NCBI GenBank assembly: GCA_964016885.1 | Contig: OZ024743.1 | Span: 313,410,001-313,474,000 of the forward strand | Length of the DNA stretch: 64,000 nucleotides | Reading direction: 5' to 3' | DNA from: Eledone cirrhosa | Taxonomy: Eukaryota | Shown: positions 1-64,000 of the stretch, piece by piece | How positions within the stretch are numbered: position 1 is the first letter of the stretch | Layout: each line of letters opens with the position of its first letter | Notes under the pieces: generated by a model | What the model was told of the DNA's origin: nothing | Databases searched by the model: none | What the model saw: the letters and a program-made list of their open reading frames with translations, nothing else | Position numbers and translations under genes: made by a program

Positions 1-639
1 TCTTTCTTTATTCTATATTTCTAGGTTGAATTGCACCAACTTTCCTAAAACAATCCTACATATCTCACAATACTTTATATAAACTATATACATCTGACGT
101 TGTATTTAGATAAGACTAATCCAAGCAGCTCTCATTTATAATATTGATGTTTTAATAAATATATCCTATTTGTATTACGTAAAAGATTTTTCAGTCTCAA
201 TAAATAATATCCTCTTTTTATTTCATAACAGATTTTTCAATCTTAATAAATACGTCCTATATATTTCATAAAATTTTAAGTCTTTGTGACGGCTTCTCAG
301 AAAGCAAAATATGTTTTCAAATTTCTCCAAATGCTTCGTAAACGAGCCAATGTTGTTTACGTTTATAAATTAACAGCTAATGCTTCTTCAAAAACCAAAA
401 AAACTTTAAAGAATGGCTAGGGAGGCTTCGATGTTATAGTTAATGACGTTCATCAAATATACAAGAGATTTGTAGTTCTATTCCCTCTTTTTCTGTTTTG
501 AGGTGTACTTTATCCGAGATGTTCTACTATTATTTATAGTTCATCTGCATTTTGTAGGCTTTCCAAAAGCAAAACATATTTTCATATCCTATTTTTATTT
601 CATAATAAACTTTTTACTATTAATAAGTATATCCCGTTT

Positions 640-765
640 GTAATTTAAAGCGTTGGGGCATCGGATTAAATACCTTGATACTTCGGAATTTTCCTCGCAT
701 TACTGCGCTTCAAATACTGCCGAGGTCAACTTTGCCTTTCATTCACACGGGGTTAATAAACTAAG
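640..765 (+). mobile_element. Degenerate tRNA-derived SINE (dominant family in this window)
   Basis: Contains cttcaaatactgccgaggtcaactttgcctttcattc...ggggttaataaa, a diverged match to the core seen in more than 10 copies in this window. Confidence 0.6.
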
Positions 766-1099
766 GACCTGTCCAGAGGGGAAGGATTGGGTGAATTGCT
801 AATGAGTTGATATCTGCTCCGGCTTCGTGCATCCTGAGCTCAAATTCCGCCTACTTCTGCCAGGGGTTGTGAAGGACAGATAACTCATTGTATTCAATAC
901 TATAGGCTTTTGAATTAAACAGTCAAAGAATTTTGTCTTTATAATTTTAGATATCATTCCCCCTCTCTCTCCCCTTCCCTCACTCCCCCCTCTCTCTCTA
1001 TCTATCTCTCCCTCTCTCGCTCACGTACATACACACACTCACATAAGGGATACATTTATTGAAGTAAGAAAAGTAGAGAATAGTCTGGTCGTGAAAGTA

Positions 1100-1345
1100 A
1101 CGTGCAAATGGCTCAGCATTTCACCGACACGTGCTTCGCTAACGTAGTTCTCAAGGATATTTCGCGTGACACAGTGTATGACAAAGCTGGGTCTTTGAAT
1201 TACAGGCATATCGCATTTTCCCCACCTGAGTGGAATAAAATCTTTGCGAAAAAAAACAACCCAAAACAGCACGCCACACGGTCCGGGTATCCAACTCCCG
1301 ACCTGACGGCCATGAGCCGAAAAACCTAACCACAAAGCCACATGT
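1100..1345 (-). mobile_element. Degenerate tRNA-headed SINE
   Basis: Reverse complement of about 1270-1340 reads as a tRNA-like head with A/B-box-like motifs; similar to the head at about 48830-48920. Confidence 0.5.
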
Positions 1346-1682
1346 CATCACTCAAATTCGACGCATCGTTCCTAAGCCACACACGCTCATAATGGAAATC
1401 AATTTCTCCGTAAAATGGGAAAGACAGCGGCCCGTTTGAGGAGTTAGCGCAGTGAGGTGGGGGTGGCTGTTATAACGGGTGTCTCTGGCCATTCTCTGCG
1501 TTAACGTTTTCGCCATTTTATACACGGGGCACGACTCAGGCACGGCCCAGATTGGGATGCAGTGACTAACAATATTTCCCTCCCTTTCTTTTGTTGCATG
1601 ATTCTTTTTTGCTTTTCCTTCTTTTCATTTCCTTTTTGTTCTTTCTAATGTGTTCCCTTTAAAATTTGTTTCTATTGTAGAC

Positions 1683-1852
1683 ACAAGGCCAGTAATTTGG
1701 GGGAGGTGAAAATCGATTAAATCGACCCCAGTGCATTACTGGTGGTTTACTTTATCGACCCCGTGAGGATGAAAGGAGGGATTTGAACTCAGGATATAAG
1801 GGCCGTAACACTATGCCGCTAAGCGCTATTGATTGTGCCATTCCACCGCCCT
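1683..1852 (-). mobile_element. tRNA-derived SINE
   Basis: cacaaggcc...tcgaccccagtgcattactgg...tttatcgaccccgtgaggatgaaagg...atttgaactcag matches copies at 22.8, 23.5 and 51.2 kb. Confidence 0.8.
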
Positions 1853-2374
1853 ATAGTAATATGTTTTGTTTTAGACTTTTACTTGTTGGTGTTAGAAACA
1901 GACAGAATAAATAGGTTAGCATATGTGAAAAGGCACATTTGATAGGTTGACTAGTGAATTATAGAGAGGATAATGTGAAGAAGCCTTATTATATAGTATG
2001 AGACAGAAGCCAAAGATTTAGAGAGTAAATATTTGTTCTGTCAATAAAACAACAGGCTTCAGTCAAGTAAAGGCTGGCAGGAGGAAACAGAACTATTCTT
2101 ACAGACGACAATCATCTAACATGTCCACAATATTTAGATTTCATGTTTATTTAGATTTTCTCGCATACTCACGTTTTACTACATCTTTCTCTCTATCTTT
2201 TTTGTTCTTTCCTTCCTTTCTCGTCATCCATTATCACTCTCTCTATCGATATAACACACATACACACACAAACACACAGAGACATACACACACAAACTCA
2301 CAGAGACATACACACACAAACGCATACATAAATATGTATTTATGCACGTTTGTGTGTGCATGTATTTGTCTGTA

Positions 2375-2443
<69 letters not shown>

Positions 2444-2494
2444 AGGGAGACACAAAGCAGGCTTTGTTTAGAAACGACTAACGAATTTGAAAAT

Positions 2495-2788
2495 TAGGTG
2501 GTAACATGTGCTTACGCCGTATTTTACTAAATAGAATTTAGTCTTAGTTGGGCTTTTAAAAAGCCCCCTGAATGGAAAAAAGGATGAGTAATGACGTATA
2601 TGGGAAGGAGGCATGGGTGGCGTATTGGTGTAATGGTAACACATTGGTCCGGCAAACCAAAGATGTTGGTACGTGATCCAGGTACGTCAATACTCACCCT
2701 TTTTTCCATTCAGCGGGTTTTTTAAAAATCCCAACTAACAGAGTAATTCTATTTAGTCAAATACAGCGTAAACACATGTTACTAGCTA
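2495..2788. mobile_element. MITE-like fold-back element with ~100 bp imperfect terminal inverted repeats
   Basis: Arm 2495-2598 (taggtggtaacatgtgcttacgccgtatt...gagtaatgacgta) is the imperfect reverse complement of 2683-2788 (tacgtcaatactc...aatacagcgtaaacacatgttactagcta); TA at both ends. Confidence 0.8.
2619..2689 (+). pseudogene. tRNA-like cloverleaf (anticodon position GGC), degenerate T arm
   Basis: Acceptor stem GGCGTAT/GTACGTC+A, D arm GTGT-AATGGTA-ACAC, anticodon stem TTGGT/ACCAA with loop CCGGCAA. The T loop lacks TTCG. Confidence 0.6.
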
Positions 2789-2834
2789 TTCTATACTCAA
2801 TATATCTATATATATACATATATATGTGTGTGTG

Positions 2835-2893
<59 letters not shown>

Positions 2894-2895
<2 letters not shown>

Positions 2896-5597
2896 AGGGC
2901 GGGTAAAATTCCCGAGATCCATGGACGAGTTCTCTCCAGCAGTCTCTGTCCCTCATTATCGCTGCCATGTCCTGCGTCTCCAACAGACCAGTGTCTGTCC
3001 TTAGGGCATCAACATACGTTAACCTTGGTCTTCCTCTTCCAGTGTGTCCATGTAGGTGCTCCCATAGGAGCACTGAGTGCAATGTCAACTCTGGATGTCG
3101 GTGAGCATGTCCAGCTAACCTCAGTCTCCTCTGTGTCACTTTCGAGCTGACTTTTGGGAGGCTCCCATACACCTCTAAGTTTTTCATCCTCAGTGTATAC
3201 TGATTAATGTTCAGAGCCATCCTCAGCATTCTCGTGTAGCACCCATCCACCATCTGAGTGAGTTTCTTGGCCAGTGTCCAAGTTTCAGACCCGTACAGCA
3301 GCACAGACTCCACTACGGCAATGAAGAGGCGGATTTTCAGGTCTTTACGAAGGTCCGACTTCCACACCGATCTCAAGCTGTGGCATGCCGCGCAGGCTTT
3401 GCTCTTCCTCTCAACCACATCATCTTCCGTATTCCCAATCTTTGCTCACAAATACAGGAATACCTCAACCAAATCTAGCGGCTTCCCGCCTACATTAGTG
3501 ATCCTCTCTGGCTTCTCAACATTCTCTACCAGATATTTTGTTTTAGTCTCATTCATTCTCAGCCCCACACTCATCGACACAGTCTCAACCTCCCGCATCA
3601 AATCCTTTGCCTCCTTCACTGTCTTGTCACCAAACCTATGTCGTCCGCAAATTCAGCATCCGATATTTCTTTGCCTTAACTCTCCTGCTCTGAGCTGCTA
3701 TTACAGTTAAGCCAGAGTCATGTTGTTTCTCCAGTGCAAGGCGCATACAATAGTCCACTACGATGATAAAAATGTAGGGAGCCAATGTATTTCCCTGGGG
3801 CACTCCAGCCAGTATCTCAAAGAACTCTGTCATCCCATCAGGTGTAATGACTTGGGCTTTGGTCTTGGTGTAGAACAGTGATATCAGGTCCGCTAGCTTC
3901 TTGGGGATTCCATAAGCCTGTAAGAGCTTCACCAGGCAGTGACAGTCCACAGAATCAAAAGCCTTCCTAAAGTCAATGAAAACCATGACCGTAGGAAGGC
4001 ACATTGCTCTAGCTCCCTCTAATATCCTCCTCAGCATCAGGATGTGACTGGTGGTTGATCTTCCCTCTCTGAAACCGTTCTGGTTGTCCCTGAGCTTCTT
4101 CTCCATCTCAGGCTGGATCCTGTTAAGAATCATCCTGTTGTGGGTCTTTGCCACAAGTGACGTCCGTGAGATCCCCCGGTAGTTGTTGGTGTTAGAGAGA
4201 TCTCTCTTCTTTTGCACTGGGACGATGTTACTGCTCCACCACTGATTGGGGGCAACTCCTTTTTCCAGTGCCCGGTTACAGAACCCCAGGATGATATCAT
4301 CAAAATCACGCCTCTTCATCACCTCTGATGCCACTACATCTTCTCCATGAGCCTTGCCCTCCTTGATCCTCTTCTTGGCTCTCTGAAGCTCCTCTCTGGT
4401 GAAGGGCCCTGTCTCAACATCCAGTTCCTCAAACAGCCGCCTGATCTCCACAGTGCTCTGGGCTGTGGAGGGTGTCTCTCCTAGTAGGGTCCTAAAATTG
4501 TCTAGCCATTTCCTCTTCCTATCATCGGGCCCCGTTCCCTGGATATGACTCGAACACCTTCTCTTCCTCCCTGTGATCTCGTTGATGATCATCCAGCTCT
4601 CCTTACATCCAGATCTGTCAACCGTTCTCACCACACTTCTGATCTTCTCTATCAGTGCCTCCTCTCTGGCCTCAGTGAAAGCGGTACAGAGTTCTTCCCT
4701 CATCACCTCCACAGTCTCCATCCTCTCCTCCGTAGGATCAGCATAGAATTGGTCCTTGGCAGCTTTCAGGTGTTCTCTGGCTGCACACACTTTTGGGTCT
4801 GCAGAGCTGACGTGCTTCCTTTTGTTCTTTTTCCTCGGCTCCAGGGTTTCACTTGTTTCCGCCACTGCATTGATGTAGTACCCGTACCTCCTTGTCAGAC
4901 TCTCCTCAGTCCATCCAATCTCTCTCTCCTTTGTCTCTCCACACAGAGCACTGAACCTGTTCCTCACTTCCACTGTGAACCTCTCCTGTAGCTTATCATC
5001 TTCCTTGGAAGCTCCCCTGTCATAGATTGCTCTCCGGGGCCGAGCCTTGCTATTTATTAAGCTCATCCGAACCTCACCCATAACAAGCCCGTGGTCACTC
5101 GCCAGTGTACTGAAATAGTTGTATGGTTCTGTGTTAAGAACACTATTCCGCCACTTTTTCCTCACCAGAATGAAATTAATCTGGGACTTGAACAGGTGCA
5201 TATCTGAGATGTAGGTCCACATCTTCCCCAGATTCTTCCTAAATTTTAGGTTGGTCGCTATCAAGTTCGCCTCCAGCAGGGTGTCTCTCAGTAGTCTTCC
5301 ATTTTGGTTGGTGTTGTTATGGAATTACCAGCAAAGATCTTCACTGCTCTCCTTACATGTGCATTGAAGTCACCCGAAACAAGCAGGATGCTGTGTGCTT
5401 GACTGGTGTTGACAGCTCTACACACCTCCCCATGGAACTCTTCCGCACTCACATCACTGTCCCCTCGGTTGGACTATAGTCTGAGATGACTGTCAGTCTT
5501 GGATTTCCATTGAAGGTCACCCTCAGCACTCGCGGGGAGATAGGCATTATTTCCCTCACCAATAGAGTGGTTTTTGTGCTGAAAACAAAACCCACTC
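2894..5597 (-). mobile_element. RTE-clade LINE, 3' part (APE from GVGFV, RT, C-terminus), disrupted
   Basis: ORFs 3636-5264 and 2894-3418 carry RT motifs (NYRGIS, QNGFR, FIDFRKAFDSV, GVPQG) and the RTE C-terminus (LLYGSETW, LAGH, GRPRLTY). The 5280-5597 region encodes APE remnants. The stop codon abuts (TA)n. Confidence 0.93.
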
Positions 5598-5633
5598 AAA
5601 AACAAAACCCACTCAAAACCCACTCATCACTCA

Positions 5634-7064
5634 GTGATGAAGAGGTGTGATTTTGATGATATCATCCTGGGGTTCTATAACCGGGCACTGGAGAAAGGAG
5701 TTGCCCGGATTCAGTGGAGGATCAGTAACATCGTCCCAGTGCCAAAGAAGGGAGATCTCTCTAACACCAACAACTACAGGGGGATCTCACTGACGTCACT
5801 TGTGGCAAAGACCCTCAACAGGATGATTCTTAACAGGATCCAGCCTGAGATGGAGAAGAAGCTCAGGGACAACCAGAACGGCTTCAGAGAGGATAGATCA
5901 ACCACCAGTCACATCCTGATGATTAGGAGGATATTAGAGGGAGCTAGAGCAAAGTGCCTTCCTGCGATCATGGTTTTCATTGACTTTAGGAAGGCCTTTG
6001 ATTCTGTGGACCGTTACTGCCTGATGAAGATCTTACAGGCTTATGGAATCCCCAAGAAGATAGTGGACCTGATATCACTGCTCTACACCAACACCAAAGC
6101 CCAAGTCATTACACCTGATGGGATGACAGAGTTCTTTGAGATACTGGCTGGAGTGCTCCAGGGAGATACATTGGCTCCCTACCTTTTTATCATCGTAGTG
6201 GACTATTATATGCGCCTTACACTGGAGAAACACCAGGACGCTGGCTTTACTGTAGCACCGGCTCAGAGCAGGAGAGTTAGGGCGAAAAAGGTATCGGATG
6301 CTGAATTTGCCGACGATATAGTTTTGGTGACAAATACAGTGAAGGAGGCAGAGGATTTGATGCGGGAGGTTGAGACTGTGTCGATGAGTGTGGGGCTGAG
6401 AATGAATGAGACTAAAACAAAATATCTGGTAGAGAATGTTGAGAAGCCAGAGGGGATCACTAATGTAGGCGGGAAGCCGCTAGAATTGGTTGAGGGCTTC
6501 CTGTATTTGGGAGCAAAGATTGGGAATACGGAAGATGATGTGGTTGAGAGGAAGAGCAAAGCCTGAGCGGCGTGCCACAGCTTGAGATCGGTGTGGAAGT
6601 CGGACCTTCGTAAAGACCTGAAAATCCGCCTCTTCATTGCCGTAGTGGAGTCTGTGCTGCGGTATGCGTCTGAGACTTGGACACTGACCAAGAAACTCAC
6701 TCAGATGGTGGATGGGTGCTACACGAGAATGCTTAGGATAGCTCTGAACATTAATCAGTATACACTGAGGATGAAAAACTCAGAGGTGTATGGGAGCATC
6801 CCAAAAGTCAGCTCAAAAGTGACACAGAGGAGACTGAGGTTAGTTGGACATGCTCACTGACATACTGAGTTGCCATTGCACTCAGTGCTCCTGTGGGAGC
6901 CCCTACATGGACACACTAGAAGAGGAAGACCAAGGTTAACGTATGTTGATGCCCTAAGGACAGACACTGGTCTGTTGGAGACGCAGGACATGGCAGCGAT
7001 AATGAGGAACAGAGACCGCTGGAGAGAACTCGTCCATGGATTTCGGGAATTTTACCCGCCTTAG
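5634..7064 (+). mobile_element. RTE-clade LINE, RT and 3' end, disrupted; same family as 2894-5597
   Basis: ORFs 5634-6566 (GVLQGDTLAP, FADD, FLYLG), 6582-6860 and 6870-7064 are separated by in-frame stops and are near-identical to the minus copy. It ends in TAG followed by (AT)n. Confidence 0.93.
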
Positions 7065-7199
<135 letters not shown>

Positions 7200-7299
7200 C
7201 AAACATAAATTATCGAGATTCGCATTTCCACCCACGAAATAACGAAATACAACCTCCGAGATGTGCGGCAAGTGCTCAATATATAAGTGCTCAACATTG

Positions 7300-7337
<38 letters not shown>

Positions 7338-7512
7338 ATATATATACAGTCAAGAGTAACCAATCTTAAAGAGAGAGATGGAGATTGGAGAGGAGAGATT
7401 GGTGAATTAGTTAGAAGCCAAAGCGTAAAGGCATGGGCTCAATGTGCAATATGCAGTGGAAGGCAGCTAGGTGACTGGGTTCATGCAGAGGTTAGGTGCA
7501 CAGAGCTGGAAA

Positions 7513-8020
7513 TATTCATTAGTTAAGCAAAACAAGACCGCCAATTTCACAAGGAAGACATTATTAAAAGATTGTCAACATATTTTTGTTTGATGTAAGG
7601 AATGTAGAGAATAATGATAATATTAATAATAATAATGTCCGTTTACAATTGTTTCGCTACTCCATATAATATTTCTGGATCAAATGATTATATATCATTA
7701 TTGATCTGAGTGAAATACCAACATATGGAACATTACATTTATGTAACATTCTTTCCTTGTTGTAATTTATATTCCTTTCGAAGGACCGATAAGCTACTCT
7801 ATTTCTACGTATGTTAATTATTTTCAACTGAACCAGATCAATAATGATATATAATCATTTGATCCAGAAATATTATATGGAGTAGCGAAACAATTGAAAA
7901 CGGACATTATTATTATTAATATTCTCTACATTTCTTACATCAAACTAAAATATGTTGACAATCTTTTAATAATGTCTTCCTTGTGAAATTTGTGGTCTTG
8001 TTTTACTTAACTAATGAATA
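7513..8020. repeat. ~190 bp inverted repeat with ~125 bp spacer; probable Penelope-like pLTR remnant
   Basis: 7513-7708 is the reverse complement of 7834-8020 with a few mismatches and one short indel. The arms contain GAGTAGC-GAAACAATTG(TA), a hammerhead 3' half. Confidence 0.85.
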
Positions 8021-8056
<36 letters not shown>

Positions 8057-8162
8057 GAAGTTATATTTAATTTGTTGGGATTTAACAAGCTGACTATCCA
8101 GTGAACCTTCAACGGTCAAGGTTGTTTTTCTACGGTCAACAATTATGAAACATATTTTGTAC

Positions 8163-8221
8163 TTTATCTGATGAAAGCGCACCAAAATTACCTTGGTTGC
8201 CCTTGAAATATATATAATAAA
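8163..8221 (+). ncRNA. Type I minimal hammerhead ribozyme
   Basis: Stem I TTTAT/ATAAA; CTGATGA at 8168-8174; imperfect stem II AAGCGCACCAA/TTGGTTGCCCTT; GAAA at 8205-8208; palindromic TATATA; cleavage triplet ATA. Confidence 0.7.
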
Positions 8222-8262
8222 ATAATTATGGTTTTATAAATATAGTTTCCATTTATTAATAT

Positions 8263-8352
<90 letters not shown>

Positions 8353-8819
8353 ACGTATATATATACAAATATAGAGACAGCATTTAACATGCTTCTATAT
8401 AAAATCTCATCCCATTTTCGATAACTCTCTGTTCTTTATTCTAACATGCTTCTTTTGAGATTAAGATATTGCCATTAGATATTTTACTGATTATAAAATC
8501 GTTGCATAAATATATCATCCAAAATTCATTGATAAACTTAAGACATATGTGTGTGTATGTATGTGTGTACGTAGGTACCCATGTATGTATCTATGTATGT
8601 ACGTATGTCTGTATGTACATATGTATGTATGTATGTTTGTATGTACGTATATATGTATGTATATATGTATGTATGTATGAACGCATGTATGTACGTATGG
8701 ATGTATAATGACTAACGGTAATAGAAAGAATCAACCAATGAGAGATTGTCACGTTCTTTCTTTCTTTAATTCTGTCTGTCACACTGAATTGAATATCAAT
8801 ATCCTAACACATGCGCGCA

Positions 8820-9290
<471 letters not shown>

Positions 9291-9698
9291 TAAAGGAAAA
9301 CTCTTTTCATATCATGACATAACTCTGCCCTCGGCTTTTGGCAGCCATATTGATTTAAGTACTTGAGGTTAGAAATCATCACGATGCTTGATTAACTTGA
9401 GTATGCTATATTTCTCTTTATTTCCCTCAATATTAAGGCTTCATTAATTCATAAATGAATCTCAATTGAAACCTAACGGGTTAGAATTTCCATTTGACAA
9501 TGATATAGACAAGAAAACTTCCAAATGATGGCTACTTACTGTATAATTCAATTGATTCCATTTGTCCAACAGACATTGTGTATATGTATTTAAATATATA
9601 TATATGTGTTTGTGTGTGTGTGTGTGTATGCGTATGTGTGTGTGTTTCTGTGTGTATTATATTATAGTAACATATATATGTATACATACATATATATA

Positions 9699-9729
<31 letters not shown>

Positions 9730-10559
9730 TTATGTAAAGTTTATCCCGAGTTCAATCGGGAGTAACCACAGTAAGAAAGGTACTCAATACATAGCAGAGT
9801 ATACATATTTAATATAGCAGGACTAGAACTGTTTCATATATATATATAGCTACCACTCTTCTAAGCATTAGTTGTGTCCTTGGAAGGGATAGGGTCTCTT
9901 GTATGACCTGAGTTCGTTTCCAACCTCTTCTTCTTCTTGTCCAATAGGATATTGTCCAACATGATTTACTGTCGTGGTTGACTCTATTAAACTTAATCTT
10001 TACACGGGCCCTCGCAGATAATGAGGGCTTATGCTCAGATTTGTGCATCTAGTTTTGCCGCCTTTCGAGTCTATCCCATACGCCCAGTTATAGTGCATGA
10101 TGATTGGAGTAGATTGTGATCTTAAATCACTTGAATTAAGTTATCCTTTATGTCTCTCGATGCATGAGCATAACGTTTCTTTAATTCGTTTCACACTAGT
10201 TTAGTTTCAAAGAGACACTGGTAACGGTAATCCGATTTTTACATAATATTTCTTTAAATATTCGATAATGTCACGTCCGGTATTGCAATCTGAAATATGT
10301 TTTCTTTAATCGAAGGTAAAATGTACGTCCGGTATTGAAACTGCTTGCCTTGTCTTAAAGTTAGAAACCATTTTTGAATTGAAGAATTGTGTAAACAGAA
10401 TTGTTCCTATTGAAAAGAACTATTTCTTTTAAAATATTAAAGGAAAACAGTAACGTTCGGTAGAATTCTATGCATTGTTTAATATTAGTAGAATTCACTG
10501 CAATCGCCATTCTATCAATAGAAAATGTAACCGAATATGTAGGTGTGTAAGAATGTATA

Positions 10560-10919
<360 letters not shown>

Positions 10920-12284
10920 GAAAGGGAGGAAAACGGCATCACATAGCCAACATCATGATGCTGGATATTTGATACGGTCTCTCTTACTTTTCTTAATATT
11001 GATACTGTTTTGATACCATATTCATAATACCTTGTGGCATCCGCCTGATTGCAACATTGTTGGTTGATTGCTTAGATCAACCAACACTAATTTCCATAGT
11101 ATATATATATGTGTGTGTGTGCGTGTGCGCGCGTGTGCGCGTGTGAATGTGTGTGTATACGTGTGTGTGTGTGTGTGCGTGCATGTGTGCGTTTGAGTGT
11201 GTGTGTGTAAACACATACGTGACATTAGGATATTCAAACTTACACATGCTATTGACAACTCTTTGTTGTCTTTCTGCTTTAATCATCTACATGATCATTT
11301 TTTTTTTTATAATAACATTGTTTTAACATATTGTATCACGTGTGTTACTATATATAGAGAATAATTTAGTGAGCGAATATTTGTCTTTTAATCACAATTA
11401 GTCCTGATCAGGTAGGCATATCATCGCAAGTAATTCCTCCATTACCTTATGTTCTTTAAAAATGTATCGTTCATTCACCTTTGTATAATAGAATGGCGGT
11501 CTGTTGAACAAAGCAAGGGGACCACGGTTGAAGTACATCACTCGATACTTCAGATTGAGTAGGTACATAATTTATATTTCATTTACAAGTGACAGTGTTG
11601 TTAATATTACTTCTAAATGAAACAAAATTATTTATGAATATGTACGTGTGAGTGTGTGCGTGCGTGTGTGCGTGCGTGTGTGCGTGTGTGTGTGCGTGCG
11701 TGTGTGCGTGCGTGTGTGTATATGTGAGAATACGTTTGTGGGTGTCGATTACTACATTTATTGCGGTCGAATTGGTAGACTTTTTAGAGTGTTGGGTATT
11801 TGTTTCCCCGAGACTAATACAGAAAAATGGTGAATAAGCCCTAAATGCTGCGTTACTGTCGGACTGTAAACTCAGCCCGTGTATTGATCACATTAGGCTG
11901 TATATTTGAATCTAAGGCGAGGAATAGGCAGTATCATTACAACGTCGCGTAGAATGCTTCGTGTTATAAGTTTTGTCACTTTGAGCTCTGAGTTGAAATA
12001 CCTCTCTTCCTCTCGCAGTGGATAATTAATGTAGCAATCCAGCACTGAGGTCGAATCTTCCTCTACATCTCTTTTTCACTTCTCTCTCACTTTCTCAGGA
12101 TGAAATCGCCGCCGTTAAGAGCTGGAGATGAATTGGCTCAGTTCGGTTTAAATTCGTATATGTACTAAACAACAACTTCATACCTACGACACCATCAGAA
12201 ATTAAGGGACCATGGAATTGTATTCAAGATATGAAAGCAGCGTAAAGTATCTGAATGATACATAGGTGATATTCATATTAGAAA

Positions 12285-12580
12285 TCAATATCTTCTTCTT
12301 GAAGAAGGTGAAGCATGCACAAATTCTTGTTCCAGACTTCCAGTTTTCTCATCACAGCAAAAAAAATCTCGTCCGGTGAGGCCAGTGTCCCTCATCAACA
12401 GAGTTCCGATCGTTATATTTCGACGCTTTGCATTTGGCGACCAAAGAAGCAGTTTCCCTGTAGGTTGATCATGGCGGGAAACATGACCAGCAAGAGCCAA
12501 GCGACGAGATCGAGCTTTCGATGAAACTTGTTAGTAGTGTGACTTTGCCATGAACTGTTGAACACCACGCGTAACAGTAA
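12285..12580 (-). mobile_element. Old RTE-type LINE 3' fragment
   Basis: ORF 12285-12500 reads LAGHVSRHDQPTGKLLLWSP...RDTGL, homologous to the RTE C-terminus above. Confidence 0.7.
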
Positions 12581-13298
12581 TAAATCAATGTAAGGGTGAT
12601 ATTATTAAAAGACCAATAACATATCATATGTTGATTGATTTACTAAAGTTAGATAATAGATTCTCATTTGCAAGCAAATGCAATAAAATTAATAATGCAT
12701 TTAATGAAAAAATGTTTTTGCTGAATATCGATATGGTATCGATAAATCATTTTGCTAGTTTGATAACATCAAAGTGGGAATATCATATCCGACGTACGAG
12801 ACTTATCTATTTCGATTCCACACAGGCGTCTCTATTCAATTTTTCTGACTAGAAAGGAGAGATATAAAGAGGTGCGATACAGAATACTACATGCCAAAAG
12901 CAGATGTGTAGTGTGCCCGATGCTTGGGTTATCAGGGTTAAATATTAGAGAAAGTTAATATTTAGTGTAAGGATTAAGCAGAGCTGGAATAAGCAAACAA
13001 ATGAGTGAATGAAAGAGTTAAAAGCCGTTAAAACATATCTGTATATAGCTCTTACACGTGTTTCGCCCAGGGGGGCTCGTATATATATATATATAATATA
13101 TAATTCGTTTTTGAACTTGCTTTGCGAGATTTCTTATCTGAAAACGTGTGTTGAATCATATATTGTTATACTTTGGGAGGGTCATGCTGCCAATAAAAAC
13201 GCACGCACCTATTGATTTTCACTTCAATTTATTGAACGTTTCTGGTTGGTTGGCTGGCTGGTTGGTTGGTTCGATAACCGGAAGGTTGTATATATATT

Positions 13299-13342
13299 GT
13301 TAAAGGTCTTTCGTCAAACATTCTGTGATCTCCTCAGTGACT
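13299..13342 (-). ncRNA. Degenerate type I hammerhead ribozyme
   Basis: Reverse complement: AGTCA-CTGAGGA-GATCA cagaatgtt TGAC-GAAA-GACC-TT-TAAC. Core intact; one lesion in each of stems I, II and III. Confidence 0.5.
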
Positions 13343-13534
13343 AGGTTTTTATTCTCTGTCTCTCCTTTGTTCTGTCTTACATCATCTAGTTTTTGTCAAA
13401 AACAAGATGATGTTCCAAGCCAAACAAAACATTTAAAAGGAAATCCTTAATAAAAAAGAATCAACTTGAGAGCAGTATTATTCTCAATGTTGCCTGTTTT
13501 GAAAGAAACGCCGTTACCTATATATGTATATATA

Positions 13535-13582
<48 letters not shown>

Positions 13583-13585
<3 letters not shown>

Positions 13586-14148
13586 CCTGGTTATGACATT
13601 AAACTAAATCCGGTGGCAAGGCTCCAGTTCGGGAGTTCAGGAGCTATGGGGAATGTGGAGTTGCCCCTTAGTTGTTATAACTCCCAGGTCTGCTCTGGCC
13701 CGGAGTAGTAGTACCTGTTAGGGCTCCATTTATAGGTTAAATAACTACCTTATTCGAGTGGCGCCGGTAAGGTATTGTCAGCCATTGAAAAGAAATATGG
13801 AGAGTCGATCTAACAGCACTAGGGTTAGAGCCCCTAATTACACTGTCAATGAGCAGTCTGGTCTTTATGACTCTGCTGGCTTAGAGCCACAGAGAGGGCC
13901 AGTGGATGATGGATTAGCTGTCTCTGAGACAAATATAAAGAATGCAGTTTTTTCCTGCAGAAGAGCCATCAAAATGGGCACTTTGAATGTGAGGAATATT
14001 CGGACGCTGGAGAAGAGAGAGGAGTTGGGACATCTGTTCGAGGAGAGTGGTATACAGATACTTGCGATCCAAGAACACAGGATCCTACACGATGAGCCCG
14101 TGAGGAGTGTGATGATCGGGAAGAGGAGCCAGCTCATCACTACATCAG
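13583..14148 (+). mobile_element. RTE LINE 5' end (5' UTR and APE N-terminus)
   Basis: Starts right after (TA)n. The ORF contains MGTLNVRNI...IQILAIQEHR (APE domains I-II) and breaks off at ...QLITTS. Confidence 0.88.
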
Positions 14149-14282
14149 AGGTACTACTACCCCGGGCTAGGGCAGACCTGGGAGTCATGACAACTAAGGG
14201 GTAACTCCACATTCCCCACAACTCCTGAACTCCCGAACTGGAGCCTTGCCACTGGATGTAGTTTAATGTCATACCCAGGACA
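14149..14282 (-). mobile_element. Second RTE 5' terminus (134 bp), inverted
   Basis: Reverse complement of 13583-13716 with several mismatches; its outer end abuts (TA)n. Confidence 0.88.
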
Positions 14283-14436
14283 TATATATATATATATATA
14301 TATATGTAGAAAAACCACAACAGAAACCCTCCATCTCAAATTTACTTTCGAAAATCATCAAAATTGTGAAACCGGTAAAGTAAATATAAATAAATATTCT
14401 TAAAAGACTCTAATTACATTTTCAATTTCTTTTCCT

Positions 14437-14469
<33 letters not shown>

Positions 14470-14517
14470 CCATATCCCCCCCCCCCCCCCCACACACACC
14501 GACGTACACATACACGC

Positions 14518-14622
<105 letters not shown>

Positions 14623-14849
14623 AACACACACATTCCAAAAGCAATTTTGTTTCTGAAACTCAAGATAAAACACTGGGCATTCCAAGACATTAGTATAACC
14701 AATATTGGAAGAATTGAAGTCTCTTCATCTGGAGGCGAATTCTTCATATGAATTAAGGGACAAGTCAAAAATATATCATACATACCACGTTACTGCTAGG
14801 TCTTATGGCGAACAAGGTGTTGCATCGTTGAATCATTATATGAATATAG

Positions 14850-15042
14850 AGAGGGTGGGGTGGATTGGCAGTATCGGTAGAGGGTCGGACGCCATGCTTT
14901 GAAGCATAGAGTTACCTCCTTTTATGATCTGAGTTCAAATCCCGCCGAGGTTAACTTTGCCTTTCATCCTTATGGGGTCGATAAAATAAAGTACCAGTAA
15001 TACACTGGGATTGTTGCTGGCCTTGTGCCAAAAGTAGAAACA
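14850..15042 (+). mobile_element. tRNA-derived SINE (internally deleted variant)
   Basis: tggcagtatcggtagagggtcggac...gagttcaaatcccgccgaggttaactttgcctttcatccttatggggtcgataaaataaagtacc...ggccttgtgccaaaagtagaaac. Confidence 0.85.
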
Positions 15043-15489
15043 ATTATATGAATATACCCCTCCAAAAGGGACAAACTGAATATATATCATATAAACCATG
15101 CCGTTTGTAGACCGCATGGTCGATCAACGTGAAGCAACACCGAATTACTGTATCACCATTTTCTATGCAATGCATTTGGATAATATGACGGGCTTGTATT
15201 GACGCTAGAAATAGCAGCCAAAACTCGTCTAAATCAGCTTAGACAAAGACGGAGCAGTCAACTTTCATTTACATCTCTATAAAGTTAACTGTCTCAAATA
15301 CGTAGGCATCTCAATGAATGGACAAGATATATTAATATATTAATTAACTCATTATCCACTCAGAGAATTGGTTTATATGTTATATATTCGGCATGCTTTA
15401 TATGATATATTTTCAGCTTGTGCCATGTTTTGACCTGCTGTTGTTGGTTTGGTCGTGTAGATGTAACTTCAACCGTATAGACTCCTACG

Positions 15490-16286
15490 GGTATGTTACA
15501 TTTACTCGACCAAACCAACAACATAAGGTCAAAACATATGTGGGTATGGCAGAGGGCCGGTTTAAAGAACGCTTTCTGAATCTTCAGACACTCGGATAAG
15601 CGATCGTCCGTGAAGGTGTCAAGTCACATATGGTCCCTCAAATCCGCAGACGTCGATTACTCCATTCAATGGGAAGTTCTGAACAAATCTAAGCCATACA
15701 GAAATGGGAATTTGTCTTTTGGTCTGTGTATCGATGAACCAATATCTTGCAGAGATTACATAATAGAACTTATCTCAATACAAGTCTGATATTATTAATC
15801 GCTGCCCCCTCGCTGTGAAATAGATGTTACTTAACAATAAGGAACCAAGCTAAAATTTATCCGGAATGAATTAACTCAATCGTCTGCCTTTCAACAGTCT
15901 AACTTGAGTTGTCTCTTTTGTTGACGTCCATGCGCAGAAACTAGCCAGCTGATTTACTCTTCCGTTTTCAGCACAACCTCACTTGAGTTGAGAATCCATT
16001 GGGTGAAAAAGGAATCCTCGAGTATGGTTTGCTAATTTGTTGTGAAACTAACTCTATACTGAACTCGTCTATGGCCTGACTACGGATATAACCACCTGAT
16101 TTTTTAACGCTCATGAATGGACCTGTTATTTTTATCTAAAGACATTTTTTTCAATTCCAACCCGCCCGTCCCTTCAATCTATCTTATTTCTCATTATTTC
16201 TTCTGATGAAGGACTAGCTATTTCAAGCGTTAACCTAATATAATCCTTTCATATACTGTACCGATTGTGTTGTTATTTCTGTTTAC
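15490..16286 (+). mobile_element. Penelope-like element 3' fragment (GIY-YIG endonuclease remnant and 3' UTR/pLTR)
   Basis: Translates across frameshifts as KTYVGMAEGRFKERFLN...SSHIWSLKSADVDYSIQWEVLNKSKPYRNG...LCIDE...IINRCP, typical of a PLE GIY-YIG C-terminal half. The 3' UTR has a partly deleted CTGATGAAGGAC hammerhead. Confidence 0.8.
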
Positions 16287-16741
16287 CTATTACACACACA
16301 CACGCCCCCCCCCCCCCCACACACACATATATATATATATATCATAAATTTAAACGTCCGTATAGAGCTAGAAAGCCATGGGAGAAGTATCTAGTACTTC
16401 TTACAGTTAAGAAGCAAAAAACAAGATATACAGAGATGAAACTAAAATTAAAAGACAATAAAATAAAAATAACTAGGGAAGGCAACTAGAGGCAAAATAG
16501 GCATTAAAAAGTTAAAGAAAAATGAGAAGCAAGAGAATCTGTAAAGCAGCTACAAGGTTCTGTTGTTGAATATTTTCGTAAACTCAATGTATTCAAAGAT
16601 TTTGTTCATAGTTAAATCTTTTTTCAATATGTCGTATCTTCCAATCTTGGTACTTTTTTAATGATCGTCTTAAAGATATATATATATATATGACATATCT
16701 ATATCTCTATCGATCTATCCTTCTCTCTCTCTCTCTCTCTC

Positions 16742-16819
<78 letters not shown>

Positions 16820-18280
16820 CATATATATATATATTGCATGGAATACAGCTCTATTTGGATTTTATACACGTTGGATAACAGAAGAGCATGGCTTTAGTTC
16901 GAATTCACTTAACTGTCAATGTGACAGGAATGTGGAATACGGAATTAACAATGCACCCATGCACGCATTAACGGATGCATCAACAGAAATCAAGGGGGTT
17001 CAACTACAAAATGAAAAGAAAAAAGAATATTGGCAGAAGCAGAAAAGAATCTGTGAAGACTTTAATTCTCAACACGCGCTATGCCGATAGCGCATCTTGG
17101 TGTACTGCATCGAATTTCTAATTATAAAAATTATATGTATTCATAATTCATTTGGAAAAATAGAAAGTCAGCGAAGAGATTAATAAGTAAGTAAACATAA
17201 ATTTAATTCCGTTTCTGATAAAATGACTTTTCCTTTTTTCTCTTTTCAATCTATAAACTTTCTACGAATTAGTTCACTGCTGATGTTGCCCAACTGGCAG
17301 AAATGTCGATATTCACAAATAGACTGCTTAATCTATATAAACTTATTGAATTTAATAATGTCTTTAATTAAAAATCCCATGAGTACACTACAATTATTGT
17401 TGTTCCATTATTGTGATATATACAGACATCTATCTCACTCTTTCTCTCTTTCAAATAGAGTTACAGACCAACCAACCAAAACCCGTTATTTTCCTCGCGA
17501 GGACTACTGTTCTATTTTAATTTCTCTCTCGTTGGATGAGCACGGCTTTCAACAGAATTCACTCAACTGGCTATGTGGAGACCCCCCCCACACACACATA
17601 TATATTATATGTATATATGTATGTATCTTTAATATGCAACATAATTTATAGAATTTATACACATATATATATATATATATAAATATTTATTTATTTTTAG
17701 TGATATAAGGGTATTCCAATATAGGTGCTAGTAAAGATGAGAGAAGCTTGATGCTATTCAGTTTCCCTGATACAGCAGTAATCTGAAACCGGCTATGGAC
17801 TTTCTCAGCTGTTGAAGATTATGTTGTAGCCGTTCGGGACAGAGATTGCAGAGGTCATACATTATCTATAGAAGAAAAACCCAAGTTATACTTAAAACAT
17901 ATCTTTATTCTACATGTTTCAATATAGTGTGGTGGCCCATACCACGATATATGTGTAGTATTTGTTCATAGCTCTATATATTCTCAGGAGTCCAGATATT
18001 TTTCGAAATGTCAACAAAAGCAAAGCTAAAGCAGTATATTAAAAATAGTATATCAAATGTTGCACTTATGTACATCCTTACACACACACTCACACACACA
18101 CGGCTCCCTGTATCATGAAAACAGAATCGTTTTTCGGGGAAATTATTAGATTTTTCCAAATTTTAAAGGTTTCTTAGGAATTTTCTATGTTTAATTTAGG
18201 CTTTGCCGTCTGAAGAGCTCAGGCTATCATGATGGAGTTTTAGATAAACCTGAATCAACTGAATATGGCCTCCGATCTTT

Positions 18281-18339
<59 letters not shown>

Positions 18340-18505
18340 ATAGCAAGGTATCGTTTAAGGTAATCCAGGAAAACACTGTAATTAAGGTCGAGTGACGTAA
18401 TTTCAAGCGACCAGCGGCTTTTAGACTCACCTGATTAATGAAACAATTGTTAATATTTTAAATAAACCCTTTTTGTACAGCCGACCATTTTATTCTTCAT
18501 CCTTT

Positions 18506-18567
<62 letters not shown>

Positions 18568-18572
<5 letters not shown>

Positions 18573-18773
18573 TGGACCTGTTATTTTTATCTAAAGACAT
18601 TTTTTCCAATTCCAACCCGCCCGTTCCCTCAATCTATCTTATTTCTCATTCTTTCTTCTGATGAATGACTAACGTCCGAAAGGTTAAGACCCTCTTCCTG
18701 CTATATCAAGCGTTAACCTAACATATCCCTTCCATATACTGTACCGTATATGTGTTGTTATTTCTGTTTACAT
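18568..18773 (+). mobile_element. Solo copy of the Penelope-like 3' UTR/pLTR between (TA)n tracts
   Basis: Close match to 16113-16286 and retains the segment deleted there. Confidence 0.8.
18654..18689 (+). ncRNA. Minimal PLE-type hammerhead ribozyme (slightly mutated)
   Basis: TCTT-CTGATGA-A-TGAC taac GTCC-GAAA-GG-TT-AAGA. The sister copy near 16203 has GGAC, which restores stem II. Confidence 0.65.
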
Positions 18774-19109
18774 TTTATATACGTATATATATATATATTT
18801 ATATTTATTTATATAGGGTTAAAAATAGAAAATGATTACAATGTCCTTATATACAATATTATATGAGAACATATATGTGTGCATATCGACCAGAAATAAG
18901 AAGGAGGACAGTAGTTACTCAATTGTATGTTAGTAAGGAGCAGTTGCCAGGAGCAATGGAAAATCGTGAATTATAGAGAAACTTTGTCAGGAATGATCTA
19001 CTGTGGTCGCAATGACGATATGTTATGTAGATATATAATATTCAGCGGTATAGATTAATGTTTTAGTTCTTTATACATATATCCCTATAAATATATATGT
19101 GTGAGATCT

Positions 19110-19410
19110 TTGTAGGTACAGACAACGATTGATTTTCCAGATGTTCGTTCAACGGAATAGCCTGACCGCGAAATTAACGTTTGTGATGCTTGCACGTGTT
19201 TCTTTAACGCAATTTTCAGGGAGACTCAGAGTGATACAGTCTGTGACAAGGCTAGGCATTTGAATAATATGCACAACTAATATTTTTTAGTTGAGTCAAG
19301 GAGAATAACGGGAAATAATACTTTTCTTAATGACATAATGGGCTCCCAGAAATTGAACATACGACCTTACTATCGCCAGCCGAACACTCTAACCCCGAAC
19401 CTACACAACT
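19110..19410 (-). mobile_element. Degenerate SINE (second family)
   Basis: Body is the reverse complement of 19960-20090 (ctccctgaaaattacgttaa, acgttaatttc..gcaggctgttc); tRNA-like head at about 19340-19400. Confidence 0.6.
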
Positions 19411-19804
19411 TCACATAACTATGAATGTCCTAATAAACGCATTCCAATGTTATATTTTTCAGGCTCCTCTATTTATGAGATACACTATAAAGAAACGAAA
19501 CGCTTTATTTCTATACTAAACGTAGCTTTTATCTTTTGATAACAGCTTAAACATTTATTCAACTTAGATTTCACTGCAAAACGTAAAATAATAGATCATA
19601 TTTAGATGGTAACAGAGCATCACATTTAAGTAAAAACATATATCGTTTATTCACCTTTGTTTTATTTCCTCCTGTTTCCATAAAGTGTCAAAATATTTCT
19701 ACAATAGAACCATTAAAAATGCAACTAAAGAATAAATATAACAATATATGTGTTTTGTAATGACTTTTAAAATATGCAATTGATTCACCTTTTGAACGCA
19801 GCAT

Positions 19805-20140
19805 AACTAAATAGTTAAGGAGTTTGCTTCGCGATCATTAGGTTCCAGGTTCGATGTCACTGTGTGCAATCTTATACAATAGCCTCGAGTTGACCCATGC
19901 CGTGTGAATGAGATTGAATAGACAAAAGCTGATTAGAAGCCCATCGGATTGACTATATCTGTAATTCAAAAGGTCAGCCATATTACAATCTGCGTCAATT
20001 TGGATCTCCCTGAAAATTACGTTAACGTTGCACATGTTTCTAGAATGTTCAGCCACTTATACGTTCATTTCATAAGCAGGCTGTTCTGATGATCAACCAT
20101 ATGGAACGCTCGTCTTCGAAACCGACTAAAGTCCATTCCA
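19805..20140 (+). mobile_element. Degenerate SINE (second family)
   Basis: Head with tagttaaggagtttgc...ggttccaggttcgatgtcac (A/B-box-like); body shared with 19110-19410. Confidence 0.6.
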
Positions 20141-20665
20141 AATGCTTCACTTTCAACAGATCATGCCACCCGTGGAACGACTAGTATTCCCAAATAGCAA
20201 ATACTAATTACAATCGACCCAGCACGTTAGAAATAAAGCAGAAGTTCATATGCTTTACCCATTTTCAAATGTTTTCCTTGATAACTGAATAATGATTCTT
20301 AAACTACTGACGTCGTGATATATGGTGAAATATAAGGTTTGGGGCATTTAAAATCTGGCAGCACTTATCTCCAGTTTTGAACACAACCGACAAAGAGTGT
20401 ATATGTAAGAGTGAGAGAGAGAGAGAGAGAGAAAGAGGGTATTAACATCATTACTAGACTGGTACTCTATTTATAGATCCCTGACGGAGGAAAGGGAGAG
20501 TTGGTTTCGATGGGATTTGAATACATATCACAGACAGAGAGCCAGAATGAATGCCACATTTGACTCCCTAATAATGTACTTTGAAAGGAATTCTATAATA
20601 CATCTGCGACTCTATAACTTGTATATAAATTGTATTTTATTATTTTTCCCTAGAAAGATGAATTT

Positions 20666-20853
20666 AGGGCGGTGAATTGGCAGTATCGGTAGAGGGTCGG
20701 ACGCTATGCTTTGACGCACAGAGTTACGGCCCTTGCCATTCTGAGTTCAAATCCCGCCGATGTTAACTTTGCTTTTCATCCTTACGGGGTCGATAAAATA
20801 AAGTACCAGTAATCTACTGGGTATTTGCTGGCCTTGTGCCAAAAGTAGAAACA
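20666..20853 (+). mobile_element. tRNA-derived SINE with 19 bp target-site duplication
   Basis: Close match to 14850-15042; flanked by ttatttttccctagaaaga at 20640-20658 and 20855-20873. Confidence 0.9.
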
Positions 20854-21980
20854 CTTATTTTTCCCTAGAAAGAATGGCAAACATCAATAACTGAAGGATA
20901 CAACATGTCGCCGGGAATTGATCTCGCGACGTGTCACCAATCCATGCACCTTGTCGCTGAAAAGCATACCCACGCTTTAACTATCCTGCTAATGTACCGC
21001 ATTTTAAGACAACTAGGTAGGTAGTGACAGTAGATATACTTCTTATAACAAGTGTTAAAGTTAAGTATATAAAATATTTTATTTCATTTTTAATACCTCA
21101 TACATTTACCTCATGATACGTCCACCATGGACTATTCTGCATAACGAGTTCTTTAATGCTGCCTAAACTGACTTACTGATGTACTAAACAAATTATCCTT
21201 CACAAAATCCTTCCAAAGCAATTGCTTTTAAAGCACCAAAAATTCTTTTAGTGTCTGTGATACACAAAACCTTATTTTTATAGCAGAACATAGCTTCAAG
21301 ATTACAAATACGTACAATATCCCAATCATCACTGTGGTATATTTCATTAGATATTCTATTACCATTTCGGAATGCATAGCATGCATCACTAATCCACTGC
21401 TCAGTATAATCTCGGTTCTTTACAATTCAATTTCCAAGTCAAACATCAAGCTTTCAGCATTCTAATGCATATAAATCTTAAATATACATATAAATACATG
21501 CCCATACAAACGCAAACGTACATACAGACACACACATTTACACACATACATATATCATACTTAGATACATACGTGCAAACAAAAACGCAAACAAACATAT
21601 ATAAACACACATATATATGCACCATACATAGATACATACATACATGCACACCCAGACAATACACACATCCTCTTTCTCGCACACAATCACACACACATAT
21701 ATGCATATCCTATGTTAGCACCCACATCCATTCACACAATTCCTTATCAACATGTATGTATATAATGAATATGTGTGTATATAGAGTGTAAGTATTATGA
21801 TTTATATGTATAAACACTAAACTGACGAAATCTGGTTTGCCAGGCTAGTGGTTAAATGTAATTATAAATATATGTTGCCAGGTTACGGAAAACTGTATCC
21901 TTTAAATCACTTTTGACAACTATTTATCTATCTATCTATTTCTCTCTCTCTCTCTCTCTGTATATAGATATATATATATC

Positions 21981-22016
<36 letters not shown>

Positions 22017-22049
22017 CACACACACGCACACACACACACATATATATAT

Positions 22050-22399
22050 ATATATGAATGTATATATAGTGTATTTGGTAATACACTGTATGCTTATTTA
22101 AAAGCATTTTGAAGACCTTTCGCTATTGTTTTAAAGTAGTGACTATGTCACTTACTTCTTTTTTCAACAAACAAAGGGAGATAAGCTGACAGATCTCTGT
22201 TTCATACTGTTAGTTTCCTCGGAGCTTAACACTCCCCTTCTCTGTTGAAAATTAGAATTGGAGCTCTGAAATAGCGATGTATATATGAATGTATATATAG
22301 TGTATTTGGTAATACACTGTATGCTGAATTAAAAGCATTTTGAAGACAAGGGGGTGTGCTAAGCTCTGAGGAATGCCAACAGTATGAAATACTGTTGGT
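22050..22399 (-). mobile_element. Retrozyme-like or non-autonomous PLE unit: 231 bp monomer, ~67 bp terminal redundancy, inverted partial copy
   Basis: 22050-22116 is repeated at 22281-22347; hammerhead at 22182-22228 (-); 22348-22389 is the imperfect reverse complement of 22200-22239; follows (CA)n(TA)n. Confidence 0.75.
22182..22228 (-). ncRNA. Type I hammerhead ribozyme (one core substitution)
   Basis: Reverse complement: TAAGCT-CCGAGGA-AACT aac AGTAT-GAAA-CAG agat CTG-TC-AGCTTA. It has a 6 bp stem I and a GTC cleavage triplet; the inverted copy at 22366 has the intact CTGAGGA. Confidence 0.8.
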
Positions 22400-22554
22400 T
22401 TTCGGTCCATATGGCTCTGGTCCATCCACTTCATCTCTTTATGCATGTCTATCTGGCCATCGAAGTGATGGTAGAAGGGCAAAAACAGGTATGTATATAT
22501 CTGGGTTTGGTTGCTGTATGTATGTATGTATGTGTGTGTTTCTGTGTGTGTGTG

Positions 22555-22615
<61 letters not shown>

Positions 22616-22638
22616 TGTGTATGGTGTGTGGTGTGGTG

Positions 22639-22680
<42 letters not shown>

Positions 22681-22812
22681 ACATATACAGATACGTGTAT
22701 ACTACTCAGTGGATTTCCAGTTAGACAATTCTCAGAGCTATGACCAACATCTATATCGTGAATTTCGATAAATTGAAAGACTGAATCTATAAAACAATAA
22801 CAACCATTACGG

Positions 22813-23023
22813 TTTAGGCACAAGGCCAGCAATTTGAAGGGAATGGGAATGTAGATTAACTCTACCGCTGTGCATTACTGGTACTTTATTTTACTGATGC
22901 CGTAAGGATGAAAGCCAAAGCGAAACTCGTAAGTATTTGAAATCAGAACGTAAAGGGACGTAATTATATGCCACAAACTATGCTGTCCAACGCTCTACCG
23001 ATTATTGCCAATCCACCATCCTA
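22813..23023 (-). mobile_element. tRNA-derived SINE
   Basis: aggcacaaggccagc...actggtactttattt...aaggatgaaagccaaag...atttgaaatcagaacg. Confidence 0.8.
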
Positions 23024-23534
23024 TCAATAACACCTATAATACAGCAACCTTAACATTCTTGTGCTATTGACAGCTTTACCTGAATATATATGTACAACTT
23101 TTAATGCTGAGTGTATTTATTTGGCGTGCGTGAGGTGTGGTGTGGGGTGTGTGGGGTGTGGTGTCTTTGTGGTGTGTATATGGTGCATGTATATATATAT
23201 ATATATGTGTGATGTATACATATACGTATATGTTCATACACATGTGTGTATATATATGTGTTCAGATTTACATGTGTGTATGTATTTTAGGTAGAGCTTT
23301 AATATAATATAATCAAGACTTGTTTCGTGCCATATTTATTAAATAGATTGAGTTGAGGTAAAAATATGAATAAACCTTGAAGCAGGACCCTCAATATTAT
23401 ACCAAGGACTTCAAGAGCAGTAAAACTCTTATTGTTATTGTTATTATTATTATTGCTGTTGTTGTTTTTGTGGTTGTTTTTTGTTGTTGATTTTATTGTT
23501 ATTGTTGTAATAATAATGATAATGGTTTCTTATA

Positions 23535-23737
23535 TAGGCACAAGGCCAGCAGTTTTTGGGGAGGGGAAAGTCGATTAAATCGACCCCAGTGCGTGACTGG
23601 TATTTTACTTTATCGACCCCATAAGGATGAAAGGCAAAGTTACTCTCGGCGGGATTTGAACTCAGATCATAAAGGGCCGTAACTCTATGCTGCAAAGCAT
23701 AGTGTCCGACTCTCTATTGATTCTGCCAATCCACCGT
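23535..23737 (-). mobile_element. tRNA-derived SINE
   Basis: Full-length match to the family, with an AAT-rich tail on its 3' side. Confidence 0.85.
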
Positions 23738-23739
23738 CA

Positions 23740-24340
23740 AAATAATAATAATGATGATAATGATGATAATAATAATAATGATAATTTAATTAGTATTGCA
23801 AACATTGTCATCATAATCTTAATCATTGTCGTTATCATCATCAACATCACCACTTCCATAGACACCCCCACCACCATCATTGTCATCATCACCATCATCA
23901 TCAACAGCACCACCGTCGTCATTACCAGCTTCTTTATCATCAATATTCTCAACATTCTAATCTCACCAGTTAAATCAAATTTCAATCAATATTATAGAAT
24001 CACAGGTAAGAACAACATCCGTAGCCACAGCAACAGCAACAGCAATAACGGCAACAACACCAACATTAGCATTACCACGAACACGAGCAACAGCACCTTC
24101 AGCAGCAATGTTACTAACATCGTCACCAATATTGGTAACACTATCAATTCCACCACCACCAACAACACTATCACCTACATCATCATCAACATCGGTAACA
24201 CCAATGAACAGCACCGACAGCAGCAGCACCCCCAGTACCACCATCACCACCACCATTATCACCAACATCATCAACAACACTAACAATTGTAGCAGTAGTA
24301 GTAGTAGTAATAATAGTATTAGTAGTAGCCGTAACATAAT
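23740..24340. repeat. Degenerate trinucleotide low-complexity tract (AAT/ATC/ACC/AAC/AGC)
   Basis: Directly visible; explains the spurious overlapping ORFs here. Confidence 0.85.
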
Positions 24341-24534
24341 ATAGAAACCACAATGGGGAATCAGCGATCGATTTTTCGTCTTGAAATTTTAATAAATATC
24401 TGTCATTTGCAAACATGTCACGGAACAGTTTACACTTAGGATAATCAGAGATCTTTGCTTTTTGCTTTTATCTGTTCCCCCTTTGCACTTTCTTTTGCTT
24501 GTTCTGTGTAAATACCAAAGTAGACGACATTAAG

Positions 24535-24592
<58 letters not shown>

Positions 24593-24759
24593 CAGCAACA
24601 ATAACTGATAAATAAAAACAAACGAAATATACAAAAAACGCAAACCAAAATTAAATATATTTAAGAAAAACTTCTTTCTTCTTGGGAAAATGTTAGTAAT
24701 ACAAGTGGACAATTGAAACATTTGCTGTGGACCCAGCTGTTAATAATTTTTTCTCGATG

Positions 24760-26680
24760 TCACAGAGTGAAAGGAAACATTTCGGAATAAGATACATGAT
24801 ACACTGGGAAATAATGATTCATTTTAACACAAGGTCAGCAGTTTAGAGAAAGATTTGGTATGGAAAGAAGACATAAAACGAAAATATAGATTGGATTAGA
24901 TGCAAAAAGATCCTTAAAAAATGTGCAAGAACAAGCATGGGAAGTCATCTCAATAGCGGACATGAGGACAAAGGTTCATAAGTCAAAATATCCTGGTAAA
25001 AGACAGGATGCCAAATTTCTGGCTTTCATCACTCTAGTTAGTCCAGCTGTTCAATGAAAGCAACTGGTAATACTTTCTTACTACCAAAGAATAATGAAAC
25101 CAATGATAAAAGAATCTATTGGCCAATAACCTGTATATTCATCACTTATAAAGTTTTAATAATTATTCTCATGCTCCTGTTCATTATTTACATGAACATT
25201 ATTGACATGCGCAGTCGGGCTAGAAGTGATATCATGACTGACGGGTATAAAATAAGTCAGCTGCAATTTGCAGACGGTATGGTGCTACATAACTCGACAG
25301 AGTTGATCTCCGACTTGCACTTGATAGGTTTGATGTCGAGTGTTGCTTGGCTGGAATGAAAATCACTGCACCGAACACTGAGACACTCGTCCTCTCAAGG
25401 AATCATGTGCAGTGCACTCTACATGTGAATGGACTTCCACTGAAGCAGGTAGAAAGGTGGAAGTACCTCAGGGCCGCGTACATGAGTGATGGAAGGTAGG
25501 AGGCTAAATTAAGTGCAAGAATTGCAGGAACTGCTACAATAATGCACCAGCTTCAGCATCCAGTAATCAGAAAAAGGGAGGTAGGTGTCAAAGCCAAACT
25601 CTATCTTCAATTCAGTATTCGTGCCAGCCCTTGCCTATGGTAATCACCGAAAGAATACGATCGTGAGTACAAGCGGCCGGAATGAGTAGCTCAGATATCA
25701 GAGAGTCACTCCAGGTAGAGTTGCTACGTGAGTGATAACAGCTCCGATACTATGGGCATGTCGTTAGAATGACTCAGGAGGAATCGCTGAACAGATTTTA
25801 CAGGCAAAACCAGCCGGCAAGAGAAACAGGTGTAGACTCCGAGCGAGATGGTTGGATAACATCCATGATCTTTGTTGGACTCGCTTGGAGATCCAGCCAG
25901 ATCAGTTGGAGATGGTTACTTCTGACAGGACCCACTGGGAGGAGTATTTGAGGACTCTGCCCGCCATCACCCTCTCAAGAATAAGTGGGCGAAGAAGAAG
26001 AAGAAGAAGAAGAAGAAGAAGAAGAAGAAGAAGAAGAAGAAGAAGAAGAAGAAACATGAATTTATGGAACAGAACGATCTTCTCCCTATAGAACAAAAAA
26101 GATGCTATCAAGGTTCATATTGATGTAAATATCAACTCTCAATTAATCATATGGTCCTTGAGAACTGTTATAACAAGTGCAGAAATAAGCTTTCCTCATG
26201 GATAGATTACATAGAAGTTTTTGACAACATACCATATTCATAGATTATGAAATCACACGACATCTCCTGTAATTTCAAACATATCATTGTGGAACGCGAA
26301 TCTCCAATTATATCATTCCAATGGTATACTAAGTTGATACAATATTAACATAGACTGTGGAATTTTTCAAAGTGACTCACCTTTTCCTCTATGTTTTTAC
26401 AAAGCTCTAATACCCCTTACAATCGAACGTAACAGAAAACTGACAACAGGAAAATAAGCCACATATTTCATAAGAATGGCGTAAAACTATATGACAGAGA
26501 CAATGATGATGAACTTGAAGACCTTTACGTACTAGAAAAGCGTTCAGTGATGACATTGGGATGAAGTTTGGGCTTGATAAGTGTGCCAAAGACACTTACA
26601 AAAAAGGAAGTTGATAAATCCAAATTCATTCGAATTATACGTTGAAATATCTATAAAAATAGTTAAACAGGAGCAAATCT
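24760..26680 (+). mobile_element. Decayed R4/Dong-like LINE RT region, interrupted by a nested LINE
   Basis: GNTFLLPKNN...YWPITC...YKVL before 25170; after 26090, remnants of EQK.C, WIDY...FDNIP, GIFQSDS and AFSDDIGMKFGLDKCAK. Confidence 0.7.
25170..26052 (+). mobile_element. Nested RTE-like LINE 3' fragment with (GAA)n tail
   Basis: LLFIIYM...LQFADGMVL, KYL and YGHVVRM remnants; ends in (GAA)n at about 25991-26052. Confidence 0.65.
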
Positions 26681-27651
26681 ACTGGTCCAGTAGTGCAAAC
26701 ACTAACAACAGTCAGAAAACAAAATAAATATAGACTATTAAGGAATATAAACAGGTTATACAGCATTCTATACAACATTAAACAATCTCCGATCAAATGT
26801 TACACTGAATAAAGAAAACTGGTCGGTGAAAACACCTGCCCGTATATAGATGCAAAAAACACCTGTCAATACACTGTAAAAGAAAACAAATTGACACTGT
26901 CTGAGTTAGAACAGATAAAAACACAATGTAATAACGGAGAACCAGCCGTCAGTAACAATTGATAACATGTCGGAAGAAGAAGTCAAGGAGAGTATTCATG
27001 AAATGTGACAGAATAGAAACATTGAAAAATAACAACTTAGGAAACCAGCTGCTGGGGATAATGAAAACGAATGCAAGATTGTAGATGACAATGCACAAAA
27101 TATTGCCGAAGCCAAATAAGACATTGTCAGAGTATTAACAAAAGTGTTATGAACCGAAATGAAAGACAGAGATAAAAGTCCTAAGTTTCAGAACAATACA
27201 AAGTATATTAATAAAATCAAATTTACAATGCCGCAATGAAAGAGATTTTAGCAGGAGGTGGAAACGATATAACCTCTCTTAACAACATCGCATACTTTAC
27301 AGCTAAAATTATAAGTTTCAAGATTGTCTTGGAATTGAAATAAAGAAACAGAAAAACATCATATTCATAAGCAACCTGAATGATACAGAAATACACAGAA
27401 AAAATTGATAACCTAAGAGGCGACTGTCAATCTATTGAACAACAAAGTGACTCTAAAACTACACACCCAGATCAAAGCACATAGACTTAGCCGATACTAT
27501 GAAAGAAACGAAATCTTTCAAACTGATGCAAAGAAATTTTACCGGGAAATAAGGAAACAAGCAGTTGAGATTAAGGAACCACTTAACATGAACGTGGTTC
27601 AACAATTCTGGGAACATATGTGCAGCAACGAAAAACAATATGATAGAGAAA

Positions 27652-27652
<1 letters not shown>
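26680..27652 (+). mobile_element. Decayed R4/Dong-like LINE N-terminal fragment
   Basis: ORF 27435-27656 reads KAHRLSRYYERNEIFQTDAKKFYREIRK...QQFWEHM, resembling the pre-RT region of R4/Dong. Confidence 0.55.
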
Positions 27653-27711
<59 letters not shown>

Positions 27712-27955
27712 CTTTTCTTTATTAACCACAAGGGTCTACATAAAGTAGACATTAAGGACAGTACAGGACAATACAGGACGGTACAAATGGGCATTTCTGC
27801 GTGTTAAAAAAACAGAGGTTGAAATAAAATAACAAAGAAAAATTCCCCAATAGGGGAGAGACTTCCGAGGGACATTTGTGGAGAAAGCCCATTAAAAGAC
27901 CACAGTGGCCCTGACCACCAGGGCAAGTGCCCTCTCCCAATTTTCCACCTTTAAT

Positions 27956-30900
27956 TTACAGACACATACTCAGAGAAGGCCCATTCATTCGGGCCATACT
28001 TGCTTCTCTCACCCATCTTTCAACAAAATGCTGGGAAGAGAGCACTTCCCTCTCTACCCTGATTTTCCTTTTCAAATGAAATTTGAAAAAGTTAATCAGG
28101 GCATCACCGAAGAGGTAAGTGCTCGTCTTCAGCCCTTTCAAACGTGTCCACCATACTATCTCTTTCGCCATGGCCACCAGACAGATAAAAACTGCCTACC
28201 CTTCCCGGCTAAAGGAAGGGGGCGGGGCAATCCTCACGATGGACTCAGCTGATAGCTGGATCCGTCCTACACGTGACAGTAGGTGTTCGACATAAACCCA
28301 CAAGTCAGCAATGCTCGGACACTGGACGAGTGCGTGCAGGACGGTTTCGTCGCCCTGCGCGCATCTCGGACATGCCCGGCTGACGGCACCTCCATGCCTG
28401 TAGAGTTTATCCCGAACTGGCAAAGCTCCTCGGTAGCACTGCCAGGCCAGGGATTTCTGGAAGTTGTCCATAGGCCCCGGCCCGAAAGTCCTTCCGAAGA
28501 GATTGGCTAGTTGATTTTCGTCGACGCCTAGAGTTTCTCCAAGTACGTCGTCGCTCTTCCCCTCCACTAATCCCCTATAGAACGCCAAGGTGGAGTTTCC
28601 ACCGATCACATTGCCCGATTGGTCGAGGGCTGTGAGCGCCTGAAGACATTCCAGTCTCCAAGCGCTCCCTCTCGGTCTTCGCTTGACCCACGACTGCAGC
28701 TCCGTCAAGGAGACGAGCTGGGGAAAAACGTGTCTAGCAAACGGCGACCACACCTGATCACCGTCGAGGAAGAGGTGGAGATGTCGTAGCCTGAGCGCGG
28801 GTCTGCGCATCATCAGCCACGGCATGCCCAGCCCTCCACGTAGCGGGTGTTGACAGCAGATGGACCGCCTGACCATCGGAGCGCGTCCCTTCCACAAGAA
28901 GCGAAACAGCAAACGCTCCAGCGCAGTCAGGCGGGGCTTAGGACAAGGTACGACGGTCAGGCGGTAGTAGATGACGGATGCGATGTACGCATTCGCCACC
29001 TCCGCTCGAGCTTTCAGGGATAGCTTCCTCTCGGCCCATTTCTGGGTGAGAGAAGCCACCCTGCTCGTCACCTCGTCCCAGTTTTTGTCCGTCTGGAGGT
29101 CTGGACCGAACCAGACCCCTAGCAATTTAACCGGTCCGTCCGTCCAGCGCCCGACGACGCTGTTGGACGGCATGGACCTGCCTCTCCAGGTGCCGAGCTG
29201 CAGGCCCACTGACTTTTCCTGGTTGATCATTGCTCCTGTCACCGCTTCGTATTCTCTGAGTGTAGTGCCGATCGCCTCGATGTGTTTGGCGTTCGACACC
29301 ACTACGGTGACATCGTCGGCATATGCTGACACGGATCTTCCGCATCCTAGTTCGCGCGGGACCCCCCCTCAACGTCTCCAGTTTGTGCAGTAATGGCTCG
29401 AGAGTCAATACGTACAATAGGGACGAGAGGGGACATCCTTGGCGGACCGAGCGCATGATGTTGAACGGTTCCGAAAGGTGACCGTTCACTCTCACTACAG
29501 AGCAGATGTCGCTGTGCATGGCAGCGATCCAGCCTCTGAAGACGGGCCCAAAGCCAGCCGCCCTCAGGACTGCCGCTAGGTAACGATGGTTGACCCTATC
29601 GAAGGCTTTCGATTGATCTAAATTGATCAAAGACCCACCCTTGCCAGGTTCCCTAGCTACCCTCTCTACAATGGCGCATCCTTTTCACTCTCTACAATGG
29701 CGCATGTCTATGCCTCTCCCACCAGACCACCAACGACAAGCGCCAACCTCTTTGCTAGCACCTTGGCCAAAATCTTGAACTCTGTGTTTAGCAGAGTTAT
29801 GGGCCTAAAATGATCTATGTTATCCCCCTTGTTCGGATCCTTTCTCAGCAGCGCCACCGCTCCTCGGCTCACAGAGCTTGGAATTCTCCCGTTCTGTTGC
29901 CAGTTGCAGTAGACGTCCGCCAAGAGGCCTCCGAACAAGTCTGGCATTTGTACGTAAAGTTTATAGAGCAGACCATCCAAACCAGGCGATTTACCCCTTG
30001 TGCAGCCAGTCATTGCCTCCCGTACTTCAGCGGTTGTTATCGGCTTTTCGCAACACTCCGCCTCAGTGGCCGAAAGCCGCGGCAGTCCGTCGAGGTAGAC
30101 ACTAAAGTCCATCCCTCGATCCGGCCCGCCACTGCCCCCGAACAGTTGAGCGAAGTGTCGCTGAAAAGCTTCACACATTTGCCCGGGATCGAGTAGCATG
30201 CGCCCGTCGTGGTCCACCAAAGACCGGATCGTGGCTTTATTGCCTCGACGCGTCTCCGCCACTCGGGCCCATTGAACGGCTTTCATCCTCTCGTGTCTGA
30301 GAGCACGCACACTAGCTCTGACAACGCAGCCTTCGTGCTTTGCATTGAAGAATTGGTCAAGGGCCAATTTCGCCGTAAGTACGTCGGTCGCGATTCCTTT
30401 GCTAAGCGCCTCGTCTAATTTTCTAACTAATTCTTCCTCTGCTCTATTTTTCTCTATTGCTAAAGCCTTACTAAACCTAATGGATTCTATTCTAATTGCT
30501 CTTTTCAGAGTAAACCACCACTTGTTGTTGACGATGGCCCCGTCAACGCCCGCTTAACTAGTTCGCTACTCCGGTCTCTGTAGGCCTTGCGCGCTGGTAA
30601 GGACGCGTTTAGCTTCCAGTAGCCGGGTCCTCGTCTATGAAGCCTATCTAAGTCAAACACGCAGATCACGAATTTGAGGTCCGTGTAGCTGACTATCTTG
30701 AATTGTGGACAGCCTATGCTAGACCTATCTATTTCCCTACAAAATACTCTATCTAGATATGATCTCGATGACCCTATGCGATTTGTCCAAGTCCACATTG
30801 GTACATTCGGGAAATCCATTCGGTACCTGTCAGACAGTTCAAAACGCCTCAGCAGGTTGGTGAGACTCTTGTACCCTCCTTCCCTATCCACTAATCCCAC

Positions 30901-31357
30901 ACAATCCCAGCGTGCATCTAAGATCCCGTTCCAGTCGCCCACTATCACTAAAGAGCGAGACGTTCCAAGAAAGGTCTCCAGACGCCGGAAGAAATCAGGC
31001 CGCCCTGCTCCTGTCGGGGCATAGACGGCCACTAACCTGAAAGCTTGCCCGTCTCCGCTGGTCACGTGCAGCACCACCAACTTACCTTCTGGGTCCAGGA
31101 AGATGGCCCGTATGGCAAGATCCAAACCTCTCCGAAAAAGCACAGCAACTCATCCCCCCCGATCCCGGACGGCTGGGAGATGCGTACACATCGTAGCCGC
31201 CGAAGATCGGTTCGAAGGCCCGTGCTTCGGAGATTCTGGTCTCGCTGATGGCCACTACATCTATGTTTAGTGACCTGAGGTCGTTGAGCAGGTGGCCCTG
31301 CTTCCATGACAACCCCAAGCCACGCGCATTTATGCTGCCTATTCTGAGTGAGGTCAT
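27956..31357 (-). pseudogene. Tx1-like ORF2 (APE, RT, zf-RVT), frameshifted
   Basis: Fragments: SINARGL/ISETR, VYAP/VGDWN/SYLDR, GYWKLN, KSPGLDGL/FRPITLLNTEFKILAK, DQSKAFDRV, QGCPLS, YADD, KLLG, CPRC..ETVLH..C. Confidence 0.9.
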
Positions 31358-31391
31358 GTTGAAAAGGAGTGGAAAAGATGGGAAAGACCAC

Positions 31392-33370
31392 TTACCTTAC
31401 TTCTCGTAGGGGAAGGACGGTTTTTCCATCCTTTTCACTGCTTGTGGCCTCCTCAGGAAGGATGACCTTATAAATCCTCCTGGAGAGTGCTTGTCGGAAG
31501 TCTCCGATGTCTTTGGGGAATTTTTGTTTTAGTGTCATGTACGTTTTCTGTGTGATGCGAGTGATTTGTATGCGTGGAGGTGGTGTGAATTTTTGGGTTG
31601 TTGTGTAGTCTTTTTCTGTGATGCTGGTGTTGTGTTGGATGTAGTGTAATAATTGCTTGTTGTTCAAATTTAATGCTGTGTAGTGTGTATCGTTTTGGTT
31701 GTTTTGTTTTGTTTACGTTTGTTGTGGATTTGTTGCTGTTTCGCATTTTGGTGACTTTTGTGGTGTAGGTGATGGTGGTGTTGGGGTTAATGATGGTGAT
31801 GGTGTTGGTGTTTGGGTTGATGGGGTTGGTGATGCTGGTGGGGATGGTAGAATATCTGTCCTAACTTTTTTGTTTGTTAATTTATTTACTTCCCTCTGTA
31901 TTTTGTTTTTGGAGGGGGAAGGAAGAGAATTTTTTCTTTTTTGGTTTCTTTTTTTTTTTCCTGATACCGTTTCCCACTCCTCGTCATCTGTCTTCAGTTG
32001 TGATAGGCCGGGGAGTGGAAAATCCTCCACAGGCGTTAGTTTTGGTTGTGGCTTCGTGGATGGTGTAGGCGCTGGTGCTAGTTCTGAAGCGTTGGGTGGT
32101 GGTGGTGTTGGTTTTGCTGGTGGTGGTGGTGTTGGTTTTTCTACTGTTGCTAGGGTTGTTGCTGTTATAGTTGCTTCTGTTGTTGCTGCTACAGTTGTTG
32201 CTGCCATCTCTGCTACTGGTGGTGTTGATGGTTGTGTCACTGGGGTGGGTAGGAGAGGTGGCCTCAACCTTTTAGCCTGAGAGCAGAATGCCTTTAGGTG
32301 GGTTCCTTCACCACAAACGACCCACCTAGGTCTTCTGCCCTCGACAATTACGGTGAGGTGGCTGCCGTCAGTGAGGTCTATTACCTCTGGGATCTCCTCA
32401 ATGCTTTTTTGGTCCGCTTGGATCAGGAGCTCCATCCCAGATCCGGACCAGTTCTCCTGCTTTTCTTTTGCTATTGCTATTATTTTTGTGTTGGCCTCGA
32501 TGCCGGCGAGGACGGCCGCTATTAGCCAGGGAATTTCGATGGCCGGTGGAACGTGGGTCACCCTGATCTTTACGAGTCTCTGGCCACAATAGCTTGGGAC
32601 GAGTGTGAAGTCGTCACTTCTTAATGGGGCCATGGAGTGTTCTCTAGCCTCCTCTGGTGTTTCAAAGAACACGTCAACGGTTCCATATTTCTGCCCACGT
32701 CTGATGTGGGTTTTTCTTGCCCACACATGTCCCAAAGCTTTTTGGATTTGGGACTCGGATGCCCGTTCCACTCGGCACGATTTTACATTTATTGTTCGAT
32801 ACGACACAGTGCATAAGCGCCGATGCTCCATTTTATTAGGTGGCGGGGTGAGGCTGACCCTGTACCCATCTTTCTTTACCATTTGTTTGGCATTTTCTAA
32901 ATCCTCCTGAGTTACCGTAAATGCTTCGAACTGTTTTGCTACTTTGGCAAAACTGAGGGTGGTTTTTTTAATGCCATTGTTGTTGTTGTTGCTATCGTTA
33001 TTTTTGTTATTATTAATTTTAGTTTCAGTTGTGGTGGTGGTGACGTCAGTGAAATTCTGTTTGGGAGAGTCCATTTTGGAAAATATTTCGACATCACGAG
33101 TTGATTTATTTTTTCCTTTTGTTTCTGTTGTCGCGGTGGTGGTGGTGGTGTGGTGGTTGTCGCGGTGGTGGTGGTGGTGGAGGCTTTAACACCTGCAGTC
33201 ATTGGTAATGGCGGGAAATGAATGTCTGCCTGAGACAAATTTAAAATATTGCTAGTGCTTAAATTGTGTGTGTTGGCAGACGTAATATCATTTACAATGG
33301 TGGTGTCGGTGTAAGGTGTTAATTTGTGAGAAAGGCTTTCAGCTGCTTGGTGCAGTGGTGAATTAGCCAT
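31392..33370 (-). pseudogene. Tx1-like ORF1 (RRM-like region, zinc knuckle, Pro/Thr-rich tail), disrupted
   Basis: ORF 32939-33370 frameshifts into 31713-33074, then continues in frame past a CAA>TAA change into 31392-31667. Copy 2 has an intact CVVCGEGTHLRAFC knuckle. Confidence 0.8.
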
Positions 33371-33579
33371 TTTTTTTCAAAGAAAATGTTTGATAATCAT
33401 AAAAGTTTAAATTTTGGGCACAAGGCCCCAATCTTTTTGGGTGTCCTTTTCGGAAAACAATGTATGTGCGTTTATATATAGTTAACAATAAAAATTTTCC
33501 ATAAATGGCAATTTTTAACAAACGGAAATAACAAACCTTTGCGGAGTTCACGATGATACGACTTACTACGTAGGTCGCC

Positions 33580-33612
<33 letters not shown>

Positions 33613-33837
33613 TTCTTTATTAACCACAATGGTTTACATAAAGTAGACATTAAGGACAGTACAGGACAATACAGGACGGTATAAATGGGCATTTCTGCGT
33701 GTAAAAAACAGAGGATGTAATAAAATAAAAAAGAGGGGGGAGACTTCCGAGGGACATTTGTGGAGAAAGCCCATTAAAAGACCACAGTGACCCTGACCAC
33801 CAGGGCAAGTGCCCTCTCCCAGTTTTCCACCTTTAAT

Positions 33838-36800
33838 TTACAGACACATACTCAGAGAAGGCCCATTCATTCGGGCCATACTTGCTTCTCTCACCCATCT
33901 TTCAACAAAATGTTGGGAAGAGAGCACTTCCCTCTCTACCCTGATTTTCCTTTTCAAATGAAATTTGAAAAAGTTAATCAGGGCATCACCGAAGAGGTAA
34001 GTGCTCGTCTTCAGCCCTTTCAAACGTGTCCACCATACTATCTCTTTCGCCATGGCCACCAGACAGATAAAAACTGCCTGCCCTTCCCGGCTAAAGGAAG
34101 AGGGCGGGGCAATCCTCACGATGGACTCAGCTGATAGCTGGATCACTCCTACACGTGACAGCAGGTGTTCGACATAAACCCACAAGTCAGCAATGCTCGG
34201 ACACTGGACGAGTGCTTGCAGGACGGTTTCGTCGCTCTGTGCGACTCTCGGACATGCCCGGCTGACGGAACCTCCATGCATGTAGAGTTTATCCCGAACT
34301 GGCAAAGCTCCTCGGTAGCACTGCCAGGCCAGGGATTTCTGGAAGTTGTCTATAGGCCCCGGCCCGAAAGTCCTTCCGAAGAGATTGGCTAGTTGATTTT
34401 CGTCGACGCCTAGAGTTTCTCCAAGTACGTCGTCGCTCTTCCCCTCCACTAATCCTCTATAGAACGCCAAGGTGGAGTTTCCACCGATCACATTGCCCGA
34501 TTGGTCGAGGGCTGTGAGTGCCTGAAGACATTCCAGTTTCCAAGCGCTCCCTCTCGGTCTTCGCTTGACCCAGGACTGCAGCTCCGTCAAGAAGACGAGC
34601 TGGGGAAAGACGTGTCTAGCAAACGGCGACCACACCTGATCACCGTCGAGGAAGAGGTGGAGATGTCGTAGCCTGAGCGCGTGTCTGCGCATCATCAGCC
34701 ACGGCATGCCCAGCCCTCCACGTAGCGGGTGTTGACAGCAGATGGACCGCCTTACCAACGGAGGGCGTCCCTTCCACAAAAAGCGAAAGAGCAAACGCTC
34801 CAGCGCAGTCTGGCGGGGCTTAGGACAAGGTACGACGGTCAGGCCGTAGTAGATGACGGACGCGATATACGCGTTAGCCACCTCCGCTCGACTTTTCAGG
34901 GATAGCTTCCTCTCCGCCCATTTCTGGGTGAGAGAAGCCACCCTGCTCGTCACCTCGTCCCAGTTTTTGTCCGTCTGGAGGTCCGGACCGAACCAGACCC
35001 CTAGCAATTTAACCGGTCTGTCCGTCCAGCGCTCGACGACGCTGTTGGACGGCATGGACCTGCCTCTCCAGGTGCCGAGCTGCAGGCCCACTGACTTTTC
35101 CTGGTTGGTCATTGCTCCTGTCACCGCTTCGTATTCTCTGAGTGTAGTGCCGATCGCCTCGATGTGTTTGGCGTTCGACACCACTACGATGACATCGTCC
35201 GCATATGCTGACACGGATCTTCCGCATTCTAGTTCGCGCGGGACGCCCCTCAACGTCTCCAGTTTGCAGTAATCGCTCGAGAGTCAATACGTACAAGAGG
35301 GACGAGAGGGGACATCCTTGGCGGACCGAGCGCATGATGTTGAACGGTTCCGAAAGGTGACCGTTCACTCTCACCACATAGCAGATGTCGCTGTCCATGG
35401 CAGCGATCCAGCCTCTGAAGACGGGCCCAAAGTCAGCCGCCCTCAGGACTGCCGCTAGGTAACGATGGTCGACCCTATCGAAAGCTTTCGACTGATCTAA
35501 ATTGATCAAGGACCCACCCATGCCAGGTTCCCTAGCTACCCTCTCTACAATGTATCGCATGAGGTGGAGGTTGTCGAGGATGGATCTGTCGGGAATGGCG
35601 CATGTCTGCGCCTCTCCCACCAGACCACCAACGACAAGCCCCAAACTCTTTGCTGCACCTTGGCCAAAATCTTGAACTCTGTGTTTAGCAGAGTTATGGG
35701 CCTGAAATTATCTATGTTATCCCCCTTGTTCGGATCCTCTCTCAGCAGCGCCACAGTTCCTCGGTTCACAGAGCTAGGAATTCACCCGTTCTGTTGCCAG
35801 TTGCAGTAGACGTCCGCCAAGAGGCCTCCGAACAAGTCTGGCATCTGTACGTAAAGTTCATAGGGCAGACCATCCAAACCAGGCGATTTACCCCTTGTGC
35901 AGCCAGTCATTGCCTCCCGTACTTCAGCGGCTGTTATCGGCTTTTTTCAACCCTCCGCCTCAGTGGTCGAGAGCCGCGACAGTCCGTCGAGGTAGACACT
36001 AAAGTACATCCCTCGATCCGGCCCGCCACTGCCCCCAAACAGCTGTGCGAAGTGTCGCTGAAAAGCTTCACACATTTGCCCGGGATCGAGTAGCATGCGC
36101 GCCCGTCGTGGTCCACCGAAGACCGGATCGTGGCTTTGTTGCTACGACTCGCCTCCGCCACACGGGCCCATTGAACGGCTTTCGTCACCTCGTGTCTTAG
36201 AGCATGCATCCTAGCTCTGACAACGCAGCCTTCGTGCTTTGCATTGAAGAATTGGTCAAGGGCCAATTTCGCCGTAAGTACGTCAGTCGCGATTCCTTTG
36301 CTAAGCGCCTCGTCTAATTTTCTAACTAATTCTTCCTCTGCTTTATTTTTCTCTATTGCTAAAACCTTACTAAACCTAATGGACTCTATTCTAATTGCTC
36401 TTTTCAGAGCAAACCACCACTTGTTGTTGACGATGGCCCCCGTCAACGCCCGCTTAACTAGTTCGCTAAGACGGTCTTTGTAGGCCTTGACGCTGGTAAG
36501 GACGCGTTTAGCTTCCAGTAGCCGGGTCCTCGTCTATGAAGCCTATCTAAGTCAAGCACACAGATCACGAATTTGTGGTCCGTGTAGCTGACTATCTTGA
36601 ATTGTGGACAGCCTATGCTAGACCTATCTATTTCCCTACAAAATACTCTATCTAGATGACCCTATGCGATTTGTCCAAGTCCACATTGGCACATTCAAAA
36701 CAGTTCAAAACGCCTGAGCAGGTGGGTGAGGCTTTTGCACGCTCCTCCCCTATCCGATAATCTCACACAGTCCCAGCGTCCATCTCAGATCCCGTTCTAG

Positions 36801-37221
36801 TCGCCCACTAACACTAAAGAGCGGGAGTTCCAAGAAAGGTCTCCAGACGCCGGAAGAAATCAGGCCGCCCTGCTCCTGTCGGGGCATAGACGGCCACTAG
36901 CCTGAAAGCTTGCCCGTCTCCGCTGGTCACGTCTCGCACAACCAACTTACCTTCTGGGTCCATGAAGATGGCCCGTATGGCGAGATCCAAACTTCTCCGA
37001 AAAAGCACAGCAACTCATCCCTCCGATCCCAGACGGCTGGGAGATGCATACACATCGTAGCCGCCGAAGATCGGTGTGAAGGCCCGTGCTTCGGAGATTC
37101 TGGTCTCGCTGATGGCCACTACATCTATGTTTAGTGACCTGAGGTCGTTGAGCAGGTGGCCTTGCTTCCATGACGACCCCAAGCCACGCGCATTTATGCT
37201 GCCTATTCTGAGTGAGGTCAT
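33838..37221 (-). pseudogene. Tx1-like ORF2, frameshifted
   Basis: Same motifs as copy 1 with mostly different lesions. Confidence 0.9.
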
Positions 37222-37255
37222 GTTGAAATGGAGTGGAAAAGATGGGAAAGACCAC

Positions 37256-39184
37256 TTACCTTACTTCTCGTTGAGGAAGGATGGTTTCTCCATCCTTTTC
37301 ACTGCTTGTGGCCTCCTCCGGAAGGATGTCCTTATAAATCCTCCTGGAGAGTGTTTGTCGGAGGTCTCGGATGTCTTTGTGGAATTTTTGTTTTAGTGTC
37401 GTGTACGTTTTCTGTGTGGTGCGAGTGATTTGTATGAGTGGAGGTGGTGTGAACTTTTGGGTTGTTGTGTAGTCTTTTTCTGTGATGCTGGTGTTGTGTT
37501 GCATGTAGTGTAATAATTGGTTGTTGTTCAAATTTAATGCTGTGTAGTGTGTATCGTTTTGGTTGTTTTGTTTTGTTTGCGTTTGTTGTGGGTTTGTTTC
37601 TGTTACGCTTTTTGGTTACTTTTGGGTGTTGGTGAAGGTGGTGTTGGGGTTAATGATGGTGATGGTGTTGGTGTTTGTGGTGATGGGGTTGGTGATGCTG
37701 GTGTGGATGGTGGCATATCTGTCCTAACTTTTTTGTTTGATAATTTATTTGTTTCCCACTGTATTTTGTTTTTGGAGCGGGAAGGAAGAGAATTTTTTCT
37801 TTTTTGTTTTCTTTTTTTCTTTTTTCCTGATACCGTTTCCCACTCCTCGTCGTCACAATCTGTCTCCAGTTGCGATAAGCCGGGGAGTGGAAACTCCTCC
37901 ACAGGCGTTGGTTTTGGTTGTGGCGTGGTGGATGGTGTAAGCGCTGGTGTTAGTTCTGGCGCGTTGGGTGTTAGTGGTGTTGGTTTCGCTACTGTTGCTG
38001 GGGTTGTTGCTGTTACAGTTGCTTCTGTTGTTGCTCCTACAGTTGTTGCTGCCATTTCTGCTGCTGGTGGTGTTGATGGTTGAGTCACTGGGGTGGGTAT
38101 GAGAGGTGGCCTCAACCTTTTAGCCTGAGGGCAGAAAGCCCTTAGGTGGGTTCCTTCACCACAAACGACACACCTAGGTATTCTGCCCTCGACGATTACG
38201 GTGAGGTGGCTGCCGTCAGTGAGGTCTATTACTTCTGGGATCTCCTCAATGCTTTTATGGTCCGCTTGGATCAGGAGCTCCATCCCAGATCGAGACCAGT
38301 TCTCCTGCTTTTCTTTCGCTATTTCAATTATCTTGGTGTTGGCCTCGATGCCGGCGAGGACGGCAGCCATTAGCCAGGGAATTTCGATGGCCGGTGGAAC
38401 GTGGGTCACCCTGATCTTCACAAGTCTCTGGCCACAATAGCTTGGGACGAGTGTGAAGTCATCACTGCTTAATGGGGCCATGGAGTGTTCTCTGGCCTCC
38501 TGTGGTGTTTCAAAGAACACGTCCACAGTTCCATATTTCTGCCCACGTCTGATGTGGGTTTTTCTTGCCCACACATGTCCTAAAGCTTTTTAGTTTTGGG
38601 ACTCGGAGCCCGTTCCACTCGGCGCGATTTTATCTTAATTGTCCGATAAGACACGGTGCATAGGCGACGTTGCTCCATTTTATTAGGTGTGTGTGTGTGT
38701 GTGTGGGGGGAGCTGACCCTGTACCCATCTTTCTTTACCATTCCTTTTCTAATTCCTTTTGAGTTACCTGGATCGCTTCGCACGTTTTTGCTACTCTGGC
38801 AAAACTCAGGGTAGTTTTCTTAATTTCATTGTTGCTGTTGTTGTTATCGTTATTTTTGCTATTGTTAATTTTAGTTTCAGTTGTGGTGGTGGTGGCGTCA
38901 GTGGTGTTCGGTGTGGAAGAGTTCATTTTGGTTGAATTCATTTCGATATCACGAGTTAATTTATTTTTTTCTTTTGTTTCTGTTGTCGCTGTGGTGGTGG
39001 TGGGGGTGGCGGCTTTAACACCTGCAGTCATTGCTAATGGCGGGAAATGAACGTCTGCCTGAGACAAATTTAAAATATTGCTACTGCTTACATTTCCAGT
39101 GTTGGCAAACGTAGCAATATTTACAATGGTGGTGTCGGTGTGAGGTGTTAGAGTGTGAGGAAGGAGTGACTCTGAGTCATCCAT
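37256..39184 (-). pseudogene. Tx1-like ORF1, frameshifted
   Basis: ORF pieces 38735-39184, 38580-38783, 37603-38574 and 37256-37531; CCHC knuckle. Confidence 0.8.
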
Positions 39185-40821
39185 GATTTTTGAAAGAAAA
39201 ATCTTTGTTTGATAATTATAAAAAGTTTAAATTTTGGGCTCAAGGCCCCAATATTTTTGAGTGTCCTTTTCAGAAATCAATGTATGCGCACTTATATACA
39301 GTTAACAATAAAAATTTTCCATAAATGGCAATTTTAAACAACTGAAAATAACAAACCTTTGCGGAGCTCACGATGATACGATTTACTACGTAGGTCGCCA
39401 ATAATAATAATAATAATAATAATAATGATTATAATGATAATAATAACAACAATAACAACAACGACAACAACAACAACAGTAATATTAACAATTATGATAA
39501 CCATAATTATGTTATTGGCTATAAGAGATGTTCCAGTAGATAAACGCCGCAGATTTCTTACACCAGTAGTATAACCAACTAGTTTTCTTATGTCTAAAAT
39601 ATATATTAAAAATATATCAACAAGTTTTCCCGGTCAAATAAGAATTCAAGAAGAGCTAATAAAGTATAAAAAGCTCCTGCTAGATAAAGAAGACTTTAAT
39701 TTGATTATTACTAAGAAAATTAAAATCTTGCTGAATCAGCCAATTTTTGCGTCTGTCTTTTTCGAAAGGAAATTTCTATGAGGCAGATTTGAAGAAGACA
39801 GATGTGAAATAATGGCTGTAATTTGAGGTTAGGTTAGAAGTATGAAGGAATACAGGACAAAGGTTATGTTTCACCGGAATATTTCGTTATCTAGATGGAA
39901 ATCTTTACTAAATTTCACTAATTTTGAGTGAGATGTATTTGTAGATTGAAAGCTAAAAGTGAACTCAACAGAACTTATTGAATATTCATTTGTTAAATAT
40001 AACGTCATCGGAAACAGACGTGGAGTCAAAGTAGGAATGAATACCTGACGTTTTAAAATTCCCACAGATCACCGAAATGTATCGTTAAGTGGCTGAATAA
40101 TTTTATTTACCTAATTAAGATTCAAATTTATTAGTGCAATGAAATGATGGGCCTAAACGACCTTTTATTATGTTTCAAATGGATGGAACAGACAAAGGGG
40201 CTTTGATCATACGTCTGGTCAATGATAGCATGGGGCACATCAGGCGAAACAAGAAATATAAATAATTATTCCACTCAACGAGGGATACATTACATCAGTA
40301 ATTCCCGACTCTTCATCTGCATTTTACTTCCTATTTTGATACTTAATTCCATATTCCAGGCAAACATATACACTAAATAATATCACTATATGCTACTGTC
40401 CAAACGCTGTTTTTATGATAGCACGTTAGATCAACGGAAACCTATAGAAAGTTCTTCTGAATTATTTATAACATCAGTCAAGAGAGTTAGTTTACCACTC
40501 TTAACATCATATACGTTTACATGAGAGGATTTATTTGTAATTTGACACAATATATTTTACAGAATATACAGCGTACATGTTCTTTTATCTTTTCCCATTT
40601 GTTCAATACATATGAGAGATATTATCTTTGCTGATACAAAAGCCACTGAACGATGGATATTGTCTTTCCGTACATCAAATACTTTTTTTTCAGACAATAC
40701 TCAATATACCTAATTTTTACCAGATGACAATCTTGCATTCTCTATATTTTAATTTACTTCTGACACATTTTGTCACTTTCTTTTTAGCTTCTTTTCTTTC
40801 TGTGAACCACATACATATAAT

Positions 40822-40908
<87 letters not shown>

Positions 40909-40971
40909 CAAACCAGATGGACCATAACGCACCAGAGTACTCAATACTTATGGTAGTAGAGTGGGTAATAG

Positions 40972-41098
40972 GAGAAAGTATGACCCCGACGGCAGAGCTC
41001 AAGCCGTTTCGACGGCTATTTCTGGACTCCAGAAATAGCGAGGTCCAGAAATAACCGTCGAAACGGCTTGAGCTCTGCCGTCGGGGTCATACTTTCTC
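40972..41098. repeat. Near-perfect 56 bp hairpin between (TA)n tracts
   Basis: 40972-41027 versus 41043-41098: one mismatch, 15 nt loop. Confidence 0.92.
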
Positions 41099-41142
<44 letters not shown>

Positions 41143-41450
41143 GTACTTGTCTTATGTGGTTGCTTGACATGGTAGAAATCGCATGGAAATCTCGTTCAAA
41201 CCCCAAACTACGAACTACGATTTTAAGAATAATACTCATTAGTTTCACACGGCTTATAACCTATGGCCATCGGCGGCTCATAGGCCCCGATACACACGGT
41301 TGAGTAAACACCCAACTTATAATTCAACACACACACAACTCAGAGGCAATAACATAGGATTTATAGATGTTGAGACACACAACTCATAGGCCGACATACA
41401 TGTGTCTGGGCGACAAGATGTAACTCCTCTCATATTTTTCTAATTTCAAA

Positions 41451-41493
<43 letters not shown>

Positions 41494-42657
41494 AATGGGA
41501 TATTCATGGCTTGAATGCCCCTAATCTTGGGTTTGCCCAAGCAGAACCGACATGGTTTTAAATAACAACGAACAACTATAACAAAATAACAACAAATGAC
41601 AAGAGAAACAGCAACAATAAACAACAATTACGACAACAACGTGTTATTATTACTTGAAATGAATATCGATCTGTGTAGAATCGAATTGGTTTCTGTTGTT
41701 TTCTTAAGCTAAGAGTGTTAATCAAATGTGTTTATTTGTTTTGTTTTTGAATTTTAATAATTTGATAAAACGAAGATATCAAACTAAATTGTATAAATCA
41801 TAGTGATATTGGCAAAGAAAGCATTCATTTTACACGTTAGCCATTTTGTAATATCTCTCTCAGTTTAATCATTCTCTCTCTCTCTATATTTTTCTCTTGC
41901 TGTTTAACTGTCTTAGTATCTCGGGCATTCTCCCTCTTTATCTCTCTATGTCTCTCTACATATCTGTCCTTCAGTTCCTACCTTTGTCGCTCTTTCGTTC
42001 TCTTTCTCTGTTTGTCCATCTCCCTCTCTCTCTCTCTCTATCTGGTTCTCTCTCCCTCTCTCTGGTTCTCTCTTTGTCTTTCTCTCCCCACTCACTGTCT
42101 CTCTTAACTTCGCTTTCTCTGTCCCTCATTCCTCTGCCTGTCTTTATCTCTCTTTCGTTCTCTTTCTCTGTTTGTCCATCTCTTTCTCTCTCTGTCTCTC
42201 TCTCTCTCTTACTCTCTCTCTATGGTTCTCTCTCTGTCTTTCTCTCCCCACTCTGTCTCTTTTTGCTTCACTTTCTCTGTCCCTCTTATTTCTTTGTATT
42301 ATTTCACAAGAGTAGTTATCAATTATTTAAAAGATTTCTCATGTACAAAATAATATAGTCTTATATTGTTTCTATGTTTCTTACTTTATTTCTCATTTTT
42401 CAATCAAAATAGATATCGTAATGTTATTTTGCGTTCAGTTTTATAAATTTCAGATATTCTCTACAAAGAATTGACTAAAACATTTACATTGTTCATTCTA
42501 ATCATACAGAATCAACTGACTGTGTTGAATACATTTTAGGTGGTGCTTTTGTTTCCCATCTAATATTCAAATTTAAATTTTGAAATACCAACACACCCTC
42601 ACTCACACACATACACATACACACAGAACCCACCATATATATATATACCACAAAAAT

Positions 42658-42760
<103 letters not shown>

Positions 42761-43015
42761 TAATGAACTCCGTAATAGCACCACCAACTACAAAAACAAA
42801 GACGGTTGAACTGCTTTACGTTGAGTACTCTCTATATTATTGCATTACGATTGACCATACGGAATAGACCAGCTCTATACAGTGGTGAACCTCAAACCTG
42901 AATAAATATATATATATATATGTAGATATACCTACTCTATCTATATCTATACCTATGTATCTATCTAGCTATCTTTCTCTCTCTCTATACATATATAAAT
43001 ATATATATATATACA

Positions 43016-43063
<48 letters not shown>

Positions 43064-43719
43064 CAGAAAGAGGGAGAGAGAGAGGAAAAAGAGAGAGAGG
43101 GAGAGCGAGACAGAGAGACCCAATGATGGAGTTTGTTAGAAATAACAGATTAATCTACTTCAAACCCCACACTCTGGTTTTGAAAATAACATATAATGGT
43201 TTCTAATTTAGCTACAATGCAAGCAATGTTTAAAGAAAGTAAAGTTGATTAAATCAATCCCAGTACTCGACATGATTGAATGGTTAAAAAATTCGCTTTG
43301 CACCTTCGTAGTTTTAAGTTCCAACGCAATGAGGGCCACTTTATTCAAGTGTCTTCTAGATTGACCAAAACTTTGTCAGTGATATTTGAGAAACCGAAAT
43401 GTATTGAAACCCGCCAAGAGGGCTTTTCGTTTTCTTGGATAGTAGAAATGATTCATCACTTGTTATGAGAAAATATACATCTATAGCTTCAATCCCATCA
43501 TTGAGTGTGATGTGCTTCGTTTCGTTTTTAATTAATTAATTTTATTTTTTAGTTCCGTAACTCGTGATAGAGTCGAAGGGGTGCCATATTGAAATACGGC
43601 CTTTCTTGGGCATTTTAAGTCTGGCGCAGCTCATCCCTCACCAGGCCTGAGTACAGCAGATTTCTTCCAGAGAAAGATAGAAAGTAAGAGAAAGGAGACG
43701 AGAAAGAGATATAGAGAAA

Positions 43720-43880
43720 GAATCGACCCCAGTACTAGATTGGTGCTTTTTTAATCGACCTCGAAAGGATGAAAGGCAAAGTTGACCTCGGCGGAATTTA
43801 AACTCAGAGAGCAAAAGGCTGGAACGAATACCATAAAGCATTCTATCCGACGTTCTGACGACTCTGCCAATTCGCCGCCT
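43720..43880 (-). mobile_element. tRNA-derived SINE
   Basis: atcgaccccagtac...tcgacctcgaaaggatgaaaggcaaagttgacctcggcggaatttaaactcag. Confidence 0.8.
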
Positions 43881-44184
43881 CTCGTTTCGCTATACTAATC
43901 TCTAAATGCACATAGTTGTAAACTATTGGTCTATGCTTGTTATAACGGAGAGCGCTGCCTTGCTGAACCCAGTCCTCTTGCACAAATATTACTGAAATAT
44001 ATACTTCACACTTTTGGTTATTATTATACGGCTTCAACCTGGATTAAATCTTTTTAAAAAACGAAAAATAACCAAAACAGCAACAGTAACAAAACAAACA
44101 ATCAAAACGGAATAAAAAAAAAATATATATAAAAAAAATAAAAACGATTCTTTTCAAACGATGTATCTTTCAATATTTGTTGCA

Positions 44185-44840
44185 GGTTGGTGGATTGGTA
44201 GAATTGGTAGATAAAATGCCATGTTCTAGCTTTCTACATTCTGAGTTTAAATTCCACCAAAACCCACTGTCTTTCATCCTTACGGGTTTGCTAAAATAAT
44301 TTACCAGTGGCATAGATTTATTCAAATTTGTTTCATTCCCACCACCCGCAAATGTGCTAGTCTTGTACCTAACGTAGAAATCAATGTGTTTTGTTGCAGA
44401 GGGATGACTTAGTAGCTCCGCCGAGGGCAGTTTTGCTTTCATTCTTCAGTTAAGTATTCATTTAATCGATTTCCCCTCCCCAAAATTTCTAGATTTGTGC
44501 CTAAAGTAGAAATCAATATGTTTTTCGTTGCAGAATTAGTAGAGTGTCGGATTAAATTTCTTTGCAGTATTTGTGTTGAGTTCAAATTTAGAATTCAAAT
44601 CCCACCGATGTCTGTTTTGCTTTCCATCCTTCAGTTAAAGTATTGGAGCATTTATTTAATGGATTTCTCCCTGCCCCAAATTGCTGGACTGCTGCTTAAA
44701 TTCAAAATATTTTATACTGACATTACAAAAGCTTTACATATTTTGGCTACAGAAAAATAGGTGCTATTTAAGCGTGAGGTCAAATTTCACTGTCAAGAAA
44801 ATTTCTGGATTTATACCTAAATTACAAATCAATTTGTCAT
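44185..44840 (+). mobile_element. Cluster of several degenerate SINE fragments
   Basis: Repeated ctttcatcctt/ttttgctttc and gcctaaagtagaaatcaat segments at about 44270, 44430 and 44615. Confidence 0.55.
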
Positions 44841-46282
44841 GTGTTTCGATGGCAAGGAGGCTCTTAGCCCCTTGCTGCCCCAAATGCAATGAAATAGTGA
44901 CGAGGTCGCTGGAAATATGTAAGCAGCGACACCATAGCTCACAAAGTGTCTTTCTGCAATTGAGTGTTAACTTAATATAGTAGAGAAGCAGCATTGTAGA
45001 CATTTAATTTGGCTCAAGAGAACACAACTGATAGCTTAGTACTGAGACATTCAAACTATGATATTTATATATTCAAAACCATACACACATATAATCTGAG
45101 TTATATATATTCAATAACACACATATATACATATATCTATATACACACAGACAGACACAATGTTGCCTAGATATATAGGGTCTAAATTATTTATATTCAG
45201 TAATGAATACACATAATATGAACACAAACACACATATACCCCCCCCCCCCGCACACAGAGAAACGCAAACGCCAACAGATGGAATCTAAACTATTTGTAT
45301 TCAGATACACACACACTCACATGTATAGTCTAAGCTATTTATATGTTCAAAAACACACATACACACACAAACACAGACATAATCTAATCTCTATATCTTC
45401 AGTAACACGCACACACACAGTCACGGACACATAGAGAAATACAAACAGCAACACGTACTTTAACTATTTATATATTCAACACACACACACTGATACACAC
45501 ACACATACACAGGCACACACACACATATTTTCATGTTTTACTATCCATTTCATATTTATTTCAATTTTCAAAGGACACCATTTGTCCGTATCCAGTACAC
45601 AGTTGGATATCGTCCTACTTATTTATTCTCATATGCATTAGACAGAACAATATCAGCGTTTGAAGTAATAATGTCCGTTAAATTTACGGTTAAAAGCTCC
45701 TTTTACAAGATTGATTCTATGAACGGCCCAGTGGTTAGGGGGTCTTTGTAAGTTTTGACCGTTAATATTTGGTCGAAAAACCGTTCCACGAGTATCATTG
45801 ACAGTGGCAACCTAGTCTTTCAGGTACGTTGTCAGTTTCAACTGAAGAATGAGTCCTGTAAAGTGTAATGGCTTGTGTAACTAGTATTCATGGCTGTTCT
45901 CCGTGGCAATGCTTTTGCCATCTTGCATGCGGGCCAGAGCTGGGATGTACAGTTCAGCCAAAGATGTAAAGTTTCTCTTCATTTCCCTTTCTTTTTCCGT
46001 TTTCTTTTTTCTTTATCATTATCATATTGTAAATAATACAATTTTCGAACAGAACATAGAATAAGTCCAATAGTCAGGTATCCATCCATTTACGAAACCT
46101 CTGCTCTCTCTCCTACTTCGAACCATTCGTTGACGAGATTTATACTCCATTGGCGTCTTCTATTCTCACAGAAATCATGCATACAAATATATATGTGAAT
46201 CACCGTCAATTTTGATGGCACGGGCTCACTTACCAGAGAAGGATAGAAAAAGAATGGAAGTGGGAAAGAGATATAGAGGAAG

Positions 46283-46420
46283 AATCGACCCCAATCGACT
46301 AGTAATTTTTATCGACCTTGAATGGATGAAAGGAAAATTTGACCTCAGCAGGATTTGAACTTAGAGCGCAGATAGCCGGAGCGAATACCACAAAGCCTTC
46401 TATCTGCCAATCCACTGCCT
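46283..46420 (-). mobile_element. tRNA-derived SINE fragment
   Basis: atcgacccc...tttatcgaccttgaatggatgaaagg...ggatttgaacttag. Confidence 0.7.
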
Positions 46421-47160
46421 TAAGTAAGTACATAATAAATGAAAGCAAAGAATGCGCCTTCATATATTTTTGTATAACTACAATGACATTTCCTCTGAGC
46501 CAGACATATGTTTGCAATAATAAAATCATATATGTTACTTTCTTTTCAATAATAATTTTTTTTTGCAAGATATTACATACTTCAATATTCTTTATACATT
46601 GAGAATTGTGTTAAGATGCCCAGAATACATATTTATTGCCTGTGGTATTTCAGTCTATCTAGATTCTAAATTTTACAGCTTCACTAAATTCGTTTAATAT
46701 TTTCATTTATTGTTTTGGCAACGTTTCGCGATCATACTTAGATTCTATTTCCTCTGAGTAATATACCCACACGTTTTACTTGCTAGATCTAAAAGAAGTG
46801 GTAGTTTCATGGCCTTCAAATGTTCTCTGTGGCTGGATAGATTAATGTGTTAAGTTTCACCGGAGACGCGGCTCAAATGCTTGTAACAGACTGATTTCGA
46901 CTAAAGGGATTAACGGGTCAGGTGGTGGTCAAAAACCGATCGATCAATTACATCTACTACCCAAATAGGTGACAACGGAATTTTAAACTGGGAATGAATG
47001 TACCAGAACAAATACTGCAACACTTCTCACCTGGCACTCTAAGAGTTCCACCAACCCTCCGCTTTGATATTTTATCGAATGGTTATATGTAAAGTTGACC
47101 TCGGTCAGATTTGAACTAAGAACTCAGAAAGATAGAATAGATACCGGGAGTTACTTTGTC

Positions 47161-47870
47161 ATACACCTACTTGACACATGATGGCGGATTCATCTAGTTG
47201 GTATAGACTTGGCTCAGAATAATAGGAGCCTGGGTTCAATTCTCAGACCGGGCAGGACTATCATGTACCTAATTGACTCATGACGGTGGGTTTATCCAGT
47301 GAGTAGAGTTGGACCCAGAATAGTAGGAGCCTGGGTTCGATTTTCAGACTGGATATCATTTTGGCATACACCTAATTCATTCATGAAGGTGGTTTTATCT
47401 AGTGGGTATAGAGTTTGGCTGAGAATAATAGGAGTCTGGGTTCGATTCTCAGACTGGGAGACACGTTATGTCCTTAAGTAAGATATCTCACTTCACATTG
47501 TTCCAGACTACTCAGCTAGACAGAAATAAGTACCATTAGCAGCAGCCAGGAGTTAAATTTGCGACCAATTGGCTCCCAATCCCTGGGGAGAAATTTGTAT
47601 TAGGTATCGCTTAATGCCAAATGAAGCTGGGGTAAACCCAAGTCTCAGGAGTTTATAGGCTTGAGACGTACTCATAAGTTTGAATTATATTCCGATATAA
47701 ATACTTTATTTCACCTTGCTCTCGTCTACTCTGCTGATTAGAAAGGATTACCAGAAGCAGCAATTGGGGAGTTAATTCTGGAACGCACTAGCATCTTAAT
47801 TAGTCATTTAATATCAATAAAATCAGGATAATCTCCAACCTGATGAGCCTCTGGGGTTGGGAAAGACTTT
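47161..47870 (+). mobile_element. SINE with triplicated tRNA-like head and duplicated body
   Basis: Three ~103 bp units at 47161, 47263 and 47366, each with taggagcctgggttc(a/g)att(c/t)tcagac; body segments at about 47485-47670 and 47700-47870. Confidence 0.7.
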
Positions 47871-48587
47871 ATCATTGATTTCATGACTCACCACCTAGAA
47901 ATTGAAGCTACAGAATATATTGATATAGAAATGTATAACTTAAAACTGGCATGAAGAAGGAACACTTCAAATGACATATATACATACGCACAGACTCACA
48001 CACACACACACATATATATATAAATATATATATATCCTTGGCGTAATAATTTCTTATTTTATATATATATAGACACAGACACACATATGCACATATTTAT
48101 GCATGCGCGCGCGCGTGTGTCTATCTCGCATGAAAGAATGAAAGGATTTCAACTGAGAACGCAGAAAAATAGTGAACTACAGCAAGGTATTTTCTCTCTA
48201 CTTTAGTACCTCGACGCCAATTCACCGCCAGGAATTTGAAGCAATTGAAAATCATTGATTATTAATCTAAAACGTGTAAATTATAATTGAAATTAATAAC
48301 AGTTCAAAAGTGACAGGTCAGTGATAACTGCTATGAAATTAATACCATAAAATCTCGAACGGAAGCCATTAAAATTAGTTACAATATGTGAATGAAATTT
48401 GAAATATTGGATGATATTTTTTTTGTAATTAGAATTGATATGATTTCATATTCGGATTACCGGAAGTCTTCATTAAAATTCAATGTTGTCAGGAGAATTA
48501 ATCATAATTTCCTCCTCGCAAACGGTTGTATACAGGATACGAGAGACATCTTACAAACGAATAAATAATACGGAGTGATATATCATA

Positions 48588-48922
48588 GTTCCCCCTCGGT
48601 CACGAATGACCATGCTTTTGCACCTATTATGTTCCCTTCCTAGGCACATGCCTGGGCAAGGTGTATTTATGGGAGTCTAGTTGTCGCCCATGCATGCCAG
48701 CTTCCTCTCTCCGCATCACCAATGTTGTCCAACGGAAATTCTATGTCCGATACAGCTTGGCACCAGTGACGTCGCAACTCATTTCTACAGCTGAGTGAAC
48801 TGGAGCGACGTGGAATAAAGTGTTTTGCTCAAGAACACAACACACCGCCCGATCAGGGATTTGAACTTAAAACCTTATGATTGTGAGCTCAACACACTAA
48901 CCACTAAGCCACACGTTTTCGC
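48588..48922 (-). mobile_element. tRNA-headed CORE-type SINE
   Basis: Head at about 48850-48920; CORE-like gtgttcttgagcaa.acactttattccac on the minus strand. Confidence 0.75.
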
Positions 48923-49400
48923 ATGGAGTAATATGATAATAAAAACATCCGGAATATATAAGTACATATGCATTATTTCTATATTTAAATCATTTAATCT
49001 AACAGGTATACTTTCTAGTGTTTCTAGAGTTTATCATACATAAAGTAAGGTTACATACACTTACACATACAACAGACATCCACTTACACATGCACAGAGA
49101 CTCGGCATCTGTCCATCCATCCATATAGCTATCCATGGGTCCTTAACTTCTATTGGTGTCTTGAACATACAACTAGAAAGTGCCAACCCCTCTCTAGATC
49201 TGTTCAAAGCTCGTGTCCCCCAGAGAGAAAGGGATCATGACTGGGAGAGAAAGGGAAAGAGAGAGAAATAGAGAGAGTAAGAAAGAGAAAGGGAGAGAGA
49301 AATAGAGAGTGAGAAATGGAAATAGAGAGAGAAATAGAGAGAGAGAGAGCAACATGGAAAGTGAGAAAGAGAAATAGAGAAGGTAAAATAGAAAGAAAGT

Positions 49401-49444
<44 letters not shown>

Positions 49445-49454
49445 GAAAGAGAAT

Positions 49455-49590
49455 CGAGTCTAGAATTGGACTGGTAATTAATTTATTAATCTCGAAAGGA
49501 TGAAATGCAAAGTGGATCTCGGCGGAATTTGAACTCAGACTTCAGAAAACCGGAACAAATACCGTGAAGCATTCTATACGACATTCTAAA
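49455..49590 (-). mobile_element. tRNA-derived SINE fragment after (GA)n
   Basis: cgaaaggatgaaatgcaaagtggatctcggcggaatttgaactcag. Confidence 0.75.
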
Positions 49591-49639
49591 GTGACTTCCG
49601 AGTCATAGCCTATAAAATACATACATACATACATACATA

Positions 49640-51040
49640 CAAGTCTGATAATAAACATTCGCCTGGTTACGGAGTTCTCGAAAGATATAGGAATGGAGAT
49701 TGAGCAGAACAAATGTTTCTATAGGATTTTAAAGCGAGGATTATCTCTATCAATGGCCTAGATCTTTCATCGGTATCTGACGAGGACTGCTACAGGTACT
49801 TAAGAATAGATGAAAATATATCTTATGATGGAATTTCTAATAAAGAACAAATAACCAGGAAATATAACACCCGAATAGAAAAATATGTTCCCCTGAGCTC
49901 TGCTCACAATAAATATTTGCTGTGCCTCTGCTGATACCAACATTTGGACTAATTAACTGGATGCAAGATGAGATCCGAGCCATTGTCATTAAAACCCGAA
50001 AGGTTCTAACCGGCACCAGAAATGTTCACAACAACAGTAACATAGACCACCTTTATCTAAAACGTAAAAAAGGGGCAAAAGTTTTACATAAATCTAAACA
50101 GCATTTGAATGTTGCATTATGTCCTCCGACTAGCTCATCTTTAGAATATGTCTTTCTACACGAGGCAGATAACATCATGAGAGTTGGGAAGGAGCTCCTT
50201 GAGAAATACTCCATGCATATAACCAAAACCTCACACCCAAAGAAATTGCTCAGTAATACCGCAAATAGCCATGGGTGAAATCTGTATGCTTATCGGAAAA
50301 CTCATGCATGGCTATGTTGCCCGAAAGCTTCAAAGTGAGAGTAATAAAGATAAGCAAAGTAGTCTCTCTTGAACAAACAACCATTATAGTAGCTCTCATT
50401 TTGAAGGATATGCTTTTGTAATCCAAGAAGAGATAGGGATGGAGATAAAACAGTTAAATGTGACAATAAATGCAGACTCTGCGGAATAAAGATCGAGCAT
50501 GTCTCCTACGCCAGAAGCAGCTGTCAAAAGGTGTCATTACAACACTATCTACCTATGAGGCACGATGTAGTCACCAAAACACTATGCAATGCAGTCTGTA
50601 GAAGAGATAATCCTGAAAATAAGCATAAAAAGTTGCAGTGATGTGGAGGATATTTGCATACATAACATGAAACTGTACTGGTGGAATGTTCCAGTCAAAA
50701 CCAAAATAAAATGCAAACAAAACAGACAAGACATAGTGATATGGGAGAGAGAAAAGAAGATATGCGTAGTTGTGGAAATGAACAGCCCAGCATATGCCGA
50801 TATAATGCTAAGGATTAGCAAAACAGAAAACATTAATGCTGAACAAATGAGGCTATACTTCTTGATTTGTACTTGTGATTTTGGGGGCGCTGGGATATGT
50901 TACAAACTTCACCAGGACAAATTCTGAGAAGCTGGGCTTCACAAAACTAGAAAGGTCAAGGCTAGTTAGGAGGTTGCAAGTAAAGGCCATTAATGGAACT
51001 GTAAAAATATGTTAAATATTTCAGAAATTCACCATGTAGT
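49640..51040 (+). mobile_element. Decayed R4/Dong-like LINE 3' half (RT end, CCHC, restriction-like endonuclease)
   Basis: Remnants FSKDIGME, YRYL, HLYLKRKKG, CRLCGIKIEHV...C, RHDVV and NRQDIVIW...VVE. Confidence 0.75.
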
Positions 51041-51244
51041 AGCCGCATATTACAAATACGGAAACATGCACCTGTACACGTATAACTCAAAACATACATG
51101 CATTAACACCCATACCTATACGCACACACATACACATATGAGTTTCCCTAGTTGATGTCTAAATCCCAATGAAAGAGTCTTGTTTCTATGTTAGAGACCC
51201 ATTCTCTCTCTATTGGGGAAAATTTATAAAATATGCTTTCCGAT

Positions 51245-51420
51245 TTAGGCCCAAGGCCAACAACTTTTTTGGGGAAAGAGAAATTCGATTAAACCGACTC
51301 CAGTGCATGACTGGTATTTTATTTTATCGACCCCGTAAGGATGAAAGATAAAGCTAACCTCAGCCGGATTTGCAATCAGAACGCAAAGAGTCGTAACTCT
51401 ATGCTAGGAAGCATGTTGTC
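51245..51420 (-). mobile_element. tRNA-derived SINE
   Basis: ccagtgcatgactggtattttattttatcgaccccgtaaggatgaaag...tcgtaactctatgc. Confidence 0.8.
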
Positions 51421-51824
51421 AGGTATGTCATATCAAGCGATACCTGTGCTTGAAGTTTTTTAAGTGGGGCCAATACCACTCTCTGAATATCGAATGCATT
51501 TGCCTCAAAAGAAGAACTGGTCTACATCAAACGAATTCGCAGGTATTGTATCAGAGTGACCTCCTAGAGAGATGTCTTAATGAAGGCTCTCACTCCACAG
51601 AAAATTTTTTTTTTATTAAATGGCCGTTGACTTTCCTGAGTTCCTCCGCCCTTTGACGGGTTTTGTTTCTCATCCCACAGGGTGTCCAAAATTCCCCTCC
51701 TCATCAAGTAAGCTTGGTGGTGTTGCCGGTTCAGTCGCTGACTACCCGTCCATGCACAGGTTGTACTGGGTAACATGTTACCAGTAGCACTCAAGAGTGA
51801 CCTGACACAACCATGTATATGTAC

Positions 51825-52240
51825 ATTCATACATACATGATGGCTGCAAATTCACGCTAAGCATATTGTAATTGCTTGTCAAATTCATGTGTGACGCTCG
51901 GATATGGCTTTCAAGCCTGCTAGAGACTTGCACTTCCTGGCACATTGATGACAACTATGGCTATTCTTGGCATGAGGTCTTGCATTAGGTTGTCTGTGAA
52001 CCTTTACATAGCGCTTCAGTTCTGGTACAAAGCCACATTCATTACATCTTGAAATAACGTGGAGATCATAGTTCACTGGTTCTCTCTGAACATGGCTGCG
52101 ACTGTGGCTATTGAGGCCAGATTTGCTCAAGCACACCATTTCACACTCAGGGTATACCAATTCATTGGAGACACGAACACATTGCCTACGCATATGCCGT
52201 TTGATCTTGTCTTGCCCTATGATTATGGACCCAATCATTC
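51825..52240 (-). mobile_element. RTE/BovB-like LINE 3' end with C2H2 zinc-finger remnants and (ATGT)n tail
   Basis: ORF 51885-52238 contains ECEMVCLSKSGLNSHSRSH, CNECG and CHQCARKCKSLAGLK; ends in gcagccatc followed by (atgt)n. The adjacent 51425-51810 may be a 5' UTR of a related element. Confidence 0.6.
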
Positions 52241-52419
52241 ACTATTCCACGCCATACATACATATATATATATGTATACGTAAAAAAAAAATTCGAATGT
52301 TATTATTAATATTCTAAAAACTCAGATTACATTTATTGTATTCAGCCATGTAGAGCGAAAATATTTTTTTTATTTGAATGTGGCAAAGTCGGCCATTTAT
52401 CGCTCGTATACAGGAAACT

Positions 52420-52525
52420 GACAGGCCAGTCTGCTGATATGCAAATCTGGCTGACCAGTGGATCTGCTAATATGCAGATCTGATTGATCAGCCAGTCTGC
52501 TAATATGCAAATCAGGCCGATCAGT
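52420..52525 (+). promoter_or_regulatory. Three 33 bp repeats, each with an octamer-type motif
   Basis: ATGCAAAT at 52439-52446, ATGCAGAT at 52472-52479 and ATGCAAAT at 52505-52512, each in a tctgct(g/a)at context. Function is inferred only. Confidence 0.5.
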
Positions 52526-52588
52526 CACTGTATATTTTGGAAAATAGCATATATTTTCATTAGCTCTGACAGTTGGCAGGTGAAAAGT

Positions 52589-52639
52589 GAGCTGTACTGA
52601 TGACGGGGTGATACCCAGAAACACTAGTGTCTGCAGTTC
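52589..52639 (+). ncRNA. Type I hammerhead ribozyme
   Basis: Stem I GAGCTGTA/TGCAGTTC (8 bp, two G-U pairs); CTGATGA at 52597-52603; stem II GGG gtgata CCC with a C-A mismatch at the base; GAAA at 52618-52621; palindromic ACACTAGTGT; GTC cleavage site at 52629-52631. Confidence 0.88.
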
Positions 52640-52842
52640 TGTTTACATGCCAAAAAAAAAGAGCAGGAATGAAGGGTTCATTCTATTGACATGGCTTTAA
52701 AAATGAGGTTTGTTTGCATAATTGCAAACGAATCGAATGTTATTATTAATATTCAAAAAACTCAGATTACATAAATATACATACACACGTACATGTATCG
52801 CTCCATCCATTAATCCATGCATACATTCATTCTTCGATCCAT

Positions 52843-52937
<95 letters not shown>

Positions 52938-53929
52938 AATCGTTTAACTATACGTAAATTATTTAATTGTTTAAGGAGTCTACATTTATGTGAGATCTAG
53001 AAATCATTTAGAGGTTATTCAATTTCGAGAAGGGTAATTGTCATTGCTATTTTTGTTGTTACTTAATCACAGGTATGTCCTGATTGAGAAATCTTACGTA
53101 TAATCAATAGTATTCCTTTTTTATATTTAGAATCTATAAATCGAAGCTAAAGCTGCAATAGAGCAGTCGAATTATTTGAGGTAGACCCAAAGCACTCAAT
53201 GGCGCGATAAGTTAATACATTTTGCGACTAGAATAAACACATATATATAAGGGTTACACAATGTATATATCGTCTAGGTGTATGTAGCCATAGTATACAA
53301 CTACAACAGTGACGAATACCAACAGGTAAAAGAAGCAGGAAAATTACAATAAAGACTTGAAGATGCTTCAAATGTTTTATTTTTATATACATGTAACGTT
53401 TCTAATTCACAACGTAAAATATATTTATCTGAAGCAAAAATAGTTTTTTTGTGTGTTTTAAAGATATAGGTAGGTTATCAGAAATGGTCCTGATTATTGA
53501 AATACTTTTTGTACTTAACCGTTTTCGCTAAGTATCTTTTCAAAAGATTCATTTTGGCTTGTGTTGGATATATATATATATTTTCACATGTTGAAATTCT
53601 GTCCTATACCTATTATTCTTTTATCGCTTATGTATATTCTTGAAATAGAACGCTGTCTTCTCTAATATTTATGAATATTTCATCGTATTTCTATTAAACT
53701 TTCCTAACGCCGGAATTTGTGCCCTTCCAACATTATGTTGGCTGCTGGCAAATGAATATTATATATTTTTATTCTCTGTTAATCTATCTATATATATATA
53801 TAAAACAGAAGATGTATGTCTGTCTGTGTAACCGCATGCATTTCTACATTTTACAAGCGATTTGCACTAAATTTCATACATAGGTTTCGGAGGTCCTATT
53901 ACGCGTCGTAGGCTATTTTATTTTTCCAT

Positions 53930-54995
53930 ACATCGATTGTGCCCCAACCGGAGCAGATAACCCCCTTAAGCTTCTCGCTTGGAGTCAGCAGTACTACTGC
54001 ATAAAGGCCCCATAATTCCTGCAGTTTGCCTCCCATCTTCACCAAAATTAATCTTTTGTTTGCTCATAGCCTACAAATAAATTTGTAGGCATGCACTTGC
54101 GCAGAAATTCAAGTAGGAGACCCCTTGGTGGGCAGTAAACCGACTTGATGAATGTTGAAGTTGATATCATCAATGCGACAAAACGTCATAACTGCTTGAG
54201 TTGGTGTTTGGTTTTCACGAAGCGAGACGTATTGGTTACCCATGGCTTATAAAGGAAGATGAACATTTGAACTTTTACTTGAACTTATCAAAGGGACCTC
54301 GGGGTGTGTGTGGGGGTGTGTTGGGTGTGTGTGTGTGTGGGGGGGGGGGGAGTAAGCCCTTCGACTTATCTATTGAAGTTCACATTAACACTGTATTAGT
54401 ACCTGATAACTTTTGAAGTTTACGTTTACCGGACACATTGGTTACCCATTGCCTAAAGATGATGTTGAAGACACTGTCTATACCCGGAACAAGCAAGGGA
54501 ACCCCCAGGGGGCAGTAAGCCCCGGCGAGTCATTTATTGAATTTGGTTATTGTAATGCACAAAGCCTCATAGCTTCGATAATTTGTAGTCCAACAAAATT
54601 AATTTCGACTTAATTGTTATTCATGTACTACAGATGAAGATACAGTGAGGCACATTTACTTTCATTTCAATTCAGCAAGAGGACCCCCTCGGGGACAATG
54701 AGCCCAATTCATTAACCTATAAAAATTCAAATTGCCACAATAAAAAGCACCATAACCTCGGGAGTTTATACTTGATTATTACAAAAACTAAACGAAATGG
54801 TTATTGCCTGCCATAAGATGAAGCACCACACCTTCGTTATCACTTGAATTTTGCAAGGGAACCCCCTATGGAGGGCAATAAGCCCCCTTGGATCACTTTT
54901 AAAGTTCATATTATGGTCGCAGCAAAGCATTTCAACTTCTGGAAATAAAAGTCAATTTAAATGAAAGTTGACGTATCGTTTACTCATGTGCTACA
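53930..54995 (+). repeat. Diverged ~180 bp tandem array in the Helitron 5' region
   Basis: Motif caag(g)..gacccc...gg(g)ca(g/a)taagccc recurs at about 54110, 54290, 54494, 54676 and 54855. Confidence 0.6.
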
Positions 54996-55970
54996 AATGG
55001 AGTAGCGAATTTTAAAATCCCTCTGACTTAACTTTAGTTTGTTTAGTTAACTTTAGGATGATTGAATTTAATTTTGCACCCGGTTGTCTCCCCCGTGTAA
55101 TTGCATCACAATTAAGTGCGGAATGGGGAGTTAACATTTTTTTCATTAAACTTATGCGTCATTTCACATTCCTAACCAAGAAAGCGTGATTTAACCCAGG
55201 TGTAAATTTTAACGCCTACTGTATGTGGATTGTGCTATTTCACACTCATGCCTAAACTTTACGAATGTGTGTTTAGTTTTTGCACCCGGTTGTCTCCCCC
55301 GTTTAATTGCACCTCAATTAAGTGCGAAATGGCGACCTCTGGCCAACCACACACCAGTGAGTTGTGTTCAGTAGATTTCATCACACTTATTTGTATTATC
55401 TAACCAATCAGACAACTCGAGTGTTGTTCATTGAGCGAAATCACTCCTATTTATATCGGTCAAGTGCGACCTAGGGTCACACTTCTTTTTTGGCTTTTGA
55501 CAGGTGGTAGGTTTTTTTACATGCGTACTCTCATAAGCTACGCCATGTTTCTGAAACGCATGCTTCTTCAATATTTATCACCTTAAAGAAGGTTTAGTTA
55601 ATGTGTTTATGGTCATACGGTTCCAGTTTATCATGCTGTGATTTTTCGGCCATTTTTGCCTGTATCCTTTCAATGGTTAGTACTTACTTATTGCTATGTT
55701 CGAACTGAACAAACATATATACAATTATATACCTACCACAGTAGCCACACTATTTAATTTACTTTATCACTGGTAGTCCGCACGCTGTGTTGTCCCTAAC
55801 TTAAAACCTGAAATTTGACTGGTACACAAAATCTTGCAAAACATACCCATTTTCTCAGACCACATAGATTTACCAGATTTTTTTACAATTTATATCCGTG
55901 TTTAGATTTTCTTACTTAAACGTTATTTGTCCACTATTTATCGTTCTCCCTGGTTAGTTTTCTAAAAACA

Positions 55971-58900
55971 ATGCCCCACAAGAAAATAACTTTCATTGGT
56001 CGATTATCTAATGATGCTTGTAGGTCTAAGCGAAGACGTCTCACCGAAGATGTAAATGCGACTGCGATCAGGCTCTCACAGAATGCTGTGCACACGGCAG
56101 CTGCAAGAGCGGAGGAGGATGACAGTAGGCGTGAACTTTGACGGAACAAAGATGCTGCCGCGACCGCTGCTGCTCGCGCTCGAGAGGATGAAGGACGACG
56201 TGCCGTTCGACGAAGCAGGGTCGCCACTGCAACATCCGCTGCTCGCGCTCGAGAGGATGAAGGACGACGCGCCGTTCGACGAAGCAGGGTCGCCACTGCA
56301 ACATCCGCTGCTCGCGCTCGAGAGGATGAAGGACGACGCGCCGTTCGACGAAGCAGGGTCGCCACTGCAACATCCGCTGCTCGCGCTCGAGAGGATGAAG
56401 GACGACGCGCCGTTCGACGAAGCAGGAACGCTACTGCAATAGCCGCCGCTCGCGCGCGAGAGGATGAAGGACGACGCACCGTTCGACGAAGCAGGGACGC
56501 CACTGCAACATCCGCTGCTCGCGTCCGAGAGGATGAAGGACGACGCGCCGTTCGACGAAGCAGGGACGCCACTGCAACATCCGCTGCTCGAGAGGATGAA
56601 GGACTACACGTCGTTCGATGAAGCAGGGACACCACTGCAACATCCGCTGCTCGCGCTCGAGAGGATGAAGGACTACGCGCCGTTCGACGAAGCAGGAACG
56701 CTACTGCAACAGCCGCCGCTCGAGAGGATGAAGGACTACACGTCGTTCGATGAAGCAGGGACGCCACTGCAACATCAGCTGCTCGCGCTCGAGAGGATGA
56801 AGGACTACGCGCCGCTGTTGCTGCACGAAATACTGAAACCATAGAGAAGCGACGTGGCCGACTTCTTCAATCATTGTTACGTGGCATTTCTAGGACTTGC
56901 AATTCACAATGGTTGTTGAAGGCCTTTAACTACAACCCCTCCTCCGACTACACTGTCCATGCAGGCATTCAAATTAGGGAAATGACCGCTACTTTCCAGT
57001 TTTGTCGTACGAAAACGGGGCCAGGAGAGAGAGATAGAATGTTCTATTCAAACCCTAAAGTTAAACTACCTCCTATTCACGATCCTCCAGAAACATTGCA
57101 ACTCCATTTGACAGACACGACGGAGGAATCATCGAAGTTCCTGCGTATTATCCGCCGCTACAATTCCGCGTTTCAGATGACATCCTTCGGAGCAAAGCTT
57201 ACCTCAGAACGTGGGTTCATGCCAACTTTCAAGGTCCGGGGGCAGATCTACCACTTGATTGGTTCTATTCAGCCTCTGGTAGAAAAGGATCCCCAATTTC
57301 TTCAGTTATACTTCGTTGGAAACTATCAGGAGCAGGCAGAGATGCGAAACTCTAATTCGTTCGAAACTAACATTAAAACCATAATAAAACTTCAAGAAAT
57401 GCTTCATGACAAAAACAGCTATGTTCGCAGTTTCAAGTACGCTTTGGAGACAGCCACTGACCCAAACTTTAGTGTGGTCATACATGCTGACCGAAGGCCA
57501 TCTGGAAAACACGCTGGTCGGTTCAACGCACCAACATGTAATGAGATTGCTGCGGTTTTTTGTGGTGAACAGCACACCAAGAGAGATAACATTCTAAAGC
57601 ACCGAGACAGCACATTACAGCGTATCAATGAGACACACAGGTCTTATGATGCACTTCAGTATCCATTACTATTTGTCAACGGCGAGGACGGATACCATTT
57701 CGGCATTCCTCAACATTCAGCAGGCAATGGTGAGGCACATCACCTGCATGGATTTCTACGCTTTCCGATTTATGGTAGGGGACAATTCATTCAACCATCT
57801 ACACCGTTCTCGGGACCCTTTCCAACAATTTGCTGTTGATATGGCCGTTAAAATGTAGTCCGAGAGATTATGGTTCATTAAATTAAATTAAAAGAAACTT
57901 CAATCTGAATGCTACATTCATCTATGCGATGGAATTAACAACGACGTGTCCCCAGACAATTTAGGGCAAGTGTGTATTTTGCATTCAACGTTCACAGGGG
58001 GACACCGATACATGCACGAGAGGACTCAGGACGCCATGACTTACGTACGACATTATGGGCGCCCCGATCTTTTCATAACGTTTACATGCAATCCCAAGTG
58101 GAAGGAGATTACAAATGAACTGTTCCACGGTCAAGCGCCAAGACACAGGCACGATCTCATAGCAAGAGTGTTTCGCCTGAACTTATCCAAATTAATAGAT
58201 TTATTAAAGAAAGGACATGTTTTGGGGCCTGTCAAGTGCGACATGTACACGGTTGAATAGCAGAAACGAGGGCTGCCGCATACCCATATCTTGATTTGGT
58301 TGGTTACAAAAATCAGTTCAAACTACATCGACAAATTCACTTCTGCCGAACCACCTGATCCGTCGATTGACAAGGACCTCTTCTCTATAGTCACATCAAA
58401 CATGGTCCATGGTCCTTTCGGACATGGACTCAATATGAAGTCACCGTACATAAACAACGGAAAGTGTACAAAACGATATCCCAGGCCGTTTTTACAGGAA
58501 ACACAGACTGGTGGTGACGGATATCCGTTGTATAGGCGCAGGAGACCTGAAGACGGTGGGTTCACAGCAAAAGTTGGCGAACGCAAAATCGAAACAGCTG
58601 GATAGTGCCATATTGCCCCCTCTTGAAAGCGTTCAACGCCCATATAAACATCGAATTTTGCAACTCAGTAACATCAATTAAATACGTTTGTAAGTACGCA
58701 AACAAGGGATTGGATGCTGCCGTCTTTGGTCTTCGTCATGAAAACAGTAGAGACGAGGTATCTGACTACCAAGCAGGCCGATACATTAGCAGCAATGAAG
58801 CCTTTTGGCGCATTTTTGGCTTCCCACTGCACAAACGATACCCCGTCATTAAACAACTTGCCGTTCACCTCGTAAACGGTCAACGGGTGTATTTCAATGA

Positions 58901-61025
58901 TGCAACAGCTGCTCAGCTAGCGATCTCACCAAAGGAAACTACACTCATCGCTTTTTTCAAACTTTGTCAACACGACGACTTCGCTCGAACTCTGCTGTAT
59001 TCTGAAATACCGTCTTACTATACATGGAACCAGACAAAATGGCTACAAAGGAAGGTAGCGCAAGAGGTGACTGGACATCCAGGCATCAAATTCGACAATT
59101 GCCTTGGGCGAGTTTATACGGTCCACCCTACCCAACACGAATGCTTCTACCTGCGACTTCTGCCTCATTTGGTAAGAAAGCCGCCCAGCTTCACTCATCT
59201 GAGAACCGTCGATGGATACGCCTGCTGAACGTACAGGGAAGCCTGCTTCAGGCGTGGACTTTTAGAAGATGATGCACAATGGGGTGCAGCCTTGACGGAA
59301 GCTGCCATCTCACAATCATCCCATAGTTTAAGGGCACTTTTTCCTATCCTCCTACACGTCTGTGAATTGAGCGATCCTTACTCTTTATAGCAAAAGTTTA
59401 AAGATGATTTCGCAGACGAATATAGGCGTCTCGCTCAATTGTAATCTCCAAACTTAGATGTCGGCTTTTCAGACGCTATATATAACAGAGCTCTGATCGA
59501 TATTGAAGACAGAGTGGCTTCAATGGGCGGAGATGTCTTGGAGAAATATGGGCTTCCGAAAACACTTCGAGATACGCCATCTGACATTCCCAACGACATT
59601 ATACGTGAAACGTCATATGATATCGACGAACTGAAAAGGTATGTTGAAGAAAATGAACCAAAACTTCTAATGGATCAAAAACAAGCCTACAACATTGTCG
59701 TCGATTCCATCCGTAATCGGGCAGGGGGTATATTCGTCCTGGACGCACCTGGAGGCATGGGCAAAACATTTGTAATCAAACTTTTACTCGCTGTAGTGAG
59801 GCAACACGGAACCATCGCATTGGCCGTGGCTTCTTCCGACATTGCAGCAAATTTGCTGCCTGCTGGCAGGACGGCCCATTCTGCCTTCAGTCTTCCTCTC
59901 AACGTGGCATTATCTGAGACACCCATGTGCAACATCAGCAAGTCTTACGGAAAAGCACTGGTGTTAAAGTGCTGCCTACAATTGTTTGGAACGAATGCAC
60001 AATGGCCCACAGGGCGGCTTTTGAGGCATTAGACCGATCATTCAGAGACATCAGGGCCTGTCAAGAACCAATGGGAGATGTCACTTTCCTGTTATCTGGG
60101 GACTTCCGACAGACTGCCTGTAATCCCAAAAGGTACGCGGGCTGATGAGGTTGGTGCATTCCTTAAGGCCTCCCCACTTTGGAGTTATGTAAGAAAGCTG
60201 ACGCTTACAACAAACATGAGAGCACAACTGCAAGGTGATGAGACATCAGTGGGTTTTGCTGCTGCCATTTTGTTCTTGGGAGATGGCAAAGTCCCACTCG
60301 ACGGAGATGGTGCAGCGGACCTCACAAGAATTTGCAGATGCGTTAAGTCAATTGCTGAGTTACGGAGTCTGTTTTTCCTAATCTTGAGGAGAACTACACA
60401 AATCAAGAGTGGTTGTGTGAACGTGCAATATTGGCTTCGTAAAACCACATAGTTGGAAACATCAATGAATAGCTCATGCTATGCTTGCCTGGAAACCTGC
60501 ACCTCTACAAGTCCCTTGACTCTATGGCTGATCCGGAGGAAGTTGTTAATTACCCCCACAGAATTTCTTAACTCCCTGGACCCTCCTGGATTGCCACTAC
60601 ACTTACTGGGACTTAAGAAAGGTGCCCCTGAAATGCTCCTCAGGAATTTGGAACCCCGAAGGCTTTCCAACGGCACGCGACTGGTCGTCCAAAAGGCGAT
60701 GCCTCATGTTATTGACGCAACAATACTTACAGGATGTGATAAGGTGGACACTGTCTTCATACCAAGGATGCCTCTCATTCCATCCGGTAAAGACATTCCT
60801 TTCACATTCAGAAGGCTACAATTCCCTCTCGGGCTCAGTTTTGCGATGTTGGTTAACAAATCATAGGGCCAGACGCTGACGGTCGTACGGCTTAATTTAG
60901 AAGAACCGTGCTTCTCTCATGGTCAACTATATGTTGGCTTCTCTCGAGTCGGTAGCCGACATAACCTATTTGCTTTTGCAACTCGCGAGAAAACCCAAAA
61001 TATAATCTATAAGGAAGTTTTGTAG
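55971..61025 (+). pseudogene. Helitron Rep/PIF1 helicase (RepHel), multiple stops and frameshifts
   Basis: ATG 55971 is in frame with ORF 56874. Motifs: IRRYNSAFQMTSFG, YDALQYPLL, GRPDLFITFTCNPKW, VE*QKRGLPHTHIL (HUH), IKYVCKYANKG, DAPGGMGKTF, GRTAHSAF, GDFRQ, LSNGTRL, QFPL, GQLYV. Confidence 0.93.
56172..56812 (+). repeat. Coding minisatellite, about 10 x 69 bp (two 63 bp units)
   Basis: cgagaggatgaagga at 56181, 56250, 56319, 56388, 56457, 56526, 56589, 56658, 56721 and 56790; encodes AREDEGRRAVRRSR(V/D/N)ATATSAAR. Confidence 0.93.
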
Positions 61026-62029
61026 GCAGCCCATCCGCCAACAACATCCAATAAGTTCTTACATTTGCTGTATCCATGTGCTATTTTTGTCCATTTGAAA
61101 ATACCACGTACTCCTCTGAGGTTGCTTTTGCTATACGTTATAAATGTTCAATGTCTCCGTTTTCCGCATTTATACGTTGCTATTACGCTTTTCTATCGAT
61201 GTTCCGTAGTTTTAACCTAATTAATCTACTTTTCCCTACATCTTATTTACACATTTTTTTTACATTCCAGCGTGATCTTGCCAAGGCCGTTTTTGTGGCC
61301 ACCGACTGTTACATGCTTTTCTAGGTTACAATCTCAAATAACAAGCAAAGCAAATACAACACACAAAAGTTGTGTGAAGGACTTCTTAAGGGCCACCACC
61401 TCTAATCGGAGTCGTCTTTGCTGACAGCTCTGCCGCTGGTACTTTTAACAGTGACCGATCCAAGGCCCTCCCCAAGGCCACCAAGTTTAAATTGTTCCCA
61501 TCGGATTCATCTTTGATGGCACCACCACCGCTGAGATATTTCAAAGTGAACGTTCTAATGTCCTCTTTAGGGCCAACACCTATAAATTGTTACTTCTATA
61601 GTCGTGTTTAACGGAAGTCTTTCGGTTCATTTGAACGACTACTCCATTGAGAGTTATACCGGGCAACGCCGGGTACCTCTGCTAGTTCTAGAATAAAACA
61701 ACCTGTGTTAAGTGTGCTATATTGGTTAAATCTATATTATCTTTACATATGAGATTTCCATTGCATACATTTTATAAAAAAAAAGTGTTGTGTTTACTAT
61801 AAGTGTTTTTACGTAGATATTTGAAGCTGGAAGTGAAATATATTTTCCTAAAGAAGATCGGATCCATTATTTTCATTGTTTATATTCCGTGCTTGAAAGT
61901 AATATTTGTACGATTTTACGGTTCCTGACAGTGTTGGACCGTGTATTGTGTTTCATTGTGATAGTGTATATAGTTTCAGTCTTTTCTGTGTTCAAAAGTA
62001 TCTAAACACTAACAACAGAATCAACATCC

Positions 62030-62360
62030 TCCTCCTCATCATCATCATCATCGTCGTCACCATCATGATCATGATGAGGATGATCATCCTCATTAAAAGC
62101 ATCACCATCATCAAGAACTATATCACCACCAACAACAACATTAAAAGCAACAGTATCACCACCGACTTCATCAATATCAACAATAACAACAATACAATGA
62201 TGATAACCGGAATATCAACAACATCATCATCAATATAACCAATAACAAGAAATACATCTTCAACATCATCATCATAGACATCAACGTCAACATCAACATT
62301 ATCATCATTAATAGCATAACCATCATCATCATTATCATCATCATAAAGAACAACAACAAA
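62030..62360. repeat. Degenerate (ATC)n/(AAC)n low-complexity tract
   Basis: Directly visible. Confidence 0.85.
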
Positions 62361-63890
62361 CTCTCGTTATGGGTAAAGTTCAAACTTCTCGAATGTCGAT
62401 AAGATTCGTATCAAACAGTTACTTCGTTCGATTTTTTCAATCAATTTTTACACCATATATTTGTCCTTTTGCCAAGACGAGAAATCAGTAAATTATATGA
62501 AGTAAAATTTGATGAAGAAAAACAAAACGATCTATTACAGAAATAAACTACAAAAATAACAAAACAGCTTCTAAAATATTTATTTATTTATTTTCATTTA
62601 GAAACTAATAAAGAATAATATTAGTATGGTTTATCTTTGAAAGAAGGCAGACATATTTAATAGATGATTATTATAAAAAAATATTTACCCCACATAATAA
62701 TAGACATATGGTTGGTCTCACTTTATTACTAGAAGCTCTTTCATAATCTTTAGTTTATTTTGTTTAAACAATATTGAACAATATTAAATCTATGATGTGT
62801 GGTAAGAGATATGAGATGTCATTTTTAAGTCCACGTTTCCCTATTTGTATTGGATGGACGAAGACAGGAGTTTATATTGGTAATTAAGAGACTGGGGTTA
62901 CCTGACTACAAGACAGACCCTAGATTCACCAAACATTGCCGGTACACAGCTGGGTGAAATTGAGGAAAAATGAAATGAAGTGGTTTGCTTAAGAATACAA
63001 TGTCACTCGGTCCATTAAGCCAGGCGCCTTCTCTTGATATAAGACATGCACATTACATTAAATAATTGTTATTGATAAATAATTATTTTGCATAATAAAA
63101 TACATACGGTTGGTTACATTATATAAATTGGATAACATGGAGATCTAACATAGTCTTTAGTATAAAGCAATAAGGAAATGAAGAATAAAATAAAAATAAA
63201 AGAAATAAAGTGAAAGAAGAAATTAAACAAAAAAAGGAAGGGAGCGGGGCGGGAGCAAGAGACTCTACACCCAGTCTGATCGGTATCTCGCAAATGCGTC
63301 CAGCAGACGAAATGGCTAACGCATTGGCACGTCTTTAGTTCAAGTTTCAAGTAAAAATGTAACATTTGGCGAATACTAACGTTTATGTATGCTAATATGC
63401 AGATATTAAGACTGAGAAGAATGGAGCTACATCTTAGCGGACGATATATCCGTGTCTCTTCTGACTGTATGTGTCTCTGTCAGCGACAGAGTATAGAAGC
63501 CTGGTGAAGGTAGCAATGAACCTGTAATGCATCATTACGATAAACATGTAACTTGCCATTGAATAACATAACAAATACGCGAGTGACGAGCCAATGCTAA
63601 GTATTAGTAGATTCCGAAGAATATCAAAGCATGCACATGTATATGTTCCTTTATGGTTAGTGCGTTATACTAGAGGTGAAAGTAATGTAGTGATAAAAGA
63701 GATCTAAAGTAATATATAAGTTTAAATAACCAAAGAACCGTCATAAAGGTTATACAACTACACACATATACGCATACAGTCATACCTCTAGTTTTGTGTA
63801 TATATGGGCATATACAAAATATATATGTATGTAAGTGTAATTGACCCAACATACGTATATGCTAATATGTATGTATATATATATATATTA

Positions 63891-63993
<103 letters not shown>

Positions 63994-64000
63994 ACATATA

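Follow-up and report, generated by a model that had tools for sequence, protein, structure and literature searches.

The window analysed here, a stretch of 64,000 nucleotides of the Eledone cirrhosa genome, contains a short repeat that begins again at its own end and combines a hammerhead motif with octamer-like sequences, which raises the question of how such a unit is transcribed and by which machinery it is copied. The first-pass annotation took the locus for a candidate retrozyme, a ~1.1-mer copied from a circular or multimeric RNA, mobilised by Penelope-like elements (PLEs) and driven by an Oct/POU-type promoter of its own. PLEs are named as no more than candidate movers of retrozymes in PMC7229834 (2020), which, like the papers cited below, is quoted for the part consulted, and a preprint argues the link from co-occurrence and sequence likeness (bioRxiv 10.64898/2026.07.22.740005). 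Here, we describe the window copy as a member of a large hammerhead repeat family whose copies bear the insertion signature of PLEs. We consider it reasonably probable that the family is copied from RNA, mostly linear, by the reverse transcriptase and endonuclease of a PLE, and that this RNA is transcribed from the family's own snRNA-type promoter.

The window copy and its hammerhead

Positions within the unit are numbered from u1, which is window position 52293. The 440-bp unit (u1-u440; 52293-52732, plus strand) is non-coding, has a GC content of 38% and is strongly self-paired, with a fold (z = -10.0) that 0 of 100 shuffles equalled; no ORF of at least 120 aa overlaps it in the window. Its first 40 bp (52293-52332) recur 440 bp downstream (52733-52772, plus strand), as originally described, although with 39 of 40 positions identical rather than exactly. 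The 5' flank (52254-52292) is TA-rich and A-rich, with no evident target-site duplication, and the 3' flank (52773-52937) consists of (CA)n and (TA)n microsatellites, so that the description of a non-coding unit of ~440 bp set among microsatellites holds.

Three 33-bp repeats occupy 52418-52524 on the plus strand (period 33, 3.2 copies, 72% matches), a region that folds as one long hairpin (z = -5.26). Each repeat contains an octamer-like motif, at 52439, 52472 and 52505, together with the first letters of the proximal box discussed below; the octamer at 52472 is one mismatch away from the canonical sequence. The arrangement reads as a triplication of the octamer and the start of the box, with the full context present only in the third repeat, and because all three octamers derive from this one tandem triplication, they are not independent. 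The repeats and their octamers are present as annotated, but the evidence for a promoter does not come from three phased octamers forming a distal enhancer. Across the window as a whole, the octamer pattern shows no enrichment (7 seen vs 8.46 expected).

A motif script identified a type I hammerhead with an extended stem I at 52573-52653 on the plus strand, comprising a core at 52597-52631 (starting at u305), an 8-bp stem I, a self-complementary stem III and a predicted cut after 52631 (u339); stem I is extended by pairing of 52573-52596 with 52632-52653. Rfam scans detected no hammerhead in the window, at the gathering cut-off or at E <= 10, and none in a typical copy (L002) of family A, as we denote the 440-bp unit family of the window copy, and returned a weak HH9 match (18.5 bits against a cut-off of 52) in a second family, B. 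The type I assignment is therefore made from the sequence itself, by its core letters and stems. The motif had been called nearly canonical with a GTC site, and the core, stems I-III and the cut position bear this out, whereas the proposed Infernal check gave no match and stem II closes in a mismatch. At this closing position, A stands opposite A in 100 of 113 family A copies and in about 98% of the contig depth in DNA runs X1-X3, which contradicts the idea that T is the family state at C52604; the window letters at 52604-52605 are a private two-letter change. The mismatch is a common trait, because families B and D show it too.

In a typical family A copy, the hammerhead fold lies 6 kcal/mol above the minimum-energy fold, and pairing between two stem III strands comes to -8.8 kcal/mol, a modelled energy that fits dimer-dependent cutting of the kind described in PMC4209133. 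Under these folding models, the A-A closure of stem II and the more stable misfold could make cleavage slow or absent. Among predicted Xenopus retrozymes, 8 of 9 were without cleavage in vitro (bioRxiv 10.64898/2026.07.22.740005).

Copy number and insertion signature

Genome pattern searches yielded 1,170 exact matches to the hammerhead core and 1,861 to the 3' motif, with 0 matches to the controls. Among the best 40 of 3,508 candidates in a DNA search for family A, the full-length matches are 92-94% identical; the mean identity of the family is 93.6%, and a divergence of 5-7.5%, if assumed, implies ~6,000-13,000 hammerhead-bearing arms, where an arm is one collinear piece of family A repeat. 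The window copy is a 1.1-unit copy of this large non-coding hammerhead repeat family, so that the expectation of many copies, as against single-copy status, proved right. The sequence features of retrozymes, namely a hammerhead core with its stems in a short, non-coding, low-GC (0.38), multicopy unit, are all found in family A, and the assignment of the locus to repeats of the retrozyme kind is supported by these features, the 440-bp length and the strong fold.

Copy ends were sampled by following the order of the listed matches along contig C1 (177 loci, yielding 266 distinct arms) and thus were not selected. The 3' ends of 231 of the 266 arms are canonical, falling at one or other of two fixed sites separated by about 37 bp, with 124 at u35-50 (short ends) and 107 at u57-90 (tail ends); the other 35 are elsewhere. 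The 5' ends vary and are scattered across the unit. An inverted partner lies on the 5' side of 206 of the 266 arms, 72 of the 76 inverted pairs with canonical ends consist of one short and one tail arm, and a microsatellite follows 186 of the 231 canonical 3' ends, with (TA)n flanks dominating. Two hammerhead cores are present in 10 of the 266 arms and three in none; the longest continuous family A arm measures 760 bp, and neither long tandem multimers nor two full continuous units were seen among the family A arms. Copies with different permutation points and tandem multimers, both anticipated at first, thus did not materialise, the 3' ends being fixed and the 5' ends alone varying. Fixed ends had also been named as a mark of membership in a longer element; the 3' ends are indeed fixed, but what precedes the unit on its 5' side is more unit.

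According to PMC8557442, PLEs show 5' truncation, partial tandems, an inverted 5' copy, a tail of 30-40 bp at one end and a microsatellite bias, and, in vitro, the tail reflects two internal starts of reverse transcription, with uncut RNA as the main substrate (PMC11167929). All three tested components of the signature of endonuclease-positive (EN+) PLEs occur in family A: truncation with tandems and inversion, the one-end tail, and microsatellite or AT-rich targets. Because the ends show these traits, the terminal redundancy is explained by a partial tandem whose 3' end is fixed rather than by a random cut of a circle. PLE-type mobilisation of family A is, in our assessment, highly probable, and the original suggestion of Penelope-like movement is backed by the tail, inversion and microsatellite signature at the copy ends. 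In the window copy, the second unit start (52733-52772) terminates at the short 3' end of the family and the 37-bp PLE-type tail is absent from this 3' end; an internal copy of the tail segment (u45-u81; 52337-52373, plus strand), with a T-rich run last, lies between the two fixed 3' ends.

Many family A copies (for example, L007, L016, L027, L043 and L056) are interrupted at an AT-rich spot, u10-u27, by a repeat that, by its resemblance, is presumably SINE-like and is related to window 51290-51390; 51 stubs begin at u9-11 behind this inserted repeat.

Family B (L191, L315-L344) has a unit of about 473 bp with an internal microsatellite, is young, with copies 98-100% identical, and is found in arrays of 10 units or more, with inversions that span several units and with short and tail ends of its own (L191:6860-7250; L315-L344, including an array at 176.98 Mb of G000 C2). 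It is like family A in its octamer, spacing, TATA-like box, hammerhead order, short and tail ends, inversions and stem II mismatch, and differs in having one octamer, the internal microsatellite and long arrays; the Pol II matrix introduced below gives no score in family B, family C or the PLE repeats, which counts against the promoter reading. Tandem arrangement, a further retrozyme feature, is weakly developed in family A and fully in family B, and the latter is the better candidate for current activity and circles. At least three further hammerhead repeat families are present, C or B2 (L115, L192), D (L190:6645, L199:5266) and one at window 8168-8220 that resembles L191:5851. At L358:1400-1610, family D sequence immediately adjoins a U6 copy, possibly a chimera made by the same machinery. 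Elsewhere in the window, a GC-rich 69-bp tandem repeat (9.5 copies) heads broken, Helitron-like ORFs with PIF1 helicase matches (56169-60866), broken copies of LINE-type reverse transcriptases lie at 2894-6566 and 28196-38589, one type twice in tandem, and 2619-2689 gives a weak tRNA-like match (34.6 bits).

The promoter-like module and the form of the template

For comparison, host U1, U2, U4, U5 and U6 genes were taken from the same genome. The U1, U2, U4 and U5 genes have two boxes in common, one with a four-letter core at -54 to -57, the other AT-rich and near -30. A resemblance of the unit to the proximal box was noticed by eye before a matrix was built from 13 distinct host U1/U2/U5 promoters, with U4 held out. 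The best site in the unit, 52519-52555 on the sense (plus) strand, comprises a PSE-like box and an AT-rich box resembling those of the host U1/U2/U5 promoters and scores 13.4-15.9 bits, within the leave-one-out range and matched by 0-1 of 126,828 background positions and 1 of 300 shuffles. It also outscores the held-out U4 promoter, for which the matrix locates two of the three loci tested and misses the third. By this test, a host-type proximal box is present in the unit at snRNA spacing, and the spacing of the host Pol II snRNA genes predicts a transcription start at 52576-52579 on the plus strand (U6 spacing would place it at 52580-52583). Two further host snRNA boxes, near -88 and near -255, were not seen in the unit by eye, and no snRNA 3' box was found in it (best 4.5 bits, chance 0.77 per unit). 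As to the host promoter grammar itself, the octamer stands at -77 in U6 (upstream of L345-L348), and the upstream regions of U1/U2/U4/U5 (L201-L254) have a different proximal box and an AT-rich box at -88, with the box near -255 shared by U1 and U2.

None of 39 host U1/U2/U4/U5 loci, many of which are tandem copies of one promoter, has an octamer within 350 bp. At U6, an octamer followed by AG is located at -76 to -79 in 4 of the 7 loci listed (of 16), representing three distinct promoters, and is absent in place from the remaining three. The third octamer of the unit with its following AG (52504-52515, plus strand) matches this U6 motif and is retained in two distant families, B and C. Families A and B align best from octamer to hammerhead (68/104, E 7e-6), with the octamer block identical at 11/11, and the 8-nt gap between octamer and box in family A is kept in family B and in the third family, C. 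Lower divergence of the octamer columns (0.013-0.017 vs 0.038, 29 copies, the mean including subfamily variants) was considered as evidence of conservation and rejected because the copies decay neutrally. We consider a functional internal snRNA-type promoter probable. The promoter proposed at the outset finds its support in a proximal box and one octamer and not in a threefold distal enhancer, and host U1/U2/U4/U5 genes are without the octamer; octamer conservation among families applies to the third octamer and not to three independent ones.

The 5' ends of copies were analysed in a strict set of 237 arms from 207 loci, from which 55 non-canonical 3' ends, the 51 stubs behind the inserted repeat, 74 internal breaks, 16 arms followed by another long piece, 1 arm at a locus edge and 42 duplicates had been dropped; the pieces at L042, L054, L259, L274, L281 and L282 are separate or rearranged and do not represent continuous second-pass arms. 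Among second-pass arms, 10 of 16 stop at u276-306 (52568-52598), compared with 14 of 115 first-pass arms at the same sequence (p 3e-5). By u240, 14 of 16 second-pass arms have stopped against 26 of 115 first-pass arms (p 7e-7; second-pass n of only 16), and 2 of 16 pass this point on the second lap. A looser second-pass count (10/15 vs 12/137; exact-cut p 2e-4) was inflated by chaining and is replaced by the strict one. The second-pass ends upstream of the predicted start include five at u277-281, 3-7 nt upstream of it, and four at u240-264, which, speculatively, could come from the box in the second 33-bp repeat. A targeted scan of u275-288 produced 35 matches and 29 true ends, 27 after removal of a triplicated locus, among which there is no clear peak (at most 5 per position vs about 2 expected by a hand estimate). 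About 7 of these 27 ends (L361-L395, u283-284) start with an extra A just before u284 that is absent from read-through copies; post hoc, it is possibly an untemplated base at the RNA 5' end.

Stops at an identical sequence differ between the passes and so are not accounted for by RNA structure alone, and because the 5' flanks of second-pass arms differ, no flank was carried along. An edge on the second lap is not expected from a circle but is expected from a linear RNA with its start near the predicted site, and a linear template is thus favoured; we judge it likely that the templates are mainly linear RNA. Arms that end exactly at the predicted cut (u339-340) number 7 of the 98 at risk, 4 of 78 on the first pass and 3 of 20 on the second, with p values of 0.026 and 0.005, respectively, against the rate at u341-420 and of 0.20 and 0.005 against the local rate at u341-360. 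Across the cut, the per-base stop rate drops 2.7-fold, from 28/1872 to 12/2146. This drop and the excess of ends lend modest, indirect support to past cleavage. In two clean cases, L170 and L292, the promoter lies upstream of two hammerheads, and copies of this type must come from longer read-through RNA or circles.

One alternative differs from our explanation in the polymerase alone, taking the module for a U6-type (Pol III) promoter with the octamer at about -77, TATA at about -30, a start at 52580-52583 and termination in T runs at the tail end. The octamer-AG motif speaks for it, being found in three distinct U6 promoters and absent from U1/U2/U4/U5, as do the T runs of at least 4, which in families A and B sit at the tail end or between the tail end and the start the initial 225 (A) or 340 (B) bases of the transcript being free of them. 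However, templates with two hammerheads must cross those T runs, the tail of family B ends 5-8 nt past its T8 run, the five second-pass ends at u277-281 lie 7-14 nt upstream of the U6-spaced start, and the octamer-to-TATA distance, 46 in family A and 43 in family B, is 1-6 nt short of the 47-49 in host U6, with a non-canonical TATA in the unit. Pol II is favoured, because long templates cross T runs and family B tails pass the T8 run, and Pol III transcription appears rather unlikely.

Transcription from an internal promoter must also be weighed against the view that the promoter-like motifs are inherited relics and that copies derive from read-through transcripts of a few source loci, the course that a review proposes for retrozymes in general. 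A 2020 review (PMC7761336), in the part consulted, has metazoan retrozymes as seemingly without promoters, conservation among neutrally decaying copies is uninformative on selection, and the start position is not sharp. Nevertheless, the matrix score is beyond background, the octamer, its spacing and the first box letters are kept between families that barely align elsewhere, and second-pass arms stop near the predicted start; we regard the relic reading as unlikely and retain the predicted promoter.

As to the template, the standard retrozyme cycle would have monomers, released from hammerhead to hammerhead, ligated into a 440-nt circle that serves as the main template for rolling reverse transcription. 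In favour of a circle, the cut site is traversed without a stop by most long arms, base pairing within the unit is extensive, circular forms of the mussel, coral and axolotl retrozymes are abundant (PMC7229834), the related family B forms its long arrays with multi-unit inversions, and 2 of 16 arms do pass u240. A position-specific stop on the second lap is unexpected for it, though, and yet 14 of 16 arms stop by u240; in addition, no continuous arm attains two full units, 7 arms have their start right at the cut, a linear end, and the read-through junctions are of normal length (150/151) with no ligation scar, an observation that is neutral if ligation is exact. A circle as the main template is therefore quite improbable, and mainly linear templates remain our preference; for a minor circular route alongside the linear one, we see a real chance, if somewhat short of even. 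The original description of the locus as a ~1.1-mer is retained in its first part, whereas the circular template is not required.

The putative PLE partner, the proposed cycle and known systems

GIY-YIG domains are abundant in the genome (best 150 of 10,596 candidates scored), ORFs with reverse transcriptase (RT) plus GIY-YIG reach 938 aa, 6 of the 9 ORFs tested match both domains, and the RT-GIY-YIG ORFs carry the CX4CxxC linker of the Neptune/Nematis type. One host PLE family has a hammerhead and a ~40-bp tail inside its 3' repeat, and for one PLE protein (L184), the named relatives come from bivalves (53-63% identity), which fits a mollusc. A search of 50 GIY-YIG loci (of the 10,596 candidates) revealed no autonomous partner that bears a homologous repeat, the unit occurring there as nested insertions at 2 places and in no other form; in 16 PLE 3' regions, unit homology is confined, among the matches listed, to nested copies and microsatellites; and an ORF of RT plus GIY-YIG joined to the repeat was seen neither in the unit nor in the long arms nor in the 50 loci. 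We infer the partner of family A by kind alone, as a Neptune-type PLE. That the unit is the terminal repeat (pLTR) of a still-unfound autonomous PLE, with the copies as truncated insertions, is very improbable, for although the insertion signature at copy ends, the location of hammerheads in pLTRs (PMC4209133), the match of Xenopus retrozymes to pLTRs (bioRxiv 2026.07.22.740005) and the coverage of only 50 GIY-YIG loci fit it, arms longer than one unit have the unit again 5' of the unit, and the nested insertions at 2 places account for the unit in the 50 loci. Descent of the unit from a pLTR is likely; its present autonomy as a PLE is not supported.

The cycle that we favour would start from a source locus of at least two units, at which the host snRNA machinery would bind the octamer and proximal box of the first unit. 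The RNA would begin ~55 nt before the first hammerhead cut and cross two hammerheads, each cutting part of the time. A Neptune-type PLE protein, the presumed enzyme behind a footprint that is visible in the genome, would nick AT-rich or (TA)n DNA, and reverse transcription from two internal sites, u40-49 and u67-83, would produce the short and tail ends, often head-to-head. Most of the resulting copies have lost part of their 5' region, stops being in excess both at the cut site and close to the predicted start, and rare longer copies with the promoter upstream of two hammerheads, such as the two clean cases, would renew the family. The window copy has the promoter-like module but one hammerhead and, therefore, would not by itself give rise to a unit-length cleaved RNA; having one hammerhead only, it also falls outside the "active" class as given in the consulted part of the 2026 preprint (bioRxiv 10.64898/2026.07.22.740005).

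More tentatively, and with greater doubt than confidence, these repeats may be seen as selfish snRNA-like genes with a promoter borrowed from the SNAPc system of the host, in which the U6 octamer is combined with the U1/U2/U5 proximal box. Copying of linear RNA by a Neptune-type PLE would lose the upstream promoter each round, and the hammerhead would make a rare circle, the copying of which would restore a promoter upstream of two hammerheads.

Family A is like the metazoan non-LTR retrozymes described in PMC7229834 and bioRxiv 10.64898/2026.07.22.740005 in its short, low-GC, self-paired, non-coding unit, in its single type I hammerhead with a self-complementary stem III, and in the presence of dispersed monomers, partial dimers and PLEs in the same genome. 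Unlike the coral, mussel and axolotl retrozymes, it is without long arrays and its 5'-end statistics favour linear templates; furthermore, its copy ends bear the PLE tail and inversion signature, which is not reported for retrozymes in the consulted parts of these two sources, and its unit holds an internal host-type promoter-like module. With the EN+ PLEs Neptune and Nematis (PMC8557442; PMC11167929; PMC4209133), it shares 5' truncation, partial tandems, an inverted 5' copy, a 30-40-bp tail, AT-rich or microsatellite targets, a hammerhead near the 3' end and the usability of uncut RNA as a template, and it differs in the absence of an ORF, in a full stem III and long stem I, and in having no homologous autonomous element in the 50 loci. 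The cited exception with an snRNA-type promoter on a hammerhead repeat is newt satellite 2 (PMC2220036). Family A is alike in combining a hammerhead repeat with an internal snRNA-type promoter, which is predicted here, and differs in an octamer that adjoins the proximal box (8 nt apart) and matches host U6 rather than U1/U2, and in being dispersed with PLE-type ends rather than arranged as a satellite array. In the newt repeat studied by Coats, Zhang and Epstein in 1994, the octamer is said to lie far upstream and the start a few dozen bases before the cut, the latter much as predicted for family A.

In the literature searched, of which the coverage is incomplete and in which the supplements of PMC7229834 and PMC4209133 could list cephalopod families, neither a cephalopod hammerhead retrozyme nor a retrozyme snRNA promoter is described; the giant squid genome paper, in the part consulted, counts 235 Hammerhead_1 matches with no description of the elements. 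Two points on animal retrozymes become testable, namely who moves them and how they are transcribed. The observations that bear on them are, on the one hand, a non-coding hammerhead unit whose copies bear the PLE-specific two-site tail and inversions and, on the other, a promoter-like module that matches host snRNA genes, is kept between distant families and coincides with the stops of copies. A compact host-type snRNA promoter may, moreover, find practical use in work on this group of animals. If these findings are confirmed, newt satellite 2 would not stand alone, and transposition would not have to proceed mainly through circles; if the selfish snRNA-like reading is true, the job of the hammerhead would be promoter renewal, and newt satellite 2 would be tied to a general design.
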